From an uncultured Candidatus Saccharibacteria bacterium (GTDB lineage: Bacteria; Patescibacteriota; Minisyncoccia; Portnoybacterales; UBA2143): a stretch of 64,000 bases of DNA. Location of the stretch: assembly GCA_964403725.1 (NCBI GenBank), contig CAYOHI010000005.1, forward strand, positions 3,368 to 67,367, given 5' to 3'. Below the pieces are notes generated by a model, which had not been told where the DNA came from, searched no databases, and saw only the letters and a program-made list of their open reading frames with translations. The translations under genes were made by a program, and so were the position numbers. Below are positions 1-64,000 of the stretch, one piece after another. The first letter of the stretch is position 1; every line of letters starts with the position of its first letter.

Positions 1-315
1 CAAGGCGATTATGGAAGTGACGATCTGCAAGTCTTTTGAAGAAGCGCTAGCTGGCACTTCGTCTTTCTTGATCTTTACATCCATCTTAACCACTCTTTGG
101 ATTAAAGGGATTTTGATGTAGAGACCCTCATCAAAAACCTTATCCTTAACAGCGCCGAATTGGAGAAGAACCCCTCTTTCTCCGGCTCCGATCGTGCCGA
201 AAGCGCCAAAGATGATAATTAGGCCGACAACGACGTAAAGACCGCGCTTGATTAAAGTCTTAGGATCAAAATTCCTCATTTTTTGATTAATTTCGACAAT
301 TCTATCTGTATCCAT
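1..315 (-). CDS. SPFH/band-7 (HflK/HflC/prohibitin-like) membrane protein, N-terminal part; runs off window start
   Basis: Minus-strand ATG at 313-315; translation MDTDRIVEINQKMRNFDPKTLIKRGLYVVVGLIIIFGAFGTIGAGERGVLLQFGAVKDKVFDEGLYIKIPLIQRVVKMDVKI has a TM anchor followed by the typical SPFH N-terminal motif (ERGVLL.FG...GLH/YIKIP). Confidence 0.6.
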   Translation of the reverse strand, partial: MDTDRIVEINQKMRNFDPKTLIKRGLYVVVGLIIIFGAFGTIGAGERGVLLQFGAVKDKVFDEGLYIKIPLIQRVVKMDVKIKKDEVPASASSKDLQIVTSIIAL

Positions 316-452
316 ATTTTTAAATTCCTTTTCAATTTATCCCCCTTACAAATTAGAAAAGAAATGATTAATGTATATTCATTTTACATAAAAAACAAAG
401 GACCGTCCAGTTGTGGACGATCCCGAGGAAAACTTCTTTCATTTGAATATGC

Positions 453-908
453 CTAGGCAAAAACCGTTTCTGGCAGGATTTGATCGATAGAATGGCTTTC
501 AGCAACCTGAGCCACCATCTCGTCAATATCAATATCAAGCCTGACAGCTTTGGTTGTCAGGGCCCTTAATACACATGCTTCCAAGGTGTCATCAATAGCC
601 TCGGATAACACTCTGGCCCATTCTTGAAGACGGTTAAGGTGGTCAGGATTTAAGGATTTTCGAATCTTGGCAAAAATTCCAGCTGCATCAAACCTATTTC
701 TGAAAACAGCTTGTTCGACACACGCCAGACAGGCCGTCTCATCGCTGTCGCTGAAGCCGGTATGCGGTCGCTCGTGATCCATGCAGTATGCATCGGATTC
801 CTCCGCACATTTGAGACAGGCCATTGTATTTAAAGACCCATCTTCTTTCTTGATCGGTAATAGGATTGATAAATCGACATCCTTGACTCCGCAAATCTCG
901 CAATTCAT
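453..908 (-). CDS. small Cys-rich zinc-ribbon-like protein (family member A), unknown function
   Basis: 151 aa ORF; N-terminus MNCEICGVK...MACLKCAEES has two CxxC pairs; RBS aaaaggggga is 6 nt upstream of the ATG; local GC is higher than the surroundings. Confidence 0.5.
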   Translation of the reverse strand: MNCEICGVKDVDLSILLPIKKEDGSLNTMACLKCAEESDAYCMDHERPHTGFSDSDETACLACVEQAVFRNRFDAAGIFAKIRKSLNPDHLNRLQEWARVLSEAIDDTLEACVLRALTTKAVRLDIDIDEMVAQVAESHSIDQILPETVFA

Positions 909-951
909 AGCATCCCCCTTTTGTAGAAGTTGACTGGATTTTAAGAAACTA

Positions 952-1425
952 CTAAGGAAACAGGTGCTTGACTGTCATCTGCACCATATATGTAATCTGA
1001 GCAATGGTCGCTGAAACTAATAGGTTAAAACTCCATTGTTCAAGCTTGAATCCGTTAAAACCAACTGCTTGGAAATATGCAAAGGCGAAAATGGCAACAG
1101 TTTCAAAAGCCAGGAAGAAGAATAGGGTGAAAAGTGAAATTTTCTTCAACTTGATATCCTGCTCAAAGGCCTTGTTTTCCAATTCTCTGGCTCGGTCATC
1201 AATTTCAGTGCTAATTTCTTTCTTGGCTACCAAAGGCGTATATGAAGTCAGATCTTCAGATTTTTTCTGATTAAGCAGAACATTAATTTGATCAAGTTCT
1301 TCTTCTTGGCGGGCTACCTCCTCTTCGATTGTGCGTCCGTCAATAAGCATGGTTATGTAATCAATCCTAATTTCTCCAAACGAAGGCTCATGATTGAAAT
1401 TGGAACCTTGAATATCTTGGCGCAC
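952..1425 (-). CDS. hypothetical membrane protein (true start probably the internal Met near 1350)
   Basis: ORF with a C-terminal hydrophobic stretch FTLFFFLAFETVAIFAFAYF; the ORF-track start overlaps the upstream gene by 73 nt, whereas an internal ATG at 1348-1350 abuts the upstream stop. Confidence 0.4.
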   Translation of the reverse strand: MRQDIQGSNFNHEPSFGEIRIDYITMLIDGRTIEEEVARQEEELDQINVLLNQKKSEDLTSYTPLVAKKEISTEIDDRARELENKAFEQDIKLKKISLFTLFFFLAFETVAIFAFAYFQAVGFNGFKLEQWSFNLLVSATIAQITYMVQMTVKHLFP

Positions 1426-1895
1426 TCTTCAACATTCTTGAATGAATTCCAGGCTTTGACAACCAGATCTTCGGGCATGATCAGGATTGAGGCGAATTGG
1501 TTCGCTTCTGCCTTGATGATTGAAGGCAGATACGAGACTGTTCCTTCCATAGGATAGGTCGAAGGCTCGTCATCTGAAAAATCACCACGGTCAACAATCA
1601 TTCCTCTCCTTTTAATGATTCCTTGGTGGAGGAAATAGTGGCCTAGTTCGTAGGCTATGATGAAATATTGGAAAGCTTCAGATCTTTTTTCATTGACTAA
1701 GATCTTGAACTTGTTGGTCGTAAAGTCATAGTTAATGACTCCTGAAATTTCATCTCCAGGAAGCTCATCTGAAACAAAGACATCCAGATCTGTCTTTTCC
1801 TTTATGATCTTTTCAAAAGGAAAAGGAGCCAGATTTTCCGGATTGTATAGCCTGGCTATTTCCTCAGCCTTTCTTTTTACATTCATTTCATTCAT
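1353..1895 (-). CDS. ImmA/IrrE-family (DUF955) metallopeptidase-like protein with non-canonical HEXXH (YELGH)
   Basis: IIAYELGHYFLH aligns to the ImmA motif (F)TLAHELGH.L.H but with Tyr at the first His; a downstream EANQFASILIMPEDLV matches the conserved ImmA E..FA..LLMP segment. Confidence 0.55.
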   Translation of the reverse strand: MNEMNVKRKAEEIARLYNPENLAPFPFEKIIKEKTDLDVFVSDELPGDEISGVINYDFTTNKFKILVNEKRSEAFQYFIIAYELGHYFLHQGIIKRRGMIVDRGDFSDDEPSTYPMEGTVSYLPSIIKAEANQFASILIMPEDLVVKAWNSFKNVEECAKIFKVPISIMSLRLEKLGLIT

Positions 1896-1899
1896 AATC

Positions 1900-2679
1900 T
1901 TAAGTCCTGTCTAAGAAAACGACAGCATGGCCTTCTTCATAGATGCTGTCATCTGTCAGCTCGATGGTTTCCGGACCACCCCAGAGGCCCATTTCCATGC
2001 CGACCCTGAAAGTATCCCCGTTGAAGATCCAATGCTTCTTGTTATCTTTGCCGATAACGTAAACTTTTTTTGAATTTGGGTTTCTTATTAATTTATTCAT
2101 AATATTTTGATTATTACTCAAACAGCTGTTGTATTCAACAACAACATCCTTTAAGAGCTGATTATAGCTTCGGCCGCTGTTGCCCAATCCGTTTTCCGGA
2201 TCAGACCTCCTGCCTGGATCCAAAATATGGTGGCCGACAATTGACTTGTTGGGATCCAGATTGAACTTATGGCAGATATATGCCAGTGTCCAGAGATATC
2301 TTTTATACGCTTCATCTGCATTGATACTGCTGCCATAGCAATATTCTACGCCGATAGCCGCGTCATTGGCATTGTGACCGTAAATTTCGTTATCCTTGGT
2401 CAATTGGTATCTGACATGCCAGGCTTTTTCAGGATCAGATGTCAAAGCTGGCACGCATTCGATAATCTCTTTGTCATCCACAAAGAGATGAGCAGAAGCA
2501 TAGATTTCATTTTGGCTGTTCTTGTAGTAATTGACGTTTCCTTGGGCAGTAGAGTTTGCATTGCCCGTATCATGGGCAACAATGAATTTTACGCTTGGTG
2601 AAATTAAAATACCTGCCCTCCTTTTCGTCCCCCTTGTTAGATAATCTGCCTTGATAGTATATTTCTGTTTAAATGCCAT
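1900..2679 (-). CDS. N-acetylmuramoyl-L-alanine amidase (amidase_2/PGRP fold, endolysin-like) with a C-terminal extra domain
   Basis: FIVAHDTGN...ASAHLFVDD...GHHILDPGRRSDP are the signature segments of zinc amidase_2/PGRP. Confidence 0.7.
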   Translation of the reverse strand: MAFKQKYTIKADYLTRGTKRRAGILISPSVKFIVAHDTGNANSTAQGNVNYYKNSQNEIYASAHLFVDDKEIIECVPALTSDPEKAWHVRYQLTKDNEIYGHNANDAAIGVEYCYGSSINADEAYKRYLWTLAYICHKFNLDPNKSIVGHHILDPGRRSDPENGLGNSGRSYNQLLKDVVVEYNSCLSNNQNIMNKLIRNPNSKKVYVIGKDNKKHWIFNGDTFRVGMEMGLWGGPETIELTDDSIYEEGHAVVFLDRT

Positions 2680-3430
2680 TTTTAATCTGTTTGATCGCTT
2701 TTAGAATAAGCTTCTTTACGTTATCTGCATTTTCCTTCATGACTGATAGGATCATTTCCCAGGTAACCGGCTCTTCGTTTTCAAGCCAACAGTCATAGTC
2801 CGTAGCCATAGCTATTGAAGCATAGCACATATTCAGTTCATTAGCCAAGATTACTTCTGGCGTAGTCGACATATTGATGACATCTGCTCCCAGTTTTCTG
2901 AACATATGGCTTTCTGCTCTGGTTGAAAACCTAGGTCCTTCAATAGTCACCATGGTTCCTTTAGTGTGATGAGGGATTTTTAATTGCTTGGCAGTTTTGA
3001 TTAAGATTTTCCTTAAATTCTCATCAAAAGGATCAGCCATAGGGGTATGCACTACTTTTTTCTTGTCGAAAAACGTCAGATCCCTGTGTTTAGTGAAATC
3101 AATAAATTGATCTAAGAAAACCAATTGCCTTGGCTTAATTTTCTTCCTTAATGAACCGCAAGCCGTAGTGGCAATGATGTGAGTCACGCCAGCCTTGTGC
3201 AGAGCCCAGATATTCGCCCTGAAAGGAACGAGTGTCGGCATAATATTGTGCTTCTTGCCATGCCTGGCCAAAACGACGACATCTGTCCCATCTATCTTGC
3301 CAGTTATCAATTTAGAAGCAGTTTTGCCATATGGCGTCTTGACTTCCTTTTCCTTGGCGTTCTTCAATATTTTAGGATCATCTATGCCGCTGCCGCCAAT
3401 GACCCCAATTTTAATCTTATTCGCTGTCAT
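2669..3430 (-). CDS. mtnP: S-methyl-5'-thioadenosine phosphorylase
   Basis: Near-colinear identity blocks with MTAP: KIGVIGGSG, VLARHG, ATTACGSL, FLDQFIDFT, GTMVTIEGPRFSTRAES, GADVINMSTTPE, YASIAMATDYDCW. Confidence 0.92.
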   Translation of the reverse strand: MTANKIKIGVIGGSGIDDPKILKNAKEKEVKTPYGKTASKLITGKIDGTDVVVLARHGKKHNIMPTLVPFRANIWALHKAGVTHIIATTACGSLRKKIKPRQLVFLDQFIDFTKHRDLTFFDKKKVVHTPMADPFDENLRKILIKTAKQLKIPHHTKGTMVTIEGPRFSTRAESHMFRKLGADVINMSTTPEVILANELNMCYASIAMATDYDCWLENEEPVTWEMILSVMKENADNVKKLILKAIKQIKNGI

Positions 3431-3947
3431 ATGATACTAGACTTCTTACCTTATACCCTCTCTCTTCTAATTTCTTAGAACCCCCGAGAAAAGGCAAGTC
3501 AATAATGAAGTGCACTTCTTTAATTTCTCCCCCTAATTCTTCAATCAGGTCACAGGCCGCTACAGATGTTCCACCAGTAGCAGATAGGTCATCAATTAAG
3601 ACAACCTTGTCTCCTTTTTTAATCGCATCCTTGTGCATCTGGATAGTGGCCTGGCCGTATTCTAAATCATAGTCAGCTTCAATCGTATTATACGGAAGCT
3701 TTCCCTTTTTTCTGACAATCGATAGGCCAATTCCCAGTTTGTAGGCTACCGGAGCGGCAAAAAGGAATCCCCTGGCATCAATACCGACAATCTTATCTAT
3801 TTCCTTATCTTTGAAAAACTCACAGAGCTGATCTATGGTTTGCTTAAAAGCTTCTGGATCTTCCAGAATAGTTGTTACATCTTTGAAATTGACGCCTTTC
3901 TTGGGCCAATCTTGCACACCTCTAATTTTATCTTTTAAATCAATCAT
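3417..3947 (-). CDS. apt: adenine phosphoribosyltransferase
   Basis: PRTase type I motif VVLIDDLSATGGTSVAAC; length 176 aa; overlaps the mtnP start by 14 nt, so the two are likely an operon. Confidence 0.9.
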   Translation of the reverse strand: MIDLKDKIRGVQDWPKKGVNFKDVTTILEDPEAFKQTIDQLCEFFKDKEIDKIVGIDARGFLFAAPVAYKLGIGLSIVRKKGKLPYNTIEADYDLEYGQATIQMHKDAIKKGDKVVLIDDLSATGGTSVAACDLIEELGGEIKEVHFIIDLPFLGGSKKLEERGYKVRSLVSYDSE

Positions 3948-4064
3948 ATTTTTTATTTAATTTATTTATTAATTACTTGACAAATTATTCCAGTTTGTTA
4001 GAATTATATTATCACGAAGGGGAAAAGACTTTAAGGTTCGTCCTTAAAGCGACGCCCCTTTTTT

Positions 4065-4565
4065 TTATTTTGATCTTTTTCCAAGTTTGTTTTCTAAATT
4101 ATCCATATAGTCCATATGTTTTCTAAATTTCCAGAGAAGACTGGAATATGCTTTTCTGTTTGGGATAATAATGCGACCCAATTTATCTCCTTTTTCCAAA
4201 TACTCAATCAGACAATGAAAATCGCCATCGCCTGAAACTATCATAGCCTTATCATAATTCTTGTATTCAATCATTGTATGCAAAACTAATTCTGCATCAA
4301 CATTACCCTTAATCCGCACACTCCCATCCTCTTCTTTTATTTCCAAAGTCGGCTTAAAGACACAAATGTATCCAGCACTTTGCAAGTATGTATAAAGGGC
4401 TTCATTGCCTGGAACATAGCCGATAAAGAGATAAGCTTTCTTTATCTTATACTTATCTTTTAGATATACAAAAAATCTGGCAAAATCTAAATCCCATCCT
4501 TGACTTTTAACGCCAAGATTTAAATTCTGACTATCTATGAAGGCATAGTTATTTTCCTTCTTCAT
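4065..4565 (-). CDS. NYN-domain (LabA/PIN-like) putative RNase
   Basis: N-terminal YAFIDSQNL and MIVSGDGDF match the NYN/DUF88 acidic motifs. Confidence 0.65.
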   Translation of the reverse strand: MKKENNYAFIDSQNLNLGVKSQGWDLDFARFFVYLKDKYKIKKAYLFIGYVPGNEALYTYLQSAGYICVFKPTLEIKEEDGSVRIKGNVDAELVLHTMIEYKNYDKAMIVSGDGDFHCLIEYLEKGDKLGRIIIPNRKAYSSLLWKFRKHMDYMDNLENKLGKRSK

Positions 4566-4585
4566 GTATGTATTTTAGCATAAAA

Positions 4586-4613
4586 AACAACCGCTTAAAA
4601 GCGGTGTTTTTTA
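4586..4613 (-). terminator. intrinsic terminator downstream of the DM13 gene
   Basis: Hairpin aaccgc-ttaaaa-gcggt; on the minus strand it is followed by a T-run (tgttttttat). Confidence 0.6.
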
Positions 4614-4627
4614 CTGTTTTTGAAATA

Positions 4628-5182
4628 TTAATTTATTTCCGCGTAGTTGAACAAAACGCTAAATGGCACGCACCAATACATGACGTACTTGTAGTCATAG
4701 ATATTAACATCTTCAGGAACAGGATAATTAATATTCCCTTTTGTTCCTTTAATTTCTCCTAAATCAACAAATTCACTGGCTTCTAAATCTTTTGCTAAAT
4801 AGACGCGCAAGTTAGGCCCATTGATTGTTTCAAATCTCTCATAACGGACAATACTCCCTGTCTCGGTTTTCAGAATCCTGACATAGCCGCTAGCTGGATG
4901 CCCTTTCGTACCCATAACTGGGAACAAGGTAATTTCTTCTGGCAATGATTCTGGTACTTCTTCGTCCATGTCAGAGACTTCCATATCTTTCATTTCTTCC
5001 ATTTCCTTGTCAAATTCCTGCTTTTGCTCATCAGTCAGATCCTCAACGCCGCTTGGCATTTCTTGGATAATATCATTTGGCAAAGCATCATCTACTTCAA
5101 TTTCATTGAATAAAGGAGAAATGGCGTAATATCCTACGCCTAGGATTATTAGAGTAATGATAACAATGATAATTTTCTTCAT
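4628..5182 (-). CDS. DM13-domain protein with N-terminal signal anchor
   Basis: GHPASGYVRILKTETGSIVRYERFETINGPNLRVYLAKD matches the DM13 consensus (GH.ASG..R...L.F.T.NGPDLRVYL); N-terminal TM helix. Confidence 0.6.
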   Translation of the reverse strand: MKKIIIVIITLIILGVGYYAISPLFNEIEVDDALPNDIIQEMPSGVEDLTDEQKQEFDKEMEEMKDMEVSDMDEEVPESLPEEITLFPVMGTKGHPASGYVRILKTETGSIVRYERFETINGPNLRVYLAKDLEASEFVDLGEIKGTKGNINYPVPEDVNIYDYKYVMYWCVPFSVLFNYAEIN

Positions 5183-5586
5183 TTTAGTCTATTAATTAAT
5201 ATTTGAATAAAGGATCCTAAGCCAGCTAAAGCAATGGCTAGGTATCCATACCAAACAAAAGGGGTTAAAAAGTAGAGGAAAGTTGTGAATAGGGCCAGCC
5301 AGACACCAGTACACCAAGGGCATCCTAATAGCTTAGAAATTGTCCTGCCTGGACCAGTCTCAAATCTTTTAAAGAAGGCTCTAACAAAATCCATGGCCAT
5401 ATCATAGACAAACAATTGAATTAGCCTAAAAACAACTAAGCCTATTAAAAAGAAATCGAACAAAGGTATGTCTGTTGGCAATTTATCAACAGAGTGGAGA
5501 TAAATACTAAAAATGATGACCAGGAATACATAGAGACAGCTGAAGATAAAGTTCCAGATATATTGTTCATTTGTCTTGTTATTCAT
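5179..5586 (-). CDS. DUF1360-family membrane protein
   Basis: GCPWCTGVWLALF motif inside a multi-TM small protein; overlaps the downstream gene by 4 nt. Confidence 0.55.
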   Translation of the reverse strand: MNNKTNEQYIWNFIFSCLYVFLVIIFSIYLHSVDKLPTDIPLFDFFLIGLVVFRLIQLFVYDMAMDFVRAFFKRFETGPGRTISKLLGCPWCTGVWLALFTTFLYFLTPFVWYGYLAIALAGLGSFIQILINRLK

Positions 5587-5590
5587 GTTT

Positions 5591-6586
5591 TTAATTTAAA
5601 AGATTAATATATTCCCTATTAGCTATTTGTGATGCTTCTCTATAATCCATCCTCTTGCCCATCCTAATATCTAGTAATTCTTCTAAATTCTGGTTAAATT
5701 CTTTTGGATTAGCAGAATTAACTAAATCACGGACAACCTCTTCACTTTCTCGTCCTGTTAAATTAATCAATTCTTCTTCAACATTATCAATTTCTTTTTT
5801 GAGTCTTTTTTCAAGTAATTCTTTTAATACATCTTTAGTTGATTCTCCTTGATTAACTCTTTTAATCATTTCAGAGACCCCTTGATACCTGATATCTTCT
5901 ACGTATTCATCCCATCTGTCTGTTAAATGATCTTCCAATTCGCTTTCAGACCAATCATTTTTCATCATTAAGTATGTTTTTAATAATTTAATATCAACGC
6001 CCCATTTAATTTCTCCTTTCCTCAGTTCGCCTTCTCTGGTCATTTCTGGATTAGATAACGTCTTGATTTTATCAAAAATCATTTCTTCTGGAGACAAGAC
6101 CAGGAATTCCTTATCTCCACTTTTGACTTCTTGTCTTGGGAAATGAGGCAGATCTTCTCTGTGCAAGACATCTATCATTTCATTACTGCCACTAACTTGT
6201 CCTCTTTTTATTCTTTTAGATTCTTTATCCCAGCCGAAATCAGTCATGATTCCATCGTGGTTTTCCAAAGATACACCGATATCAAAATCATTTTTACCGC
6301 CGGCAATCCTTTGTTCTAAGATATTCAAACCTTTGCCTTCTTCTAATTCGTTAAACATCAAGTACATTCCCATGCTGCCTAAGATAATGAATTCCCTATC
6401 TGTTGATTTTTCAATAGCTCCTATTACTTCTTCACAGTGACCAATTACAGTTTCTAATTTAGAACCTTCTGGTGCTTCAATATCATGGCTGGTTGAAGAA
6501 ATTTTTTCTGGGATTTTCTCTTCCTCTATTTGTTCAATAGAATACGGATTAAGCTCTGATTTTTGTTCTGGTGATTCAAATGACAT
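5591..6586 (-). CDS. hypothetical protein (acidic, coiled-coil C-terminus)
   Basis: 331 aa ORF, tightly packed after the upstream gene; no confident motif (ILGSMG...DFDIGV is spaced too far apart for a pol-beta nucleotidyltransferase). Confidence 0.4.
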   Translation of the reverse strand: MSFESPEQKSELNPYSIEQIEEEKIPEKISSTSHDIEAPEGSKLETVIGHCEEVIGAIEKSTDREFIILGSMGMYLMFNELEEGKGLNILEQRIAGGKNDFDIGVSLENHDGIMTDFGWDKESKRIKRGQVSGSNEMIDVLHREDLPHFPRQEVKSGDKEFLVLSPEEMIFDKIKTLSNPEMTREGELRKGEIKWGVDIKLLKTYLMMKNDWSESELEDHLTDRWDEYVEDIRYQGVSEMIKRVNQGESTKDVLKELLEKRLKKEIDNVEEELINLTGRESEEVVRDLVNSANPKEFNQNLEELLDIRMGKRMDYREASQIANREYINLLN

Positions 6587-6609
6587 ATATTGATTATATC
6601 AAAATTAAA

Positions 6610-6659
6610 AGAAGACTGGAAGTGAGCAAATGACCTATTAATTCTCATTCCAGTCTTCT
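6610..6659 (-). terminator. long-stem hairpin terminator (bidirectional in appearance)
   Basis: 12-bp stem agaagactggaa/ttccagtcttct with a T-rich tract on both sides. Confidence 0.55.
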
Positions 6660-6701
6660 ATTGTATATTACTTATGGGTCCCCCTTTTTCTTTCAAAAGA
6701 A

Positions 6702-7073
6702 CTACAGATGGATGAATTTTCTGATTTCGTCCAGGAGAATAATACCATCGCGAAGACAATCCAGATCCGCTTTGCCAGTCCTTTGACAGAAATATACTGG
6801 CTTCCCTTTGCCTCTGGCATAGCCGATCTCAGCAGTGACAAAAGTTCCAATATACCCCTGAAAGCAAAGAACATAGAGGGCTTGTGAAATGTCAATTGCC
6901 CGAAAATGGTCGAAAATGAGCCTCCTTTGCGTTTCTTCGTCAAGCTCTTCCTTACTCAATCCTGAATCCAGATTAGGAAACAGAGCTTGAATGCCAATTT
7001 CGTTAAAATGGATTATGGCTTCTCTGACTGACGACTCAAACCTCATGCTGGAACTTAGACAAATAGTTTTCAT
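6702..7073 (-). CDS. nucleoside 2-deoxyribosyltransferase-like (DNPH1/Rcl superfamily) protein
   Basis: MKTICLSSSMRF...DHFRAIDISQALYVLC..GYIGTFVTAEIGYARGKGKPVYF fits the NDT family (KIYLAGP.F ... D.GTAFE.GYA.A.GKPV); start taken at the internal Met at 7073 to avoid overlap with the upstream gene (the ORF track extends to 7133). Confidence 0.5.
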   Translation of the reverse strand: MKTICLSSSMRFESSVREAIIHFNEIGIQALFPNLDSGLSKEELDEETQRRLIFDHFRAIDISQALYVLCFQGYIGTFVTAEIGYARGKGKPVYFCQRTGKADLDCLRDGIILLDEIRKFIHL

Positions 7074-7092
7074 GACTATCCCTCTTTTGTTG

Positions 7093-8058
7093 TTAATACC
7101 AAATAGTCTTTGTTCTATGGTAGGGTTTGTCATCCGATGATTTTACCTGACCCTTAAACCAAATAATACCATCAATATTTGCTGCGTTTGCCTGTTTGAA
7201 TTTAATCTTTGCCTTTCTAGTCATTTCGTCAATAGCTTTTATGGTGAATGCTCTGATTTCAATTTCTTCATTGCTTCCAGCTGACAATTCAATTAAATTA
7301 TCAACTTTAGAAGATAATTCATCTGCATATTTAATAATTCCTAATTTCCTTAATATTTGAGGAACTTTGTAATCTGCAAAAGCTGTTATTTTATCGACAT
7401 TTGATATTTTAATTTCTGTGAGGCCAAGCTTCGTTATGTCATGAGCAACATAGGCTGGAATGAGCTGGGCTCTTTTATAGAATTTAACTAAATGACCATT
7501 GTATTCGGCTTCATCTTTAAAAACATCTGGAAAATATTTTACTAGAGTTTTAACAATATCAACAGCATCATAATTTCCTTTTTCTAATACTTTTATCCAG
7601 GAATTATTAAAATTCTTTTTCATTGATTTACCTAAGCTTCTTAAAAGCAAAAGCCTTTCTTGGAATAAAGGGATTTCAATGTTTCCCTTTAAGATATTAG
7701 CTAAATCTTTTTCTGGTAAATCTGCTAAATAATTGGGGTCAAGTAATGGATAGCTGTCATTAATAGCTGAGACTAAAGCTCTAGTTAATCCAGCACAGCC
7801 ATCATAGTATTCATTTTTATATTTAATAGTCCATTTTGGTTCGCCCCAATAGCAAAAATTAATTGTATTATATACAATCATATATCCTATGTGATCTTCT
7901 TGTTTGTTCGATGAAATGACAGTGTCAGAATTAAATTCAGATTGTTCGAAATCTGAGTCTTTTAAAGAATTAACAAAATCATCAATAGCCCTGCTATTGA
8001 TTTTTATTAATTTAGAACTATTGATTGCTGGCTTTATGGATTCTAGGATTTCTTGCAT
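7093..8058 (-). CDS. queuosine-salvage family protein (DUF2419/Q_salvage, QNG1-like)
   Basis: 321 aa; NTINFCYWGEP and ITAFADYKVPQILRKLG..Y resemble conserved blocks of the Q_salvage family as I recall them; typical size for the family. Confidence 0.5.
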   Translation of the reverse strand: MQEILESIKPAINSSKLIKINSRAIDDFVNSLKDSDFEQSEFNSDTVISSNKQEDHIGYMIVYNTINFCYWGEPKWTIKYKNEYYDGCAGLTRALVSAINDSYPLLDPNYLADLPEKDLANILKGNIEIPLFQERLLLLRSLGKSMKKNFNNSWIKVLEKGNYDAVDIVKTLVKYFPDVFKDEAEYNGHLVKFYKRAQLIPAYVAHDITKLGLTEIKISNVDKITAFADYKVPQILRKLGIIKYADELSSKVDNLIELSAGSNEEIEIRAFTIKAIDEMTRKAKIKFKQANAANIDGIIWFKGQVKSSDDKPYHRTKTIWY

Positions 8059-8059
8059 A

Positions 8060-8809
8060 TTATTCTATTAATTTAGTAAATTTCAGTATCTTTCTATACT
8101 GGAAAAAAATAAAAGACCAAGCAAAAAGAAGTAATAGATAAGCAAGAGCTACAACCCACCAACACAGAGAGATAGTAGTTACTGTATCCATCATTCCAAT
8201 CGATGTAGTTGCTAAGTTGGCAATATAATTTTTCCCTTCTAGACGTTTTTTGTTTTCAATATCATCTATATTAACTAATATGGGATATGTAAATTCTGGC
8301 GATGAAGAATTTTGCCTAAATCTGTTAATTAAAACATTTTTACAATCCTTACTTCCCTTTTCAGTAAAAAAATTATAACCATCCAACTGATTAATAGCTA
8401 CATTAGAAGCTTGATCTTCGTCTACTATGCCATTAATATAAACTACATTTTTATTAACCAAACAAACTTTATGATAAGGAAGAAATGAAAAAACACCAAG
8501 TTTTTCCGTGATGCCTCTAGAAACTTCTTTTTCAAAATTATTATTTTCTAAATCTGATTTCTGTTCACCAAATTTAACTAAAGAATCATCTTTAGTAGAT
8601 TCATAAAAATAATCTACTAATTCAAAAACCCTATCAACCTCTTCACGATTAATATTTTCCGCCCCTTTTAATTCGAAATTTGTCTTAAATAAGGGGTTTT
8701 CTTCGAATTCTATTTTATACCACAAGAAACATGGTACAACTGGCGGCAAAAATAACAAGAACAAACTCAAAGACCAAAGGATTTTTTTAAATATCTTTTT
8801 AGAAGTCAT
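8060..8809 (-). CDS. hypothetical membrane protein (N- and C-terminal TM helices)
   Basis: 249 aa ORF; stop/start coupled with the upstream gene (2-nt gap). Confidence 0.45.
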   Translation of the reverse strand: MTSKKIFKKILWSLSLFLLFLPPVVPCFLWYKIEFEENPLFKTNFELKGAENINREEVDRVFELVDYFYESTKDDSLVKFGEQKSDLENNNFEKEVSRGITEKLGVFSFLPYHKVCLVNKNVVYINGIVDEDQASNVAINQLDGYNFFTEKGSKDCKNVLINRFRQNSSSPEFTYPILVNIDDIENKKRLEGKNYIANLATTSIGMMDTVTTISLCWWVVALAYLLLLFAWSFIFFQYRKILKFTKLIE

Positions 8810-8834
8810 TATTTGTAACTATTTTGTATATTTG

Positions 8835-8907
8835 CTGGGGAGGAGGGATTCGAACCCCCGCAATGCACGGATCAAAACCGTGTGCCTTACCACTTGGCGA
8901 CTCCCCA
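8835..8907 (-). tRNA. tRNA-Gln (anticodon TTG), CCA not encoded
   Basis: Minus-strand sequence TGGGGAGTCGCCAAGTGGTAAGGCACACGGTTTTGATCCGTGCATTGCGGGGGTTCGAATCCCTCCTCCCCAG; close to E. coli tRNA-Gln (UGGGG..UCGCCAAG.GGUAAGGCAC.GG.UUUUGAU.CCG.CAUUC..GGUUCGAAUCC...CCCCAG); anticodon loop TTTTGAT. Confidence 0.85.
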
Positions 8908-8912
8908 ATATA

Positions 8913-10007
8913 TTAATTTGTACTACAACACTCAACAACAGCTAATTCCAAAGGAAGTTGCTGGAAATCAGCTGATTTAACCTCATTTTCAGCATTAACA
9001 AACAAATGAATAATTTCAATCAATTCCTTTGAATCTAACTTTTCTCCCATCTCCCTTATACCCTCCACTTGTTCTTTTGTCAACTCAGCTGTTACTAATT
9101 TAGATAAAGATGAATCAACTTTTAAAATCATCATTTTTCTAAAGTAGCTTATTAATGATTTGGTAAATTGAACCAAATCATATCCCTGATTGGCAACTTG
9201 ATTGATATGCGAGATGGCTTTGCCTGATTCTTTGTTAATTAAAAAATTAACTAGATCAGAAACTGCTTTAATGTCTGTTACTCCTAAAATAGTCTGGACT
9301 TCTTCTAGAGTAATATTCTTATCCTCCATAGACATAATCTGGCCCAAGAGGCTTTCTCCGTCTCTAACTGAACCATCGGCATTGACAGCAATCAATTCTA
9401 AGGCAGATTTTTCAATCTTTACCTTTTCTTTTCCTGTTATCCAGTCAAGTCTTTCTACGATCTTATCCAAAGTCAATTTATGGAAATCAAATTTCTGGCA
9501 TCTAGATATTATGGTCTGAGGAACTTTATGAATTTCAGTAGTAGCTAAGATGAAAATTGCATGAGCTGGAGGCTCTTCCAGGGTCTTTAAAAGCGCATTA
9601 AAAGCTTCTCTAGTCAGCATGTGAATTTCATCGATTATAAAGACCTTGTATTTTAAAGAATTAGGACTGAATTTAATACCATCTCTTAATTCCCTAATTT
9701 CATCGATACCTCTGTTTGAAGCAGCGTCAATTTCAACTAAATCCAAAGATTTGTTTTCATTGATCTCATTACAGGCATTACACTTATTACAAGGCTCCGA
9801 TTCTTTCCTATTAGTACAGTTAACAGCCTTAGCTAATAGTCTGGCTATGGTTGTCTTACCAGTTCCTCTGACACCGGTAAAAAGATAGGCGTGAGCCACC
9901 TTATCTAATTTCAAAGCATTAATCAAGGTTTTTTTAATATGATCTTGATTAGCCACTTCACCAAATGTCTTTGGCCTATATTTCCTATACAAAACTAGAT
10001 TTGCCAT
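8913..10007 (-). CDS. dnaX: DNA polymerase III subunit gamma/tau (short form, 364 aa)
   Basis: MANLVLYRKYRPKTFGEVANQDHI...AYLFTGVRGTGKTTIARLLAKAVNC (Walker A plus Zn module CNKCNAC), DEIHML, SRCQ. Confidence 0.9.
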   Translation of the reverse strand: MANLVLYRKYRPKTFGEVANQDHIKKTLINALKLDKVAHAYLFTGVRGTGKTTIARLLAKAVNCTNRKESEPCNKCNACNEINENKSLDLVEIDAASNRGIDEIRELRDGIKFSPNSLKYKVFIIDEIHMLTREAFNALLKTLEEPPAHAIFILATTEIHKVPQTIISRCQKFDFHKLTLDKIVERLDWITGKEKVKIEKSALELIAVNADGSVRDGESLLGQIMSMEDKNITLEEVQTILGVTDIKAVSDLVNFLINKESGKAISHINQVANQGYDLVQFTKSLISYFRKMMILKVDSSLSKLVTAELTKEQVEGIREMGEKLDSKELIEIIHLFVNAENEVKSADFQQLPLELAVVECCSTN

Positions 10008-10052
10008 ACATTTTTAGTATATCACAAAGAATTAAAAATTAAAGCGTTTAAC

Positions 10053-10081
10053 TTGACGACATCCAATTAATATTCTATAAA
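10053..10081 (+). promoter_or_regulatory. sigma70-like promoter for zinc-ribbon gene B
   Basis: TTGACG - 17 nt - TATAAA, followed by RBS aaaggggaggag before the ATG at 10122. Confidence 0.4.
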
Positions 10082-10121
10082 GAGGGTAACAATAACACGG
10101 TTAAAGGGGAGGAGAAAAGTT

Positions 10122-10514
10122 ATGGAATGCTCATTACAAACCTGCGATGGCAAAATCAACCTTAGAAAAAAGGTCGAAACTAGAGTAAACGGAAGAGAAA
10201 TTGAAGGGTTTGCTTGTAAGGACTGTGGCTGTATTCACAGAACCGTCCCTGTAAAGGATACAAACGATGGAATCGCTTTCCTCGATAACGGAGGAGTTGT
10301 TTTCAAATCACAGTGCCCCGCCTACGGATGCCCTGGAGTGATCAGCACCAGAAAAGTGGTAACTGTTCCGCTCGAGAGCGGTGAACAAAAAGGTAGTCCG
10401 TGTAGTGTCTGTCGGATAATTTGGCGAGGTAGCGAGCCTATTCATGATGACAAATATCAAACTGCTATACTCGGCGAACATGAACAAATTGATTTCCGAG
10501 CTCCCATTCGATAG
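10122..10514 (+). CDS. small Cys-rich zinc-ribbon-like protein (family member B)
   Basis: MECSLQTCDGK ... FACKDCGCIHRTVPVKD ... CPAYGCPG ... CSVC; strong RBS; GC-richer than neighbours; promoter and terminator both present. Confidence 0.55.
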   Translation: MECSLQTCDGKINLRKKVETRVNGREIEGFACKDCGCIHRTVPVKDTNDGIAFLDNGGVVFKSQCPAYGCPGVISTRKVVTVPLESGEQKGSPCSVCRIIWRGSEPIHDDKYQTAILGEHEQIDFRAPIR

Positions 10515-10544
10515 TCTATCTCCTCTCTTGACCTGTGAATTTAA

Positions 10545-10578
10545 AAGGCCACCAATTGAAAAAATTGGCGGCCTTTTA
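10545..10578. terminator. bidirectional intrinsic terminator between convergent genes
   Basis: aaggccaccaatt-gaaaa-aattggcggcctt hairpin flanked by an A-run and a T-run. Confidence 0.7.
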
Positions 10579-10594
10579 CGTTATCTGAATTTCC

Positions 10595-11209
10595 CTACTT
10601 TTTAAACACAAACATCTTGTATCCGATAAAATTCCAACCCATGGCTACCATCGATGCTACTATGGCCCCGATGTTACCCCATTGTCCAGCATTCAATCCA
10701 AATTGCGGTCCTACTAAATTAACAATACCTGAAGCCACTATATTGTTAACTATAAGCCCAACAACACTAACCAAGAAAAAAGTTAAAAATTGCTTGCCTG
10801 TATCTTTCTCCTTGCTGCTAAAAGCCCAATTCTTGTTGAATAAGTAACTGTTAATATTAGCAACCAAAAAGGAAATTCCTTTAAAAACTGAATACCAATA
10901 CCCTACTGCTATTCCTGAGAAAAATATTAATAAATTCAAAATTCCAATATCAACCAAGAAATTAAAACCACCTACCAGGACGAATTTACCAAATTGAAAA
11001 AGGGATTCTTTTTTCTGACTAATAAGGGAGATTAATTTAATCCAAATTAGGCAAAAAATGGGAAAGAATATTGGCAGAATCCAATACAGATGGCCTTGCT
11101 TAATAAATTCAACATTCAATTCCAAATTATTAACCATTAGAATTAGCAACCAAGCTGATATCTCGCCTATAAAAAACGTTATTAACCAATCTTTTTTAGT
11201 TAATTGCAT
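10595..11209 (-). CDS. GtrA-family membrane protein (polysaccharide synthesis/flippase-associated)
   Basis: FGKFVLVGGFNFLVDIGILNLL is the GtrA signature; 4-5 TM helices; start is 2 nt after the upstream stop. Confidence 0.7.
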   Translation of the reverse strand: MQLTKKDWLITFFIGEISAWLLILMVNNLELNVEFIKQGHLYWILPIFFPIFCLIWIKLISLISQKKESLFQFGKFVLVGGFNFLVDIGILNLLIFFSGIAVGYWYSVFKGISFLVANINSYLFNKNWAFSSKEKDTGKQFLTFFLVSVVGLIVNNIVASGIVNLVGPQFGLNAGQWGNIGAIVASMVAMGWNFIGYKMFVFKK

Positions 11210-11211
11210 AT

Positions 11212-13737
11212 TTAAAACTCTGGAGCTTTTTCAATTTCAAGCCCAAGTCCTTTCTTAAGTATTAATGTATCTCTTCTTTTTAATTTGTTTTCTAATAATA
11301 AAGTAGCTGCCTGGTTTTCAACAATATCCTGAATTACTCTTTTTAAAGGCCTAGCTCCATACAAGGGATCGTATCCCTTTTGAGCCAATTCCTCAACAGC
11401 ATCTTCTTCTGATTTAAAGAAAATTCCCTTTTCCTCCAATTTCTTTTTAAAACCATTTAAAAATAGTTTAGTAATTTTGTTCATATTATCCATACTCAAA
11501 GCCTTAAACAAAACAATTTTATCAAATCTGTTTAAAAATTCAGGCTTAAAGTATTCCAACAGGACAGTTTGCTTTAACTCCTTGTCGATTTCCTCATAAG
11601 TCGATCCACCACTAATTTTCTTCTGGACGAAATGAGTGCCGGCATTGGAGGTGGCGATAATGATGGTATTGGTAAAATTAATAGTTTCTCCTGAAATATC
11701 AGTCAATCTTCCGTCATCCATAACTTGTAAGAATAGGTTTAGAATATCCGGATGGGCTTTTTCAATTTCATCTAAAAGAATCATGGAATATGGCTGTCTT
11801 TTAACAGCCTCTGTTAAATACCCCTTATTAGTATCACTCTCAGTCCTCGAACCAATTAATCTTCTCAATCCTCTTTTTTCTTGGTATTCAGACATGTCTA
11901 AGCGAATCATTCTTTTTTCATTGCCGAAATACACTCTGGCTAATGATTTAGCTGTCTCAGTTTTACCCACGCCAGTTGGCCCCACAAAAAGAAAATTAGC
12001 AATTGGTTTTTTCCTGCCTTGTAATTCCAATCTTGAGCGCCTCATGGCATCAGCAATGCCTTTAACTGCTTCTTCTTGGTTAATTACCCTTTTATGGATT
12101 AAATTTTCTAAATTAAGTAATTTTTCTTTTTCTGTTTCTTCAATTTCCCCCAAAGGAACTTTTGTTTTTTCTGTAACCAATTCAATAATATCGCTGTCTT
12201 TGATATAGGCTCCGGCCCCCATCTGTCCTCTAACCTTGTGACCTGCTTCAGTTAACAAATCCATGGCCTTAGCTGGCAAAGCTTTGCCATAGACATATCG
12301 GTCAGCCAAATTAATAGCTTGTTCTAAAGCATCAGCTGAAAAGAAAATATTTAATTCTTTTTCAATAACATATATTTTAGTAATCAAGATTTGCCATAGA
12401 ATATTCTCTGGTGGCAAAGGCACATTAACCCGACTAAGAGATCTGCCTAAAATTTTACCTTCAATTTTAGAAGCATAATTATCAGCTGTAGTTGTGCCGA
12501 TGAAATAGAAGGCACGTTTATCTAAAGCTGATGATAAGATTTCTGACATATCAATACCTCCAGCTTGGGTTTTGAGACCTGATAGACTATCAATATTTTC
12601 AACTACTAAAACAATATTACCCGCTCTATTAACTTCAAAAACAATCTGTTTTAAATATTCTTCACCTTTTTCTCTAGCGCCGTCTAAACTGACAAGACTT
12701 CCTAAATCAAGCTCAACTAATCTTTTATCCTTTAAAAACTTAGGCACATTCTCCGTAACCATCATCTGAGCTAACTTTTTCAAAATTGCTTTTTTGCCAA
12801 TAGCACTTTCACCAACCAGAACTACGCCAATTTTGCCAGCACTAAAGAAATTAAAGGTGTCGCTAATTTCTTTTTGTCTGCCCATAACAATCTCAAATTG
12901 ACCTTGTCTCGCCAAATATGTCAAATCCCGACTAACCTTATCAAGTGTTGGCGTTAAAACAGCCGTCATAGTTCTATTCAATTTTCCTTTAGGTTTGAAA
13001 AATCTTCGCCAAGAAAAAGACTTTTCGTTCTTTTTAATTTCTCTTTCTAATTGAGACCATATAACGACTTTTTCAATTTCCTCGGGTCTAATTCCAAATT
13101 CATCAAAAATCATGCCAACCAAATTTCTTTGTTGACTAATAGCCCAAAGCAAATCCAAAGCCCCAATTTGACTCTCTTGTTTTTCTAAACAAAATCTATA
13201 CGCATCAACAAATATTTCTTTGAAATCTGAGGCCATTTTAGGACCTAGAAAAGCCACTCCTTTGTCATCCACAAAAAATGAAGAATTCTCTAAAATGCTT
13301 TTAGTTTTTTGATTAACAAGATTAGGATCACAATCTAATCTCTTAAGAATTTTTTTAAAATTCTTTTGTTTTAAAAATGAATTAAAAAGATGGATTGGCC
13401 TTAGTGAGCGATATCCTTTACGATAAGCAAAAAGCCAAGCTCTTTCTAAAGATTTCTGAGCTGAGTTATTCAAAAACAAAGAAACATCAGTTTCTTCCTT
13501 AAACACTTTAATCCTATCAATCCTCTCTTTCTTCCTTTCTAGAATATAGATAAGAAACATGTCAGTTAAAAGAGAAAGATAAAAAACAGCATCATAGCCA
13601 ATTAATAAGGCCCATAAACCATAAATTCCAAAGATTATTAAAAAGAAAAAAAGAACCCAACTTAAAACTCTTCTCAATTTCCTTTGAGTTATTCTCAATA
13701 AATTCAAATGAGGGTTGAAATATAAGTTTGGTTCCAT
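11212..13737 (-). CDS. membrane-anchored Clp/Hsp100-family AAA+ unfoldase (ClpC/ClpA-like; D1 degenerate, D2 canonical)
   Basis: N-terminal two TM helices (VLSWVLFFFLIIFGIYGLWALLIGY...), Clp_N-like LERAWLFAYRKGYRSLRPIHLFNSF, D1 Walker A GESAIGKK and Walker B VVENID (non-canonical), D2 FLFVGPTGVGKTETAKSLA, ILLDEIEKAHPD, IIATSNAG, PEFLNRFD; start taken at the ATG at 13735-13737, which is 2 nt after the upstream stop (the ORF track extends to 13818 with an overlap). Confidence 0.8.
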   Translation of the reverse strand: MEPNLYFNPHLNLLRITQRKLRRVLSWVLFFFLIIFGIYGLWALLIGYDAVFYLSLLTDMFLIYILERKKERIDRIKVFKEETDVSLFLNNSAQKSLERAWLFAYRKGYRSLRPIHLFNSFLKQKNFKKILKRLDCDPNLVNQKTKSILENSSFFVDDKGVAFLGPKMASDFKEIFVDAYRFCLEKQESQIGALDLLWAISQQRNLVGMIFDEFGIRPEEIEKVVIWSQLEREIKKNEKSFSWRRFFKPKGKLNRTMTAVLTPTLDKVSRDLTYLARQGQFEIVMGRQKEISDTFNFFSAGKIGVVLVGESAIGKKAILKKLAQMMVTENVPKFLKDKRLVELDLGSLVSLDGAREKGEEYLKQIVFEVNRAGNIVLVVENIDSLSGLKTQAGGIDMSEILSSALDKRAFYFIGTTTADNYASKIEGKILGRSLSRVNVPLPPENILWQILITKIYVIEKELNIFFSADALEQAINLADRYVYGKALPAKAMDLLTEAGHKVRGQMGAGAYIKDSDIIELVTEKTKVPLGEIEETEKEKLLNLENLIHKRVINQEEAVKGIADAMRRSRLELQGRKKPIANFLFVGPTGVGKTETAKSLARVYFGNEKRMIRLDMSEYQEKRGLRRLIGSRTESDTNKGYLTEAVKRQPYSMILLDEIEKAHPDILNLFLQVMDDGRLTDISGETINFTNTIIIATSNAGTHFVQKKISGGSTYEEIDKELKQTVLLEYFKPEFLNRFDKIVLFKALSMDNMNKITKLFLNGFKKKLEEKGIFFKSEEDAVEELAQKGYDPLYGARPLKRVIQDIVENQAATLLLENKLKRRDTLILKKGLGLEIEKAPEF

Positions 13738-13739
13738 GA

Positions 13740-14090
13740 TTAAAATAGTAATTTCCAAATAGTGAATATTGGTAAAGTAACCCAGGCAAACAGAATAAAA
13801 ACCCAAAGCAAAGCCCAAAGAAACATTAAAAACAAACGAAAAACAAGATGAATAAAATGACTGGCCAAACTTAAGACATATGCATCCCAGCCCTTTTGGC
13901 CATACATAGGTTTAAAGAAATTTTTAATAAAGATTACTAGAGCCAAATTCTGCCAACCATCTTTAATCCTTAAAAAACAAAAAAGAGCCGCTTTTTTTAA
14001 ACCACGACTATACCACCAAACTGGAAAATACAAAACTTCAACAACTGTGTCTAAGAATAAATCTTTTAAAATTATCTTGTAACTTCCCAT
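13740..14090 (-). CDS. small polytopic membrane protein, hypothetical
   Basis: 116 aa; stop TAG of the upstream gene is immediately followed by its ATG (TAGATG); 3 predicted TM segments. Confidence 0.5.
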   Translation of the reverse strand: MGSYKIILKDLFLDTVVEVLYFPVWWYSRGLKKAALFCFLRIKDGWQNLALVIFIKNFFKPMYGQKGWDAYVLSLASHFIHLVFRLFLMFLWALLWVFILFAWVTLPIFTIWKLLF

Positions 14091-16574
14091 CTATTTCACC
14101 TCCATATTTGGGTTAGCTGACTGAATTGGAGCAGCTGTTTTGTACCTAGTAGCAATTTCTTGTTCAACTACTGCCTTATCCCGACCGTACTTTAACCGAG
14201 CCAATTCTTTAATAGCTTGGGCTACTTCCGGAAAACCTTTTTCAGGCGGATAGGTCGCAATATTGAATGGCGTAGAAGTCTGATTATTAATTATTAATTT
14301 AACATGAGCATTAAAATTATCAACATTAATTAAGTCATTAGCACCAAAAACAGGTTCGAATTGCTTAATCAAAAATTCAGCATCTTCAGCCCCCACTCTA
14401 AAAGCAACTTGAGAACCTACATTGCCAAACACAGCTTCTTTAATATTATCTGACAATTGACCAATGAACTGATGAGCAGCAATTAAGCTTAACCTATATT
14501 TCCTAGCCTCAGAGAGAATAGTCGAAATACTATCCGTTGAAAAGTTCTGGAATTCATCCATGTATAGATAGAAATCTTGACGCTGCTCTTCAGGCATATC
14601 TACTCTTGAAAAAGCAGCCATTAAAAGCTTGCCTGTAACAATCATGCCTAAAAGACTACTATTAATATCCCCTAACCTTCCTTTGCTTAGATTAACTAAC
14701 AAAATCTTACGCTCGTCCATGATTTTCCTAAAATCAAGAGAGCTTTTAGCCTGACTAACAATCGGCCTCATATAGTCATTGGAAATGAAAATACTGAATT
14801 TAGAAGTAATGTATGGCACCATATTCTGTAAAGAAGCATCGCCTCCTGCTTTAGCAGCTTCTTTTTCCCAGAAATTCTTAACTACCATACTTTGGCATTT
14901 AGCTAACAACTTAGCCCGATATTCTTTATCAGCTAGAACCTTAGGAACTTCCAATAAGGTAACATCTTCACTAGGATCATCCATTAAAAGCAATAAAGCA
15001 TTGCGAGTATATTGTTCGAACATTGGTCCGCCAGTATTCTTTAAATCATACAATCTATCAAAGATGCTCATCAATTCGTTAACGGCAAAAGTTTTTTGCT
15101 CTGGATATTTAGTGTCATATTCCAGCATATTTAAAGCCAGAGGTCTTTCTAAATCAGAGGGATCAACTAGAACGACATCTTCAACTCTTTCTCTTGGAAT
15201 TAATTCCATAATTTTATCTATCTCACCATGTGGATCCAAAACGCCAATACCTTTACCTGCCCTAATATCTTGAACAATGAGATTGCGCAAGAAAGCTGAT
15301 TTACCAGTTCCCGTTTGTCCAACAATGTATAGATGGCGACGGCGATCATTATCTGTCATTCGAACAACTGATTCGACTCCTCGGTAAACATTTTTGCCTA
15401 GAATAATGCCTTCTTGAGGCATGTTAGCCGGCAAATCAGCTGACTGAGATTTCATGAATTTAACTTTAGGCGTATTAACAGTAATGCTTGGAAAATGGAA
15501 AAGACTGGTTAATTCTTCAGTATTTAAGATGGTTGATTGTTTTCTATTGAATAATCTGAAAGAAAAGTCATAAATTAATTTCTTTAAATTAGATCCTTTG
15601 AGACGAATTGATTTTATTTGATTCAAACTAGGTGCATTAAACTGAACAAAGGCACTTTCCAAATGTCCAAGTATTTGATCGGCTTTTTCTTGGTCTTCCG
15701 AAGAAACTAATAATCTAATATTAACTTCAAACCCAGGTTTACTAGCCTTATTTTCAAGTGATTTTATAATTTCTTCCTGTAAAGGAGTCAAAGAAATATT
15801 ATTTAATTTTTCTTTGTCTTTGTCTTTTTGGGAAGTTCCTTTAACTGCAAGCTCAACATTTTTTCTGACTATTCCCTTGCTAGCTTCTGAATTAGCTGCT
15901 CCAAAATCTTTACCACCTTGCATTTCTTTAGCGATTCTCAAACCCTGTTTAGCCCAGTTTTTAGACTGAGTGGGTTTAATAACGATCTGAATTGAAGCAC
16001 CTTCGCCTTCTTGCTGTAATTTAGACAAAGTATTAGTAATTTCATTCAATGGATCCATTTCCAGACTCTGATATGTTTTAAAAGGCAAAGAATAGGTTTT
16101 GGCTAGTCTTAAATATGAGCCAGCCACTACCCCTTTAGGATTAAAAATATTGTAATCATTTACTTTTTCAACTGAAGCTTCAGAATAGAAACCATGGACT
16201 TGTTTTTCAACAACTGTCTCATATTTGCGAGGTATGGACATATAGAAAGATATTTCTTCTCCTATTTGTGGTGTAGCAATTTCAAAAACAATATGCGGCT
16301 GGCCGTAAAAAAAGGTATCTTTAGTTTCCTTAATATTACTGAGACTACTATAGAATTGTTCCATAACTGAAATGATTTCTTTTTCGCTTTTGGCAGTCTC
16401 ACCTTCTTCTTTTTTATTTTTCTTAGGCAAAGTAATTAAAAACAAACTCATATTCAAAGAGCGGGTTACCTGGCCTCTTTTTTTACGAGCCATAACAAAC
16501 ATCAAAGCGCCTACTCCAATAATTCCAAGAGCAAGTAAAACAACGATACCTATTAGTATTTGATTTAAGTCCAT
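14091..16574 (-). CDS. HerA/FtsK-superfamily ATPase, VirD4/TraD/TraG-like coupling-protein homolog (DUF87-like) with N-terminal TM anchor
   Basis: N-terminal TM; Walker A RRHLYIVGQTGTGKSAFLRNL, Walker B FYLYMDEFQNF, C-terminal ARKYRLSLIAAHQFIGQL resembling the TraD/TraG C-terminal motif. Confidence 0.6.
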   Translation of the reverse strand: MDLNQILIGIVVLLALGIIGVGALMFVMARKKRGQVTRSLNMSLFLITLPKKNKKEEGETAKSEKEIISVMEQFYSSLSNIKETKDTFFYGQPHIVFEIATPQIGEEISFYMSIPRKYETVVEKQVHGFYSEASVEKVNDYNIFNPKGVVAGSYLRLAKTYSLPFKTYQSLEMDPLNEITNTLSKLQQEGEGASIQIVIKPTQSKNWAKQGLRIAKEMQGGKDFGAANSEASKGIVRKNVELAVKGTSQKDKDKEKLNNISLTPLQEEIIKSLENKASKPGFEVNIRLLVSSEDQEKADQILGHLESAFVQFNAPSLNQIKSIRLKGSNLKKLIYDFSFRLFNRKQSTILNTEELTSLFHFPSITVNTPKVKFMKSQSADLPANMPQEGIILGKNVYRGVESVVRMTDNDRRRHLYIVGQTGTGKSAFLRNLIVQDIRAGKGIGVLDPHGEIDKIMELIPRERVEDVVLVDPSDLERPLALNMLEYDTKYPEQKTFAVNELMSIFDRLYDLKNTGGPMFEQYTRNALLLLMDDPSEDVTLLEVPKVLADKEYRAKLLAKCQSMVVKNFWEKEAAKAGGDASLQNMVPYITSKFSIFISNDYMRPIVSQAKSSLDFRKIMDERKILLVNLSKGRLGDINSSLLGMIVTGKLLMAAFSRVDMPEEQRQDFYLYMDEFQNFSTDSISTILSEARKYRLSLIAAHQFIGQLSDNIKEAVFGNVGSQVAFRVGAEDAEFLIKQFEPVFGANDLINVDNFNAHVKLIINNQTSTPFNIATYPPEKGFPEVAQAIKELARLKYGRDKAVVEQEIATRYKTAAPIQSANPNMEVK

Positions 16575-16584
16575 ATGTTACCCC

Positions 16585-17019
16585 CTATTTTTGTTCCAGT
16601 TTCTTTGCTTCAACTAATTTTTCGTAAAGATCATTAGTCAAGGCATCATGAAATTCATCCAAGATATATGGATTATTAGCTTTCTTAGCTTCCTCAATCG
16701 CTTCAGTTAGGCCTTTGTCAAAGGCTATTTGAGTTAACTGCTCAACCCGCTTTTTATCAGCTGGTTCCTCAGCTGGCTGAGTAGGCTTAGCTGGAGTAGC
16801 TGGGCTTGAATCAGCTACTGGCGCTGAAGCTGTTGGAGTAATTTCTTTAGCTGACTGAAGAACTTCTGGTTTAGACACTTCCTCAACCTTTTTTTCAGGC
16901 TGAATTGGAGCTTCTTTTTTTATTGGTGGAGCCTCTTGAGGTTGGCTTGGTTGTTCAGCTGCCGCAGCTGGCCCAACACCTTCCTCAATTGGTTCATGAT
17001 ATTTATCTCGTTCTGTCAT
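16585..17019 (-). CDS. Pro/Ala/Glu-rich low-complexity protein, hypothetical
   Basis: 144 aa ORF; first gene after terminator 17078-17100; 10 nt upstream of the ATPase gene. Confidence 0.45.
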   Translation of the reverse strand: MTERDKYHEPIEEGVGPAAAAEQPSQPQEAPPIKKEAPIQPEKKVEEVSKPEVLQSAKEITPTASAPVADSSPATPAKPTQPAEEPADKKRVEQLTQIAFDKGLTEAIEEAKKANNPYILDEFHDALTNDLYEKLVEAKKLEQK

Positions 17020-17077
17020 ATTATATATATTTTACCACAAAAATATGTTCTTAACCAAAAACTTATCCCCAAACAAA

Positions 17078-17100
17078 AAACCGTTACAAAACGGTTTTTC
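17078..17100. terminator. intrinsic terminator
   Basis: aaaccgtt-acaa-aacggttt hairpin with flanking A/T runs. Confidence 0.6.
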
Positions 17101-17125
17101 TTGGAAATATGAAATTCTCTGAATT

Positions 17126-19600
17126 TTATTTAAAATCTCTCATTTGAACAATCATTTTCATAACAAATTTCTTAGCAGGTTCTACTCTATTTACGTCCGT
17201 TATGTCGTAAAGCTCATTAACTCTCTTAATTAATTCTAGTTTCTTTTTAATAATCCATTGACTTTCAGGAACTCTATTAGAATAGTATTCTACAAAATCA
17301 CTTGGTTTGATTTGACGATTAATTAGAAGATCCATTACTTTTTTAGGACTTTCATTGAATGTTTTCTCTATTATCCCTTGGACAGGATCAATACTTTCAT
17401 TTTGAACCTCTGGAGATTCTGGGAGTATAGTATCTTTCCAAAATGCATCTCTTTCATCCCACCATTCATCTGGGATTGGCTGAACCCTTGTTTTTGAAAC
17501 CTCTTCTGGAACGTCAAATTTTTCACTTATTTCTATATCATCATACCCAGCAACACTTTCTTCTAACCCTTTGGCATGGACAACTTTTTCCCAAGTTTCC
17601 AGCTTAATATTATTAACATACCTCAAGGCGCCTTTTTTCAGAGCCCCTTCATCCCAAAGCTCATCAGCATGACTATCTAATGTTTTTAAAACTTCATTAA
17701 ATTTAACATGGTCTTTAATTTCTAAAGTATTCTTTTTAGGATTCCAATTCACAGCCTCTGAAAGTTCACTGGCTTTAATTCCAATTGTATCCTTGCCTGA
17801 TAATATTCTAATTAAATTCTGTGAAATATTCAGGCTTTTAGCAGCATGTTTTTCAGTAAAATTACCAGCAGCATCTACAGGATTTTCCATGTTATTTATG
17901 GCAATCATTTGGAGAGTTCTTTCTAAATATTTAGGAGCTCCTTGTTTTCCTAATTCTAATGTAAAGTTTTCTTTAAGGCCTCTTTTACTTGATACTTCCT
18001 CTATATGCTCTCTTATTCTAGGTAATGATTCTTTTAGGCGGCTGATCATACGTTCTTTCATATTTCTAAGATTTTCTAAATGTTCTGAATCTATAGGCTT
18101 CCCTTCTGATCTCATCTTTAATAAACTGTTTATTTCCGAATCCACACGATTGTATTCTCTTTCAAGGTTTGCTAATCCAGATCCAAGATCGTTTCTCATT
18201 TCTCCTAAAGGAACTTCTCTAAGTAAAGCAAAGGCATTTCTAATTGTTTCTCTTTGTTCTGATGATTTTACTTCCCATTGCTCTTCATTTATCCTTAATC
18301 TTTCTCCTGCTTCCTTCATACCCTGCAAAAGTTCTTTAGTTCTATTAGATCCTTCATGTACAGGAGAAGTAATATCTTTTGAAGTAAAATACTGATCAGT
18401 AAATTCTCTTATGGCATAACCTGCTGTGGCAAAGCCAGCAGATATGAGGGCGCCTTTTACTGTTTCGCTAAGTAAATACTTCCCTTGTGATTTTTCTTTT
18501 TCTTTCTCTTTTTCTTCGGCAATTGATTTGAGTCTTCTCTCCTCGAATGGAATGATAATATCATCTTCATTTATTCTGACAAATCCTTTACTAAGAGTTT
18601 GCATTAAATCGTACTGTCTAGATATTCTCTCTTCGCTTTCGCCAAAATCAATTAGACCTCTTTCTAATTTATCCGTAAGCCAATCTGTACTCATTCGGAG
18701 TGATTTTTTATAGGCGAATAATTGTCCCGGAGTGAATTCTTTGCCCTGTTTTGTCTTGCCTTCTTCTAATTTTTGGATTGTTTTCTTGATCTTATTACTT
18801 ACCTTTTCAGCTTCTGAATATTTGCTAATTACTCCTTCTCTAATTGCTGATGCCTGCTCTTTTTCTAGGTCTTTTATTTTCTTCTTCTTTTCATTTATTT
18901 TAGATTTATCTAACCCTCCCTTCTCTATTTCAGCATTCAAGACTTTTATTCTATGGTTCCTTTTCCAGTATTCATCAACTTCATCCATTTTATCTCCTTT
19001 GCGAGACATTTTTTCTTTTTCTACGAGTGATTCTTTAGCTCTTTTCCTGGAAATGAAACCACCTAGACCTGCTGCTGCTAAAGGTAAACCAGCAAAACCA
19101 ATCATACTCATTGTCAAAGACCTGGCTGCAAAACCAGCTGCCATATACATTCCTCTTTCTGTAGCTATGTCTTTCATGGCATGAAGCCAGGCTTTTTTGT
19201 TTTCAGCATTAATTAATTGTTTTTCAACTTCAGGGTGAGTGTTTAAAAATTGATTTAAAGTAATCTTGTTTTCAATCTCACTTAAATCAAGCATTGCTTC
19301 TTTTCTGCCCAGCTCTGCTTCTTTGAGGTTTAATAGGTCTTTTTTGGTATTTTCAAATTTTTCCTTTGCTTTCTCATATTTCTTTCTCTCTTTGCTAGTG
19401 GCTGTAGAATATGACCATTCTTTAGGTATTCGGCTGAATTCAGTAGCAATCCTATTAAATGATTCGACTGTTTCTTTTTGTTCTGGATTTCCAGCAGTAG
19501 CATACTGTATTTCTAGCTTGCCATCTATGACTTCTACTTCTGGGCCAAATTCACTCATTCCTTTAGTTAATTGTTTTAAAATATCTCCATGTACTTCCAT
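17126..19600 (-). CDS. large (824 aa) Lys/Glu-rich coiled-coil protein with two hydrophobic segments, hypothetical
   Basis: Long ORF; hydrophobic MYMAAGFAARSLTMSMIGFAGLPLAAAGLGGFI and ALISAGFATAGYAI segments; no recognisable enzymatic motif. Confidence 0.55.
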   Translation of the reverse strand: MEVHGDILKQLTKGMSEFGPEVEVIDGKLEIQYATAGNPEQKETVESFNRIATEFSRIPKEWSYSTATSKERKKYEKAKEKFENTKKDLLNLKEAELGRKEAMLDLSEIENKITLNQFLNTHPEVEKQLINAENKKAWLHAMKDIATERGMYMAAGFAARSLTMSMIGFAGLPLAAAGLGGFISRKRAKESLVEKEKMSRKGDKMDEVDEYWKRNHRIKVLNAEIEKGGLDKSKINEKKKKIKDLEKEQASAIREGVISKYSEAEKVSNKIKKTIQKLEEGKTKQGKEFTPGQLFAYKKSLRMSTDWLTDKLERGLIDFGESEERISRQYDLMQTLSKGFVRINEDDIIIPFEERRLKSIAEEKEKEKEKSQGKYLLSETVKGALISAGFATAGYAIREFTDQYFTSKDITSPVHEGSNRTKELLQGMKEAGERLRINEEQWEVKSSEQRETIRNAFALLREVPLGEMRNDLGSGLANLEREYNRVDSEINSLLKMRSEGKPIDSEHLENLRNMKERMISRLKESLPRIREHIEEVSSKRGLKENFTLELGKQGAPKYLERTLQMIAINNMENPVDAAGNFTEKHAAKSLNISQNLIRILSGKDTIGIKASELSEAVNWNPKKNTLEIKDHVKFNEVLKTLDSHADELWDEGALKKGALRYVNNIKLETWEKVVHAKGLEESVAGYDDIEISEKFDVPEEVSKTRVQPIPDEWWDERDAFWKDTILPESPEVQNESIDPVQGIIEKTFNESPKKVMDLLINRQIKPSDFVEYYSNRVPESQWIIKKKLELIKRVNELYDITDVNRVEPAKKFVMKMIVQMRDFK

Positions 19601-19661
19601 TCCTCCTTCTTTAATTTCATTAGCTGTTTTCTTTTCTAATTTGACAATTTGATATTTTTTG

Positions 19662-21407
19662 CTAATACTGCGCCAAAATCTGCCTAGTAATTTTTGGTTT
19701 TTGGTTTTTGAGGTCTTCTTTATATTCCTTAACTGATTCTTCTTGGATTCTGCCTAAGATTAATTGTTTTAAGTTTTCTAAGACAAGTGATTTTTGACCT
19801 TCTGATAGATTATTGAAACCTTCAATATTTTCTAAATCGTTTTCGGAAATCCCAAACTCAGAAAAATCACCAGGTTTTTCTTTTGCAGATTTAGATGACT
19901 GTGGTTCTGATTCTGGCCCAGATTTAGACTCCGTAGGATTTTCTTCATTCTCTTCTTCCTGTTTTGGTTCACCTCTTCTTTCAGCTTCAGCTTCCTCTTC
20001 CTCGAATATATCGTTATATGCCCTTAATACTTCTTTTGGAAATTTGCTACGTAATCCTCTATTTATTTCCATTAACTTTCTTGCTTTTTCTTTTTCATCC
20101 ATCTCTCGATCATTAAGTATCTCATCTCGCTCCTTAAGCAATCTTTCTAATTCTTCTTTTTCCTCTTCGCTTAAATTTATTTCTGGCTCTGGTTCTTTTT
20201 CTGTTTTAGATTCTGCAGATTCTTCTTGCTGCTCTGGTTCATCTTGTCTTCCTATAAAGGATTCCATTTGACCACCTACTCTTTCATCCCTTTCTTGTTG
20301 AGTTGCATATTTCTTTAATTCTTCGCCCAGTTCTTCGGATTTATCCCTTGGCGGGGTCTCTCTTTCTATGAAAGATTCCATGAGCTTTCCTTTTTTAGTT
20401 TCTGGATTTACATATTCTGGTTCTTTGTATTCCTCTTTTCCTTGTTGAGTTTCGTTTCCTTCTGATGTTTTACTTAGTTGCCTCGCCTCCCACTCTTTTT
20501 TAGCTTTTTTATAGAAAAATTCTTCATTTCTATACTGATCAGTATTCTCTAATCCTCTTTCTTCCATTCGCTTCATAGCAGCTTTATGATTGATCATATT
20601 TTCTAAATCTTTGTTTCCGAATACCTCTTCAGATGTTAATCCTTCTTCCTGCATTGCTTTGTAGATGTATTTTGCACGACCTTCTTTTTTTGGCTCGGGT
20701 TCTTTGGGTTCAGGTTCAGGGGTTGGTTTCTCTTCAGGATTATCTGATGCAGATTCCAAAAGATCATCTACTTCTTTTTGCGAGGTTAAATCTTCTTCAG
20801 GAGTTGGTTTTAGAGATTCCGGTTCCTCTTTTGGCTGTTCTGTTGCTTTGCCTTCTATTCTATTAAAAACTTGGTCTACATTATCTCTCGCTTGCTCTAT
20901 TTTTTCTTCTTTGCCTGGTTCGACGATATCATCGTCAGTTAATTCGATAATATCATTATCTTGCTCTATTGATTCTACTCCTCTTTCTTGTTCTGTTTTT
21001 TCCTTATTTTCTGGATTAACAACATCAGTTAATTCAATTATATCATCGTCGTCTGCTTGTTCCTGTTTTACTTTCATTCTTTCCTTGGCTTCTTTGGCAT
21101 GAGCTATTCTTTCTTTCTTTTCTTTTTCTGTTGCTTTTTGTTTTTGTATTTCTCTCCTTCTTTCTTTTACTTTTCTCATGACGTTTTCATCAGCTTCTTT
21201 AGCTGATTTTACTATCTTTGGTCCTTTTTCAGTATCAGGATCATCTACAACATCAGTTAATTCAATTATTTCCTCTTGTTCTGCTGGTTTAGCAGCTTCT
21301 TGTTTTCCTTGATCGCTAAAAATACTAGCCATTGATTCACTGGCTCCTTCTAAAAGCTCTTCTTCAGTGATCGTTTCTGGTTTGTTTGTATTGGGTTTCT
21401 CTATCAT
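19662..21407 (-). CDS. highly acidic repeat protein (three IIELTDVV/IIELTDDD repeats), hypothetical
   Basis: 581 aa ORF; repeat units EEIIELTDVVDDPDTEKG / DDIIELTDVVNPENKEK / DNDIIELTDDDIVEPGKEEK; C-terminal PKxEP repeats. Confidence 0.55.
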   Translation of the reverse strand: MIEKPNTNKPETITEEELLEGASESMASIFSDQGKQEAAKPAEQEEIIELTDVVDDPDTEKGPKIVKSAKEADENVMRKVKERRREIQKQKATEKEKKERIAHAKEAKERMKVKQEQADDDDIIELTDVVNPENKEKTEQERGVESIEQDNDIIELTDDDIVEPGKEEKIEQARDNVDQVFNRIEGKATEQPKEEPESLKPTPEEDLTSQKEVDDLLESASDNPEEKPTPEPEPKEPEPKKEGRAKYIYKAMQEEGLTSEEVFGNKDLENMINHKAAMKRMEERGLENTDQYRNEEFFYKKAKKEWEARQLSKTSEGNETQQGKEEYKEPEYVNPETKKGKLMESFIERETPPRDKSEELGEELKKYATQQERDERVGGQMESFIGRQDEPEQQEESAESKTEKEPEPEINLSEEEKEELERLLKERDEILNDREMDEKEKARKLMEINRGLRSKFPKEVLRAYNDIFEEEEAEAERRGEPKQEEENEENPTESKSGPESEPQSSKSAKEKPGDFSEFGISENDLENIEGFNNLSEGQKSLVLENLKQLILGRIQEESVKEYKEDLKNQKPKITRQILAQY

Positions 21408-21420
21408 TGTGTGATTGGGA

Positions 21421-22230
21421 TTAGATATTTTTCTTTAATTCACTTTCAAATATATTTTTAGCAATAATCTGTATTGAATAGTCATCAAGACCTTGATATC
21501 TATCAACCTTTTTAGTCTTGGAAAGTATTCCTTCATACGCTTCTATTAATCTTGGTCTTAATCTTTTGTCTACAGAAGGATATTTCTCCAGCACATCATC
21601 GACACATTCCTCTGTTGATGATTCTATTTCTTCTTCTTTTGATCTTAGATTATCAACCAATAGCCCAGCAAGAGTCACGCCTCGTTCTTCTATTCGATAT
21701 ACCCTTAAAAGTTTGATTGCTTCTGCTAATTCATCTCCACTCATCCTGTCTTTGTTTTCGATATAGTGATTCATGATATCTTTGATTACCTCTCCAAGCT
21801 TTCCATCTTGATTCTCTATATATCTTAAATTCTCTAAAAGACCTAAATAGTCTACCTGGCCTTCTGGTTTACTTAACTCTCGTCTTGCTAAATCAACAGC
21901 CTTATCAGAATTTGTTTTGTCAAAATTATACATCTTATTGATAACTTTAACAAAATCACCTGCTTCCTCGTATATGGCAGCAGCTTTTTTTATTAACTCA
22001 TTTTTCTTTTCTTTATCCTCAGGTTCAGGAAAAAATCCATACTTATCCCTTGCTTCACTTAAAATATTTTTAGCTTCTTCTTTTAATTCTTCTTTTTTTT
22101 CTTCTGTTAACTTAGTCTCCTGATTTTCTGGAGTACTGCCTAATCGATCGCCAATACGCACTTGTCCTACCCTAGGTTCTTTACTAGGTCTATTTTCCAC
22201 TTCATCTTGTTTTTCTAATTTTTCAGCCAT
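21421..22230 (-). CDS. hypothetical protein
   Basis: 269 aa ORF, 13 nt upstream of the next gene. Confidence 0.45.
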   Translation of the reverse strand: MAEKLEKQDEVENRPSKEPRVGQVRIGDRLGSTPENQETKLTEEKKEELKEEAKNILSEARDKYGFFPEPEDKEKKNELIKKAAAIYEEAGDFVKVINKMYNFDKTNSDKAVDLARRELSKPEGQVDYLGLLENLRYIENQDGKLGEVIKDIMNHYIENKDRMSGDELAEAIKLLRVYRIEERGVTLAGLLVDNLRSKEEEIESSTEECVDDVLEKYPSVDKRLRPRLIEAYEGILSKTKKVDRYQGLDDYSIQIIAKNIFESELKKNI

Positions 22231-22272
22231 ACTAATATTTTAACATTTATTCAACAAAAAGTCATCCCCAGA

Positions 22273-23724
22273 TTAATCATATGTATACTCATCAACCTTT
22301 AATCCATTTTGATCATAGAGAATGACGGTATCAGAGACATTAGAAAAGGCATCTCTTGATGTCCTTCCCAAGAAAGCCCTCCATTCATCTTCATAGAAAT
22401 CAGGATCAAGGCTGTAGTCTGAGTAGCAACTGTCATAATTAAAATTCTGATTAAGAAAAGATGTACATTGACTGTCTCCACTAATATCTAAATTACCTGC
22501 ATAGTCTGGCAATTCACACCTATCCAAGTCATCAATAAATTCCTTACAATGATCTTTAAAATCACTATATTCAGAAGAATCAATCACTGGACAGTTATTA
22601 TCCAAAGATGGAACAAAATCACCTTGATCTAAATAGCCGGTACACTTGTTAGTTAAAAGGTTAACCCCTACTGGACTTAGACCAGCTGTAATTATTAACT
22701 CATCATCAGGCGCCAGTTCAATGACAACGCTATACGTACTATTAAAAGGAGCTTCTAGTTTCTTGACGGCTTGAGGGATATCTAATTCGCCCAATTTGGT
22801 CTGGATTGTCCAGCCGGCCAAATTAATATTCTGATCACTCTCATTTTCTAGGATAATATGGTCATCCTTAAAATTAAATTGCTCATATTCAATATCCTTA
22901 ATTTCAACTTTTTGGTAATATGGCGAAACGCCAATCTGAAAATTGCGACTGGCTGGGGTTGAATCATAGTATCCTTCTTTGTTTTTGGCTCTGACAAAGA
23001 ATGTATAGCTATTACCAACTTCATCTGACAAGTCATATGATTCAGTATAGCTTGAGCCTTGATTTTTCCACCCGTTATCAATCCCTTTTAAATATGTCTC
23101 GAAAGTTAAGTCAGTTACCAGGCCTATTGGATTTGTACCTGAATATCTGAATTCAATATCACCTGTATCCAAGACTTCTCCTTCACTAGGGCCATCAGTG
23201 ATGAATGTATCAGGGTATCGATTCGGCTCGTTTGAAGTTAGGTTTTCACCTGTTGAAAAACTTTTCAAATCGTTATCACTGACATTTAAGACGTATTTCC
23301 AGCCAAAATCATTATTAAAAAACACTTCTAAGCTCGGAATCCAGCGCTTCTTGCCTAGTTCTATTAAATATACTTCTGGACCTGTTCCTTTCATCAAGGT
23401 TCCGTCTGGATAATCACCCCAACTGCTCCAGTCACTGTCTTGTGGATGATTCTGGATAATCAAATCAGAATACGTCTTGATATTCTCCCACTTGAAATTG
23501 AATTTGTTAAAAATTTCGATACTAGGAATCCAATGCCTTGTTCCTGTTTCCAAGACATATACTTCCGGCCCGCTTCCTTTAACCAAATCTAGCCTTGGCA
23601 GGTATGATTCAGAAGCTTTTGTTTCAACCAAAAAGAAGCCAGTCTGAGAAACCAGCCCCAATACAATCAAGATTACTATGAAAGAAAATATTTTCCACAT
23701 GTCCTTAATGGTAGTATACCCCAT
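22273..23724 (-). CDS. secreted/anchored protein with internal ~60-aa duplicated domain and Cys-rich C-terminus, hypothetical
   Basis: N-terminal signal/TM MWKIFSFIVILIVLGLV; duplicated KGSGPEVYVLETGTRHWIPSIEIF / KGTGPEVYLIELGKKRWIPSLEVF blocks. Confidence 0.5.
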   Translation of the reverse strand: MGYTTIKDMWKIFSFIVILIVLGLVSQTGFFLVETKASESYLPRLDLVKGSGPEVYVLETGTRHWIPSIEIFNKFNFKWENIKTYSDLIIQNHPQDSDWSSWGDYPDGTLMKGTGPEVYLIELGKKRWIPSLEVFFNNDFGWKYVLNVSDNDLKSFSTGENLTSNEPNRYPDTFITDGPSEGEVLDTGDIEFRYSGTNPIGLVTDLTFETYLKGIDNGWKNQGSSYTESYDLSDEVGNSYTFFVRAKNKEGYYDSTPASRNFQIGVSPYYQKVEIKDIEYEQFNFKDDHIILENESDQNINLAGWTIQTKLGELDIPQAVKKLEAPFNSTYSVVIELAPDDELIITAGLSPVGVNLLTNKCTGYLDQGDFVPSLDNNCPVIDSSEYSDFKDHCKEFIDDLDRCELPDYAGNLDISGDSQCTSFLNQNFNYDSCYSDYSLDPDFYEDEWRAFLGRTSRDAFSNVSDTVILYDQNGLKVDEYTYD

Positions 23725-23764
23725 TTTATGGTAGAATTGAAGTGGATAAATTAAAAATTAAAAT

Positions 23765-25633
23765 ATGAACAAAATCACGACAAATATCATTACTGCCGGT
23801 CTGTTAGCTTTCATGCTCGGATTGGCTTTTTTTAGTATCCTAGGAGATGCTAATACCATGGATGAACTAGCCCATACTCCTGCAGGTTACTCATACATCG
23901 TCAAACAGGACATGCGCTTGAATCCGGAACACCCGCCCTTGCTGAAAGACATGGCCGGGTTGTCTGTCTGGCTTGGTTCTAAGATAACTGATACCCCGAT
24001 TACCTTTCCTGAACAGGATCACTCTTGGCAGAGCGATAAGAATGGACAATGGGAATTTGGCCGAGAATTGCTTTTCAGAAACGGCAATGACGCGGATATG
24101 ATAATTGCCTGGGCCCGCCTGCCAATGATGCTGATTATGATCATTTTGGGATTTTACGTATTCAAATGGGCTCGCGAACTTTATGGAAACAAAGCTGGGC
24201 TTATTGCGCTTTTCCTTTATTCATTCTCACCTACTTTCTTGGCCCATGGAAGACTGGTCACCACTGATGTTGGCGCTGCCGCTGCTTTTTTCATAGCCAT
24301 CTACTATTTGATCAAATGGCTCCAGAATCAGAATTGGAAGAATCTGTTCTTAGCCGGATTCGTCTTCGGTCTGGCCTTGCTGACTAAATTCTCTTTAGCT
24401 CTCCTGATTCCATATTTCATAATCATTACCCTGTTCTGGATGATAATTAACAGAGCCTGGAAGCCGATGTTCGGCCTAGCTCTGATTGGCATACTGTCTA
24501 TGGTTTTGGTTTATCCAGTCTATCTTTTCCATACTTGGAATCTGCCTATGGAGCGTCAAATTGCCGATGCCGAACACTATTTAGCGACTTACGGAAACAG
24601 GAAACTGGCTGATCCGACTCTTTGGATGAATACTCAAGAAGTTCTCCGTCCTTACGGTCAATTCTTTACCGGATTGCTGATGGTTATCCAGCGCGCCTCG
24701 GGCGGCAACACGACATATTTCTTGGGAGAAATATCAAGAGTTGCCTGGCCTCACTATTTCCCTCTGGTATTTTTGTTAAAAGTTCCTTTGGCTCTGCTTG
24801 CCTTGATGCTTATCGCCATAGCCTATCCTTTTGTCAAACCCAAAGTTAAGAAATCTAAATCGTTTGATATTCCTAAAACAAAAGAACAGAGCTTGTTCAA
24901 GAGAATTTCTGATTGGCTTAATAGATATTTTGTTGAAATATCCTTAATTCTTTTCTTAGGCATCTATTGGTACACCAGCATTACAAGCAATTTGAATATT
25001 GGAGTCAGACATGTCTTGCCGGTCTTCCCTGTCTTCTATGTCTTGATCAGCGGCCAGATCAGCAGATGGCTGAGGATGTCGCCTGGCCCGATACTTGAAA
25101 GAATCAAGCTATCGCCTAAGAAAATATTGGTTTCAGTCAAGATGGTTGCTAAAGATTACACTGTTTTAGTCTTCAAGTATTTAATCCTGATAGCACTGCT
25201 TGGCTGGTATGGATTCAGCGCAATCAACGTATATCCGCATTTCATAACATACTTTAATGAATCTGTTGGCGGTCCTAGTCAGGGATATCTGTACGTGACC
25301 GATTCTAATCTGGACTGGGGTCAGGATCTTAAAAGACTGACTGCTTTTGTCGAAGAGAATGGAATTGAGAATATATATATCGATTACTTTGGCGGTGATG
25401 ATCCGCGTTACAGATTGGATGAAAAATTCATGATTACCCCCTGGTGGGGCACCCGAAGTTCAGAAGAGCTGCCTAAAGGAAGCTGGCTGGCCATTTCAGC
25501 GACATTCCTGCAAGGCGGGCGCGGCGAACCGGTTCCGGAATACCATGACCCGACAGGATTCTATAACTGGCTGAATAAGTATGAGCCAGTGACAGTTATT
25601 GGCGATTCGATTTTCGTTTACCATATTCAATAG
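23765..25633 (+). CDS. PMT/ArnT-type (GT39/GT83) lipid-carrier-dependent glycosyltransferase
   Basis: DELAHTPAGYSY and NPEHPPLLK motifs in the first periplasmic loop; ~12 TM helices; 622 aa. Confidence 0.8.
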   Translation: MNKITTNIITAGLLAFMLGLAFFSILGDANTMDELAHTPAGYSYIVKQDMRLNPEHPPLLKDMAGLSVWLGSKITDTPITFPEQDHSWQSDKNGQWEFGRELLFRNGNDADMIIAWARLPMMLIMIILGFYVFKWARELYGNKAGLIALFLYSFSPTFLAHGRLVTTDVGAAAAFFIAIYYLIKWLQNQNWKNLFLAGFVFGLALLTKFSLALLIPYFIIITLFWMIINRAWKPMFGLALIGILSMVLVYPVYLFHTWNLPMERQIADAEHYLATYGNRKLADPTLWMNTQEVLRPYGQFFTGLLMVIQRASGGNTTYFLGEISRVAWPHYFPLVFLLKVPLALLALMLIAIAYPFVKPKVKKSKSFDIPKTKEQSLFKRISDWLNRYFVEISLILFLGIYWYTSITSNLNIGVRHVLPVFPVFYVLISGQISRWLRMSPGPILERIKLSPKKILVSVKMVAKDYTVLVFKYLILIALLGWYGFSAINVYPHFITYFNESVGGPSQGYLYVTDSNLDWGQDLKRLTAFVEENGIENIYIDYFGGDDPRYRLDEKFMITPWWGTRSSEELPKGSWLAISATFLQGGRGEPVPEYHDPTGFYNWLNKYEPVTVIGDSIFVYHIQ

Positions 25634-25914
25634 AAAAAGTTCATGAAAGCAAAAACCCGCTGACTCTTCGAGTAGCGGGTTTTTTGATGACAAGTGGCTT
25701 TGGAAGTTAAGCAACAGCTGGCGATCCATCGGCCTTCGCATCCCATGCACTTAACCTTGTTTTCAACAACGTTGTTGTCGCCATTTCCGCCGGGTATGAA
25801 TCTGCTTTGCGGCACTGCCTTGCCTGTACGAGCATTGCAGTCCTGACAGAAATAGATACTTTCACCTGTTTCAATGTTAACCGGGTCTTCAAACGATCCT
25901 ATCTGTCCACTCAT
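25627..25914 (-). CDS. small Cys-rich zinc-ribbon-like protein (family member C); C-terminal tail is encoded through the convergent terminator hairpin
   Basis: YFCQDCNARTGKAVPQ ... KCMGCEGRW; RBS caagggggtg 7 nt upstream of the ATG; GC-richer patch. Confidence 0.4.
   Translation of the reverse strand: MSGQIGSFEDPVNIETGESIYFCQDCNARTGKAVPQSRFIPGGNGDNNVVENKVKCMGCEGRWIASCCLTSKATCHQKTRYSKSQRVFAFMNFFY
25656..25686 (+). terminator. intrinsic terminator of the glycosyltransferase gene
   Basis: cccgctgactc-ttcg-agtagcggg hairpin followed by a TTTTTT run. Confidence 0.7.
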
Positions 25915-25961
25915 AGGACACCCCCTTGTTTAGAGAAACATCATATTACCCTTGTCACTTG

Positions 25962-26846
25962 TTACTTGTAATATACCCTACCTTCTATCCTTAAGTCAAA
26001 GTATCCGATAGAATTCAGTGATTCTTTGACTTCCTTATCAATGACTAATCTCAAGGATTCAAGCTGTGATTCTATCGAATAGACAGGGTTGAAATATATT
26101 TGCCATCCTTTGGCCGTGGTCGCTCTTAGATCTTCTAAGGACACCACTTCAAAGTCCACCACTTCAGGCAAATATCTTTTTGTCTCATTTAAATATATTT
26201 CAGGCATCTTTTCCTTGATGCTTAAAATTGATCCTATCATATCCTCTGACATGACCTTGTCCCTGATTCCAATAGGGCTTTTAGTTCCATAGACATTCAG
26301 GATCAGGCTGCCGGAAATTAAAGGTGCATCTTGAAAGATGATCCCTTCGGGATCGAAATAGAAGCATTTCTTAATATCTTTTTCTATCCTAGTCACTTCT
26401 TCAGTAGTGGTGGCTAGATTTTCGTCTTCAACTATTAATTCAAAAGTTTTTTCTCTTTTTTCAATCTGGCACCAGACACCGATATTCTCTCTTTCTTCAA
26501 TCCTAATATTCAGAATATTGGGCAATTGGCGAGAAACCGTTACATCTCTGATTTCTGGATATTCATTTAAGATATTGTCCTTGATTTGATTGACTGGCAA
26601 TACGAATATGCTTTTCTGCGGGATGTTCTTCCAATTTGAATCTTCTATCGTATTCTGCGACATCTCTTTAATTTCCTGAATGTATGAGATATCGCCTTCA
26701 ACGCCGACGCTTTCTACCCAGAAATATGGATGCCAGATAATGAAGTATGTCAAAACTCCTAACAAACAAAAAAACAGCCCTGTCAAAACATATTTCAACA
26801 GGGATGTTTTCTTACGATGTTTGTATTGATTTCTTCTAATAGCCAT
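25962..26846 (-). CDS. ftsQ: cell division protein FtsQ/DivIB (TM plus POTRA)
   Basis: N-terminal TM, then IIWHPYFWVESVGVEG... and FVLPVNQIKDNILNEYPEIRDVTVSRQLPNILNIRIEERENIGVW, typical of the POTRA_FtsQ domain. Confidence 0.7.
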   Translation of the reverse strand: MAIRRNQYKHRKKTSLLKYVLTGLFFCLLGVLTYFIIWHPYFWVESVGVEGDISYIQEIKEMSQNTIEDSNWKNIPQKSIFVLPVNQIKDNILNEYPEIRDVTVSRQLPNILNIRIEERENIGVWCQIEKREKTFELIVEDENLATTTEEVTRIEKDIKKCFYFDPEGIIFQDAPLISGSLILNVYGTKSPIGIRDKVMSEDMIGSILSIKEKMPEIYLNETKRYLPEVVDFEVVSLEDLRATTAKGWQIYFNPVYSIESQLESLRLVIDKEVKESLNSIGYFDLRIEGRVYYK

Positions 26847-26879
26847 GTTAATTTAAAGAAAAAATGAAGAAAGGAGGAA

Positions 26880-27104
26880 ATGATGGAATGCCAATGCGGC
26901 AAGCCCAAGCTGGAAAAGATGAACATCAGAGTGCTTCTTCCTATAGAAGTATTCCAAGTCTCTGATAAGGCCTTTGACGTCAGAATACCTGTCACTTTAG
27001 TATTCTGCAAGAACTGCCGAAGAACGACTCTCGCTTTCCCGAAAGAAAGCCTGGTCTCTCTTCCGCCCATTATCACCCATTCCATAGGAGAACTGTTTCA
27101 ATGA
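26880..27104 (+). CDS. small Cys-rich zinc-ribbon-like protein (family member D)
   Basis: MMECQCGKPK ... VFCKNCRRTTLAFPKE; RBS aaggagg 5 nt upstream; followed by hairpin 27104-27126. Confidence 0.5.
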   Translation: MMECQCGKPKLEKMNIRVLLPIEVFQVSDKAFDVRIPVTLVFCKNCRRTTLAFPKESLVSLPPIITHSIGELFQ

Positions 27105-27126
27105 GACCGCGCCAAAGGTGCGGTCT
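27104..27126. terminator. hairpin between convergent genes (weak T-tract)
   Basis: agaccgcgcc-aaag-gtgcggtct. Confidence 0.35.
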
Positions 27127-27132
27127 TAAGCT

Positions 27133-28362
27133 TTAACCGATCTTTTTCATTCCGCCCATGTATTCCCTCAATGCTTTAGGAATCTTGACGCTTCCGTCTT
27201 TCTGCTGGTAGTTTTCAATAATGGAGATGAGGATACGGCCGATGGCAAAGGCAGTTCCGTTCAAGGTATGGACAAGCTTTACTCCATCCTTATCCTTGTA
27301 TCTAGTATTCAATCTGCGTGACTGGTAATCAGTACAGTTGCTGGTCGAATGGGTCTCTCTGTATGTATTCTGGCCAGGCATCCAGGTTTCAATATCATAA
27401 GTTGAAGCTGAAGATGTTGAAATATCTCCGGTTGCCAGATGGACAACCTGATACGGCAGCTTTAACATCTTCATTAATTTTTCCTGCATAGCTAGAAGCA
27501 ACTCGTGCTCTTTTGGAGAATCTTCTGGCTTGCAGAAGGTGAACATTTCAATCTTATCAAATTGATGAACTCTCAGAATACCTCTGGTATCTTTGCCGTA
27601 TGCTCCAGCTTCGCGACGGAAACAGGTGGAAAAGCCGAAATATCTCTTAGGCAGATCCTTTTCATTAAACGTTTCATCTATATGCATAGCTCCGATTGAC
27701 TGTTCTGAAGTTCCTACTAGATAGAGATCGTCTTTTGCCAGATGATAGACCTCCTCACTATCAGATTTCTTATCCAAAAACCCCATGGCAGCCATAGCTT
27801 TGCCAGTAAGCATTACTGGCGGGACAACTGGCGTAAATCCTTCTTTGACTAAGACAGTTGATGCTAATTGGATCAAAGCAAATTCTAACATAGCTGCCTC
27901 GCCTTTAAGGTATCCGAATCTGGAGCCCGAGGCCCTAGCTGCTCTTTTGACGTCGATAATATCTAATTCCTCAGCAATATCCAGATAGTCTTTGGGCCCA
28001 AAACTGAATTTAGTCTTTTCGCCTTCTTGTCTCAATACCTTATTAGCGCTTTCATCTTTACCTACTGGAACATTTTCTAGTGGCATATTGGGAATGAGCT
28101 TCATTATTCCTTTGAATTCATCCTGTAGCTTATCTAATTCAGGCTCTAATTCCTTAATTTTCTTTTTTAATTCTTTGGCTTTGTCTCTGTCTTCTTTACC
28201 CAGTTTGTTCTGTTCTGCTTTTAGGCTTTCTGTTTCTTGTAATAGCTTTCTTTTCTGCTTGTCAATTTCTAGCAAACGATCAATATCGCAATGAACATTT
28301 TTCTTCTGGCATCCCTTTTTGATTTCATCGGGGTTTTCCCGAATATATTTAATATCTAACAT
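27133..28362 (-). CDS. serS: serine--tRNA ligase
   Basis: N-terminal coiled-coil MLDIKYIRENPDEI..., class II motifs FRREAGAYGKDTRGILRVHQFDKIE, GTAFAIGRIL. Confidence 0.95.
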   Translation of the reverse strand: MLDIKYIRENPDEIKKGCQKKNVHCDIDRLLEIDKQKRKLLQETESLKAEQNKLGKEDRDKAKELKKKIKELEPELDKLQDEFKGIMKLIPNMPLENVPVGKDESANKVLRQEGEKTKFSFGPKDYLDIAEELDIIDVKRAARASGSRFGYLKGEAAMLEFALIQLASTVLVKEGFTPVVPPVMLTGKAMAAMGFLDKKSDSEEVYHLAKDDLYLVGTSEQSIGAMHIDETFNEKDLPKRYFGFSTCFRREAGAYGKDTRGILRVHQFDKIEMFTFCKPEDSPKEHELLLAMQEKLMKMLKLPYQVVHLATGDISTSSASTYDIETWMPGQNTYRETHSTSNCTDYQSRRLNTRYKDKDGVKLVHTLNGTAFAIGRILISIIENYQQKDGSVKIPKALREYMGGMKKIG

Positions 28363-28382
28363 GTTTTTATCCTTTTTTAATT

Positions 28383-28682
28383 TTAATTGACTTCCAGTCC
28401 GTTGCTTTCATCTTCTTTGTCTTCGGTCTGGGAAACGCACCAGTCAATGCATTCCTCTGAATTTTTATCCTGTCCCTTCATACAGTCAATATGGCAAGAA
28501 GATTTAATAATCGGACTCTCATTGTTTTCGATATTAATTTGTTCGTTGTTTGATGGCAGATTTATGGATCCACCACCTGAATTTGATGAATAGAAAGAAT
28601 AGGCCATAAAGCCGGCTCCTGCAAAAGTACCTAGAACGACAAACCAGACAATCAAGCTCAATTTTGCAAAACCTTTGCTCAT
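28383..28682 (-). CDS. small membrane-anchored protein with paired CxxxC motifs, hypothetical
   Basis: N-terminal TM LSLIVWFVVLGTFAGAGFMAY; CHIDC ... CIDWC. Confidence 0.4.
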   Translation of the reverse strand: MSKGFAKLSLIVWFVVLGTFAGAGFMAYSFYSSNSGGGSINLPSNNEQINIENNESPIIKSSCHIDCMKGQDKNSEECIDWCVSQTEDKEDESNGLEVN

Positions 28683-29236
28683 AGACCTAATTCATCGCTA
28701 ATTTCCTGCATGGCCTTTAGGCCGATTTCAACAAATTCTTCCAGGGTCAGATCGATATCGGAACACTTAGCGATAATTTCTCTATTAGCCCCGCGGGCAA
28801 AATGGTTGTCTTTAAATCTCTTTAAAACTGATTCTGCTTTCAGATCAGTTAGCTTCTTGCTTGGCAGGACCAAAGTTGCTGCAACGATCAAGCCCGTCAA
28901 AGGATCAGCGCAATAGATTGATTTTTCCAGTTTTGTTTCTCTTTTCTTGCCAGTTTCTTCATTGTGCGCTTTGACTGCTTCAATGATGACTGGATCTACT
29001 CCTTCTTTTTCCAGCATTTCAGCAGCAATCAATCCGTGCTTTGACGGATCTTCGCGATAGTCATGGATTTCCATATCCAGATCATGGATCAGTCCGGCCA
29101 GAGCCCAGACTACCTCGTCTTCATTGAACTTGCGGGCCAAAGCCTTCATTATGGCTTCGGTAGCCAGCATATGCTTGACACTATTGCTATTCTTTACGTG
29201 GCTATGGATTAAATTTAAGGCTTGTTCCCTATTCAT
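28679..29236 (-). CDS. HD-domain phosphohydrolase
   Basis: H...HDLD metal-binding motif (LIHDLDME) and a downstream D in a ~185 aa helical protein. Confidence 0.65.
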   Translation of the reverse strand: MNREQALNLIHSHVKNSNSVKHMLATEAIMKALARKFNEDEVVWALAGLIHDLDMEIHDYREDPSKHGLIAAEMLEKEGVDPVIIEAVKAHNEETGKKRETKLEKSIYCADPLTGLIVAATLVLPSKKLTDLKAESVLKRFKDNHFARGANREIIAKCSDIDLTLEEFVEIGLKAMQEISDELGL

Positions 29237-30683
29237 TGTTTTTAGGTTTCATTAATGGGAATATTTGGCATTCTCTTACCGGCTTATTAGCCAAAAAACT
29301 GAAGACTCTTTCTGACATGCCAAAGCCGCAAGTCGGCGGCATGCCGTATTCCAAAGCCTCGACAAAATCCTTGTCATTCATCTGGGCTTCCTCATCGCCG
29401 CTTTCCCTCATTTTTTGCTGTTCGGCAAATCTTTCTGCCTGGTCTATAGGGTCATTCAATTCGCTGTATCCATTGCCTAATTCGCTGCCAGCGATAATCG
29501 GATGGAAGCGCTGGGTGATTTCAGGGTTCTTGTCATCTTTTTTAGCTAATGGAGAAACAGCTAAAGGAACATTGACCAGGAAGCCAGGTCCGGCAATCTG
29601 CTTGCGGCAGTATTTCCAAAGATTATCCACTGCTCTTGTCTTGTTGAATCCCTTCTTGTCATATTCGACTCCCAATTCTTTCAATTTGCTTTCAATTTCC
29701 TTAATATCTGCCTTAAGGATGTCTACTTTGGTCATTTTCTTGACTGTTTCTACATAATCATACCTCTCCCATTTCTTATCCAGGTCAATATTGAAATCTC
29801 TAATCTTAAATTCAAGGGTACCAAAGGTTTCTTTGGCTACTTTTTTAAACAGTTCTTCAACCAGATCCATTCCCTGATTATAGTCTGCGTAAGCCCAGTA
29901 GAATTCCATCTGGGAATAATCCTGCAGGTGTTCTGCATCCATGCCTTCGTTCCTGAATTGCCTACCGATTTCAAAGGTTTTTTCAAAGCCAGCTACCATC
30001 AATCTCTTTTGCCATAGCTCACCCATGGAAATCCTTAAGAATATTTCCATATCCAAGGCATTGTGATGGGTTACGAACGGCTTGGCATCGGCTCCGCCAG
30101 TAGTCACTTCCAGAACTGGTGTCTCTACTTCTATGAATTCCTTATCAAGCATGAAATTGCGGATGCTATTCCAGAATTTTGCCTTTTTGATGAATAGGTC
30201 TTTGATTTCCGGATTAAAAAGGATATCCAGATATCTTTTTCTTAATTTCTCTTCTTCATCCTTTATTCCATGGAATTTCTCCGGCAAGGGAGAGATGCTT
30301 TTGGTCAGCATCTTGTATTCTTTTGCCAAAAGCGTCTTTTCTTCCTTTTTAGTTACAAAAAGATTTCCTTTTATCTCAATGAAGTCTCCAATATCGAAAT
30401 TGTCTTGGAAGAATTTGTATTCCTTATCCCCTAGTTCGTCTTTTTTGAAATATGCCTGGAATTTAGCTGTGCCATCCTCGATATGGACGAAGCAGGATCC
30501 GCCATGGCCCCGGATGGTCCTCAGTCTTCCGACTAAAGTCATTTCTTGTCCATCTTTAAAATCATCTATTGCCTCTTGGCAAGTATGGGTCCTGTCAGTC
30601 GTGGCTGGATAGGGATTAATTCCGGATTTCTTAATCCTTTCGAGCTTCTCTATTCTATTTTGTTTGATTTCATCGATAGCCAT
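29229..30683 (-). CDS. lysS: lysine--tRNA ligase (class II)
   Basis: OB-fold N-terminus, FIEVETPVL, FEIGRQFRNEG, GFGMSERV...; 484 aa. Confidence 0.95.
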   Translation of the reverse strand: MAIDEIKQNRIEKLERIKKSGINPYPATTDRTHTCQEAIDDFKDGQEMTLVGRLRTIRGHGGSCFVHIEDGTAKFQAYFKKDELGDKEYKFFQDNFDIGDFIEIKGNLFVTKKEEKTLLAKEYKMLTKSISPLPEKFHGIKDEEEKLRKRYLDILFNPEIKDLFIKKAKFWNSIRNFMLDKEFIEVETPVLEVTTGGADAKPFVTHHNALDMEIFLRISMGELWQKRLMVAGFEKTFEIGRQFRNEGMDAEHLQDYSQMEFYWAYADYNQGMDLVEELFKKVAKETFGTLEFKIRDFNIDLDKKWERYDYVETVKKMTKVDILKADIKEIESKLKELGVEYDKKGFNKTRAVDNLWKYCRKQIAGPGFLVNVPLAVSPLAKKDDKNPEITQRFHPIIAGSELGNGYSELNDPIDQAERFAEQQKMRESGDEEAQMNDKDFVEALEYGMPPTCGFGMSERVFSFLANKPVRECQIFPLMKPKNNE

Positions 30684-30684
30684 A

Positions 30685-31149
30685 TTATTTTATGCCCATA
30701 ATTTTGTATTTAACTTTGCCTTTTGGTGTTTCCACCTCTATTATATCACCAATTTCCCTATCTAAAAAGGCCTTGCCCAAAGGAGATTCATTGGATATCT
30801 TTCCTTCCATTGGATCTGCTTCCTGGGATCCCACGATCATGAAGGTCTGCTTGCTCGAACCGTTGCTCATCATCTTCACTTCAATGACAGCTCCTACCTT
30901 GACTCTCTTCTGGCCTTTTCTGGCCGGTTTGAGAACAGCTGATTCCTTAATGATGGTATCCAGTTCCATAATCTTGCCTTCATTAAAAGATTGGGCTTCC
31001 TTAGCTGAAGTGTATTCTGCATTTTCACTTAAATCACCTAGTGATTTGGCTTCATCCAAACGCCTAGCAATCTCTTGTCGTTTGGTTGTCTGCCTATCTT
31101 TCAACTCTTTTTTGAGTTTCTCTAGGCCCTCTGGTGAAATATATTTCAT
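30685..31149 (-). CDS. greA: transcription elongation factor GreA
   Basis: MKYISPEGLEKLKKELKDR...GDLSENAEY...; 154 aa; stop of lysS abuts it. Confidence 0.9.
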   Translation of the reverse strand: MKYISPEGLEKLKKELKDRQTTKRQEIARRLDEAKSLGDLSENAEYTSAKEAQSFNEGKIMELDTIIKESAVLKPARKGQKRVKVGAVIEVKMMSNGSSKQTFMIVGSQEADPMEGKISNESPLGKAFLDREIGDIIEVETPKGKVKYKIMGIK

Positions 31150-31209
31150 ATATTTTGTTTTTTGTAACCATGAATGTTTAAGAAATTAAACATTTAAGCC
31201 ACTTGTTAT

Positions 31210-33141
31210 TTAATTTTTTTCTTTGAAATACCAATTTAAGATTTGTTTGGCTGTAGGTACAGCCGCTTCATGTCCTTCGCCTCCGGCTTCTACCAGGACG
31301 ACGATGGCGATCTCTGGACTGTCATACGGCGCGTAGCCGATAAACCAGGAATGCGTTTCTCCTTGGTTTCCGAATTGGGCTGTTCCTGTCTTGCCGGCCG
31401 CTTTGACTGGCAGACTGGATAAGGATCTGGCTGAGCCGCTGATGACTGCTTCCCGCATGCCTTTTTGAACCATTTCAATGTTTGAAGGTGAAACGAAGTC
31501 TTGGTTAGCTGCCTGACTAGGGACATCTTTAACCAAACGGCCGTCTGTGTCAATGATTTTATCAATAATTTGGGGTTGATACAAGGTACCCCCGTTGGCG
31601 ATACTGGCTGCAGCCGAGGCCATCTGCAATGGAGTCACTAGGATATCTCCTTGGCCGATTGACAGATGATACGTATCACCCAAATACCATTCTTCATCTT
31701 TGTTCTCTTCTTTCCATTGCTTGTCTGGAATCAGTCCTTCTTCTTCATGGGGCAGATCAATGCCGGTAGCTTTGCCTAATCCGAATTTTGACAGATATTC
31801 CTTGATCCTATCGATCCCCAGCCCCTCTATGTTGTTATGCCCGCCGCCCACGGCATAGAAGAAGACATTGCAAGATTCAGCAATGGCGTGGATGACATCA
31901 GCCGAGCCGTGCGTTTTCCAGTCAGGAAAACGGTAAACAATCTCTGGATTATACTTATTATATATATTAATCACTCCTGGGCAGCTGACTTGCTGATAAG
32001 GACCCACAATATTCTCTTCCAGAGCAGCGGCAGCGATAAGGGGCTTGATGATTGAGCCTGATGGATATTGGCCTGACAAGGCCCTGTTTAGAAAAGGCTC
32101 GCTTGGATCGCTCTCCAGATCCTCTAAGTCGCTTTTTGAAATCCCTGAAGCAAACATATTGTTATCAAAGCTAGGTAGACTGACCAGAGCCAGTATTCCT
32201 CCGTTCCTCGGATCGATAGCTACGGCTGTAGCCTTCCTTTTCCTAGGATAGCCTAATTTCTTTAAAGTTTCACTTAAGCTGTCATACAGCTGGATCTGCA
32301 ATTCTTTGTTAACATGCAGAACCATGCCAAGTCCGGGACTTGCCGGCTTATCGGCCAGCAAGCGATGTGTCTTACCCAAAGAATCGACTTCAATCTGCTC
32401 TTGTCCAGGCTCTCCCCTCAGGATATCTTCATAGGAACACTCTAATCCGTCTTTGCCAATCTGGTCATTGAGCCAATAGTCCGGATTGTCCTTTAGATCT
32501 GACTGGTCGACTTGTCCGGTATAGCCGAGAATATGGGAGAAATATGGGCCAGAGACATATTGGCGCTGAGCATTCTTTTCCAAACGGATGCCGGGCCATT
32601 CGCCAACCAGAGTCTCTAAAACCAAAGCTGAAGACCTTTCAATTCCCTTGACTAGAGTCGCCTGACTGACCTCTCCCTTGGCCTCCTCTATTACATCCGT
32701 CAACTCTTCATTCTCTTTGCTCAATATTTCAGCTGTCGTATCAAGGATTTCTTTCTGCAGCTCTTCCGTGTTGTCAAAAAAATCATTCAAGCTTATGACC
32801 AAGTCAAAACTGGGAATATTGTAAACCAAGGGCTTTAATTCCTTATCATAGATGATGCCCCGGGGAGCGCTGATAGGATATATTCTCAAGCGGTTGCCTT
32901 GAGACAGGTCATGATAGTAGCTTCCCTTGACGACTTGCAGGTAGCCGGCCCGGCAGAATAGGGCGAAAAGACAGAGAGTGATGAAAGCAAAGAAAATTAT
33001 GAAGTTACGCGATTTGATGGGCTGTTCCAGTTTGCCTTTTTCTTCCATGGAACGGACTGCTTGGGCATCCAAAAAGATCTCCTCCGCTTCAATGCTTTCC
33101 CGATTGACATGCTTAACGAAATATTTTTTTAATCCCAACAT
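31210..33141 (-). CDS. mrdA: penicillin-binding protein 2 (peptidoglycan D,D-transpeptidase)
   Basis: N-terminal TM; SxxK (SIIK), SxN (SCN), KTG (KTGTAQ); immediately downstream of mreC-mreD. Confidence 0.85.
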   Translation of the reverse strand: MLGLKKYFVKHVNRESIEAEEIFLDAQAVRSMEEKGKLEQPIKSRNFIIFFAFITLCLFALFCRAGYLQVVKGSYYHDLSQGNRLRIYPISAPRGIIYDKELKPLVYNIPSFDLVISLNDFFDNTEELQKEILDTTAEILSKENEELTDVIEEAKGEVSQATLVKGIERSSALVLETLVGEWPGIRLEKNAQRQYVSGPYFSHILGYTGQVDQSDLKDNPDYWLNDQIGKDGLECSYEDILRGEPGQEQIEVDSLGKTHRLLADKPASPGLGMVLHVNKELQIQLYDSLSETLKKLGYPRKRKATAVAIDPRNGGILALVSLPSFDNNMFASGISKSDLEDLESDPSEPFLNRALSGQYPSGSIIKPLIAAAALEENIVGPYQQVSCPGVINIYNKYNPEIVYRFPDWKTHGSADVIHAIAESCNVFFYAVGGGHNNIEGLGIDRIKEYLSKFGLGKATGIDLPHEEEGLIPDKQWKEENKDEEWYLGDTYHLSIGQGDILVTPLQMASAAASIANGGTLYQPQIIDKIIDTDGRLVKDVPSQAANQDFVSPSNIEMVQKGMREAVISGSARSLSSLPVKAAGKTGTAQFGNQGETHSWFIGYAPYDSPEIAIVVLVEAGGEGHEAAVPTAKQILNWYFKEKN

Positions 33142-33589
33142 AGAGAATGGAAGAAATTAATAGATTGTATCCGACTTCTATTAATAGATGCTTAAAATTA
33201 AAGAATATATCAAATTGGAAAACCTTGCCTAGGCCAAATACTAGGAGGGCGTAAGCCAGGGTGCCTAGGATAACGAGGCTGTTCATTGTCCAGAACTTGA
33301 CCCCGGAGAAAATACTTCGATTGAAGCTATGGATCAGATACGCAGTTGTGACCAGGGCAAGGCTGGCTAATCCGAAAGGTAAACCCAAAAACAAATCGGC
33401 AAACAAGCCAGTCAGAAGCATCATCCACCAGACGCGCTCAAATCTTTTCAAGATTACCAGGAATAGGGATAGGATCAGGATTAAATTAGGCCCTGCTCCC
33501 CAAATGTCCATAAAAGGAATCAGAGTAGTCTGAAGAATGACTGAGAATATTAGGATGATAATAGCTAAGATCTTCTTAACGGCGCTCAT
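33113..33589 (-). CDS. mreD: rod shape-determining protein MreD
   Basis: 158 aa polytopic membrane protein between mreC and PBP2. Confidence 0.55.
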   Translation of the reverse strand: MSAVKKILAIIILIFSVILQTTLIPFMDIWGAGPNLILILSLFLVILKRFERVWWMMLLTGLFADLFLGLPFGLASLALVTTAYLIHSFNRSIFSGVKFWTMNSLVILGTLAYALLVFGLGKVFQFDIFFNFKHLLIEVGYNLLISSILYVGIKKIFR

Positions 33590-33591
33590 GA

Positions 33592-34386
33592 TTAATCCTT
33601 AATTACGAAAACTTTTATTAATTGATTGAAATTGACAGCTGGCTTTAGCCTGGCCATCTGGGAAATCTGGACATCTGAAGATATGATTTCTTCAATCTGG
33701 CCGATCAGTAAGCCGCCAGGCAAAAAACCGGCTAATCCTGAACTGATTACCAGCTGACCTTCCTCAATGGATTCACTTTGGGGCAACAGATCGATAATTA
33801 GGCCTTCGCCTTTTTCTCCCTTAACTAATCCTGTTATGGATGATTCCTGAATCAAGGCATTGACCCTAGCGCTCGAATCAACAATTGCCTGGACTTTAGA
33901 AAATGATCTGTTAACTTCTGTTACCTGGCCTACCAGAAGATTGCCGGCAGCAATGACGACTGATTTTTCTTTAATTCCATCCCTGTATCCCTTGTTAATT
34001 AAGAAATATCTCCTTAAGTCCGATGAATCCTGACCAACAATATTGGCCATGATCAATTCTTCCGGCTGATTTTCAGTCACGCTGATCTGCTGGCGAAGCA
34101 GCCCATTCTCACGGGCCACTTCATTTAACTGGCTCAATTCGCCCAAAAGCCTTTGGTTTTCTTCCTTCAGCTCATTATTCTGATTCTCTAGCTCATTAAC
34201 TGAAGAAAGAAAGTCAAAGAACCTATTAACTTGAAAAGAAACCCGGTAAGAAAGTTCTTCTCCGGGTGTAATGACAGAATACAAAATATTTTTTATCGGA
34301 TTAAGCCATCCTTGAGTATTGAATACGATAAGGGAACCGATAATCAGAAGGGATAAGACAAAAGGATGTGAAAAAATCTTTTTCAT
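33592..34386 (-). CDS. mreC: rod shape-determining protein MreC
   Basis: N-terminal TM, coiled coil LENQNNELKEENQRLLGELSQLNE, and a beta-domain with GQVTEV...GLIIDLLPQ. Confidence 0.8.
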   Translation of the reverse strand: MKKIFSHPFVLSLLIIGSLIVFNTQGWLNPIKNILYSVITPGEELSYRVSFQVNRFFDFLSSVNELENQNNELKEENQRLLGELSQLNEVARENGLLRQQISVTENQPEELIMANIVGQDSSDLRRYFLINKGYRDGIKEKSVVIAAGNLLVGQVTEVNRSFSKVQAIVDSSARVNALIQESSITGLVKGEKGEGLIIDLLPQSESIEEGQLVISSGLAGFLPGGLLIGQIEEIISSDVQISQMARLKPAVNFNQLIKVFVIKD

Positions 34387-34479
34387 GTGACCATTTTAAC
34401 AGAAAAACAAAAACCTGACAATCAAAGCAGACCGCCAGGCTTATGCGCCTGTTTTAAGTCAAACAATTAAGCTTGTATC

Positions 34480-34746
34480 TTACATTCCAGAACCATCTGC
34501 CGGCTTATTTTCCTCAGCAACTGGAGCCTCAGGCTCAACTGCCGGAGCTTCAGGTGCAGCTGGGGCTTCTGGGGCAGCTGGCGTTTCCGGAGAGACCGGA
34601 GCTTCAGGCATTTCGGGAGCAGCTGGAGCAACTGGAGTTTCTGGCATATCAGCAGCAACTGATGAACCGCTATCTTTTTTTCCAGACATCATCCAGAAAG
34701 CTAAGCCTCCGATGACTACTACAGCGATAATGATTATCCACCACAT
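34480..34746 (-). CDS. small membrane-anchored Pro/Ala/Glu repeat protein
   Basis: MWWIIIIAVVVIGGLAFWMM followed by (A/P)PE(A/M)P repeats. Confidence 0.45.
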   Translation of the reverse strand: MWWIIIIAVVVIGGLAFWMMSGKKDSGSSVAADMPETPVAPAAPEMPEAPVSPETPAAPEAPAAPEAPAVEPEAPVAEENKPADGSGM

Positions 34747-34843
34747 AAGTTAATCTCCTTTCTTCCCGTTAAAAACGAGAACTACTTATTAAGTTAATTC
34801 TAACACACCATTTGCAAAACAAAAAATATCAATTGTGGATAAG

Positions 34844-35557
34844 CTAAATTTTAGATCTGATGACTAAATATGGGAATTTAATGACCGCGTTATACATCCT
34901 TTTCACCCGCCAAGGCTGGCAGATCAGTCGCCAAAGCCATTCCAGTCCAATTTTTCTTACTGATTTGGGCGCTCTTTTGACTTTTCCTGAAATGAAATCA
35001 AAAGAGCCGCCTACTCCCATAGCCAGTCTGACTGAAGGAAGCTTGCTCAAATTATTTCTAATCCATTTTTCCTGCTTGGGAGCCCCTAGGGCTACGAAAA
35101 GAATCTCTGGCTGGCCTGAAACTTCTTCATGGCCTGATGAGATCTTTAAATCCGGATATTTTTCTTTCAATTTTTCAGCTGCTTTGTCTGAAATTCCCAT
35201 CTCAGCACCCATTAAAAAAACTGACCATTCTTTTTGGGCAGCTTGCTTGCAGATCTTATCCATCAGATCGACTCCCTGGATTCTTTCCTTTATCGGTTCT
35301 CTTAAGAATATTGAGGCATAAGTGAGACCGACTCCGTCAGGCACGCAAATATCGGCAGAGTTAAGGATTCTCTTAAAATCCTCATCTTTCTGGGCTTTGA
35401 CTAAGAATTCCGGATTAGGCGTGGTCAGATAGTGCTGGTCGCTGCTCTTTAAAAAGCCATTCACTTTCTCAAGGATTTCTCTTTTATTTAAATTATCGAT
35501 TTTTACATCTAATATCTTCATTCTTTCTTGTTTATAAAATAAAACTCCGCGGGGCAC
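34844..35557 (-). CDS. WecB/TagA/CpsF-family (GT26) glycosyltransferase (probable start at the internal Met, 35521)
   Basis: TTPNPEF, ICVPDGVG, ILFVALGAPKQEKW, MGVGGSFDFISGKVKRAP, GLEWLWRLICQPWRVKR - all signature blocks of GT26. Confidence 0.8.
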   Translation of the reverse strand: MPRGVLFYKQERMKILDVKIDNLNKREILEKVNGFLKSSDQHYLTTPNPEFLVKAQKDEDFKRILNSADICVPDGVGLTYASIFLREPIKERIQGVDLMDKICKQAAQKEWSVFLMGAEMGISDKAAEKLKEKYPDLKISSGHEEVSGQPEILFVALGAPKQEKWIRNNLSKLPSVRLAMGVGGSFDFISGKVKRAPKSVRKIGLEWLWRLICQPWRVKRMYNAVIKFPYLVIRSKI

Positions 35558-35575
35558 GAAGCGACGCGGAGGGAG
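35543..35575 (-). terminator. GC-rich hairpin terminator downstream of the toxin gene
   Basis: ctccgcg...cgcggag stem; on the minus strand followed by ttttatttt. Confidence 0.5.
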
Positions 35576-35616
35576 TTAACCACTAAAGCATATCAAAATA
35601 TAAGTCGCTTGGCAAG

Positions 35617-36009
35617 CTATTTTATTTTTTTCCACTCTCTAACAATAGTTGCCATCAAATAAGCATCATTAGTTCCATAAAGAATACATTTGAGTACTTT
35701 AAAAGATTTCTTAATATCTATTCTATCAAGTTTTCCTAGAGGCTGTTTATTGCTTAGGTCATGTATAGAATTCGTATCTCTACGATTAAAACAAATATAA
35801 CTATCTTTACTAAAGCACCGATATTTATCCTTAGATAGAACCACGGAAAATTGAAAAGTTTTCTTAGAGGTAATCACAGAACACAATAGATTATGTTCAT
35901 AATTCATAATCGCTGGAGGTAGCAAAACCAGAGCAAAGTGTGGAGCTGATTTATTTGTATCAGTAAAAAAATATTTCTTAAAATGCAAAATGTTAGCAAT
36001 ATTATACAT
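35617..36009 (-). CDS. putative toxin partnered with the Panacea antitoxin (PanT-like; no confident family, weak MazF/PemK-like pattern)
   Basis: 130 aa; ATG is 2 nt after the stop of the upstream Panacea gene; basic; HFALVLLP ... ITSK ... LGKLDRIDIKKSFKVLKCIL loosely fits the PemK topology. Confidence 0.5.
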   Translation of the reverse strand: MYNIANILHFKKYFFTDTNKSAPHFALVLLPPAIMNYEHNLLCSVITSKKTFQFSVVLSKDKYRCFSKDSYICFNRRDTNSIHDLSNKQPLGKLDRIDIKKSFKVLKCILYGTNDAYLMATIVREWKKIK

Positions 36010-36011
36010 TT

Positions 36012-36542
36012 TTAGCCAGCAACCAAATCAACTATATCTTCATCTAAAGGAATTAAACTAAAATCTAGTTGATGTCCTTTTAAAACACCTCTTTTGCCTT
36101 TCTTCTCTTCTTTTTGTATATCTTTCATCGGCTCAGTATCATAAGCTATCTTTTTAAGATTAGTAATTGTTAGATACATATATGATTCAAGAATACTATT
36201 AATGAACAGTTTTTCTGATTCCTCAAGATTAAAATTCTTAATATTCTTTTTCAAAGAAATACAATGCCTAGCATAGGGATAATTTTGCTTTTTAACTTCT
36301 TTTATTTCTATGAATTTATTTTCTAAATCAGATAATGCATTATAAATATCGATAGATATTGGCCCATTTTTATCTCGGACAAAAGAGACATTAGAATCGA
36401 AAAAAGTCTTACCAGTAAATTTATAAGACTCAACCTCCAATAAGTAAAGCAGCTTGAACAGCTCAATCTTGGAAAGATTATCTTTCTCTTTTTGCTTTGC
36501 TCTAGTTAATAAGTATAAAATTATACTCTCTATCCTAGTCAT
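36012..36542 (-). CDS. Panacea-domain (DUF4065, SocA/PanA-like) antitoxin
   Basis: IESIILYLLTRAKQKEKDNLSKIELFKLLYLLEVESYKFTGKTFFDSNVSFVRDKNGPISIDIYNAL matches the DUF4065 core (L.KLKLqKLLY... F.AW..GPV...Y). Confidence 0.7.
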   Translation of the reverse strand: MTRIESIILYLLTRAKQKEKDNLSKIELFKLLYLLEVESYKFTGKTFFDSNVSFVRDKNGPISIDIYNALSDLENKFIEIKEVKKQNYPYARHCISLKKNIKNFNLEESEKLFINSILESYMYLTITNLKKIAYDTEPMKDIQKEEKKGKRGVLKGHQLDFSLIPLDEDIVDLVAG

Positions 36543-36595
36543 AAACTAAACTTTTATACGGATATTATAACAAAAAAAATAGAAATAGGCAACAA

Positions 36596-37162
36596 CTACA
36601 TTCCCAGTTCAATTGATTCTAAAACGGAATATTCAGCCCCACCTCTTGATAAGCGGCTTTCCATAACCTTGATTTCCTCAACAGGTATGATAAAGGAAAC
36701 TTCTTTTTTAATCTTTGGCTGTTCTGCTAATTCTTTCCATTCGCTCTGCTTGATTCTAGCTAAGGTAATATGGGGATTAAAAGCCTTTTCTATCTTACTA
36801 TTAAAGCCGCTGCCGCTTGAATTGAGCAGAGTGCCTTCTAGATTGCCTCTTAATCTGGCAAGTTCATCGCTTTTTTCGCCTGCCAGCCAGATCATCCTGG
36901 GCGGCCGTCCTGGCGGACCGAAAAGAATTTGCTTGAATTTAATTTCAAAAGGATTATGTTCTCCTCCGACTTGTTTTGCCAGATTGCAAACTTCCAGCAT
37001 TTCATCATCGCTAACATAGCCGATGAAGACCAGGGTAATATGGAGATTATTCTTCCTGATCCAGCGCACTGGCAAATCAAACCATTTTTCCTGGAATGAT
37101 ACTAGTTTCTTCTTAACCTTATCAGGCAGGTCTATGGCAATAAAGAGGCGTCTTCTGTTCAT
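36596..37162 (-). CDS. thpR: RNA 2',3'-cyclic phosphodiesterase (2H phosphoesterase, LigT/ThpR)
   Basis: Two H-x-T-x motifs (NLHITLVFIG and NPHITLARI); start taken at the internal Met (MNRRRLFIAIDLP); the ORF track extends to 37222. Confidence 0.75.
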   Translation of the reverse strand: MNRRRLFIAIDLPDKVKKKLVSFQEKWFDLPVRWIRKNNLHITLVFIGYVSDDEMLEVCNLAKQVGGEHNPFEIKFKQILFGPPGRPPRMIWLAGEKSDELARLRGNLEGTLLNSSGSGFNSKIEKAFNPHITLARIKQSEWKELAEQPKIKKEVSFIIPVEEIKVMESRLSRGGAEYSVLESIELGM

Positions 37163-37204
37163 ACTTGAAGTATAGCAGAAGGGATGTATAATGGAAATAG
37201 AGAT

Positions 37205-37642
37205 ATGCCAAAGAAAAAACAAACAAAAAAAGAAACGGATATCCAGAAAGTAGTCAATTACTACTTCAAGACCAAAGGCCTGGACATCACTGAATTAAAG
37301 CGTGATATTAAAAAGAAAAAAATTGTCTATTCCCGCTACGTTCGCCCAGCCAAGCAGCTATTGGAACTGGCTGGATCCCTGCGCGAGGCAAAAAAAGCCA
37401 TCACTAAGGTATCCAAATGGGCCAAATCAAGGAATCTGGACTATGCTATTGAAACCGTCTTTAAAAAATGGTTAGAATTAGACAAGCTTAAGCCGAAAGA
37501 AGTCGTCAAGAAGCCGTTTTTCAGAGGAGACCATATGGTCTGGTCTCAAAGCAGAAAGAAATGGTTTGTCATTACTGAGGATGATGAATGGAAGGAATTT
37601 GCCGGCAAGGAAGAGGACATTGAATGGAAGGTGGTGAAATAG
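37205..37642 (+). CDS. hypothetical basic protein
   Basis: ORF 37184-37642; start probably MPKKKQ at 37205; divergent from thpR. Confidence 0.4.
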   Translation: MPKKKQTKKETDIQKVVNYYFKTKGLDITELKRDIKKKKIVYSRYVRPAKQLLELAGSLREAKKAITKVSKWAKSRNLDYAIETVFKKWLELDKLKPKEVVKKPFFRGDHMVWSQSRKKWFVITEDDEWKEFAGKEEDIEWKVVK

Positions 37643-37700
37643 GAAATCCCTGTCGCCTTTTAGACAACAGGGATCTGTTAAACGAAATTTGTGATCGGCT

Positions 37701-37982
37701 TTAGATTTCATACGCGTAAGCCTTTCCGGTTAAAGCGTTGAAAAGCATCCAGCCGATCAAAGCAACTATTGCTGGCAACCAGCCGACCAGCATCATAATA
37801 ATCTGGACTGTAATTACCAGCCGGTACCACGATTTCCTGTCTCTTCGACAGTCCCTGTACCCAGCGATAAAGTAATCTTTCCAGTTTAGCCGTACCACAC
37901 CAATGCCAGCATTAATGTAGATACAAACCAGATAAGCGATTGCCGAGATGATAATAATCCTGATCATAACTCCCCCTTTCAA
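37701..37982 (-). CDS. small membrane protein, hypothetical
   Basis: 93 aa, 3 hydrophobic helices. Confidence 0.35.
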   Translation of the reverse strand: MKGGVMIRIIIISAIAYLVCIYINAGIGVVRLNWKDYFIAGYRDCRRDRKSWYRLVITVQIIMMLVGWLPAIVALIGWMLFNALTGKAYAYEI

Positions 37983-37986
37983 GTTA

Positions 37987-38211
37987 TTAATCCAGCGTTT
38001 CCACCCTTACCCGATTTTTCCTGACTACAGAAAACAAACTCCACAGAATAATCAAGAACCAGAACAGAGTCCAGATAAGAAGCCACTTCCGGGCGTTCCA
38101 GACAGTTTTCCCAGACCGACATTTCAGACGAGAGCCTTCAGATCTCAAACCTAAGTAAAAACCAATCAGGCAAGAGACAATGACAATCACCCATAAATTA
38201 TCCAATATCAT
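37987..38211 (-). CDS. small membrane protein, hypothetical
   Basis: 74 aa, 2 hydrophobic helices; 4 nt after the downstream ORF. Confidence 0.35.
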   Translation of the reverse strand: MILDNLWVIVIVSCLIGFYLGLRSEGSRLKCRSGKTVWNARKWLLIWTLFWFLIILWSLFSVVRKNRVRVETLD

Positions 38212-38229
38212 AATCTCCTCCCAAAAAAT

Positions 38230-38673
38230 ATGTTAAAGATTGAACAAGGTGCTAATAATCAAATATTACGCAAAAAAGCTGACAAAGTCAAAGAGATTAC
38301 ACCTGAAATTAAGAGGCTCGTTTTAGATATGGTCAAGACAATCGAGAATGATTCAAACAGCATTGGCTTGGCTGCTCCCCAAATTGGACATTCATTGCGC
38401 ATTATCATTGTCAGACCATCATTAAATGAAAAGCCTCTGGTTCTAATCAACCCTGAAATTAAAAGGAAATCTTTCTTAAAAGAAACAGTTGAGGAAGGAT
38501 GCTTGAGCCTGCCTGAATTCTCTGTCTTAGTCAAAAGGCATAAAAGCATCACTGTCGAAGCCTTGAATATCGATGGCCAATTGATGAGAATCAAAACCAA
38601 AGGCCTACTAGCCAGGATTATCCAGCATGAAATCGACCATTTAGACGGAATCCTAATTTGCGATTATGAATAA
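38230..38673 (+). CDS. def: peptide deformylase
   Basis: GLAAPQIG, EGCLSLPEF, HEIDHLDG motifs. Confidence 0.92.
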   Translation: MLKIEQGANNQILRKKADKVKEITPEIKRLVLDMVKTIENDSNSIGLAAPQIGHSLRIIIVRPSLNEKPLVLINPEIKRKSFLKETVEEGCLSLPEFSVLVKRHKSITVEALNIDGQLMRIKTKGLLARIIQHEIDHLDGILICDYE

Positions 38674-39550
38674 GCCAAGACAAAAAATCATATTCATCGG
38701 CACATCTTCTTTTGCTCTACCAGCATTGGAAAAACTAATTGAAGACAATTACGTAATTTTAGCCGTGGTTACCGCGCCAGATAAGCCGGCTGGCCGCAAG
38801 CAGGAATTAACCATGTCACCTATCAAAGAGATGTCTTCGAAATATGGCTTAAACATTTTACAGCCAGAAGACATATTAGATATCAGAAAAGAAATCAAAG
38901 AATTGAAAGCAGATTTGATTGTTACTGCCTCTTACGGACAGATATTACCAGAAAATATCCTTAATATCCCCAAGAAAAGATCGATTAATCTGCATCCCTC
39001 CCTATTGCCGAAATACCGCGGACCTTCACCTATCCAAACAACCATCCTCAATGGCGACGAAAAGACTGGCGTCAGCATTATCCAGATGGATGAAAAAATG
39101 GACCATGGACCCATCATTGCCCAGCAAGAATCAGAAATCAATCCTGATGACACCTATCAGAGCTTGGAAATCAGATTAGCTGAACAATCAGCTGACCTAT
39201 TGATCGAAATATTGCCAAGATACTTTAAGAATAAATTAGAGATTAAAGAACAAGACGAAAATCAATCAACCTATACTAAGATCTTAACTAGGGATGATGG
39301 CAAGATTGACTGGCAGAAAAGCGCCATAGAGATTGAAAGGCAGATACGGGGCCTTTATCCCTGGCCGGGCACTTGGACAGAATTAAACGGCCAGAGAATT
39401 AAGATTATCAAAGCCAAGGCAGTTGACCAGGAAAGCGAAACTACGGTCAAGACAAGGAATGGATACCTTTCCTTGGAATCAGTCCAGCCAGCTGGCAAAA
39501 AGTCAATGACTGGGGAAGAATTCCTGAGGGGATATGAATTCAAGGTCTAA
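38666..39550 (+). CDS. fmt: methionyl-tRNA formyltransferase
   Basis: IIFIGTSSFALPALEKL ... formyltransferase N-domain with SLLPKYRGPSPIQ; overlaps def by 8 nt. Confidence 0.9.
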   Translation: MNKPRQKIIFIGTSSFALPALEKLIEDNYVILAVVTAPDKPAGRKQELTMSPIKEMSSKYGLNILQPEDILDIRKEIKELKADLIVTASYGQILPENILNIPKKRSINLHPSLLPKYRGPSPIQTTILNGDEKTGVSIIQMDEKMDHGPIIAQQESEINPDDTYQSLEIRLAEQSADLLIEILPRYFKNKLEIKEQDENQSTYTKILTRDDGKIDWQKSAIEIERQIRGLYPWPGTWTELNGQRIKIIKAKAVDQESETTVKTRNGYLSLESVQPAGKKSMTGEEFLRGYEFKV

Positions 39551-39587
39551 TCTTGACCTATCTGCTTTTCTTTGATAGTCTAAGGAC

Positions 39588-40094
39588 ATGAATGAAGATA
39601 ATAAAAAATATCAAATAGTGATGGTCTTCCCCCCTATCCTTGAACCGAAAGAATTAGAACAGGAAATTAACAAGGTCAAGCAAATCATTGCCAGTTATCA
39701 AGGAACGTTTTCTGAAGAAAAGAATTCAGAACCACAGCTAAAAAAGCTATCTTATCCGATTAATAAATACGAAGAAGCCTTCTATTTAACCCTTAATTTC
39801 TCACTGCCTCCTCAGGAAATGGAAGAAGTTAACAAGCAGTTGAATCTGGAGGATAATCTCATTCGTTTCGTCATTACTGCATATGACGAAACAAAAGATA
39901 AGCCTGAACAGACTGTGGATTACAGCAAGATGGTTGAAAAGATAGAACCATTGGCTACTCCAAGAAAACCTAAACCAGAACCAGTCTTAAAAGCAAAAGA
40001 AGAGGCTCCTGAAAAGAAGAAGTCATCTGAAAAATCATCTAAAGCTGAAATAGAAGACTTAGATAAAAAATTAGAGGAAATATTAAACGATTAA
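39588..40094 (+). CDS. rpsF: 30S ribosomal protein S6 with Lys/Glu-rich C-terminal extension
   Basis: YQIVMVFPPILEPKELEQEINKVKQII...; sits in the rpsF-ssb-rpsR arrangement. Confidence 0.8.
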   Translation: MNEDNKKYQIVMVFPPILEPKELEQEINKVKQIIASYQGTFSEEKNSEPQLKKLSYPINKYEEAFYLTLNFSLPPQEMEEVNKQLNLEDNLIRFVITAYDETKDKPEQTVDYSKMVEKIEPLATPRKPKPEPVLKAKEEAPEKKKSSEKSSKAEIEDLDKKLEEILND

Positions 40095-40098
40095 ATAT

Positions 40099-40602
40099 AT
40101 GAATTTTAATAAAGCTATTATCGTCGGAAACTTAACCAGAGACCCAGAAGTAAGGACCACAACCAATGGTCAGCCAATCGCCTCTTTTAGCATCGCTACT
40201 AATCGCGTTTGGACAGGCCAGGACGGAAATAAGCAAGAAGCTACTGAATTCCATAATATCGTTGCCTTTGGTAAATTAGCCGATATTTGTTCAAAATATT
40301 TAAATAAAGGGAGATTAGTGTTGATTGAAGGAAGAATCCAGACAAGGTCCTGGCAGGACCAGAGCGGAAACAAGAAGTATTGGACTGAAATCATTGCTGA
40401 AAACATGCAAATGGGTCCGAGAAATGATGGTAGCGGAGGCGGAGCTCCAAGCCCAAATCCAGCGCCTAGCCAGCCACAGTCGAATAAGCAGCCGAATACT
40501 CCATCTCCTGATGAAATTCCAGTAATTGACGCTGATGAGCCTGAGGCTCCAGCTGAAGACAAGAAAGAAGATGGCGTTGATGTTAAAAACATACCTTTTT
40601 AA
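40099..40602 (+). CDS. ssb: single-stranded DNA-binding protein
   Basis: MNFNKAIIVGNLTRDPEVRTTTNGQPIASFSIATNR ... acidic tail ending DVKNIPF. Confidence 0.92.
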   Translation: MNFNKAIIVGNLTRDPEVRTTTNGQPIASFSIATNRVWTGQDGNKQEATEFHNIVAFGKLADICSKYLNKGRLVLIEGRIQTRSWQDQSGNKKYWTEIIAENMQMGPRNDGSGGGAPSPNPAPSQPQSNKQPNTPSPDEIPVIDADEPEAPAEDKKEDGVDVKNIPF

Positions 40603-40605
40603 ATT

Positions 40606-40806
40606 ATGAAAGCTTGTCATTTTTGCCAACAAAAGAATATTGATATTGATTACAAAGATACCGAACTTTTGCGTCGGTTCATTTCTGGTCAAGCCAAGAT
40701 CATATCTCCTCGACGTACCGGTACTTGTGCCCGGCATCAGAGAAGATTGGCTAACGCCATAAAAAAAGCCCGGATTGCCGGACTTCTTCCATTTACCAGA
40801 AAGTAA
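40606..40806 (+). CDS. rpsR: 30S ribosomal protein S18
   Basis: [60 protein letters not shown]. Confidence 0.92.
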
Positions 40807-40829
40807 TTTGGTAGAAAATTTCTTATCTC

Positions 40830-41855
40830 TTAAGCCTGCTCCCGAGCGGCTTTTTTGATTTCCTTAATAATCTCTTTGGCAGTTTTTGGATTTTCTTTCA
40901 AGTATGTCTTAGCACCTTCAATTCCTTGGCCTAATTTTTCACTCCCGTAATTAAACCAGGCCCCTGCTCTGTTGACTACCCCTAATTTGACTCCGGTATT
41001 TACAACATCTGCAAAGCGAGAAATGCCCTCATTGTAAAAGATATCAAATTCAGTCTGCTGGAAAGGCGGCGCTACTTTGTTTTTAACTACTTTAGCTCTG
41101 ACTCTGTTTCCAATAATCCTGTCGCCTTGCTTGATTTGAGCACTGCGTCTCAATTCCAATCTGACTGAAGAATAGAATTTTAAGGCTTTACCACCTGGGG
41201 TATCTTCAGGATTACCATAGACTACTCCAATTTTCATTCTAATCTGGTTAATGAAAATTACAGTAGTACCGCTTTTAGCTACTAAAGAAGTAAGTTTGCG
41301 ACATGCTTGGCTCATAAGACGAGCCTGAAGTCCCATATGTGATTGTCCCATTTCACCTTCAATTTCAACTCTTGGAGTTAGAGCTGCCACTGAATCAATA
41401 ACCACTACATCAACTACATCAGCCTTAACCAAGCTTTCTAATATCTCCAAAGCCTGTTCACCAGTATCTGGCTGGGAAATCAATAGATCATTGACTTTAA
41501 CGCCAATTTTTTTAGCGTATTCTGGATCTAGAGCATGTTCAGCATCGATAAAGGCGGCTAGACCTCCTTTTCTCTGAGCTTCAGCTACAATATGCAAGGC
41601 TAAAGTGGTCTTACCGCCTGATTCAGGACCATATATTTCAACTATTCTTCCTTTAGGCATACCACCTACTCCTAAAGCCATATCTAGGGATATGGATCCA
41701 GTAGGAATAGCGTCAACATCAACATGTTTAGCCTCGCCTAATTTCATTATTGAACCATCACCGAAGCGTCCTTTAATATCATCAACGGTTGCTTCTAATA
41801 TTTTTTCTCTTTCTTCTTTTGTAGATTTGCCCTCCGCCTTTTTTTGTTTTGTCAT
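40830..41855 (-). CDS. recA: recombinase RecA
   Basis: [24 protein letters not shown]2 loop, etc. Confidence 0.97.
40834..40862 (+). terminator. intrinsic terminator of rpsF-ssb-rpsR, overlapping the last codons of convergent recA
   Basis: gcctgctc-ccga-gcggc hairpin followed by a TTTTTT run. Confidence 0.55.
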
Positions 41856-41897
41856 ATCTTGTATTTTATTCTAATTACATTTCTTTGTCAAAATAAA

Positions 41898-42956
41898 TTA
41901 GAGAAAATAATTATTCAATGAAAATTCAAACTGTTCTGTGAATAATTTCTTAAAGAATCTAACATTATTTTGCTCGTAAAACAAAAGTGCAGCTTTTTTG
42001 TATTCATTCTCATCAACACTTCTGTAAGATAAAGGACAATAATTATTAGCTAATAGGATAGCGTTACCAAGCAATCTAGCTGTCCGTTTATTCCCATCTT
42101 CAAAAGGCTGGATATATGATATCAGCAAAATGGACACAAGAGATTTAACTAAAGGATGAACCTCTTTTTTATTGATAAATAAAATCATTTTTTCTAATGC
42201 CTCTTTTATCTGAAACTCATTATCAAGCGGCTTGTATTTAGTTCCTGTAATACCCACTAATCGTTTTCTAATTCCTTTCTTAATATTCATGTCTTCTACA
42301 ATCAAGCTATGGATATTTTCTATTTTACCTAAAGTTAATTTTTTGAAATCACTTTTTTTATTCAGAATATATTCTAAGGCTTCTTTATGGTTCAAAATCA
42401 TTTGAGCTTCTTCTTTAGTATGTCCTTCTGCTTCTTTATTCTCCTTGATTAAAATTTCTGTATCAATCAAGGAATATGTATTACCTTCAATTTGGGATGA
42501 TTTCCAACTTAATTCAATAGTCAATCTTTCAAATTCTTTTTTAAGTATGGTCGAAGAAAGGCTTTTTATTCTTTCTTGGTAGTTGTTATTAAGTTTATCT
42601 AATCTATTTAATTCTGTCTCTGAAAAAAGATTGTTATCTAAATTTTCAAAAATTTCAAAATTAAAACCTTCATTTACGAGATTCCTTTGGTCAACTGGAA
42701 CACTAAAATATTCATCAATATTAAAAAAACGAAGTAATTCATTTTTAATATTCTCTTTGTACTTAATATTTCTACCCTTACCTGTTTTTTTAACTAAATC
42801 ATGAGACATTAGAATCTCTAAATCTCGAATAATGGTCGTTCTATCTAAAAGACCAACTTCTTTTTCAAGATATTCTCTAATCTCCTTATTACTGGCCTCG
42901 CCTTTAGCTCTAATGAAATTCAATATTAAATTTTGCCTATTGGAAATTTTTGTCAT
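41898..42956 (-). CDS. Fic-family protein with N-terminal DeoR-like wHTH and non-canonical Fic motif (QPFEDGNKR, catalytic His replaced by Gln)
   Basis: N-terminal LNFIRAKGEASNKEIREYLEKEVGLLDRTTIIRDLEILMSHDLV (wHTH); C-terminal LISYIQPFEDGNKRTARLLGNAILL aligns to the Fic core HPFx(D/E)GNGRxxR with Q at the His position. Confidence 0.75.
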   Translation of the reverse strand: MTKISNRQNLILNFIRAKGEASNKEIREYLEKEVGLLDRTTIIRDLEILMSHDLVKKTGKGRNIKYKENIKNELLRFFNIDEYFSVPVDQRNLVNEGFNFEIFENLDNNLFSETELNRLDKLNNNYQERIKSLSSTILKKEFERLTIELSWKSSQIEGNTYSLIDTEILIKENKEAEGHTKEEAQMILNHKEALEYILNKKSDFKKLTLGKIENIHSLIVEDMNIKKGIRKRLVGITGTKYKPLDNEFQIKEALEKMILFINKKEVHPLVKSLVSILLISYIQPFEDGNKRTARLLGNAILLANNYCPLSYRSVDENEYKKAALLFYEQNNVRFFKKLFTEQFEFSLNNYFL

Positions 42957-42991
42957 TTTTTATTAATTTTTAATTATTGCATTTATTTTCC

Positions 42992-43030
42992 TTAATTGTA
43001 GCATTTTGCAACAATTAATGCAACAATTAA
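42992..43030. repeat. three copies of the 8-bp core TTAATTGT/ACAATTAA (TTAATTGTAGCA ttt TGCAACAATTAA TGCAACAATTAA) in the Fic promoter region; putative operator
   Basis: Directly visible; overlaps a TTGCAT-17-TACAAT promoter on the minus strand; the same core is repeated upstream of the paralog at 58679-58740. Confidence 0.5.
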
Positions 43031-43180
43031 TTTTATTCTACTTCTTTAATAATTTCTTCTATTGAATCTGTTGTGATTTCTGATTCTAGTTCAATATCTT
43101 CCTCTATTATCTCTTCAACTACTTCTTCTGGATCCTCTATTCTTTGATCCTTTTTTATTTAAACCTAATCAATATATTAA

Positions 43181-43208
43181 AAATAAAAAAACTGTAGAAA
43201 ACTACAGA
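43181..43208 (-). terminator. intrinsic terminator of ftsK
   Basis: ctgtag-aaaa-ctacag hairpin with a T-run on the minus strand. Confidence 0.6.
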
Positions 43209-43254
43209 TTAAAACCTTAAAAAGATTAATAAACTTTAATAAAGCACAATATAA

Positions 43255-45483
43255 TTACCGCTCTTCTACGCCCATTTCAGCTCCCTCATCAACAAATACC
43301 TCTCTTGGCTTGGCCCCATCAGCAGGTCCAACTATGCCTTGTTCCTCTAAGATATCCAATAACCTAGCTGCTCTGGCATAACCCACGCGCAAACGACGCT
43401 GTAATAAGGAAGCAGAAGCCTTGCCAGCCTGAACCACAACATTCTTAGCCTCACCTAATAATTCATCCTCTGTATCGCCTCCTGCCGCATTATCGCCAAA
43501 ATTTAGCCCTGGAGCAGGCTGTCCTTGGGTAACTTGGGAAGCTGTGGTTACTTCTTCCATATATTCAGGTTCAGCTGCACCTTTTAGATAATTAGTTACT
43601 TTGCCAACTTCGCGCTCTGAAACATAGGCTCCCTGGACACGACGCGGCCTGGCTGAATTCCCTGCTAGGAAAAGCATATCTCCATTGCCTAATAGTTTTT
43701 CTGCTCCAGCCATATCCAAAATTGTCCTGGAATCAATCTGGGAAGCTACCTGAAAGGCCATACGTGAGGTAATGTTTGCTTTAATCAGCCCAGTAATGAC
43801 TTCAACTGACGGACGCTGGGTTGAAACAATCAAATGAATACCAATAGCCCTGGCCATCTGGGCTAATCTAACAATTGAAGCTTCCACTTCTCGGCCATAG
43901 GTAGACATCAAGTCAGCTAATTCATCGATAACTACAACAATATATGGCAGGGCTTCATCTTCAAAATCCTTATTCTTCTTCGCATTGCGAGCCACCCAGC
44001 TGTTATAACCACCAATATCTCTCTTCCCTGCTGCTTGGAGAACGCTAAAGCGCCTTTCCATTTCGCTAACTGCCCAGCGCAATGCTCCAACAGCTTTGTC
44101 TGGCTGGACAATAACTGGTGAGATCAAATGAGGAATTGACTCATAGGCCGAAAGCTCTACTCTCTTAGGATCAATCATAATCATCTTCATATCCTCTGGG
44201 AAATTCCTGTATAGAAGACTGGTAATGACATTGTTCAGAGCCACTGTCTTACCAGTACCAGTTGCTCCAGCTACTAATAAGTGAGGCATTTTAGATAGTT
44301 CTGCAAAGATAGGATTGCCTGCCACATCTCTTCCCAAAGCAAAAGTCAATCTTCCAGCTGATTCCTGGAAAGCTGGCCTTTCCAGCAATGAACGCAGCCT
44401 GACAGTAACAATAGACTTGTTGGGAATCTCAATTCCTACTAAAGATTTGCCTGGAATAGGCGCTTCAATCCTTAAAGGATGAGCTGCTAGAGCCAAAGAT
44501 AAGTCGTTTTGCAAACCTGTTATTTTAGTTAATTTAATACCTTGGGCCGGGCGCAATGTATATTGCGTTACTGTTGGACCAACATTAACTTCAGCCATTT
44601 CTACATTAATGCCAAAATTCTCTAAAGTTCCTTTAATGATATTGATATTAGCCTTAATATCTCCAGATGTAGGATGACCCTTATCTTTTTCTAAATAATC
44701 GAGTGTTGGAAGCTTGTAATTGCTTTTTTGCTTAGCCAGTACCGTAGCCTTAACCCTCTCAGCAGCAGCTTTGGTTAAGGGCGCTGCTCCAATAACCTCC
44801 TTTGTTTCATCCTGCTTTTTACTAACTACTTTATTTTCTTCTTTCTTTTTAATCTTAATGCCTTCCTTAGCTTTATCCTTAATCTTTGACCAAAGACCTG
44901 GCTTTTTCTCTACTGGCTTGGCTTCTGGTAAAGGAACTACTGGTTTTATCTCTTCCTCTTCTTTCTTGCTTGGCAGCAAGGAAACGTTAAAGGTAATCAA
45001 AAACGAGATTATTAAAAGACCTATTAGAACAACTAGGCTAGCCCAAAAGCCAAAAAAGTTTTCTAAAGGATACCCTAGAGCCATACCCAAATATCCGCCA
45101 CCCATGCCATTAGAAGCAACTACATGGAAGAAACCCAAGACACTCAATACAAAAAGCAAAATGCCAATGAAAATAGTGGAATACATTGGCTTTCTCTTTT
45201 TTTGCAAATTAAGGCGAGGCATTAGGATAGCCAAACCGATTAGAATGAAAGTAACAGCTACAAGAAAGAATCCTTTGCCAAAAAGTGATTTACTAGCCTT
45301 TAGGAAGTATTGCCCAAAGGATCCAGCAACACCAAAAAAACTCAAGACACTGATCATTGCCAGAGTAAAAGAAATTACCACTAGAATCCCCTTTTTAGTA
45401 TCAGAATGGAGAGTTGGCTTTTTCTTTGCGCTTTTCAAACTCTTCTTTTTTCCAGAACTTTTCTTTTTAGGCATAATATACAA
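43255..45483 (-). CDS. ftsK: DNA translocase FtsK/SpoIIIE
   Basis: N-terminal 4 TM helices, linker, motor domain with HLLVAGATGTGKTV, IVVVIDELADL, and a C-terminal gamma domain wHTH. Confidence 0.9.
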   Translation of the reverse strand: MYIMPKKKSSGKKKSLKSAKKKPTLHSDTKKGILVVISFTLAMISVLSFFGVAGSFGQYFLKASKSLFGKGFFLVAVTFILIGLAILMPRLNLQKKRKPMYSTIFIGILLFVLSVLGFFHVVASNGMGGGYLGMALGYPLENFFGFWASLVVLIGLLIISFLITFNVSLLPSKKEEEEIKPVVPLPEAKPVEKKPGLWSKIKDKAKEGIKIKKKEENKVVSKKQDETKEVIGAAPLTKAAAERVKATVLAKQKSNYKLPTLDYLEKDKGHPTSGDIKANINIIKGTLENFGINVEMAEVNVGPTVTQYTLRPAQGIKLTKITGLQNDLSLALAAHPLRIEAPIPGKSLVGIEIPNKSIVTVRLRSLLERPAFQESAGRLTFALGRDVAGNPIFAELSKMPHLLVAGATGTGKTVALNNVITSLLYRNFPEDMKMIMIDPKRVELSAYESIPHLISPVIVQPDKAVGALRWAVSEMERRFSVLQAAGKRDIGGYNSWVARNAKKNKDFEDEALPYIVVVIDELADLMSTYGREVEASIVRLAQMARAIGIHLIVSTQRPSVEVITGLIKANITSRMAFQVASQIDSRTILDMAGAEKLLGNGDMLFLAGNSARPRRVQGAYVSEREVGKVTNYLKGAAEPEYMEEVTTASQVTQGQPAPGLNFGDNAAGGDTEDELLGEAKNVVVQAGKASASLLQRRLRVGYARAARLLDILEEQGIVGPADGAKPREVFVDEGAEMGVEER

Positions 45484-45516
45484 GCAGGAGCAGCCAATAT
45501 TTGAATATATTGACCC

Positions 45517-48500
45517 CTATTTCTTGTATCCTGTTCCTGCTGGTATTAGTTTACCAATAATTACGTTTTCTTTCAATCCCTTTAATTCATCTTTTTTACC
45601 AGCAATAGCTGCATCAATAAGTACGCGAGTTGTTTCAATGAAGGAAGCAGCTGACAAGAAGCTTTCTGTGGTTAAAGAAACCTTAGTTACACCCAGAAGT
45701 AAAGTCTCAGCTGTAGCCGTCTGGCCACTCTTCTTGGTTATCTTCTTATTTTCTTTTTGGAAACGACTCCATTCAACCATTTCGCCTGATAACAGCTTAG
45801 TGTTGCCAGGATTAATAATCTTCAGCCTTGAGAACATCTGGCGGATAATCATTTCGATATGCTTATCGTTAATGTTTTCACCAGCGAAGGTATAGATCTT
45901 CTGAACTTCTCTAATGATATACCTATGGACAGTCTCTCTGTCAGACATCTTATATAATTCCCTAAGATCAATATGACCTTCGTTTAGTTGCTGTCCCTTG
46001 GCTATCAGATCGCCTTTCTCTACCCGCAAGACAACATTGGTCGGGAAGCTATATTCAACAATCTTATCTTTTTTCTTAGAAGTCTTGCCTTTCTTTTTAG
46101 CTTCATCAGATAATTTAATTTGAATAACCTTATTACCATTACGTTCGATAATATTAGCGACTTGCCCATCAATTTCTGAAATAGTGGCTTTGCCTTTAGG
46201 TGGTCGACATTCAAAAATTTCCTCTACTCTAGGCAAACCCTGGGTAATATCACCACCACCGGCTACTCCACCAGTATGGAAAGTTCGAAGAGTCAGCTGA
46301 GTTCCCGGTTCACCGATAGCTTGAGCAGTAACGATACCGATAGCCTCACCCATCTTGATCAGTTCATTTCTTCCTAAATCATAGCCATAACATTTCTGAC
46401 AGATACCACTAGTTGATTGACAGCTAATAGTTGAGCGAACATTTAATTTCTCTATGCCAGTCTCATCGATCTTTTGAGCTATATCCTTATCAATCATCTG
46501 ACCAGACTTGATAAGAACCTCGTCTTTTCCTTTTTCGTTCTTAGCCGTAACCTTTTCCAAGGAAATACGTCCAGTAATTCTTAAGGCTAAGGTATTGCCC
46601 ATATCTTCTTCATCCTGCCTATAGATATATATTCCCTTTCTATCGCCACAATCAGTTTCCCTAATAACTACGTCTTGACAGACATCGACCAGACGCCTGG
46701 TCAAATATCCGGCTGTAGCAGTTTTTAGAGCTGTATCGGCCATACCTTTACGTCCACCGTGAGTTGAAATGAAGTATTCTAGAACGCTTAAGCCTTCCTT
46801 ATATGAATTCCTAATTGGCAGCTCAATAATTTCACCGGAAGGATTGACAACTAATCCTTTCATCCCGCTCATCTGCCTTAGCTGTTCAAGTGATCCCCTG
46901 GCTTTTGAATCAAAGATATTAAAGACAGAGCCTTTAGGATCTAGAGTATCTGGAGTTTTCTTGGCAATCCGGTCAGTAATATTATTCCAAGCCTCGATAA
47001 CCCTGGATTTTCTCTCAGCATCAGTTAGAAGACCGTTGTCATACTGATTCTGAACCTGGTCCAGATCCCTATGGATTTCCTTCAGCCATTGCTTCTTCTC
47101 TTCTGGTACTTGGATATCATCCATACCCCAGCTGATTCCTGAAGTAGTGGCGTACTTGAATCCCATTCTTTTTACCTTATCTAAAATGACAGCTGCTTCC
47201 TTAATGCCGAATTTGTCAATAATGCTGGCTATCAGCTTGCGCAAGTCTTTGGACTTCATGGTCTTGTTAATATATTCCATGTCTTCAGGCATTGAATAGT
47301 TGAAATATATTCTGCCGACTGAAGTTTCAACCAGATTATCTTCCCCTTCCTCAACAGCATCCGGCATTCGCACTTTAATCCTAGCTTTCAAATGAATATG
47401 ACCAAAGGTCTTGGCTAGTAAAGCTTCTGAACGATTGGCAAATATCTTGCCTTCGCCTTTCAGGCCATCTTCAATCTTGGTCATCCAGTAACAGCCCAAA
47501 ACCATATCTTGGGTTGGAATAGCGACCGGTTCGCCAGTAGCCGGCTTGAGCAAGTTATTAGCTGACAGCATCACGTTATTAGCTTCCAATTGCGCCTCTT
47601 CTGATAAGGGCAAGTGAACAGCCATCTGGTCGCCATCAAAGTCAGCATTAAAAGCGCGACAAACCAGAGGATGAAGCCTAATAGCTTTTCCTTCAATCAA
47701 AACCGGCTGGAAAGCCTGGATTCCTAATCTATGCAAAGTCGGCGCTCTGTTCAAGAAGACGCATCTTCCCTTAGTTACTTCTTCCAAGATTGCCCAAACT
47801 TCATCAATTTCTTCTTCAATCAAGCGCCCTGCTCCCCTGACATTATGGGCTAGGCCTCCCTCAACAAGCTTGTTGATGACAAAAGGCTTGAACAGCTCTA
47901 AAGCCATATATTTAGGCAAGCCGCATTGGTGAACTTTCAAATCTGGGCCAACGACAATAACGGAACGGCCTGAGTAGTCAACACGCTTACCTAGTAAGTT
48001 TTGCCTAAAGCGTCCTTGTTTTCCCTTAAGCATGTCAGCTAGAGATTTAAGCACTCTTTTCTGGCCGGTTGAAGCAGCAACCATGACCTGTCCTCTTCTG
48101 GAACTGTTATCGATCAAGGCATCAACTGCTTCTTGAAGCATTCTTTTTTCATTTCTGCAAATGACTTCAGGAGCATTCAGTTCAATCAGTCTCTTCAACC
48201 TGTTATTTCGGTTAATCACTCTTCGGTATAGGTCATTGACATCTGAAGTAGCGTAACGCCCGCCATCCAATTGGACCATTGGTCTCAAGTCAGGCGGCAG
48301 AACAGGAAGAACAGTCAAGAACATCCATTCTGGTCGGAGCTTAGCTCTAATCATGCCTTCAACCAATCTTAATCTTTTTAAAATTTTAAGCTTGACGCCT
48401 GGATTAGCTTTCTTACTCAAATCGCTTAATTCTTTAGCCAGCGACTCCAGGTTAATGCTTTCAAAAATATTTCTTAAAGTTTCAGCACCAGTTCCTGCTT

Positions 48501-49152
48501 CAAAGACCTGTCCATATTTCATACTTAAATCGCGATACTCAATTTCAGGAAGAATCTGATGCATATATAAAGATCTGACTTGCTTAACAGCCTGGTCACG
48601 CTGATCTTTTAGAGAAACCTTTTCAGTAGCAGTTAATTTCTCTAACTTGCCATCATCATCCTTCTTGCCTTTGAGCTTTGTCTTGTACTCTTTCTTGATC
48701 TCATCAATCACTTTCTTTCTTTCATCTTCATTGATATTGGTAATGATATATCCGGCAAAGTAAATTACTTTTTCCAGGTCTATAATAGAGCGGTCTAGAA
48801 TCAATCCCATCTTAGAAGGAATGCCTCTTAAAAACCAGATATGGGAAACTGGAACAGCCAGGCCGATATGGCCCATTCTCTCTCGACGGACCAAAGCTCT
48901 GGTTACCTCTACTCCGCATTTATCACAAACCACTCCTTTGTATCTGATCCTTCGATATTTACCGCAATAACATTCCCAATCTTTTTCCGGGCCAAAGATT
49001 TTCTCACAGAACAAACCGTCCTTTTCAGCACGCTGAGTTCGGTAGTTGATGGTTTCGGGCTTGGTTACCTCGCCATGCGACCAATCTAAAATATTCTCGG
49101 GAGACGCGAGCTTTAGGACTATTGATTTGAAATCTGATACTTTGATAGACAT
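45517..49152 (-). CDS. rpoC: DNA-directed RNA polymerase subunit beta'
   Basis: Zn finger CxxC...CxxC, NADFDGD catalytic motif, 1211 aa. Confidence 0.98.
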   Translation of the reverse strand: MSIKVSDFKSIVLKLASPENILDWSHGEVTKPETINYRTQRAEKDGLFCEKIFGPEKDWECYCGKYRRIRYKGVVCDKCGVEVTRALVRRERMGHIGLAVPVSHIWFLRGIPSKMGLILDRSIIDLEKVIYFAGYIITNINEDERKKVIDEIKKEYKTKLKGKKDDDGKLEKLTATEKVSLKDQRDQAVKQVRSLYMHQILPEIEYRDLSMKYGQVFEAGTGAETLRNIFESINLESLAKELSDLSKKANPGVKLKILKRLRLVEGMIRAKLRPEWMFLTVLPVLPPDLRPMVQLDGGRYATSDVNDLYRRVINRNNRLKRLIELNAPEVICRNEKRMLQEAVDALIDNSSRRGQVMVAASTGQKRVLKSLADMLKGKQGRFRQNLLGKRVDYSGRSVIVVGPDLKVHQCGLPKYMALELFKPFVINKLVEGGLAHNVRGAGRLIEEEIDEVWAILEEVTKGRCVFLNRAPTLHRLGIQAFQPVLIEGKAIRLHPLVCRAFNADFDGDQMAVHLPLSEEAQLEANNVMLSANNLLKPATGEPVAIPTQDMVLGCYWMTKIEDGLKGEGKIFANRSEALLAKTFGHIHLKARIKVRMPDAVEEGEDNLVETSVGRIYFNYSMPEDMEYINKTMKSKDLRKLIASIIDKFGIKEAAVILDKVKRMGFKYATTSGISWGMDDIQVPEEKKQWLKEIHRDLDQVQNQYDNGLLTDAERKSRVIEAWNNITDRIAKKTPDTLDPKGSVFNIFDSKARGSLEQLRQMSGMKGLVVNPSGEIIELPIRNSYKEGLSVLEYFISTHGGRKGMADTALKTATAGYLTRRLVDVCQDVVIRETDCGDRKGIYIYRQDEEDMGNTLALRITGRISLEKVTAKNEKGKDEVLIKSGQMIDKDIAQKIDETGIEKLNVRSTISCQSTSGICQKCYGYDLGRNELIKMGEAIGIVTAQAIGEPGTQLTLRTFHTGGVAGGGDITQGLPRVEEIFECRPPKGKATISEIDGQVANIIERNGNKVIQIKLSDEAKKKGKTSKKKDKIVEYSFPTNVVLRVEKGDLIAKGQQLNEGHIDLRELYKMSDRETVHRYIIREVQKIYTFAGENINDKHIEMIIRQMFSRLKIINPGNTKLLSGEMVEWSRFQKENKKITKKSGQTATAETLLLGVTKVSLTTESFLSAASFIETTRVLIDAAIAGKKDELKGLKENVIIGKLIPAGTGYKK

Positions 49153-49153
49153 A

Positions 49154-52100
49154 TTAATTCTCCACTAATTCAACATCTAAGCTTAGTGCTTTTAATTCGC
49201 TGACTAAAACATTAAATGAAGCTGGTACATTAGGAGCTTGGATCTTCTTGCCACGGATGATGGCATCGTATGCTCCGGCCCTGCCAGTTACATCATCTGA
49301 TTTAAAGGTCAGCATTTCTTGCAAGCTATGGGCTGCCCCATAGCCTTCCAAGGCCCAGACTTCCATTTCTCCAAAACGCTGCCCGCCAAACTGGGCCTTA
49401 CCGCCCAATGGCTGCTGGGTAATCAAAGAGTATGGGCCAACTGATCTCATATGCATCTTGTCTTCAACTAAATGCAAGAGCTTCATGACATAAATATATC
49501 CGACGGTCACTGGTTGCTCAAAAGCTTCTCCATTTCTTCCGTCATACAGAGTTACCTTGCCGCTTTCCGGCAGGCCAGCTTTCTTTAATTCATCCTTAAT
49601 ATCATCTTCGGTGATTCCATTAAGTGACGGACTGATCCCGTCATAGCCCAAAGAATTAGCAGCCCAGCCAAAGTGAGTTTCTAAAATCTGGCCAATGTTC
49701 ATACGAGAAGCAACACCTAAAGGATTAAGCACTACGTCAACCGGTGTTCCATCAGCTAGATATGGCATATCTTGTTCTGGCAGGACTTTAGAGATGACGC
49801 CCTTGTTTCCGTGACGTCCAGCTAGCTTATCACCAACTGAAATCTTTCTTAACTGGGCGATTTCAACTTGAATTGTCTTGATGACGCCGCTTGGCAGCTT
49901 ATCTCCCTTATCTCTTGAGAATACCTTGATGCCGACTACCCTGCCTCTCTTGCCATGCGACATTCTCTTGGAAGTATCCTTGACATCCCTGGCTTTCTCG
50001 CCGAAGATTGCTTGGAGCAATCTTTCTTCAGCAGTCAGGTCAGTCTCACCTTTAGGAGAAATCTTACCAACCAGAATATCGTTGGGACCGACTTCAGCTC
50101 CGACTCTGACAATTCCTTCTTCATCCAAGTCTTTTAATCTTTCTTCTCCGACATTTGGAATATCTGGAGTGGTAACTTCAGGTCCTAGTTTAGTTTCCCT
50201 GACATCACAGTCAAAGCTTTCAATATGGATTGAAGTATACCTGTCTTCTTTGACTAATTTTTCAGATAGGATAATAGCGTCTTCAAAGTTGCTACCTCTC
50301 AGAGACATAAAGGCAACTAGCAAGTTTTGACCTAAAGCCAATCTTCCGTTATCAGTAGCTGCTCCATCAGCCAGAACATCGCCCTTCTTAATTTTCTGGC
50401 CCTTTTTGACCAAGGGCCTTTGACAAATGCAGGTATATTGGTTAGTCCTGACAAAAGAGCGCAAAGGATATTCCTTAATCGCTTTCTTAGACTTACTGTT
50501 AACGCCCTTGATCCTTACTTTAATCATATCGGCATCAACTGCTGCAATCGTTCCATCTTCTTCAGCAATCATCATTTCCCCTGAATCTTCAGCTGCTTTG
50601 GCTTCCATGCCAGTACCGACTACTGGAGCTTGCGGCCTGACACAAGCCACAGCCTGGCGTTGCATGTTTGATCCCATTAATGCGCGGTTTGAATCATCGT
50701 GTTCTAAGAAAGGAATCAAGGCTGTAGCAATACTGATTGGCTGCTGCGGGATAACATCAATGAAATCAACGTCTTTTCGAGGAACCGTACTAGGTTCGCT
50801 ATGGACTCTAGCTTCGACTTCCTTATCCAAAAGCTTTCCTTTGTTATCAATTTTTACTCCGGCATGGGCAATGTTGTATTTCTCTTCTTCTGAAGCATTG
50901 AGATAAATAATTTCCTTGGTCAGTCTCCCCTTGTTAACTTTCCTGTATGGGGTTTCAATGAAGCCGTATTCATTCAGACGGGCACAGCTGGCCAAGTGAC
51001 CGACCAGTCCAATATTAGGACCTTCAGAAGTTTCAATCGGACAGATCCTTCCATAGTGAGATGAGTGCACGTCACGCACTTCAAAGCCAGCTCTTTCTCT
51101 GGTCAGTCCGCCTGGACCCATGGCTGACAGACGCCTCTTGTGTTCCAGTTCAGCTAAAGGATTATGCTGATCCATGAATTGTGAAAGCTGGGATGAAGTA
51201 AAGAATTCTTTAATAGAGGCAATGAAAGGCCGGGCATTGATCAACTGGCCCGGGACCAAGTCATGAAGCTCTAGAGTAGACATCCTGTCTCGAATGATTT
51301 TCTCGGTTCGAGCCATACCTACTCTTAATTTATTCTGCAATAGCTCTCCGAAAGCCTTGACTCGACGGTTGCCCAAGTGGTCAATATCATCTACTGTAGC
51401 CAATGGATTGTTGTTTAGTTCAATGATCTCTTTAATGATGCTGACCAAATCATCAAAACGCAAAACACGATCTTCTTGCTTGATCTTGCCTTCAGGCATA
51501 CTTAATCTCTGTCTCATCTTCCAACGCCCAACTTCGCCCAAATCATATCTTTCAAAAGAAAACATTGCTTCAATAAATCCCTGGGCATTGTCTTCAGTAG
51601 CCAGATCTCCTGGCCTGATCCTTTTGTAAATTTCAACGAAAGCCTGGCCGGTGGTTTTAGCAATGTCCTTTTCAATGGTCTTTTCGATATAGTCGATTTC
51701 CGTATCTACTTTTTCAAAAAGCTTCTTGATATCGCTGTTAGCCAGCTCTCCATTCTTAAAGCATTTTGGACTTTCAACTTCCATAGCTGCAAAAGCTCTC
51801 AATACTGAAGTGACAGGAACTTTTCTTTTCCGGTCGATCTTGACGCTGATTGATCCATCTGAATCAGTTTCAAATTCTAGCCAGGCACCTCTATTAGGAA
51901 TGACCTTGGCACCGAATAATTGGACGCCTTTGGACATCTGTGAAGTAAAGAAAGCGCCTGAAGATCTGATTAACTGAGAAATGACGACGCGTTCTACAGC
52001 GTTAACAATGAAAGTACCGCGCTGAGTCATCAAAGGAAAATCGCCCAAGAAAATATCTTGCTCTTTCTCTTCCTTAGTCTTGCTATTAGTCAGCTTGACC

Positions 52101-52342
52101 CGACAATACAAAGGAGCCTCATATGATACGTTATGAGTCTTTGCTTCAATCTCATTGTATTTTGGTTCCTCCAAATGATAGTCCAGAAAACGGAGTTCTA
52201 ACTCCTTATTACCCCAAGGGCGAATTGGCGAGAATTCATCCAAGAGCTCTCTTAAGCCTTTATCCCAGAACCATTGATAAGATTTTTTTTGAACTTCAAC
52301 TAGATCAGGCAGTTGAAAGTTAAATGGGGAGGTTTTTTTCAT
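49154..52342 (-). CDS. rpoB: DNA-directed RNA polymerase subunit beta
   Basis: 1062 aa with conserved beta blocks ([14 protein letters not shown] etc.); stop is 2 nt from the rpoC start. Confidence 0.98.
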
Positions 52343-52391
52343 ATTATCTAAAAAATATTATGACCAAACAGACCATATACACAAAAACACG

Positions 52392-52417
52392 CCCTTCCCT
52401 GTCTTTTGGAAGGGGCT
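52392..52417 (-). terminator. hairpin terminator/attenuator between the small upstream gene and rpoB
   Basis: gcccttcc-ctgtctttt-ggaagggc; minus strand followed by tgtttttgtg. Confidence 0.5.
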
Positions 52418-52527
52418 TTTCATCTTACAAAATTGTCTTATCTGCAAAAAGTATTAATGGTTTTAATACCTCTCTAAAAACTACTTAATTCAAGTATATA
52501 TGAATGTGAAAAAATGTCAAGTTAAAA

Positions 52528-52788
52528 TTACTTAATACCCTTGAGTCCCAGTTTGAATTCTAACTTCTTAACTCTTTTCTCTAAATCCTCCACTTCAAAA
52601 CGATATGCGACATTGCTTAATTTTGACTGAATATCTTCTTGACCTTGCTTTAGATCAAAAAAATTTATCTCCATTTTCTCAAAGCGCTTATCTATCTTTT
52701 CAAAGCGCTTATTATTTCTTTTATCTGCATCATCAAATCCCTTTTGGATCATGATAGCTAATTTTTCATTTGTCATTTCTCTCTTCAT
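52528..52788 (-). CDS. small Lys/Glu-rich coiled-coil protein, hypothetical
   Basis: 86 aa ORF; compositional paralog of the next ORF. Confidence 0.4.
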   Translation of the reverse strand: MKREMTNEKLAIMIQKGFDDADKRNNKRFEKIDKRFEKMEINFFDLKQGQEDIQSKLSNVAYRFEVEDLEKRVKKLEFKLGLKGIK

Positions 52789-52846
52789 AGCTTTTTATCG
52801 GTTTAGTTGATATATATATTATTCCAATTACAAAAACCAAATATAT

Positions 52847-53083
52847 TTAAGAAGTTGCTTTTAAATCCAAATGCCCTTTTATTTGATCTATTTCCCCTTG
52901 CATGCGATCATGAGCTAGCTTGTCCATTTTTGATTCTTGATCAATCTTATCAAATTGACCAGCTATACCATCAATAGCATTCATCATATTATTAAAATCA
53001 CCTTTCGAAGGCATTTTTTCCTCTAAGTTTTTTAAATCTTCTTTAGTAGCTAACTTATTAAATTGTTCTGGTGTTAGAGTCAT
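52847..53083 (-). CDS. small coiled-coil protein, hypothetical
   Basis: 78 aa ORF. Confidence 0.4.
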   Translation of the reverse strand: MTLTPEQFNKLATKEDLKNLEEKMPSKGDFNNMMNAIDGIAGQFDKIDQESKMDKLAHDRMQGEIDQIKGHLDLKATS

Positions 53084-53124
53084 GTATATATTTTAACTCA
53101 TTGGAAATTCTTGTCAAATAAAAA

Positions 53125-53151
53125 TGAGCTCCCGTTGAAGAACGAGAGCTC
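53125..53151 (-). terminator. intrinsic terminator of the O-antigen-ligase-like gene
   Basis: tgagctcccgtt-gaag-aacgagagctca (12-bp stem, one mismatch), then tttttattt on the minus strand. Confidence 0.65.
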
Positions 53152-53174
53152 ACCTTATGAAGTCTTACAATGAC

Positions 53175-55748
53175 TTACTCTTCTGCCGGAGCTACTTCTG
53201 GATTTGGAATTGAAGTTTCTTCAGTTCCTCCTCCGCCCAGCTGCTGAATCTTAGCCTTAATATTCTCGTCATTAGGCATCATTTGCTCTAGAATCTGATA
53301 CTGAATCAAAGCATCTTCAATTCTATTATCTGATTCATAGGAAAGAGCCAAGGCATAACGGGCATTAGCATACTGTGGAGTGATGATAACGGCTTGTTCA
53401 AACATCGGAATCGCTTCCTTTGTTCTCTCAAGGTTGAAATACAACCTGCCAGTCTGGAAATATATTTCAGTGGCTGCCCCAGCAAAATCTGATCCTCGCT
53501 GGAAGCTAACACCCCTTAATTTTTCCAAAATGGCTTCCATTTTCTCCAAAGCTATCTCTAAATCGCCTTTTTGCTCATAAACCAAAGCTAATTGGACATG
53601 GGCATCAAGATAGTTATCCTTCAGTTCGACAGAGCGCTGACAATGGCCAATGGTCTCATCCCAGTCCTTTTCTTCGCTAATCAGGTTCAAACGACACCTT
53701 TCGCGATAGAAAAACGGATTATTAGGCTCTAATTCAGCCGCTTTGGCAAAAGCTTCTAGGGAAAACGGCAATGTTCCCCCTACCAGACCCCTGGCATCAC
53801 GGTAAATTGCGCCTAAATTCTCCCAAGCAGCTACTGAATTAGGGCTTAGAGTCGTCGCTAACCTGGCCTGCTGGATAGAACCGGCTGCCAGAGCTTGCAA
53901 GAGCTGTACATTCTGCTCTGCTTCCGGCTTATTCGCCTCAGCCCAAGCTGTAATCAGATATGCTTGGGAAAGAGCTCTTCGGTAGCTTTCCTGGTAGTTG
54001 TTCAGGATAACGCTGCGCTCCAATTTAGCCACTAATTCTTCGTTAGTTTCAACCGGATCTAGGAATTTGACATCCGCCCAGTAGAATCTTCCTCCTAAAT
54101 AGAAGAAACCTGCCAGAGCGAAGACTAAGATGAGCAAAACTACGTTTAGAACCAATCCGATTTCAGGCATCTTATCGAAGGAAAAACTGATCTTTTTGAA
54201 GGGCTGGTTCTGAACTCCCTGCCAAACTACTACTCCTAAGGCCATAAAGAACCAGAAATAGAAGGAAAGGACCGTATTTTGCATATACACGAATTGTGCC
54301 ACCAAAAGCGATAACCAAGCCAAAATTAGAGGGAAAACCGATATCGGATGACGCTTATCCGATATCGGATAAGTGGAAGATAGGGCTTTTAAGCGCTTTC
54401 TGCTCAAGAAAACCAGTCCAATAAGCAAGAATACCCCTAAAATCATGATATATGAGAGAATTCCCAAAATACCCATGGTTCCAATAGTCTCTAAGATATG
54501 GTTCGGACCCCTGTCAAACCTGACATTCCAGAAATCAGTATTGTTAAACTCTACTGGCTTGAACTTCGAGAAATCTGCAATATATGTCCCTGGACCTGAT
54601 CCAAGAATCGGATAATCCTTCAAGCTCTGCCAAGCAACTGTTCTTGATACCTGGGAATCAAGGATCAATTCCTGCGGCAATGGAAGCAATTGGTTCAAAT
54701 CGCTCAAAAAACCAATCTTACCTGGCAGATTAAACCAGAAAAAACCGGAAATTAGGAGCAAAATTATTGGCAGAGTTAATAAGTTAACTCTTTCTTTGAA
54801 TAACCTGGTCCAAAAGGCAATAACTAGCAAAATGAACATAGTCAGGCCCAGAATTGCCCAAGCAGCAGAGAAATTGATCAAAAGCAGCAAAATCAATGAT
54901 GCTACTAGGAATAGAACCTTGCTTCTCATTCCAGAAGCGCTACCTTTGGATTTCTTCCAAAACATCAGTAATCCCAATATTTTCTTAAAGAATCCTTTCT
55001 TAGTAGCCCCTAGGTCACCTTTAGCAATGCTTTTCTTTGGTACTTGGCTTAAGATCAAACCAACTACCAAGCTCATAGCCATAGCTAAGAAAATAGCCAG
55101 GCCCTCTAGAGAGCCACTGACCGTGTTAAAGGAACGGAAAGTCATCATTTGGGGAAGACCCGGAATCTTGCTCCAAATATTAAAGACGGACAGATAAGCT
55201 GTAACTACAACTATCCAGCTGGAAATCAAGAACAAGCTATAAACCTTTTCCAAAGAAAGACCCCAGATTGTCTTGATTGTTCCCCCACTTGAGGAACTTG
55301 GCTTTACGCTCTTCACATTATTAACCACCACAAAGTACATAACTATCAAAGCCAAGGCTCCGATAACCGAACCTGAGAAGCGGCCGTAGAATCCAAACCA
55401 AGAAGATATTGAATCAATAGAAAAAACTGCACTTAGGACTAAGATCAAAACAAAGACCAGAATCCAAACATCAAGTGCAGTTCGACGAAAGAATAGCTTC
55501 TTGCGGACAACCGCCAATTTGCCCAGCCAAGCCATAAAGGCTATGCTGACCAAAAAGATTAATAAGTATTGCTTGTTAAACTCATATGCTTCGACTGTGA
55601 AAGGCAGCCAAAACAAAGGCATGAGAAAAACTAAGGCGTAAAGCGGAAACTTAATCAAGAAATTGATTATTTTACGCATATTTTTTACCACCCTGCTCGT
55701 AGTTAAGGAATCACAGAAATTATGGAATCTCTGATGACTTGTAGTCAT
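53175..55748 (-). CDS. O-antigen ligase/polymerase-like (Wzy_C) polytopic membrane protein fused to C-terminal TPR repeats
   Basis: >10 TM helices in the first ~600 aa; C-terminal ~250 aa have TPR-like repeats (AIYRDARG..., LALVYEQKGDLEIALEKM, YALALSYESDNRIEDALIQYQ). Confidence 0.55.
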   Translation of the reverse strand: MTTSHQRFHNFCDSLTTSRVVKNMRKIINFLIKFPLYALVFLMPLFWLPFTVEAYEFNKQYLLIFLVSIAFMAWLGKLAVVRKKLFFRRTALDVWILVFVLILVLSAVFSIDSISSWFGFYGRFSGSVIGALALIVMYFVVVNNVKSVKPSSSSGGTIKTIWGLSLEKVYSLFLISSWIVVVTAYLSVFNIWSKIPGLPQMMTFRSFNTVSGSLEGLAIFLAMAMSLVVGLILSQVPKKSIAKGDLGATKKGFFKKILGLLMFWKKSKGSASGMRSKVLFLVASLILLLLINFSAAWAILGLTMFILLVIAFWTRLFKERVNLLTLPIILLLISGFFWFNLPGKIGFLSDLNQLLPLPQELILDSQVSRTVAWQSLKDYPILGSGPGTYIADFSKFKPVEFNNTDFWNVRFDRGPNHILETIGTMGILGILSYIMILGVFLLIGLVFLSRKRLKALSSTYPISDKRHPISVFPLILAWLSLLVAQFVYMQNTVLSFYFWFFMALGVVVWQGVQNQPFKKISFSFDKMPEIGLVLNVVLLILVFALAGFFYLGGRFYWADVKFLDPVETNEELVAKLERSVILNNYQESYRRALSQAYLITAWAEANKPEAEQNVQLLQALAAGSIQQARLATTLSPNSVAAWENLGAIYRDARGLVGGTLPFSLEAFAKAAELEPNNPFFYRERCRLNLISEEKDWDETIGHCQRSVELKDNYLDAHVQLALVYEQKGDLEIALEKMEAILEKLRGVSFQRGSDFAGAATEIYFQTGRLYFNLERTKEAIPMFEQAVIITPQYANARYALALSYESDNRIEDALIQYQILEQMMPNDENIKAKIQQLGGGGTEETSIPNPEVAPAEE

Positions 55749-56044
55749 ACAAAGATTCTCTAAACCTCTAAGGCTTACTTTAAGCCACAGGGGTTTATAA
55801 AGACCTCCGGAAGGGTTGAGAGCTGTACTCTCAATAAGCTAAAGGTTGAACCTATAACCCTTTGTCCTCCTGGATTCTTTACTCGTTTCAGGATGATTGT
55901 TAATGTTTTATTTATTTGTTTTCGACCTTTATCTTTTCCATTTATTGTTTTAATTATACTCTATTTCTATGTTCTTTAGAAGTGGATAACTAGAATATAA
56001 AATTGATGAAATCTTTGCCAGTATAACTATCCCTAACTAAACTA

Positions 56045-56072
56045 TTGACAAAATTTTTTAATTTGTTATACT
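56045..56072 (+). promoter_or_regulatory. sigma70-like promoter (TTGACA-16-TATACT) with no downstream plus-strand ORF
   Basis: Consensus -35 and near-consensus -10 hexamers visible in sequence. Confidence 0.35.
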
Positions 56073-56079
56073 TTTAATA

Positions 56080-56162
56080 TAAATCTCCGGCCGGAGCGTA
56101 ACTCCATTTTATGGTCTTCTTATGACCAGGAGCCAACCTCCCACTTGGCGGGAGGTTTTTTA
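56080..56162 (+). ncRNA. candidate ~80-nt small RNA (promoter to intrinsic terminator, three hairpins)
   Basis: Bounded by promoter 56045-56072 and terminator 56137-56162; hairpins CUCCGG/CCGGAG, GGUC-uucuuau-GACC, CCUCCC-acuuggc-GGGAGG followed by UUUUUU; no ORF >4 codons. Confidence 0.3.
56137..56162 (+). terminator. plus-oriented intrinsic terminator
   Basis: cctccc-acttggc-gggagg followed by ttttttat; on the minus strand the hairpin is not followed by a T-tract. Confidence 0.7.
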
Positions 56163-56570
56163 TTCAAGAGGGAAACAAGACATGAAATATTTTCTTTTAC
56201 TTCTTTTATTCTCTTTTATTTGAACATAAAACAGCTCTCTATCTTTAGTAAGGCCCAAGAATCTGTATAAGATTTCTGTTTTCTTATTTCTATTGACCTC
56301 AATAGATGGCTTATTGCGAGAATTCTTCATTAATTCAATCGCACAATTGAAATATCTCAACCTTATAATTCTTTCCCTGTGTCTTTTTTGATGCAAATGA
56401 ATCCAAAAATAGTTGAAAAATATTTTTTGTTTTCCAAAATAAGCAGAACGGATATAAGGATTCCTCTTGGTTCTTTTCTTAATACGGTTAAATATGACTA
56501 AGGCATTTTTTCTTACTTCCTTGTAACTCGTTCCTGGTATTTTCTTTTTATTAGTTTGATATGGAATCAT
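56160..56570 (-). CDS. small highly basic protein, hypothetical
   Basis: 136 aa ORF, pI clearly basic (KR-rich); no motif recognised. Confidence 0.4.
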   Translation of the reverse strand: MIPYQTNKKKIPGTSYKEVRKNALVIFNRIKKRTKRNPYIRSAYFGKQKIFFNYFWIHLHQKRHRERIIRLRYFNCAIELMKNSRNKPSIEVNRNKKTEILYRFLGLTKDRELFYVQIKENKRSKRKYFMSCFPLE

Positions 56571-56631
56571 AAAATCATTTTGGCATACTGATAATAATCT
56601 TAAATAACGTTTCGATTTTTAACAAGATTTT

Positions 56632-57639
56632 TTACCTTAATAATTGTGTAACTAAAGCAATCATCTGTTCTTTTTCTTTAGGGTTGCTTTCAGCTATTAA
56701 GAGAGCTAAAGCAGTTAAGGTGTTGTCATTAATTTTCTTTTCCCCGTTTAATCTATGCAAAAAATCATTCTTATCTAAGAAATAGACGAATAAAAATGAT
56801 CCAATTCTTTTATTTCCATCAGAAAAAGGATGATCTTTAATTGTTAAATACAAAAGATTAGCTGCTTTTTCTTCTATACTTTTGTATAATTCTTTCTTAT
56901 TGAATGTCTGGTAGATATTTTTGACAACACCCTCAAACTTGTGATTAATTTCATTTCCAAATATATCCCCTGCTTCTTTCTTATCAATTAATTTCTTTTT
57001 TAACTCAACTATTATCTCTAAGCAATCTTGATATTCTAAAACAAATTTTGATTTGCTCTTCTTAATCTGTTTGATTTTATTCTTATCATATTGCTCTAAT
57101 AGAGTTAGAGTTTTGGAGTAATCGGATAATAAATCTAAAATTCCTTTTTCTTGACCTTTTAATAGTTTCTTTTGAGATTTCTTTTTTAGAAAAGAAATAG
57201 TATTTTGTAATTTATTGAATTGCTTTTCTGTTTCTAGTAGTCTTTCTCGATTTATTACATAACCCCTTAAAAGATAATTTTTGAGAGTTTTGGTTGCCCA
57301 GATTCTGAATTGAGTAGCTTTTTTTGAATTAACCCGATAGCCTACTGAGATGATCGCATCTAAATTATAAAATTTAGTTTTGTAGGTTTTATTATCAGCA
57401 GCAGTATGTTCCAAAATGGAACTAACTGAATTTTCATTTAGTTCTTTACTTTTGAATATATTATTTAAATGCTTGGTTATAGCTGGACGCTGCGTACCGA
57501 AAAGCAGAGATATTTGTCCTTGTGTAAGCCAAATACTTTCTTTATTAAATTTAACTTTTAACTCAACGTCACCACCCTTTGGCTGATAAATAATAATTTC
57601 TCCATTATTCAATTGTCTTTTGTTTAAAGTCATATTCAA
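56632..57639 (-). CDS. RhuM-family N-terminal domain fused to Fic/Doc domain (canonical HPFSDGNKR)
   Basis: N-terminal IIIYQPKGGDVELKVKFNKESIWLTQGQISLLFGTQRPAITKHLNNIF...FYNLDAIISVGYRVNSKKATQFRIWATKTLKNYL matches Virulence_RhuM; C-terminal DHPFSDGNKRIGSFLFVYFL is a Doc/Fic motif. Confidence 0.8.
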   Translation of the reverse strand: MNMTLNKRQLNNGEIIIYQPKGGDVELKVKFNKESIWLTQGQISLLFGTQRPAITKHLNNIFKSKELNENSVSSILEHTAADNKTYKTKFYNLDAIISVGYRVNSKKATQFRIWATKTLKNYLLRGYVINRERLLETEKQFNKLQNTISFLKKKSQKKLLKGQEKGILDLLSDYSKTLTLLEQYDKNKIKQIKKSKSKFVLEYQDCLEIIVELKKKLIDKKEAGDIFGNEINHKFEGVVKNIYQTFNKKELYKSIEEKAANLLYLTIKDHPFSDGNKRIGSFLFVYFLDKNDFLHRLNGEKKINDNTLTALALLIAESNPKEKEQMIALVTQLLR

Positions 57640-58691
57640 ACCAAAAAATAACTATCAATAGAAAATTTAAACTGTTCAACGAATAATTCCTTAAAATTCC
57701 TCAAGCTGTTCTGCTCATAGAAAACAATTAAGGCTTTCTTGTATTCAGCTTCATCAACGCTTCTAAAAGAAAGAGGACAAATGTCACTAGCCATCAATAA
57801 GGCATTGCCTAATAGACGAGCTGTCCTTTTGTTCCCATCTACAAACGGCTGGATATATGAAATAAAGACGACAGCAAAAAATGATTTTGAAAAAGGATCG
57901 GATAATTCATTAATCATCTCAACGAACTTATCCATCGCCTCCCTGATTTGATGCTGATTATCCAAAGGCAGATATTCAGTTCCGATTATCCTAACTGGAT
58001 TCTTGCGCAATCCTTTTTCTATGCCTAGCCTATCAACAATTAAATCATGAATTCTTTCGATCTTTGGAATGGAAATCTTTTTGAAGTCATTTTTCTTTTC
58101 AGAGATATAGCCTAAGGCATTCTTATGATTTAAAATCATAATCGCCTCTTCTTTTTTGTGTCCAATAGCCTCCTTATTCTCCTTAATCAATACTTCTGTA
58201 TCTATTAGCGAATATGTATTGCCCTCAATTTTTGATGATTTCCAGCTTAATTCAATAGTTAATCTTTCAAATTCCTTCTTTAGAATATCATTGGGCATCT
58301 TTTTAATCCTGCTCTTATATTCTCTATTAAGCTCATTTAGTTCCTCTAATTCCTGGTTATCGAAAACACTTTCAATATCTTTGAAAATATTAAAATTAAA
58401 GGATTTGAACTTTAATTTCCTCTGTTCGGCTTCTTTTTGGAAATATTTGTCAATGTCAATGTATTGTAGAAAATCGTTTTTAACCTTTTCTTCATAGTAA
58501 ACGCTCCTCCCCTTTCCTTTCTTATCAATTAATCCATCCTTTAGGAGAAAATTCAGATCACGAACAACAGTAATCCGAGAAGTATTTCTCAAGTACTCCT
58601 TGATTTCCTGATTACTAACTTTATTTGATCTTTTAATAAATTCCAGAATCTTCAGTTGTCTGTCATTTAATTTAGTCATTAATTGTATCAT
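57636..58691 (-). CDS. Fic-family protein paralog with N-terminal wHTH and Q-variant Fic motif (QPFVDGNKR); true start possibly Met at 58679
   Basis: Highly similar to the 41898-42956 protein (e.g. KKEFERLTIELSWKSS.IEGNTYSLIDTE.LIKENKEA.GH.KEEA.MILNHK); 4-nt ATGA overlap with the downstream RhuM-Doc gene. Confidence 0.75.
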   Translation of the reverse strand: MIQLMTKLNDRQLKILEFIKRSNKVSNQEIKEYLRNTSRITVVRDLNFLLKDGLIDKKGKGRSVYYEEKVKNDFLQYIDIDKYFQKEAEQRKLKFKSFNFNIFKDIESVFDNQELEELNELNREYKSRIKKMPNDILKKEFERLTIELSWKSSKIEGNTYSLIDTEVLIKENKEAIGHKKEEAIMILNHKNALGYISEKKNDFKKISIPKIERIHDLIVDRLGIEKGLRKNPVRIIGTEYLPLDNQHQIREAMDKFVEMINELSDPFSKSFFAVVFISYIQPFVDGNKRTARLLGNALLMASDICPLSFRSVDEAEYKKALIVFYEQNSLRNFKELFVEQFKFSIDSYFLV

Positions 58692-58740
58692 TTAATACGT
58701 CTTAATTGTATCATAATTAGTTAAAAAATGAAACAATTAA
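58679..58740. repeat. TTAATTGTATCA x2 plus an inverted ACAATTAA copy at the 5' end of the Fic paralog; same 8-bp core as at 42992-43030
   Basis: Directly visible. Confidence 0.5.
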
Positions 58741-58752
58741 AAGACTGATTCC

Positions 58753-59142
58753 CTATTCATTTTTTCTGTATTGTTTCAAATAAGATCTAATTCTGTCTCT
58801 GTTCTCATTCTGTTTCTTACCCTTGAAATATACTTCAATAAATTCAATGCCAATCACATCTATAGTCTCATGATCTTCTGCATAGGCATAAATAATTCTC
58901 AAGCTCTTTTTCTTTAAGCTTCTACAAAAGAATCTGGCTTTGACAATATACACAGATTCAGATTTTGTAATAACATTAAAATGCTTGCCAATCCCTAAAG
59001 GAGATGCTCTTAAAACTTTCTTGAATTCATTTAAATCATCTTTGAGTGATCTGAATTTCTTGAATAGCTTTTTAAAATCTCTTTTAAACTCTTGAGTTTC
59101 TTTAAAGTTCATCTTCATAGTTCCTGATTGAATGATCGTCAT
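58753..59142 (-). CDS. RelE/ParE-superfamily-like toxin (YafQ/HigB-like pattern)
   Basis: FKRDFKKL...YIVKARFFCRSLKKKSLRIIYAYAEDHETIDVIGIEFIEVYFKG fits the RelE/ParE fold signature (K.R...RIIY...I.H..Y); overlaps the upstream HTH-Panacea gene. Confidence 0.5.
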   Translation of the reverse strand: MTIIQSGTMKMNFKETQEFKRDFKKLFKKFRSLKDDLNEFKKVLRASPLGIGKHFNVITKSESVYIVKARFFCRSLKKKSLRIIYAYAEDHETIDVIGIEFIEVYFKGKKQNENRDRIRSYLKQYRKNE

Positions 59143-59875
59143 CGCGATAGAAAACAGTCTCGTAACTTATCTCTTCACCCATCTCATGAACTCGCCAAGG
59201 AGTATCTGAATGGGAATAATCACTCAATTCAGCAGCGTTCTTCCAAGCCAAACGTATCAAAACATCATCAATGTGCTTAATTTCTTGGGCTGACAGGATG
59301 TTTAAGTCAGCTGATCTTCTTGGCAAGTATTTTTTCTGCTCATGCTGGAAGTACTTGCTTTTAATCTTCTCAATTTCACCTTTCCTTATCATTTGATCAA
59401 CTATCTTTTTGAATTCAATCGGTGTTGGGCCGAAATGGTTCTTAATATACTTGGCGCCGATCAGCTGCTCTTCAAATTTTTCATAATAGTCAAAATCTGT
59501 AAAATACAATAATTTGTAAAGTGCTGTTTCGCCAATATTGGGCCTGGCGCCAACTTTTTCTAGAATATATAGGAATACTTCTTTAAATTTCTTAACATTT
59601 GCTCGGGACATAATAATTCTCATTTCAGGCTTATTTGTCTTCTTAGTTTTCTTTTCCTCTTTCAGGTTAACTTTAATTTCCTTTTTCCCTCCACTTAACA
59701 AATCCTTTAACGACATACTAAAAATGGAGGCTAATTTCTGTGCTTCTGGAATAGTTAATTCTCGCTTTCCTTTTTCAACTTGGATATATGTCGGTCTGGA
59801 GATACCAAGTTGATCAGCTAGATACTGTTGAGAATAATTATTTTTCTTTCTTAATTTTTGGATGAATAAAGTCAT
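59102..59875 (-). CDS. XRE-family HTH fused to Panacea (DUF4065) domain - PanA-type antitoxin
   Basis: N-terminal LRKKNNYSQQYLADQLGISRPTYIQVEKGKRELTIPEAQKLASIF (HTH_XRE); C-terminal ETALYKLLYFTDFDYYEKFEEQLIGAKYIKNHFGPTPIEF (DUF4065 core). Confidence 0.7.
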   Translation of the reverse strand: MTLFIQKLRKKNNYSQQYLADQLGISRPTYIQVEKGKRELTIPEAQKLASIFSMSLKDLLSGGKKEIKVNLKEEKKTKKTNKPEMRIIMSRANVKKFKEVFLYILEKVGARPNIGETALYKLLYFTDFDYYEKFEEQLIGAKYIKNHFGPTPIEFKKIVDQMIRKGEIEKIKSKYFQHEQKKYLPRRSADLNILSAQEIKHIDDVLIRLAWKNAAELSDYSHSDTPWRVHEMGEEISYETVFYRDDDHSIRNYEDEL

Positions 59876-59981
59876 GATTTAATTCTATCAATTGTAAAAT
59901 ATATTGTCAAGTGGATAAGTAAATATATTTTACATATTGACAGTATATTTATAATACCTTGTTATGATATAATATTAATAC

Positions 59982-60290
59982 ATGAAAACTAAGCAAACAG
60001 ATAAATTGCCTTCTTTTTTCAAGCCAATTCTTTGGTCTTATGATTTTAATTCCATTAATTTAGAAAAGAATAAGAAAGCTATTATTATCAACTCAATAAA
60101 CTACGGCGATTTGAAGCATTGGCGCTGGATCGTCAAACACTACGGGAAAAAAGAGGTTAAAAAAATATTAACAACTATCCCCTTTACTGAAATTAGACCC
60201 AGGGTTGTCCCTTTAGTTTCTCTGTTATTCTCCATCGATGAATTCAATTATATACCTAGAGGCGTTTCTCAAAAAAAAGCTAATAGATAA
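59982..60290 (+). CDS. hypothetical protein
   Basis: 102 aa ORF with an upstream AT-rich promoter-like region. Confidence 0.4.
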   Translation: MKTKQTDKLPSFFKPILWSYDFNSINLEKNKKAIIINSINYGDLKHWRWIVKHYGKKEVKKILTTIPFTEIRPRVVPLVSLLFSIDEFNYIPRGVSQKKANR

Positions 60291-60767
60291 TCACTTCCTA
60301 TAAGGATTATCCTTCCTCTCAAACCCGCCCTTATCCTCATAAACCCTCATCCAGGCTCTCCTCAAGTTGTTGATCTTAACTCTTTGTCTTTGGTATTTGT
60401 TTAATATCTTGTTAAGCATCTCCTTAATCTCTGCGCTTTCAGTCGTAGCAACGATGAAATCAATCTTAGTCACAATATTGGCAATTATCCTCATAGTCTG
60501 CTCTAATTTACCGAATGCCAGTTGCTTGTCTGAAAACCTGTCGCCATAGCTTTCAGCAGTCAGTTTGGGAATCAGTTTAGATAGAGAGTAAAGGATTTCA
60601 AATTCATCCAATAGATATTTGTTTTTCTTGCTTTTCTTAATTTCAGGGATGAACTTGAATATTTCTGAAGATAGAAGAGTGGTTTGCCTGTATACTTCCA
60701 GATCCCTGAAGCTCTTGACTGGCGATTTGATGCGATACTTTTTGTATTCAGTCTTTTGGTAAGACAT
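60291..60767 (-). CDS. hypothetical helical protein, weak resemblance to the four-helix-bundle (Avd/23S-IVS protein) family
   Basis: SFRDLEVYRQTTLLSSEIFKFI resembles the F.DL.VWQ.A..L...IY N-terminus of TIGR02436, but the QLRRAA.S...NIAEG block is absent. Confidence 0.3.
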   Translation of the reverse strand: MSYQKTEYKKYRIKSPVKSFRDLEVYRQTTLLSSEIFKFIPEIKKSKKNKYLLDEFEILYSLSKLIPKLTAESYGDRFSDKQLAFGKLEQTMRIIANIVTKIDFIVATTESAEIKEMLNKILNKYQRQRVKINNLRRAWMRVYEDKGGFERKDNPYRK

Positions 60768-60843
60768 AGAATTTATACTTAATCAATTTTTTAAACTGAT
60801 ATGTTAATTGCATCAGATTATATCAGATTAGTAAATAGATATT

Positions 60844-61911
60844 CTACTTGTACTTCTTCCTCTTCTTTTTCTTCTTCATGACTACATGCAGTGGAAAGAA
60901 TTCAAAGTAATCACTCTCATCAAACCAGGCGCACTTGAAATGGAAAAGCCGCAAGGATGTCAGGCGGCTCATGGCTAATGCATAAATTGTCAATTGGTCA
61001 ATCGGTTTGACCTTCCTGGCGCTAGGCTTGTAATCCATAATGTGGATTGTTCCGTTTCTGATTTGGATCAGATCGATGTGCCCGGTAACCACTTCTCCTT
61101 CCTTTAAATCCAATGGTACTTGCCAGTTCAATTGATTTTCAAAATGCATTACATCCTCATAATCTAGTAATATTGGCACTTCAGTAGCTACGGTTACCGA
61201 ATCATTGGCCAGCATGAATTCCTGCAGTATCTGATGCCTTAATTTATTGTTGGTTACTGCTTGGATGACAAAGCGGGTAATCTTGTTAGCGCTGTTTTCT
61301 TTCTTGATTATCTTGACCTCATCAGGGTTGAAGAAATCCTTGTACATGGAAGCCCTGTTTTCTGATTCTCTGAATATGTGATGGGGGCATTCAGCTGAAA
61401 CTAGCTCGAGAAATTCCTTAATCTGCCTTAATTTGTAGTGCTTGAAATCTTCTTCTAGGATGCAGTCTGTCTTGGCCCTATGATATTTGAAATCATATAT
61501 CTGGCCGTGCATCAGATGGACTTCGTCAATGATTTCCTTGGGAGAATATTTCTTATTCACAAAATCTCTGATTCTTAAGAATGGCAGGTATTCTCTGTAT
61601 CCTTTAGCCCAGTTAAGGACAGTCTGCTCGCTTAAATCAAATCCATACCTGTCTTTAATCTTAACTATGATATCCTTAGTTGTGAAAAGGCGGTTGTATA
61701 GGGTGATTGTGTCTAGAATAATCCTTAGAGGATATGTTCTGCTTTTAGTAATTTGCGGAGTGAATTTCTTTTGACAGTCTTTGCAGAAATATATTTGGAT
61801 TTCCTCCAGTTTCTTCTTTCTTCTTCCTTTCTTGGTAATATTTTTACCCTGGCAATACGGGCAAGTCTCAACTTTTTTCTCTAATTTTTCATTTTGCTTG
61901 TCTAAAAGCAT
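60844..61911 (-). CDS. IS1595/InsA-type zinc-ribbon + HTH N-terminus fused to RecB-family PD-(D/E)xK nuclease-like domain
   Basis: CPYCQGKNITKKGRRKKKLEEIQIYFCKDCQKKFT (Zn_Tnp_IS1595-like); C-terminal GHIDLIQI...IHIMDYKPS...QLTIYALAM corresponds to RecB-nuclease motifs II, III and QhxxY. Confidence 0.55.
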   Translation of the reverse strand: MLLDKQNEKLEKKVETCPYCQGKNITKKGRRKKKLEEIQIYFCKDCQKKFTPQITKSRTYPLRIILDTITLYNRLFTTKDIIVKIKDRYGFDLSEQTVLNWAKGYREYLPFLRIRDFVNKKYSPKEIIDEVHLMHGQIYDFKYHRAKTDCILEEDFKHYKLRQIKEFLELVSAECPHHIFRESENRASMYKDFFNPDEVKIIKKENSANKITRFVIQAVTNNKLRHQILQEFMLANDSVTVATEVPILLDYEDVMHFENQLNWQVPLDLKEGEVVTGHIDLIQIRNGTIHIMDYKPSARKVKPIDQLTIYALAMSRLTSLRLFHFKCAWFDESDYFEFFPLHVVMKKKKKRKKYK

Positions 61912-62134
61912 ATTTAGGTCTCACATTTTAGAAAAAAATGTGCTTAATTTATTTAAATTCTTTAAAAAAGGCTTGAAATGCATATATTTGGCTTGGTTAT
62001 GGGGTAAATATTTACATACCCTTATTTTACTGATAGATAAGCCGAGTATTGGAAACCAGGTCCTTGATTCTATTAGTGAAAAGCATCGAATACTATAAAA
62101 TTACAACCACTTTCCACAATGCGAGACCTGGAAA

Positions 62135-64000
62135 TTAAAGAATATCTTCCGTGGTACTGGCAGTTTCTTCAGCTACTGGTTCTTCAATAATTTCTTCTTC
62201 AACCACTGGTTCTTCTATTATTGGTTCAGTAATTTCCTCAATTTCTTTCTCAACAGATTCCTCTATTATTTCCTCTTCGACTGGTTCTTCTGTCGTATCT
62301 TCAATAATGAATATTTCCGTGCTTGTTGAAGTTGGCTCAACTATCGGCTCTTCGATAATTTCTTCTGTTGTTGTAGAAGTTTCTTCTGGATCTTCAATCC
62401 CTTCCAGAATATTATTACACTCCCCTGACCTGGTCATAGGCATACCGTATTCAGTGTATAGGCAATATGGAGTTCCAGTCTTGCTGTCATAGATCGTAAT
62501 TCCGCTCTCGGTAGCTGATTCAGACTTAATCTTAAGATTTTCAGTTTCAATGTATTTAGCCTTAATCTTATCAGCTACCAGGGTTCCTTCTGAATCAACT
62601 CTTAATTCAACTCTTTCTCCATCTTCGTTGATAACTACTACTCCTGTATCTTCTTGAACTTCTGAATCAGGATTAGTTAGATAACCATTAGCTTCTAAGA
62701 CAGCTTTTAATTCATCTACTTCGCTCTTTAGGGCTTTAACACCGGCGATAGCAAAGGTAGCGTAATCGTATAGGGATACTGATTTGCCATTTTCACTTAA
62801 GACTTGTTCTGGTGCTTCTTCAGCGATGACGCCAAGATTAAATCCTTTAGATGAAGTGCCAGTATTATGGGCTTGAGAATTATAGTTAACTACTGGACCT
62901 TGGGCTACATCTTTCTTCCATTTGTATGTAGCTACATCCATATCCTCAATTTCATCTAGAATATCTTCATAATCTTTTTCTTCTAGATATGTAATATCTG
63001 TTTTGTATTCTTTAGATGAATATACCTCCCAACCATCAGCAATGGCATTACCCATTCCTTGTCCAACGGTTAAGACATGAGTTGGACTATTGGTGGCAAT
63101 ACCAAAGTTGCCATTATTTAGAAGCATCATTAATGGACTTGATGAAGAATTATACATAGCCATAGCTGGCGTGTTATCTGTATTATCTGTTTGCATGGAT
63201 AGCTTGGCCATTGGGGTGGTTGTTCCAATGCCAACATTGCCAATTATATCTATTGTCAATGAAGGAGTGGTTGTTGGAGCAGAAGCTAGATCAACTGTTT
63301 CTAAGATTCCTTTAATCCCAGCTAAAGCTACGCCTGCCATGTCTGTAGCTTTAATTCGGGTGTCTTTAGCGCCTAAGCCGAATAGCTTGTAGAAATCCTG
63401 GGCAGTTGGTCCGATATGTTTGACTGTACTGGAACTCATTTCATTGTAATCGCCATCATCAATGAAGTTGTATTGACTGATTGGCATCAATGATAATCTA
63501 TTCAATAATTCATTGTTAGTTAGATTGACGTTAGAACCAGTATCGTACTCGATTGAATTAATAGTTGAGCCGTTGCCAGTCCAGCTGCCTGTTGTGACTG
63601 GATTTAGTGAAATACTATTCAAGTTAATGAAGTTCTCTTTTTTGTTCCTGTCTGATGAATCTGTCCAGCCTGATGTTGTGCCGTAGGTGTCTGAGTCTAG
63701 TTGAATCAAGCGAGTAGGGTTTGTTATACCGATGCCGACGTTGCCGGAGCTGTCCATCGTCATCTTAACGGCATTGTTTATCAACCACTCATTACTTGTA
63801 TCAGTAGTATGGCGAATTGCCCAATTACCATCATCATCTAAAAAACCTATTTTGCCAGCTTCTGCATATACAGAACCATCAGTAGCACCGCCAGAATCAA
63901 TAAATTTAATAAACCCAGCAGAACTAGCGCTATGGAGCTCTATCATCTGGCTATCGCCATCTTGTAGTTTAACGCCACTATGAAATTTAATAGCACTATC
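62135..64000 (-). CDS. tail-fibre-like surface protein with GNVGIG(T/I)T(T/N)P repeats, two Peptidase_S74 intramolecular-chaperone domains and acidic C-terminal repeats; N-terminus beyond the window
   Basis: SDRNKKENF...KHIGPTAQDFYKLFGLG...GVALAGIKGIL and KEYKTDITYLEE...YKWKKD...GVIAEEAPEQVL...YDYATFAIAGVKALKSEVDELKAV both match the S74 (chaperone of endosialidase) consensus; ORF is open to the window edge. Confidence 0.7.
   Translation of the reverse strand, partial: DSAIKFHSGVKLQDGDSQMIELHSASSAGFIKFIDSGGATDGSVYAEAGKIGFLDDDGNWAIRHTTDTSNEWLINNAVKMTMDSSGNVGIGITNPTRLIQLDSDTYGTTSGWTDSSDRNKKENFINLNSISLNPVTTGSWTGNGSTINSIEYDTGSNVNLTNNELLNRLSLMPISQYNFIDDGDYNEMSSSTVKHIGPTAQDFYKLFGLGAKDTRIKATDMAGVALAGIKGILETVDLASAPTTTPSLTIDIIGNVGIGTTTPMAKLSMQTDNTDNTPAMAMYNSSSSPLMMLLNNGNFGIATNSPTHVLTVGQGMGNAIADGWEVYSSKEYKTDITYLEEKDYEDILDEIEDMDVATYKWKKDVAQGPVVNYNSQAHNTGTSSKGFNLGVIAEEAPEQVLSENGKSVSLYDYATFAIAGVKALKSEVDELKAVLEANGYLTNPDSEVQEDTGVVVINEDGERVELRVDSEGTLVADKIKAKYIETENLKIKSESATESGITIYDSKTGTPYCLYTEYGMPMTRSGECNNILEGIEDPEETSTTTEEIIEEPIVEPTSTSTEIFIIEDTTEEPVEEEIIEESVEKEIEEITEPIIEEPVVEEEIIEEPVAEETASTTEDIL

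Follow-up and report, generated by a model that had tools for sequence, protein, structure and literature searches.

Among the PD-(D/E)XK nucleases are the 'transposase-like' proteins of the Rpn/YhgA type, the homing endonuclease I-Ssp6803I, and TnsA, the nuclease of Tn7, which participates in Tn7 transposition. InsA acts as a repressor through its binding to the ends of IS1. Solo genes of the Cas4 family are enriched in CPR bacteria and DPANN archaea and move between them (PMC5704561). Proteins of the PF05635 family resemble Avd and are the commonest neighbours of DGRs (PMC10053308). The locus that we describe here is compared with these systems below.

The locus lies in a 64-kb stretch of DNA, called the window below. 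It contains a single copy of a gene, gene C, whose product joins a DNA-binding head of the transposase type to a RecB-family nuclease with intact catalytic residues. The open reading frame and the strings on which the initial annotation had based a similar proposal (CPYCQGKN...YFCKDCQKKFT, GHIDLIQI, IMDYK, QLTIY) are all present. The protein has three regions: a head made up of a C4 zinc ribbon of the IS1/IS1595 type and three helices, a middle that is helical, and a RecB/Cas4-type PD-(D/E)XK nuclease. Its AlphaFold model has a pLDDT of 78.8. The features of the gene are as follows:

60844-61911, minus strand: gene C, a 355-aa zinc-ribbon/HTH-RecB-type nuclease (ORF, domain profiles, homologues, AlphaFold model)
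61759-61863, minus strand: C4 zinc ribbon, aa 17-51, with C17, C20, C43 and C46 (NF050000 match, invariant cysteines)
61600-61728, minus strand: three-helix (HTH-like) region, aa 62-104 (AlphaFold model and IS1 transposase model alignment)
61204-61575, minus strand: conserved helical middle, aa 113-236, with HGQIYDFKYHRAK, ECPH and NNKLRHE motifs, matching no family (alignment and model)
60880-61194, minus strand: PD-(D/E)XK core, aa 240-344, with E244, D280, D293-x-K295 and Q306xxxY310 (Pfam, RecB alignment, invariance)

The transposase-type character of the head is borne out by the family as a whole. The NCBIfam profile NF050000 (IS1_IS1595_Zn) matches 52 of 53 family members, and 47 of 53 match the N-terminal positions 1-81 of the model for IS1 transposases. 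In the window protein the NF050000 match (aa 17-51, E = 7e-6) reaches 26.5 bits, slightly below the cut-off of 28, and the match to the IS1 model covers positions 1-81 of 199 and runs through aa 107. Pfam Zn_ribbon_InsA is matched by 22 of the 53 members, HTH_33 by seven and HTH_28 by two. The four cysteines of the ribbon are invariant in both of our alignments (20 and 53 sequences). In the model, the ribbon has beta strands at residues 25-32, 37-43 and 48-50, and the helices of the head span residues 62-73, 78-89 and 95-104.

The C-terminal part is modelled as a PD-(D/E)XK, restriction-endonuclease-like alpha/beta fold. Pfam PDDEXK_1 (PF12705) matches the window protein at aa 250-317 (E = 9e-6), its 26.2 bits exceeding the cut-off of 22, and matches all 53 family members (best E = 5e-8). 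The family profile aligns without a gap to residues 1059-1083 of E. coli RecB, so that D280, D293 and K295 fall on D1067, D1080 and K1082. E244, D280, D293, K295, Q306 and Y310 are invariant in the 20- and 53-sequence alignments. The earlier reading of this part as a RecB-type nuclease is upheld by the profile match and by the alignment of the catalytic residues. The nuclease core is the best-modelled part of the protein (pLDDT 83-94 across aa 241-340), with strands at 240-250, 274-285, 288-294 and 325-330 and flanking helices. Structure prediction, which had been suggested as a check, gives the nuclease domains of RecB and AddA, the Cas4 proteins SSO0001 and Pcal_0546, and MGME1 as the best PDB folds, all of them weak (E ~3e-3, probability ~0.9, TM 0.2-0.33). 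With RecB, AddA and Cas4 the Foldseek alignments are 140-237 columns long and thus probably take in part of the middle region. The middle region is helical in the model and has ten invariant residues (H135, Q137, K147, E169, P176, H177, R186, N222, R225, H226). Searches of PDB sequences with the protein and the family profiles gave nothing useful for the nuclease part of C or for gene B, described below. The Cas4 profile, another suggested check, gave little: PF01930 (Cas_Cas4) has a marginal match (E = 0.05) in just two of the 53 members. The Fe-S cysteine set is missing, since a C-terminal CxxCxxxxxC is absent and the two alignments show no conserved cysteines beyond those of the zinc ribbon except C175 and C327.

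Gene C was at first treated as a lone gene, which overlooked a large cross-domain family, a helical partner (B), an upstream fibre gene and a triple-repeat element. The family comprises 3,238 database clusters, and the genomes of at least 526 species carry it. Most of these belong to CPR bacteria, DPANN archaea and Omnitrophota, with sporadic members in other phyla. Its distribution is patchy, not lineage-wide; archaeal and bacterial members are intermixed in the tree, and some genomes hold several copies. The family has spread horizontally across ultra-small bacteria and archaea. Members from different domains share 55-65% identity over their full length and purifying selection is strong throughout; the family ranks among the more strongly conserved proteins common to CPR/Omnitrophota bacteria and DPANN archaea. 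Homologues were found neither in viral contigs nor in GenBank phages or PLSDB plasmids. In databases the proteins are labelled 'PD-(D/E)XK nuclease family protein', 'transposase-like protein' (several, by JGI annotators) or 'hypothetical', and our literature searches found no description of the architecture. On putative episomes of purple sulfur bacteria, a solo gene C adjoins parA/parG/rep, with the order C-parA-RHH-Rep_3 in Thiocapsa (where the putative episome measures 44.7 kb) and one related contig. These proteobacterial copies lack genes A and B; a small ORF between C and parA (L083/L087) was considered as a candidate B and rejected, having no similarity to it and looking like non-coding or spurious sequence in high-GC DNA.

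The neighbourhood of the gene was counted over 82 loci. Gene B is a same-strand neighbour of C, adjacent or overlapping, in 73 of them, with a typical size of ~155 aa and an order relative to C that differs between loci. A gene of the A family lies upstream and co-directional in 51, with B and C after it. In the window these neighbours, and the spacer between A and C, are arranged as follows:

60291-60767, minus strand: gene B, a 158-aa four-helix-bundle partner, divergent and PF05635/Avd-like (co-location, PF05635 matches, model)
62135-63946, minus strand: gene A, fibre-like protein of 603 aa; Peptidase_S74 chaperone domain in its interior, GNVGIGT repeats, low-complexity acidic tail (Pfam, PHROG)
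61916-62129, minus strand: A-C spacer with the repeat element (window motif search, cross-locus comparison)
62118-62129, in the spacer: inverted repeat copy AGGTCTCGCATT
around 62083-62094, with a T-run after it, and around 62059-62071, in the spacer: degenerate direct copies
61916-61929, in the spacer: direct repeat copy AAAATGTGAGACCT, which ends 4 nt ahead of the ATG of C

PF05635 is matched by four of 16 gene B members (best E = 6e-7), most B proteins falling below Pfam detection; several database homologues carry a precomputed PF05635 match or the name 'four helix bundle protein'. The model of B consists of four long helices (pLDDT 83.9); B may be pentameric, as Avd is. Foldseek returned generic bundles only, and neither 4DWL nor 2GSC was singled out for B by PDB profile or fold searches. 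Gene A is identified by its S74 domain (Pfam E = 2.4e-13) and by matches to PHROG tail proteins. It is heterogeneous between loci, some copies containing Hint/intein domains, and its C-termini are of low complexity and not lectin-like. Three independent assemblies are 100% identical over the 3' part of A, the spacer, C and B. Other cassettes are interleaved with these genes at other loci, namely HicAB, MNT/HEPN, NYN, a second PDDEXK_1 gene and AAA_14-DUF4143. B and C have the layout of a toxin-antitoxin (TA) module, being an adjacent, presumably co-transcribed pair in a TA or mobile context.

A fibre-type target gene, a hairpin element at its 3' side and an Avd-like gene also resemble the layout of a DGR, and contigs tend to end inside or upstream of A. 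Diversification of the fibre gene, in which Avd-like B and C would replace or join a reverse transcriptase, might account for this arrangement, and the relation of PF05635 to DGRs would be in keeping with it. We consider it very improbable, however: a search for a template/variable repeat pair in the 12 kb around the module (52000-64000) returned only low-complexity repeats of at least 30 nt, no reverse transcriptase was present among the scanned neighbours in the window, and no neighbour cluster of reverse-transcriptase size recurs in the 82 loci. The identity of the 3' part of A in three assemblies and the composition of its C-termini also argue against diversification.

The element in the A-C spacer has a fixed architecture. 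Its copies are spaced by 34-35 and 23-24 nt, an arrangement kept across diverse loci, and the last copy stands 4 nt from the start codon of C in the window and in close relatives. One half of each repeat, AAAYTCG, is constant; the other half, or core, is lineage-specific and covaries between copies (88.9% and 78.5% paired versus at most 53.5% in slid controls, with 0 of 500 shuffles reaching the observed value). RNAalifold recovers the hairpin of the element, which together with the T-run resembles a terminator. The sites are confined to the upstream spacer: the motif does not occur beyond chance elsewhere in the 64-kb window, and there is no distal recurrence after the cargo genes. Per-locus motifs with one mismatch were used for these comparisons in place of a first regular expression and a lenient triplet scan, which were noisy (a triplet in 26 of 40 shuffled loci); the consensus element was not found at the proteobacterial solo copies by the lenient triplet scan, itself noisy. 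In most metagenome sequences that contain the complete element, B and C follow downstream; these come from a hairpin plus T-run scan that also caught unrelated terminators and in which the informative third-copy cases were about four independent ones. At one locus (L117) the element is present and B and C are absent within 4.9 kb. The spacer of the window was also considered as a structured RNA or large ncRNA and rejected (z = -1.63, not significant); Rfam had no match in the spacer, a tRNA-Gln being its sole match in the whole window.

Of the DNA targets that the head of C may have, we infer this co-inherited triple-repeat element in the 3' flank of the fibre gene to be the likeliest. Mutual information between the class of the site (for example GGGAC or GTGAG) and the residues of C is slightly higher for the zinc ribbon, with K49 changed to T in the GTGAG class, a signal confounded by phylogeny. 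Binding of the head to the element could also be regulatory. The repeats would then be operator-like and govern how far transcription of the fibre gene continues into B and C; the nuclease would serve general repair in organisms with reduced repair repertoires. The proximity of the last repeat to the start of C, the terminator-like hairpin and T-run, and the strong purifying selection over the full length of C are in line with such roles, as is the fact that in several lineages of CPR bacteria C is chromosomal and lies close to rpoB and to operons for ribosomal proteins. A regulatory and repair role is nevertheless quite unlikely. The gene is patchily distributed and horizontally transferred, and is found in TA islands and in the maintenance region of episomes; repression of the InsA type would not require a conserved nuclease. 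The element accompanies the module in archaea as well as in bacteria, and is therefore not merely a host terminator or promoter. In many loci cassettes intervene between the element and the B-C pair, which excludes it as a proximal operator of the two genes.

In the window, gene C is set in an accessory island, as the initial annotation had proposed; it is a TA island, with two Fic genes, HTH-SocA/Panacea and DUF6922 for company. The island itself lies inside an ordinary chromosome, where C is upstream of a TPR gene and rpoB, and the locus is the same in related genomes. The window also encodes RecA. No att-like repeats were seen when the boundaries of the island were compared with another locus (L001), the intergenic DNA being too diverged. 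The absence of a DDE domain and of terminal inverted repeats, both noted at the outset, is corroborated: no DDE family was matched in Pfam and NCBIfam scans of the window protein and the 53 members, and no terminal inverted repeats flank C in the window or at a homologous locus with two copies (L006), where the DNA similarity of the paralogues is restricted to the coding region. No empty site or presence/absence polymorphism was found at C, related genomes being syntenic. On sequence evidence gene C is neither a transposase nor a transposon: it has no DDE match, no flanking or distal inverted repeats, and a locus unchanged in related genomes. A transposase of a new kind, with the PD-(D/E)XK domain substituting for DDE, would explain the IS1/IS1595/IS256-type zinc-binding head, the label given by JGI annotators, the multiple copies in some genomes and the transfer across phyla, and PD-(D/E)XK proteins such as TnsA do take part in transposition. 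The data above make it a remote prospect, the more so as copies of the spacer element are not repeated distally past the cargo genes and the window holds C only once.

Mobility could be achieved in a homing-like manner. C, helped by B, would recognize the triple repeat that flanks the fibre gene on its 3' side, nick or cut there and so trigger recombination, and RecA-dependent copying or exchange would transfer the element, B, C and the cassettes between fibre-gene paralogues or genomes. If true, this would explain why the module has spread and why its position is constant. The head is of transposase origin, the nuclease is of a type used in end-processing, and the element lies exactly at the junction of A and the variable cassettes and travels with the module across domains. 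Units comprising the 3' end of A, the element, B and C are tandemly duplicated (L039 and L107/L108), and at L025 the 3' end of A and the element are duplicated around a cassette. Several genomes have multiple copies of C, and recA is at hand in the window. On the other side, a second boundary site or repeat after the cargo was not found, related genomes show synteny instead of presence/absence polymorphism, the three assemblies are identical across the module, and the solo proteobacterial copies lack a recognizable consensus element. We therefore regard the homing-like scheme as somewhat doubtful, and classical homing by gene C is not supported. The earlier notion of a domesticated targeting module is a fair structural description; its homing component has not fared well, given the syntenic locus and the lack of empty sites.

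We favour, at a probability of roughly 0.45, the view that gene C encodes a sequence-specific nuclease, and not a transposase, and that this nuclease forms the core of a cassette for maintenance or conflict which is passed on horizontally. The InsA-type zinc ribbon and HTH would tether the RecB/Cas4-type PD-(D/E)XK domain to DNA, the head recognizing the triple-repeat element by its AAAYTCG half and its lineage-specific half. In CPR, DPANN and Omnitrophota, C would work with its co-transcribed partner B, which probably binds or restrains it, and the pair would lodge in TA islands downstream of surface-fibre genes. On the putative episomes of purple sulfur bacteria, C would be solo, placed beside partition and replication genes. 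We infer DNA cutting by C, its binding to the element, the modulation of C by B and the biological role alike. A defence or addiction-type role of C fits its neighbours. A simple role in addiction or defence, however, does not account for the constant association with a fibre gene, and this counts against the favoured view. So do the cross-domain identity of C, which is tighter than is usual in genes for toxins or defence, the lack of a PADLOC match other than a generic Cas4-like model, and the link of B to PF05635, which a minority of members support and for which Foldseek gave generic bundles only. As to the proposed target, the confounded residue signal, locus L117 and the proteobacterial copies, with their missing A and B and their lack of a consensus element in the noisy scan, likewise weigh against it. 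A bolder proposal, which we hold to be unlikely, is that B and C form a new DNA-targeting machine that cleaves a co-evolving element to move or exchange fibre-linked cassette islands in CPR, DPANN and Omnitrophota; it would act without a DDE transposase, a tyrosine or serine recombinase, or a reverse transcriptase.

CPR, DPANN and Omnitrophota are very small and largely host-dependent, and their accessory genomes are poorly understood. Identification of the cut site, of the role of B and of the link to the fibre gene would establish a module of a new sort, for conflict, maintenance or recombination. The same answers would give a function to PF05635 proteins outside DGRs, and might explain how fibre/adhesin islands and TA cassettes move between episymbionts. 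Thiocapsa sp. KS1 is a possible experimental entry point for the family. A compact nuclease with a separable specificity head and naturally varying target half-sites could also suit engineering.

Compared with known systems, gene C has the motif set and spacing of RecB-family and Cas4-like nucleases (G-x-ID ... D-x-K ... QxxxY), but differs from them in its transposase-type head and conserved middle region of ~120 aa. It lacks the helicase fusion of RecB-family nucleases, and has neither the four-cysteine Fe-S cluster of true Cas4 nor a CRISPR context. The survey of Cas4 genes mentions no such head or middle region, 'zinc' and 'Zn-ribbon' having zero occurrences in its text (PMC5704561). PADLOC-DB matched C by a generic model for an Argonaute-associated Cas4-like nuclease only (E = 1e-7, aa 230-318), and B by a marginal Cas3c match only (E = 0.026); no system-specific model set was matched by either. 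With IS1 InsA and IS1595 transposases C shares the head only, a C4 zinc ribbon followed by an HTH, and not the DDE domain, terminal inverted repeats or element boundaries. What it has in common with Rpn proteins is that both are PD-(D/E)XK nucleases annotated as transposases, with no sequence relationship between the two (no Pfam match). No scan detected similarity of C to PD-(D/E)XK homing endonucleases or to TnsA. C has the same type of catalytic domain as I-Ssp6803I and TnsA, where it serves selfish or mobile DNA and is directed by a separate DNA-recognition function; an intron or intein host, an empty-site allele and TnsB/TnsC-type partners are absent for C. The locus of B differs from a DGR in having no reverse transcriptase and no TR/VR pair; B is modelled, like proteins of the Avd/23S rRNA intervening-sequence family (PF05635), as a basic four-helix bundle of ~150 aa, and its gene likewise neighbours one for a nucleic-acid enzyme and follows a fibre-type gene with a 3' hairpin element. 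TA/addiction and Rpn systems have no counterpart of the fibre gene or the repeat element, and typical toxins are much smaller and far less conserved than C. Like TA/addiction cassettes, however, B and C form a small, co-directional and often overlapping pair that is variable in order, present in multiple copies and frequently transferred.

The 355-aa product of gene C couples a transposase-type, sequence-reading head to an intact nuclease of the RecB type. C lies on the minus strand between a fibre-like gene, A, and a small partner gene, B, and a triple-repeat DNA element occupies the spacer between A and C. The features of the window are as follows:

41898-42956: third Fic/DOC protein, with an N-terminal winged-helix domain, between recA and ftsK and distant from the TA island
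56160-60290: TA island of ~4 kb between B and a TPR/Wzy_C gene
60291-60767, minus strand: B, four-helix-bundle ORF
60844-61911, minus strand: C, zinc-ribbon/HTH head and nuclease, 355 aa
61916-61929: clean direct copy of the element, ending 4 nt before the ATG of C
near 62059-62071 and 62083-62094: degenerate direct copies of the element
62118-62129: inverted copy of the element
62135-63946, minus strand: A, 603 aa, with GNVGIGT repeats, an internal Peptidase_S74 domain and an acidic low-complexity tail

The C-terminal third of C is a RecB-family PD-(D/E)XK nuclease by Pfam, by the family profile and by fold matches of the AlphaFold model. Pfam PDDEXK_1 scores 26.2 bits over aa 250-317 (curated cut-off 22) and matches all 53 relatives tested. 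The family profile aligns with E. coli RecB without gaps over RecB 1059-1083, so that D280, D293 and K295 coincide with the catalytic residues D1067, D1080 and K1082. All three, like E244, Q306 and Y310, show no variation in either the 20- or the 53-sequence alignment. The best PDB fold matches of the model (pLDDT 78.8, pTM 0.73) are the nuclease domains of RecB and AddA, Cas4 (SSO0001, Pcal_0546) and MGME1, with scores that are weak but mutually consistent (E about 3e-3, probability about 0.9). The initial annotation, which had read a RecB nuclease in the C-terminus, placed the ORF exactly, and the strings it quoted are present in the translation.

At the N-terminus of C, three helices follow a C4 zinc ribbon. 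This head scores 26.5 bits against the NCBIfam IS1/IS1595 zinc-binding domain (cut-off 28) and aligns with positions 1-81 of the IS1 transposase model, which has 199. Among 53 members, 52 match the IS1/IS1595 zinc domain, 47 the IS1 N-terminus and 22 Pfam Zn_ribbon_InsA. No DDE family appeared in any domain scan of C and the 53 members, no inverted repeats bounding C were found, and the 64-kb window holds no second copy. The initial annotation had likewise described a transposase-type zinc ribbon/HTH head with neither a DDE domain nor terminal inverted repeats, and had named a DDE domain or misaligned catalytic residues as grounds for rejecting its reading; neither was found. With the ORF, the domains and the absence of a DDE domain, inverted repeats and a second copy all checked, its observation is therefore confirmed. 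C is not a transposase. Despite the ancestry of its head, that it might be one of a novel kind is very improbable, less likely than either the maintenance or the recombination reading discussed below.

The family is large and crosses domains. A homologue search returned 3,238 clusters at 90% identity; every one of the best 120 is full-length, with identities of 55-88%. When 50%-identity representatives were searched exhaustively, 296 clusters reached E<=1e-30 and 2,860 reached E<=1e-3, and nearly all full-length members cover the entire profile. C is encoded in at least 526 genomes (one-genome-per-species data). Among those listed, the majority are Patescibacteria (CPR), Omnitrophota and DPANN archaea, with sporadic members in Planctomycetota (including an anammox bacterium), Fibrobacterota, Endomicrobia, Bdellovibrionales-labelled bins and purple sulfur Gammaproteobacteria. 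Twenty sequences from both domains share 68 invariant columns, many of them in the middle region (aa 113-236), which is not assigned to a family. IMG/VR viral contigs, GenBank phages and PLSDB plasmids yielded no homologues.

C has been horizontally transferred. Most of the archaeal sequences group in a single DPANN clade, which a neighbour-joining tree places within bacterial lineages. A second pair from archaea belongs to a divergent subfamily, the bacterial phyla are mixed with one another, and at least four domain switches are needed under parsimony. One of these is probably a binning artefact: loci L059 and L060 have identical C genes and spacers, in bins labelled 'Methanosarcinales archaeon' and Patescibacteria, respectively. 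The taxonomic labels of some MAG loci are therefore unreliable.

When neighbouring ORFs were clustered over 82 non-redundant C loci, a four-helix-bundle partner proved usual for C. B (~155 aa) lies on the same strand in 73 of the 82, adjoining or overlapping C, before it in 48 loci and after it in 26. Its model is a confident four-helix bundle (pLDDT 83.9). PF05635, the 23S rRNA intervening-sequence protein, is matched by 4 of 16 members (best E=6e-7), and several database homologues match PF05635 or carry the NCBI name 'four helix bundle protein'. PF05635 is reported to resemble the DGR accessory protein Avd (PMC10053308). Since PDB profile and fold searches return only generic bundles, the link of B to PF05635 and Avd is moderate.

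Fibre-like A is found upstream of the module, co-directionally, in 51 of the 82 loci. It is heterogeneous, ranging from about 400 to more than 2,400 aa, with an unconserved C-terminus and Hint/intein domains in some loci. In the window the Peptidase_S74 chaperone domain lies mid-protein (aa 310-386 of 603) rather than C-terminally, followed by ~220 aa ending in an acidic EEPxVEE tail. The Hint/intein-splicing domains of two A homologues (L039 96-3077, Intein_splicing E=1e-27; L062 71-3400) could represent genuine inteins, or else autoprocessing domains of the bacterial intein-like kind in a surface protein. Over 79 contigs, ends upstream of C outnumber those downstream (63 vs 47), which fits breakage of assemblies by the repeats and paralogues of A. 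The resemblance of B to an Avd-like family would suit a DGR-like diversifier acting on A. Two more assemblies of essentially the same organism (L090, L091) are 100% identical to the window from inside A, where they end about 280-310 nt into the gene (window 63669 and 63639), to rpoB; this argues against ongoing hypervariation of the 3' end of A. A DGR-like module is accordingly a far-fetched reading, ranking behind both maintenance and recombination.

The element 3' of A has a fixed order in loci from all major lineages: an inverted copy, a direct copy and a second direct copy. The inverted copy is an 11-13-nt site; the first direct copy follows 34-35 nt on, then a T-run, and the second lies 23-24 nt past the first, with extra direct copies often closer to B or C. 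Each site joins a constant half, AAAYTCG, to a lineage-specific half (GGGAC, GGGAG, GAGAG, GAGAC, GTGAG, GTGGC, GTCAC and others) that is common to all copies of one locus. In a 16-locus alignment, with the caveat that it was put together by hand from visible repeats, 88.9% of cells show pairing between the inverted copy and the first direct copy, and 78.5% between the inverted copy and the second; slid controls reached at most 53.5% and 47.9%, and none of 500 shuffles was as high as observed. RNAalifold independently predicts the first hairpin. A hairpin needs two arms only and the third copy covaries too, which points to a putative repeated recognition site for a co-evolving factor. The element is found with the module in archaea as well as bacteria, which makes a mere host terminator or promoter unlikely.

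The motif does not occur elsewhere in the 64 kb beyond chance. No locus has distal copies after the cargo genes, and the sites are therefore not transposon ends. A metagenome scan retrieved many unrelated terminators. B and/or C follow in six hits, or about three independent cases, that include a third copy and extend far enough downstream; another, L117, has fibre genes and TA-like cassettes with no B or C within 4.9 kb. The element thus belongs to the flank of the A-type gene, with B-C as its usual but not constant companion. Intergenic DNA near the module also contains GC-rich palindromic units (L025 3148-3277, L027 831-1076, the L009 spacer), such as GGAACGGTCGCGACCGTTCC, CGTAGGGGCG... and GAGTTGGGAG..., which resemble REP-like or miniature repeat elements.

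The chief rival to a maintenance function is that cleavage at the element starts recombination that moves or exchanges the module. The element sits at the junction, the head of C is of transposase ancestry, and locus L039 has tandem duplications of a unit comprising the last ~180 nt of A, the element, B and C. However, there is no second boundary, no empty site and no population variation, and we regard this reading as doubtful. In L025 the 3' end of A and the element are duplicated around a cassette.

The window is ordinary chromosome, with the minus-strand order A, C, B, TA island, TPR/Wzy_C membrane protein, rpoB, rpoC, ftsK, third Fic and recA. The TA island encodes two Fic proteins, one with a DeoR-type HTH and the other a RhuM-Fic. 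It also has an HTH_3+SocA/Panacea antitoxin, whose gene overlaps a 129-aa ORF, and an oppositely oriented DUF6922 gene. A further ORF of the island (56160-56570) encodes a very basic protein of 136 aa with no family. The start of this ORF, MIPYQTNKKKIPGTSYKEVRKNALV..., resembles MIPYQTKVNKLSGMRYGEVKKQAL... between the fibre gene and C of L009 (about 1616-2122), and it is possibly one more gene that these islands repeatedly carry. In L001 and several related Patescibacteria contigs the module occupies the equivalent site, upstream of the TPR gene and of rpoB, with no TA island there; its neighbour in a WWE3 genome is the rplL-rplJ-rplA-rplK-nusG-secE cluster. Variable cassettes between or after the module genes include HicA/HicB, MNT/HEPN pairs, an NYN RNase, AAA_14-DUF4143 ATPases, an IS200-type Y1 transposase and a second, stand-alone 228-aa PDDEXK_1 gene. 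The last, absent from the window, adjoins B in 11 loci (L001 2617-3303 and 10 others), often with a 4-nt overlap. The Aenigmarchaeota locus L006 has two C paralogues, 38% and 59% identical to the window C, 4 kb apart among HEPN/MNT and HicAB cassettes. Their last ~90 nt (3457-3548 vs 8247-8338) are 84% identical DNA despite this divergence, which suggests that gene conversion has acted or that the C-terminal CAWFD...FFPLH segment is very strongly constrained.

C homologues of Thiocapsa sp. KS1 (L083) and a related gammaproteobacterial contig (L087) keep every motif, with no A or B within 4 kb and no consensus element in the element scan. In both (L083 3926-7277, L087 3890-7201), genes for a ParA-type ATPase and an RHH (ParG-like) protein come after C, and then a Rep_3 initiator in divergent orientation; together they make up the replication and partition region of a plasmid-like replicon. 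Given this company, scaffold3 of Thiocapsa sp. KS1 (44.7 kb) probably represents a plasmid or chromid. At 77% identity over 5.3 kb, the two loci count as one independent observation. Upstream of C, L083 has a perfect 16-bp palindrome, GTGTTTCCGGAAACAC, with related half-sites nearby. These solo copies indicate that C is the minimal unit, and its company is again of maintenance or addiction functions. C is thus found in TA islands behind fibre genes or beside par/rep genes.

We favour, at a probability of roughly 45%, a maintenance or conflict cassette with C at its core, in which C would cut DNA sequence-specifically, B would bind or restrain C, and the triple-repeat element would be the likely target. 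That C acts mainly in regulation or repair is improbable, less so than a novel transposase or a diversifier, and less likely than either cleavage for maintenance or cleavage for recombination.

A phylogenomic survey of Cas4 (PMC5704561) found solo Cas4-family genes to be enriched in CPR and DPANN and exchanged between the two; it mentions neither a zinc ribbon nor a four-helix-bundle partner nor an association with fibre genes. Literature searches of open-access text found no published description of the C architecture. We rate C as a candidate PD-(D/E)XK nuclease that has an added targeting head and is set among conflict or maintenance functions; what raises its interest above that of a bare fusion is its partner, the co-evolving cis-element and its conservation across domains. 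Its head is homologous to those of IS1 InsA and IS1595, although C lacks the DDE domain and terminal inverted repeats of these transposases. Having neither the Fe-S cysteines nor a PF01930 match, it is not Cas4 proper. With the RecB-family nucleases (PF12705), its nuclease domain agrees in every membership test that could be run.
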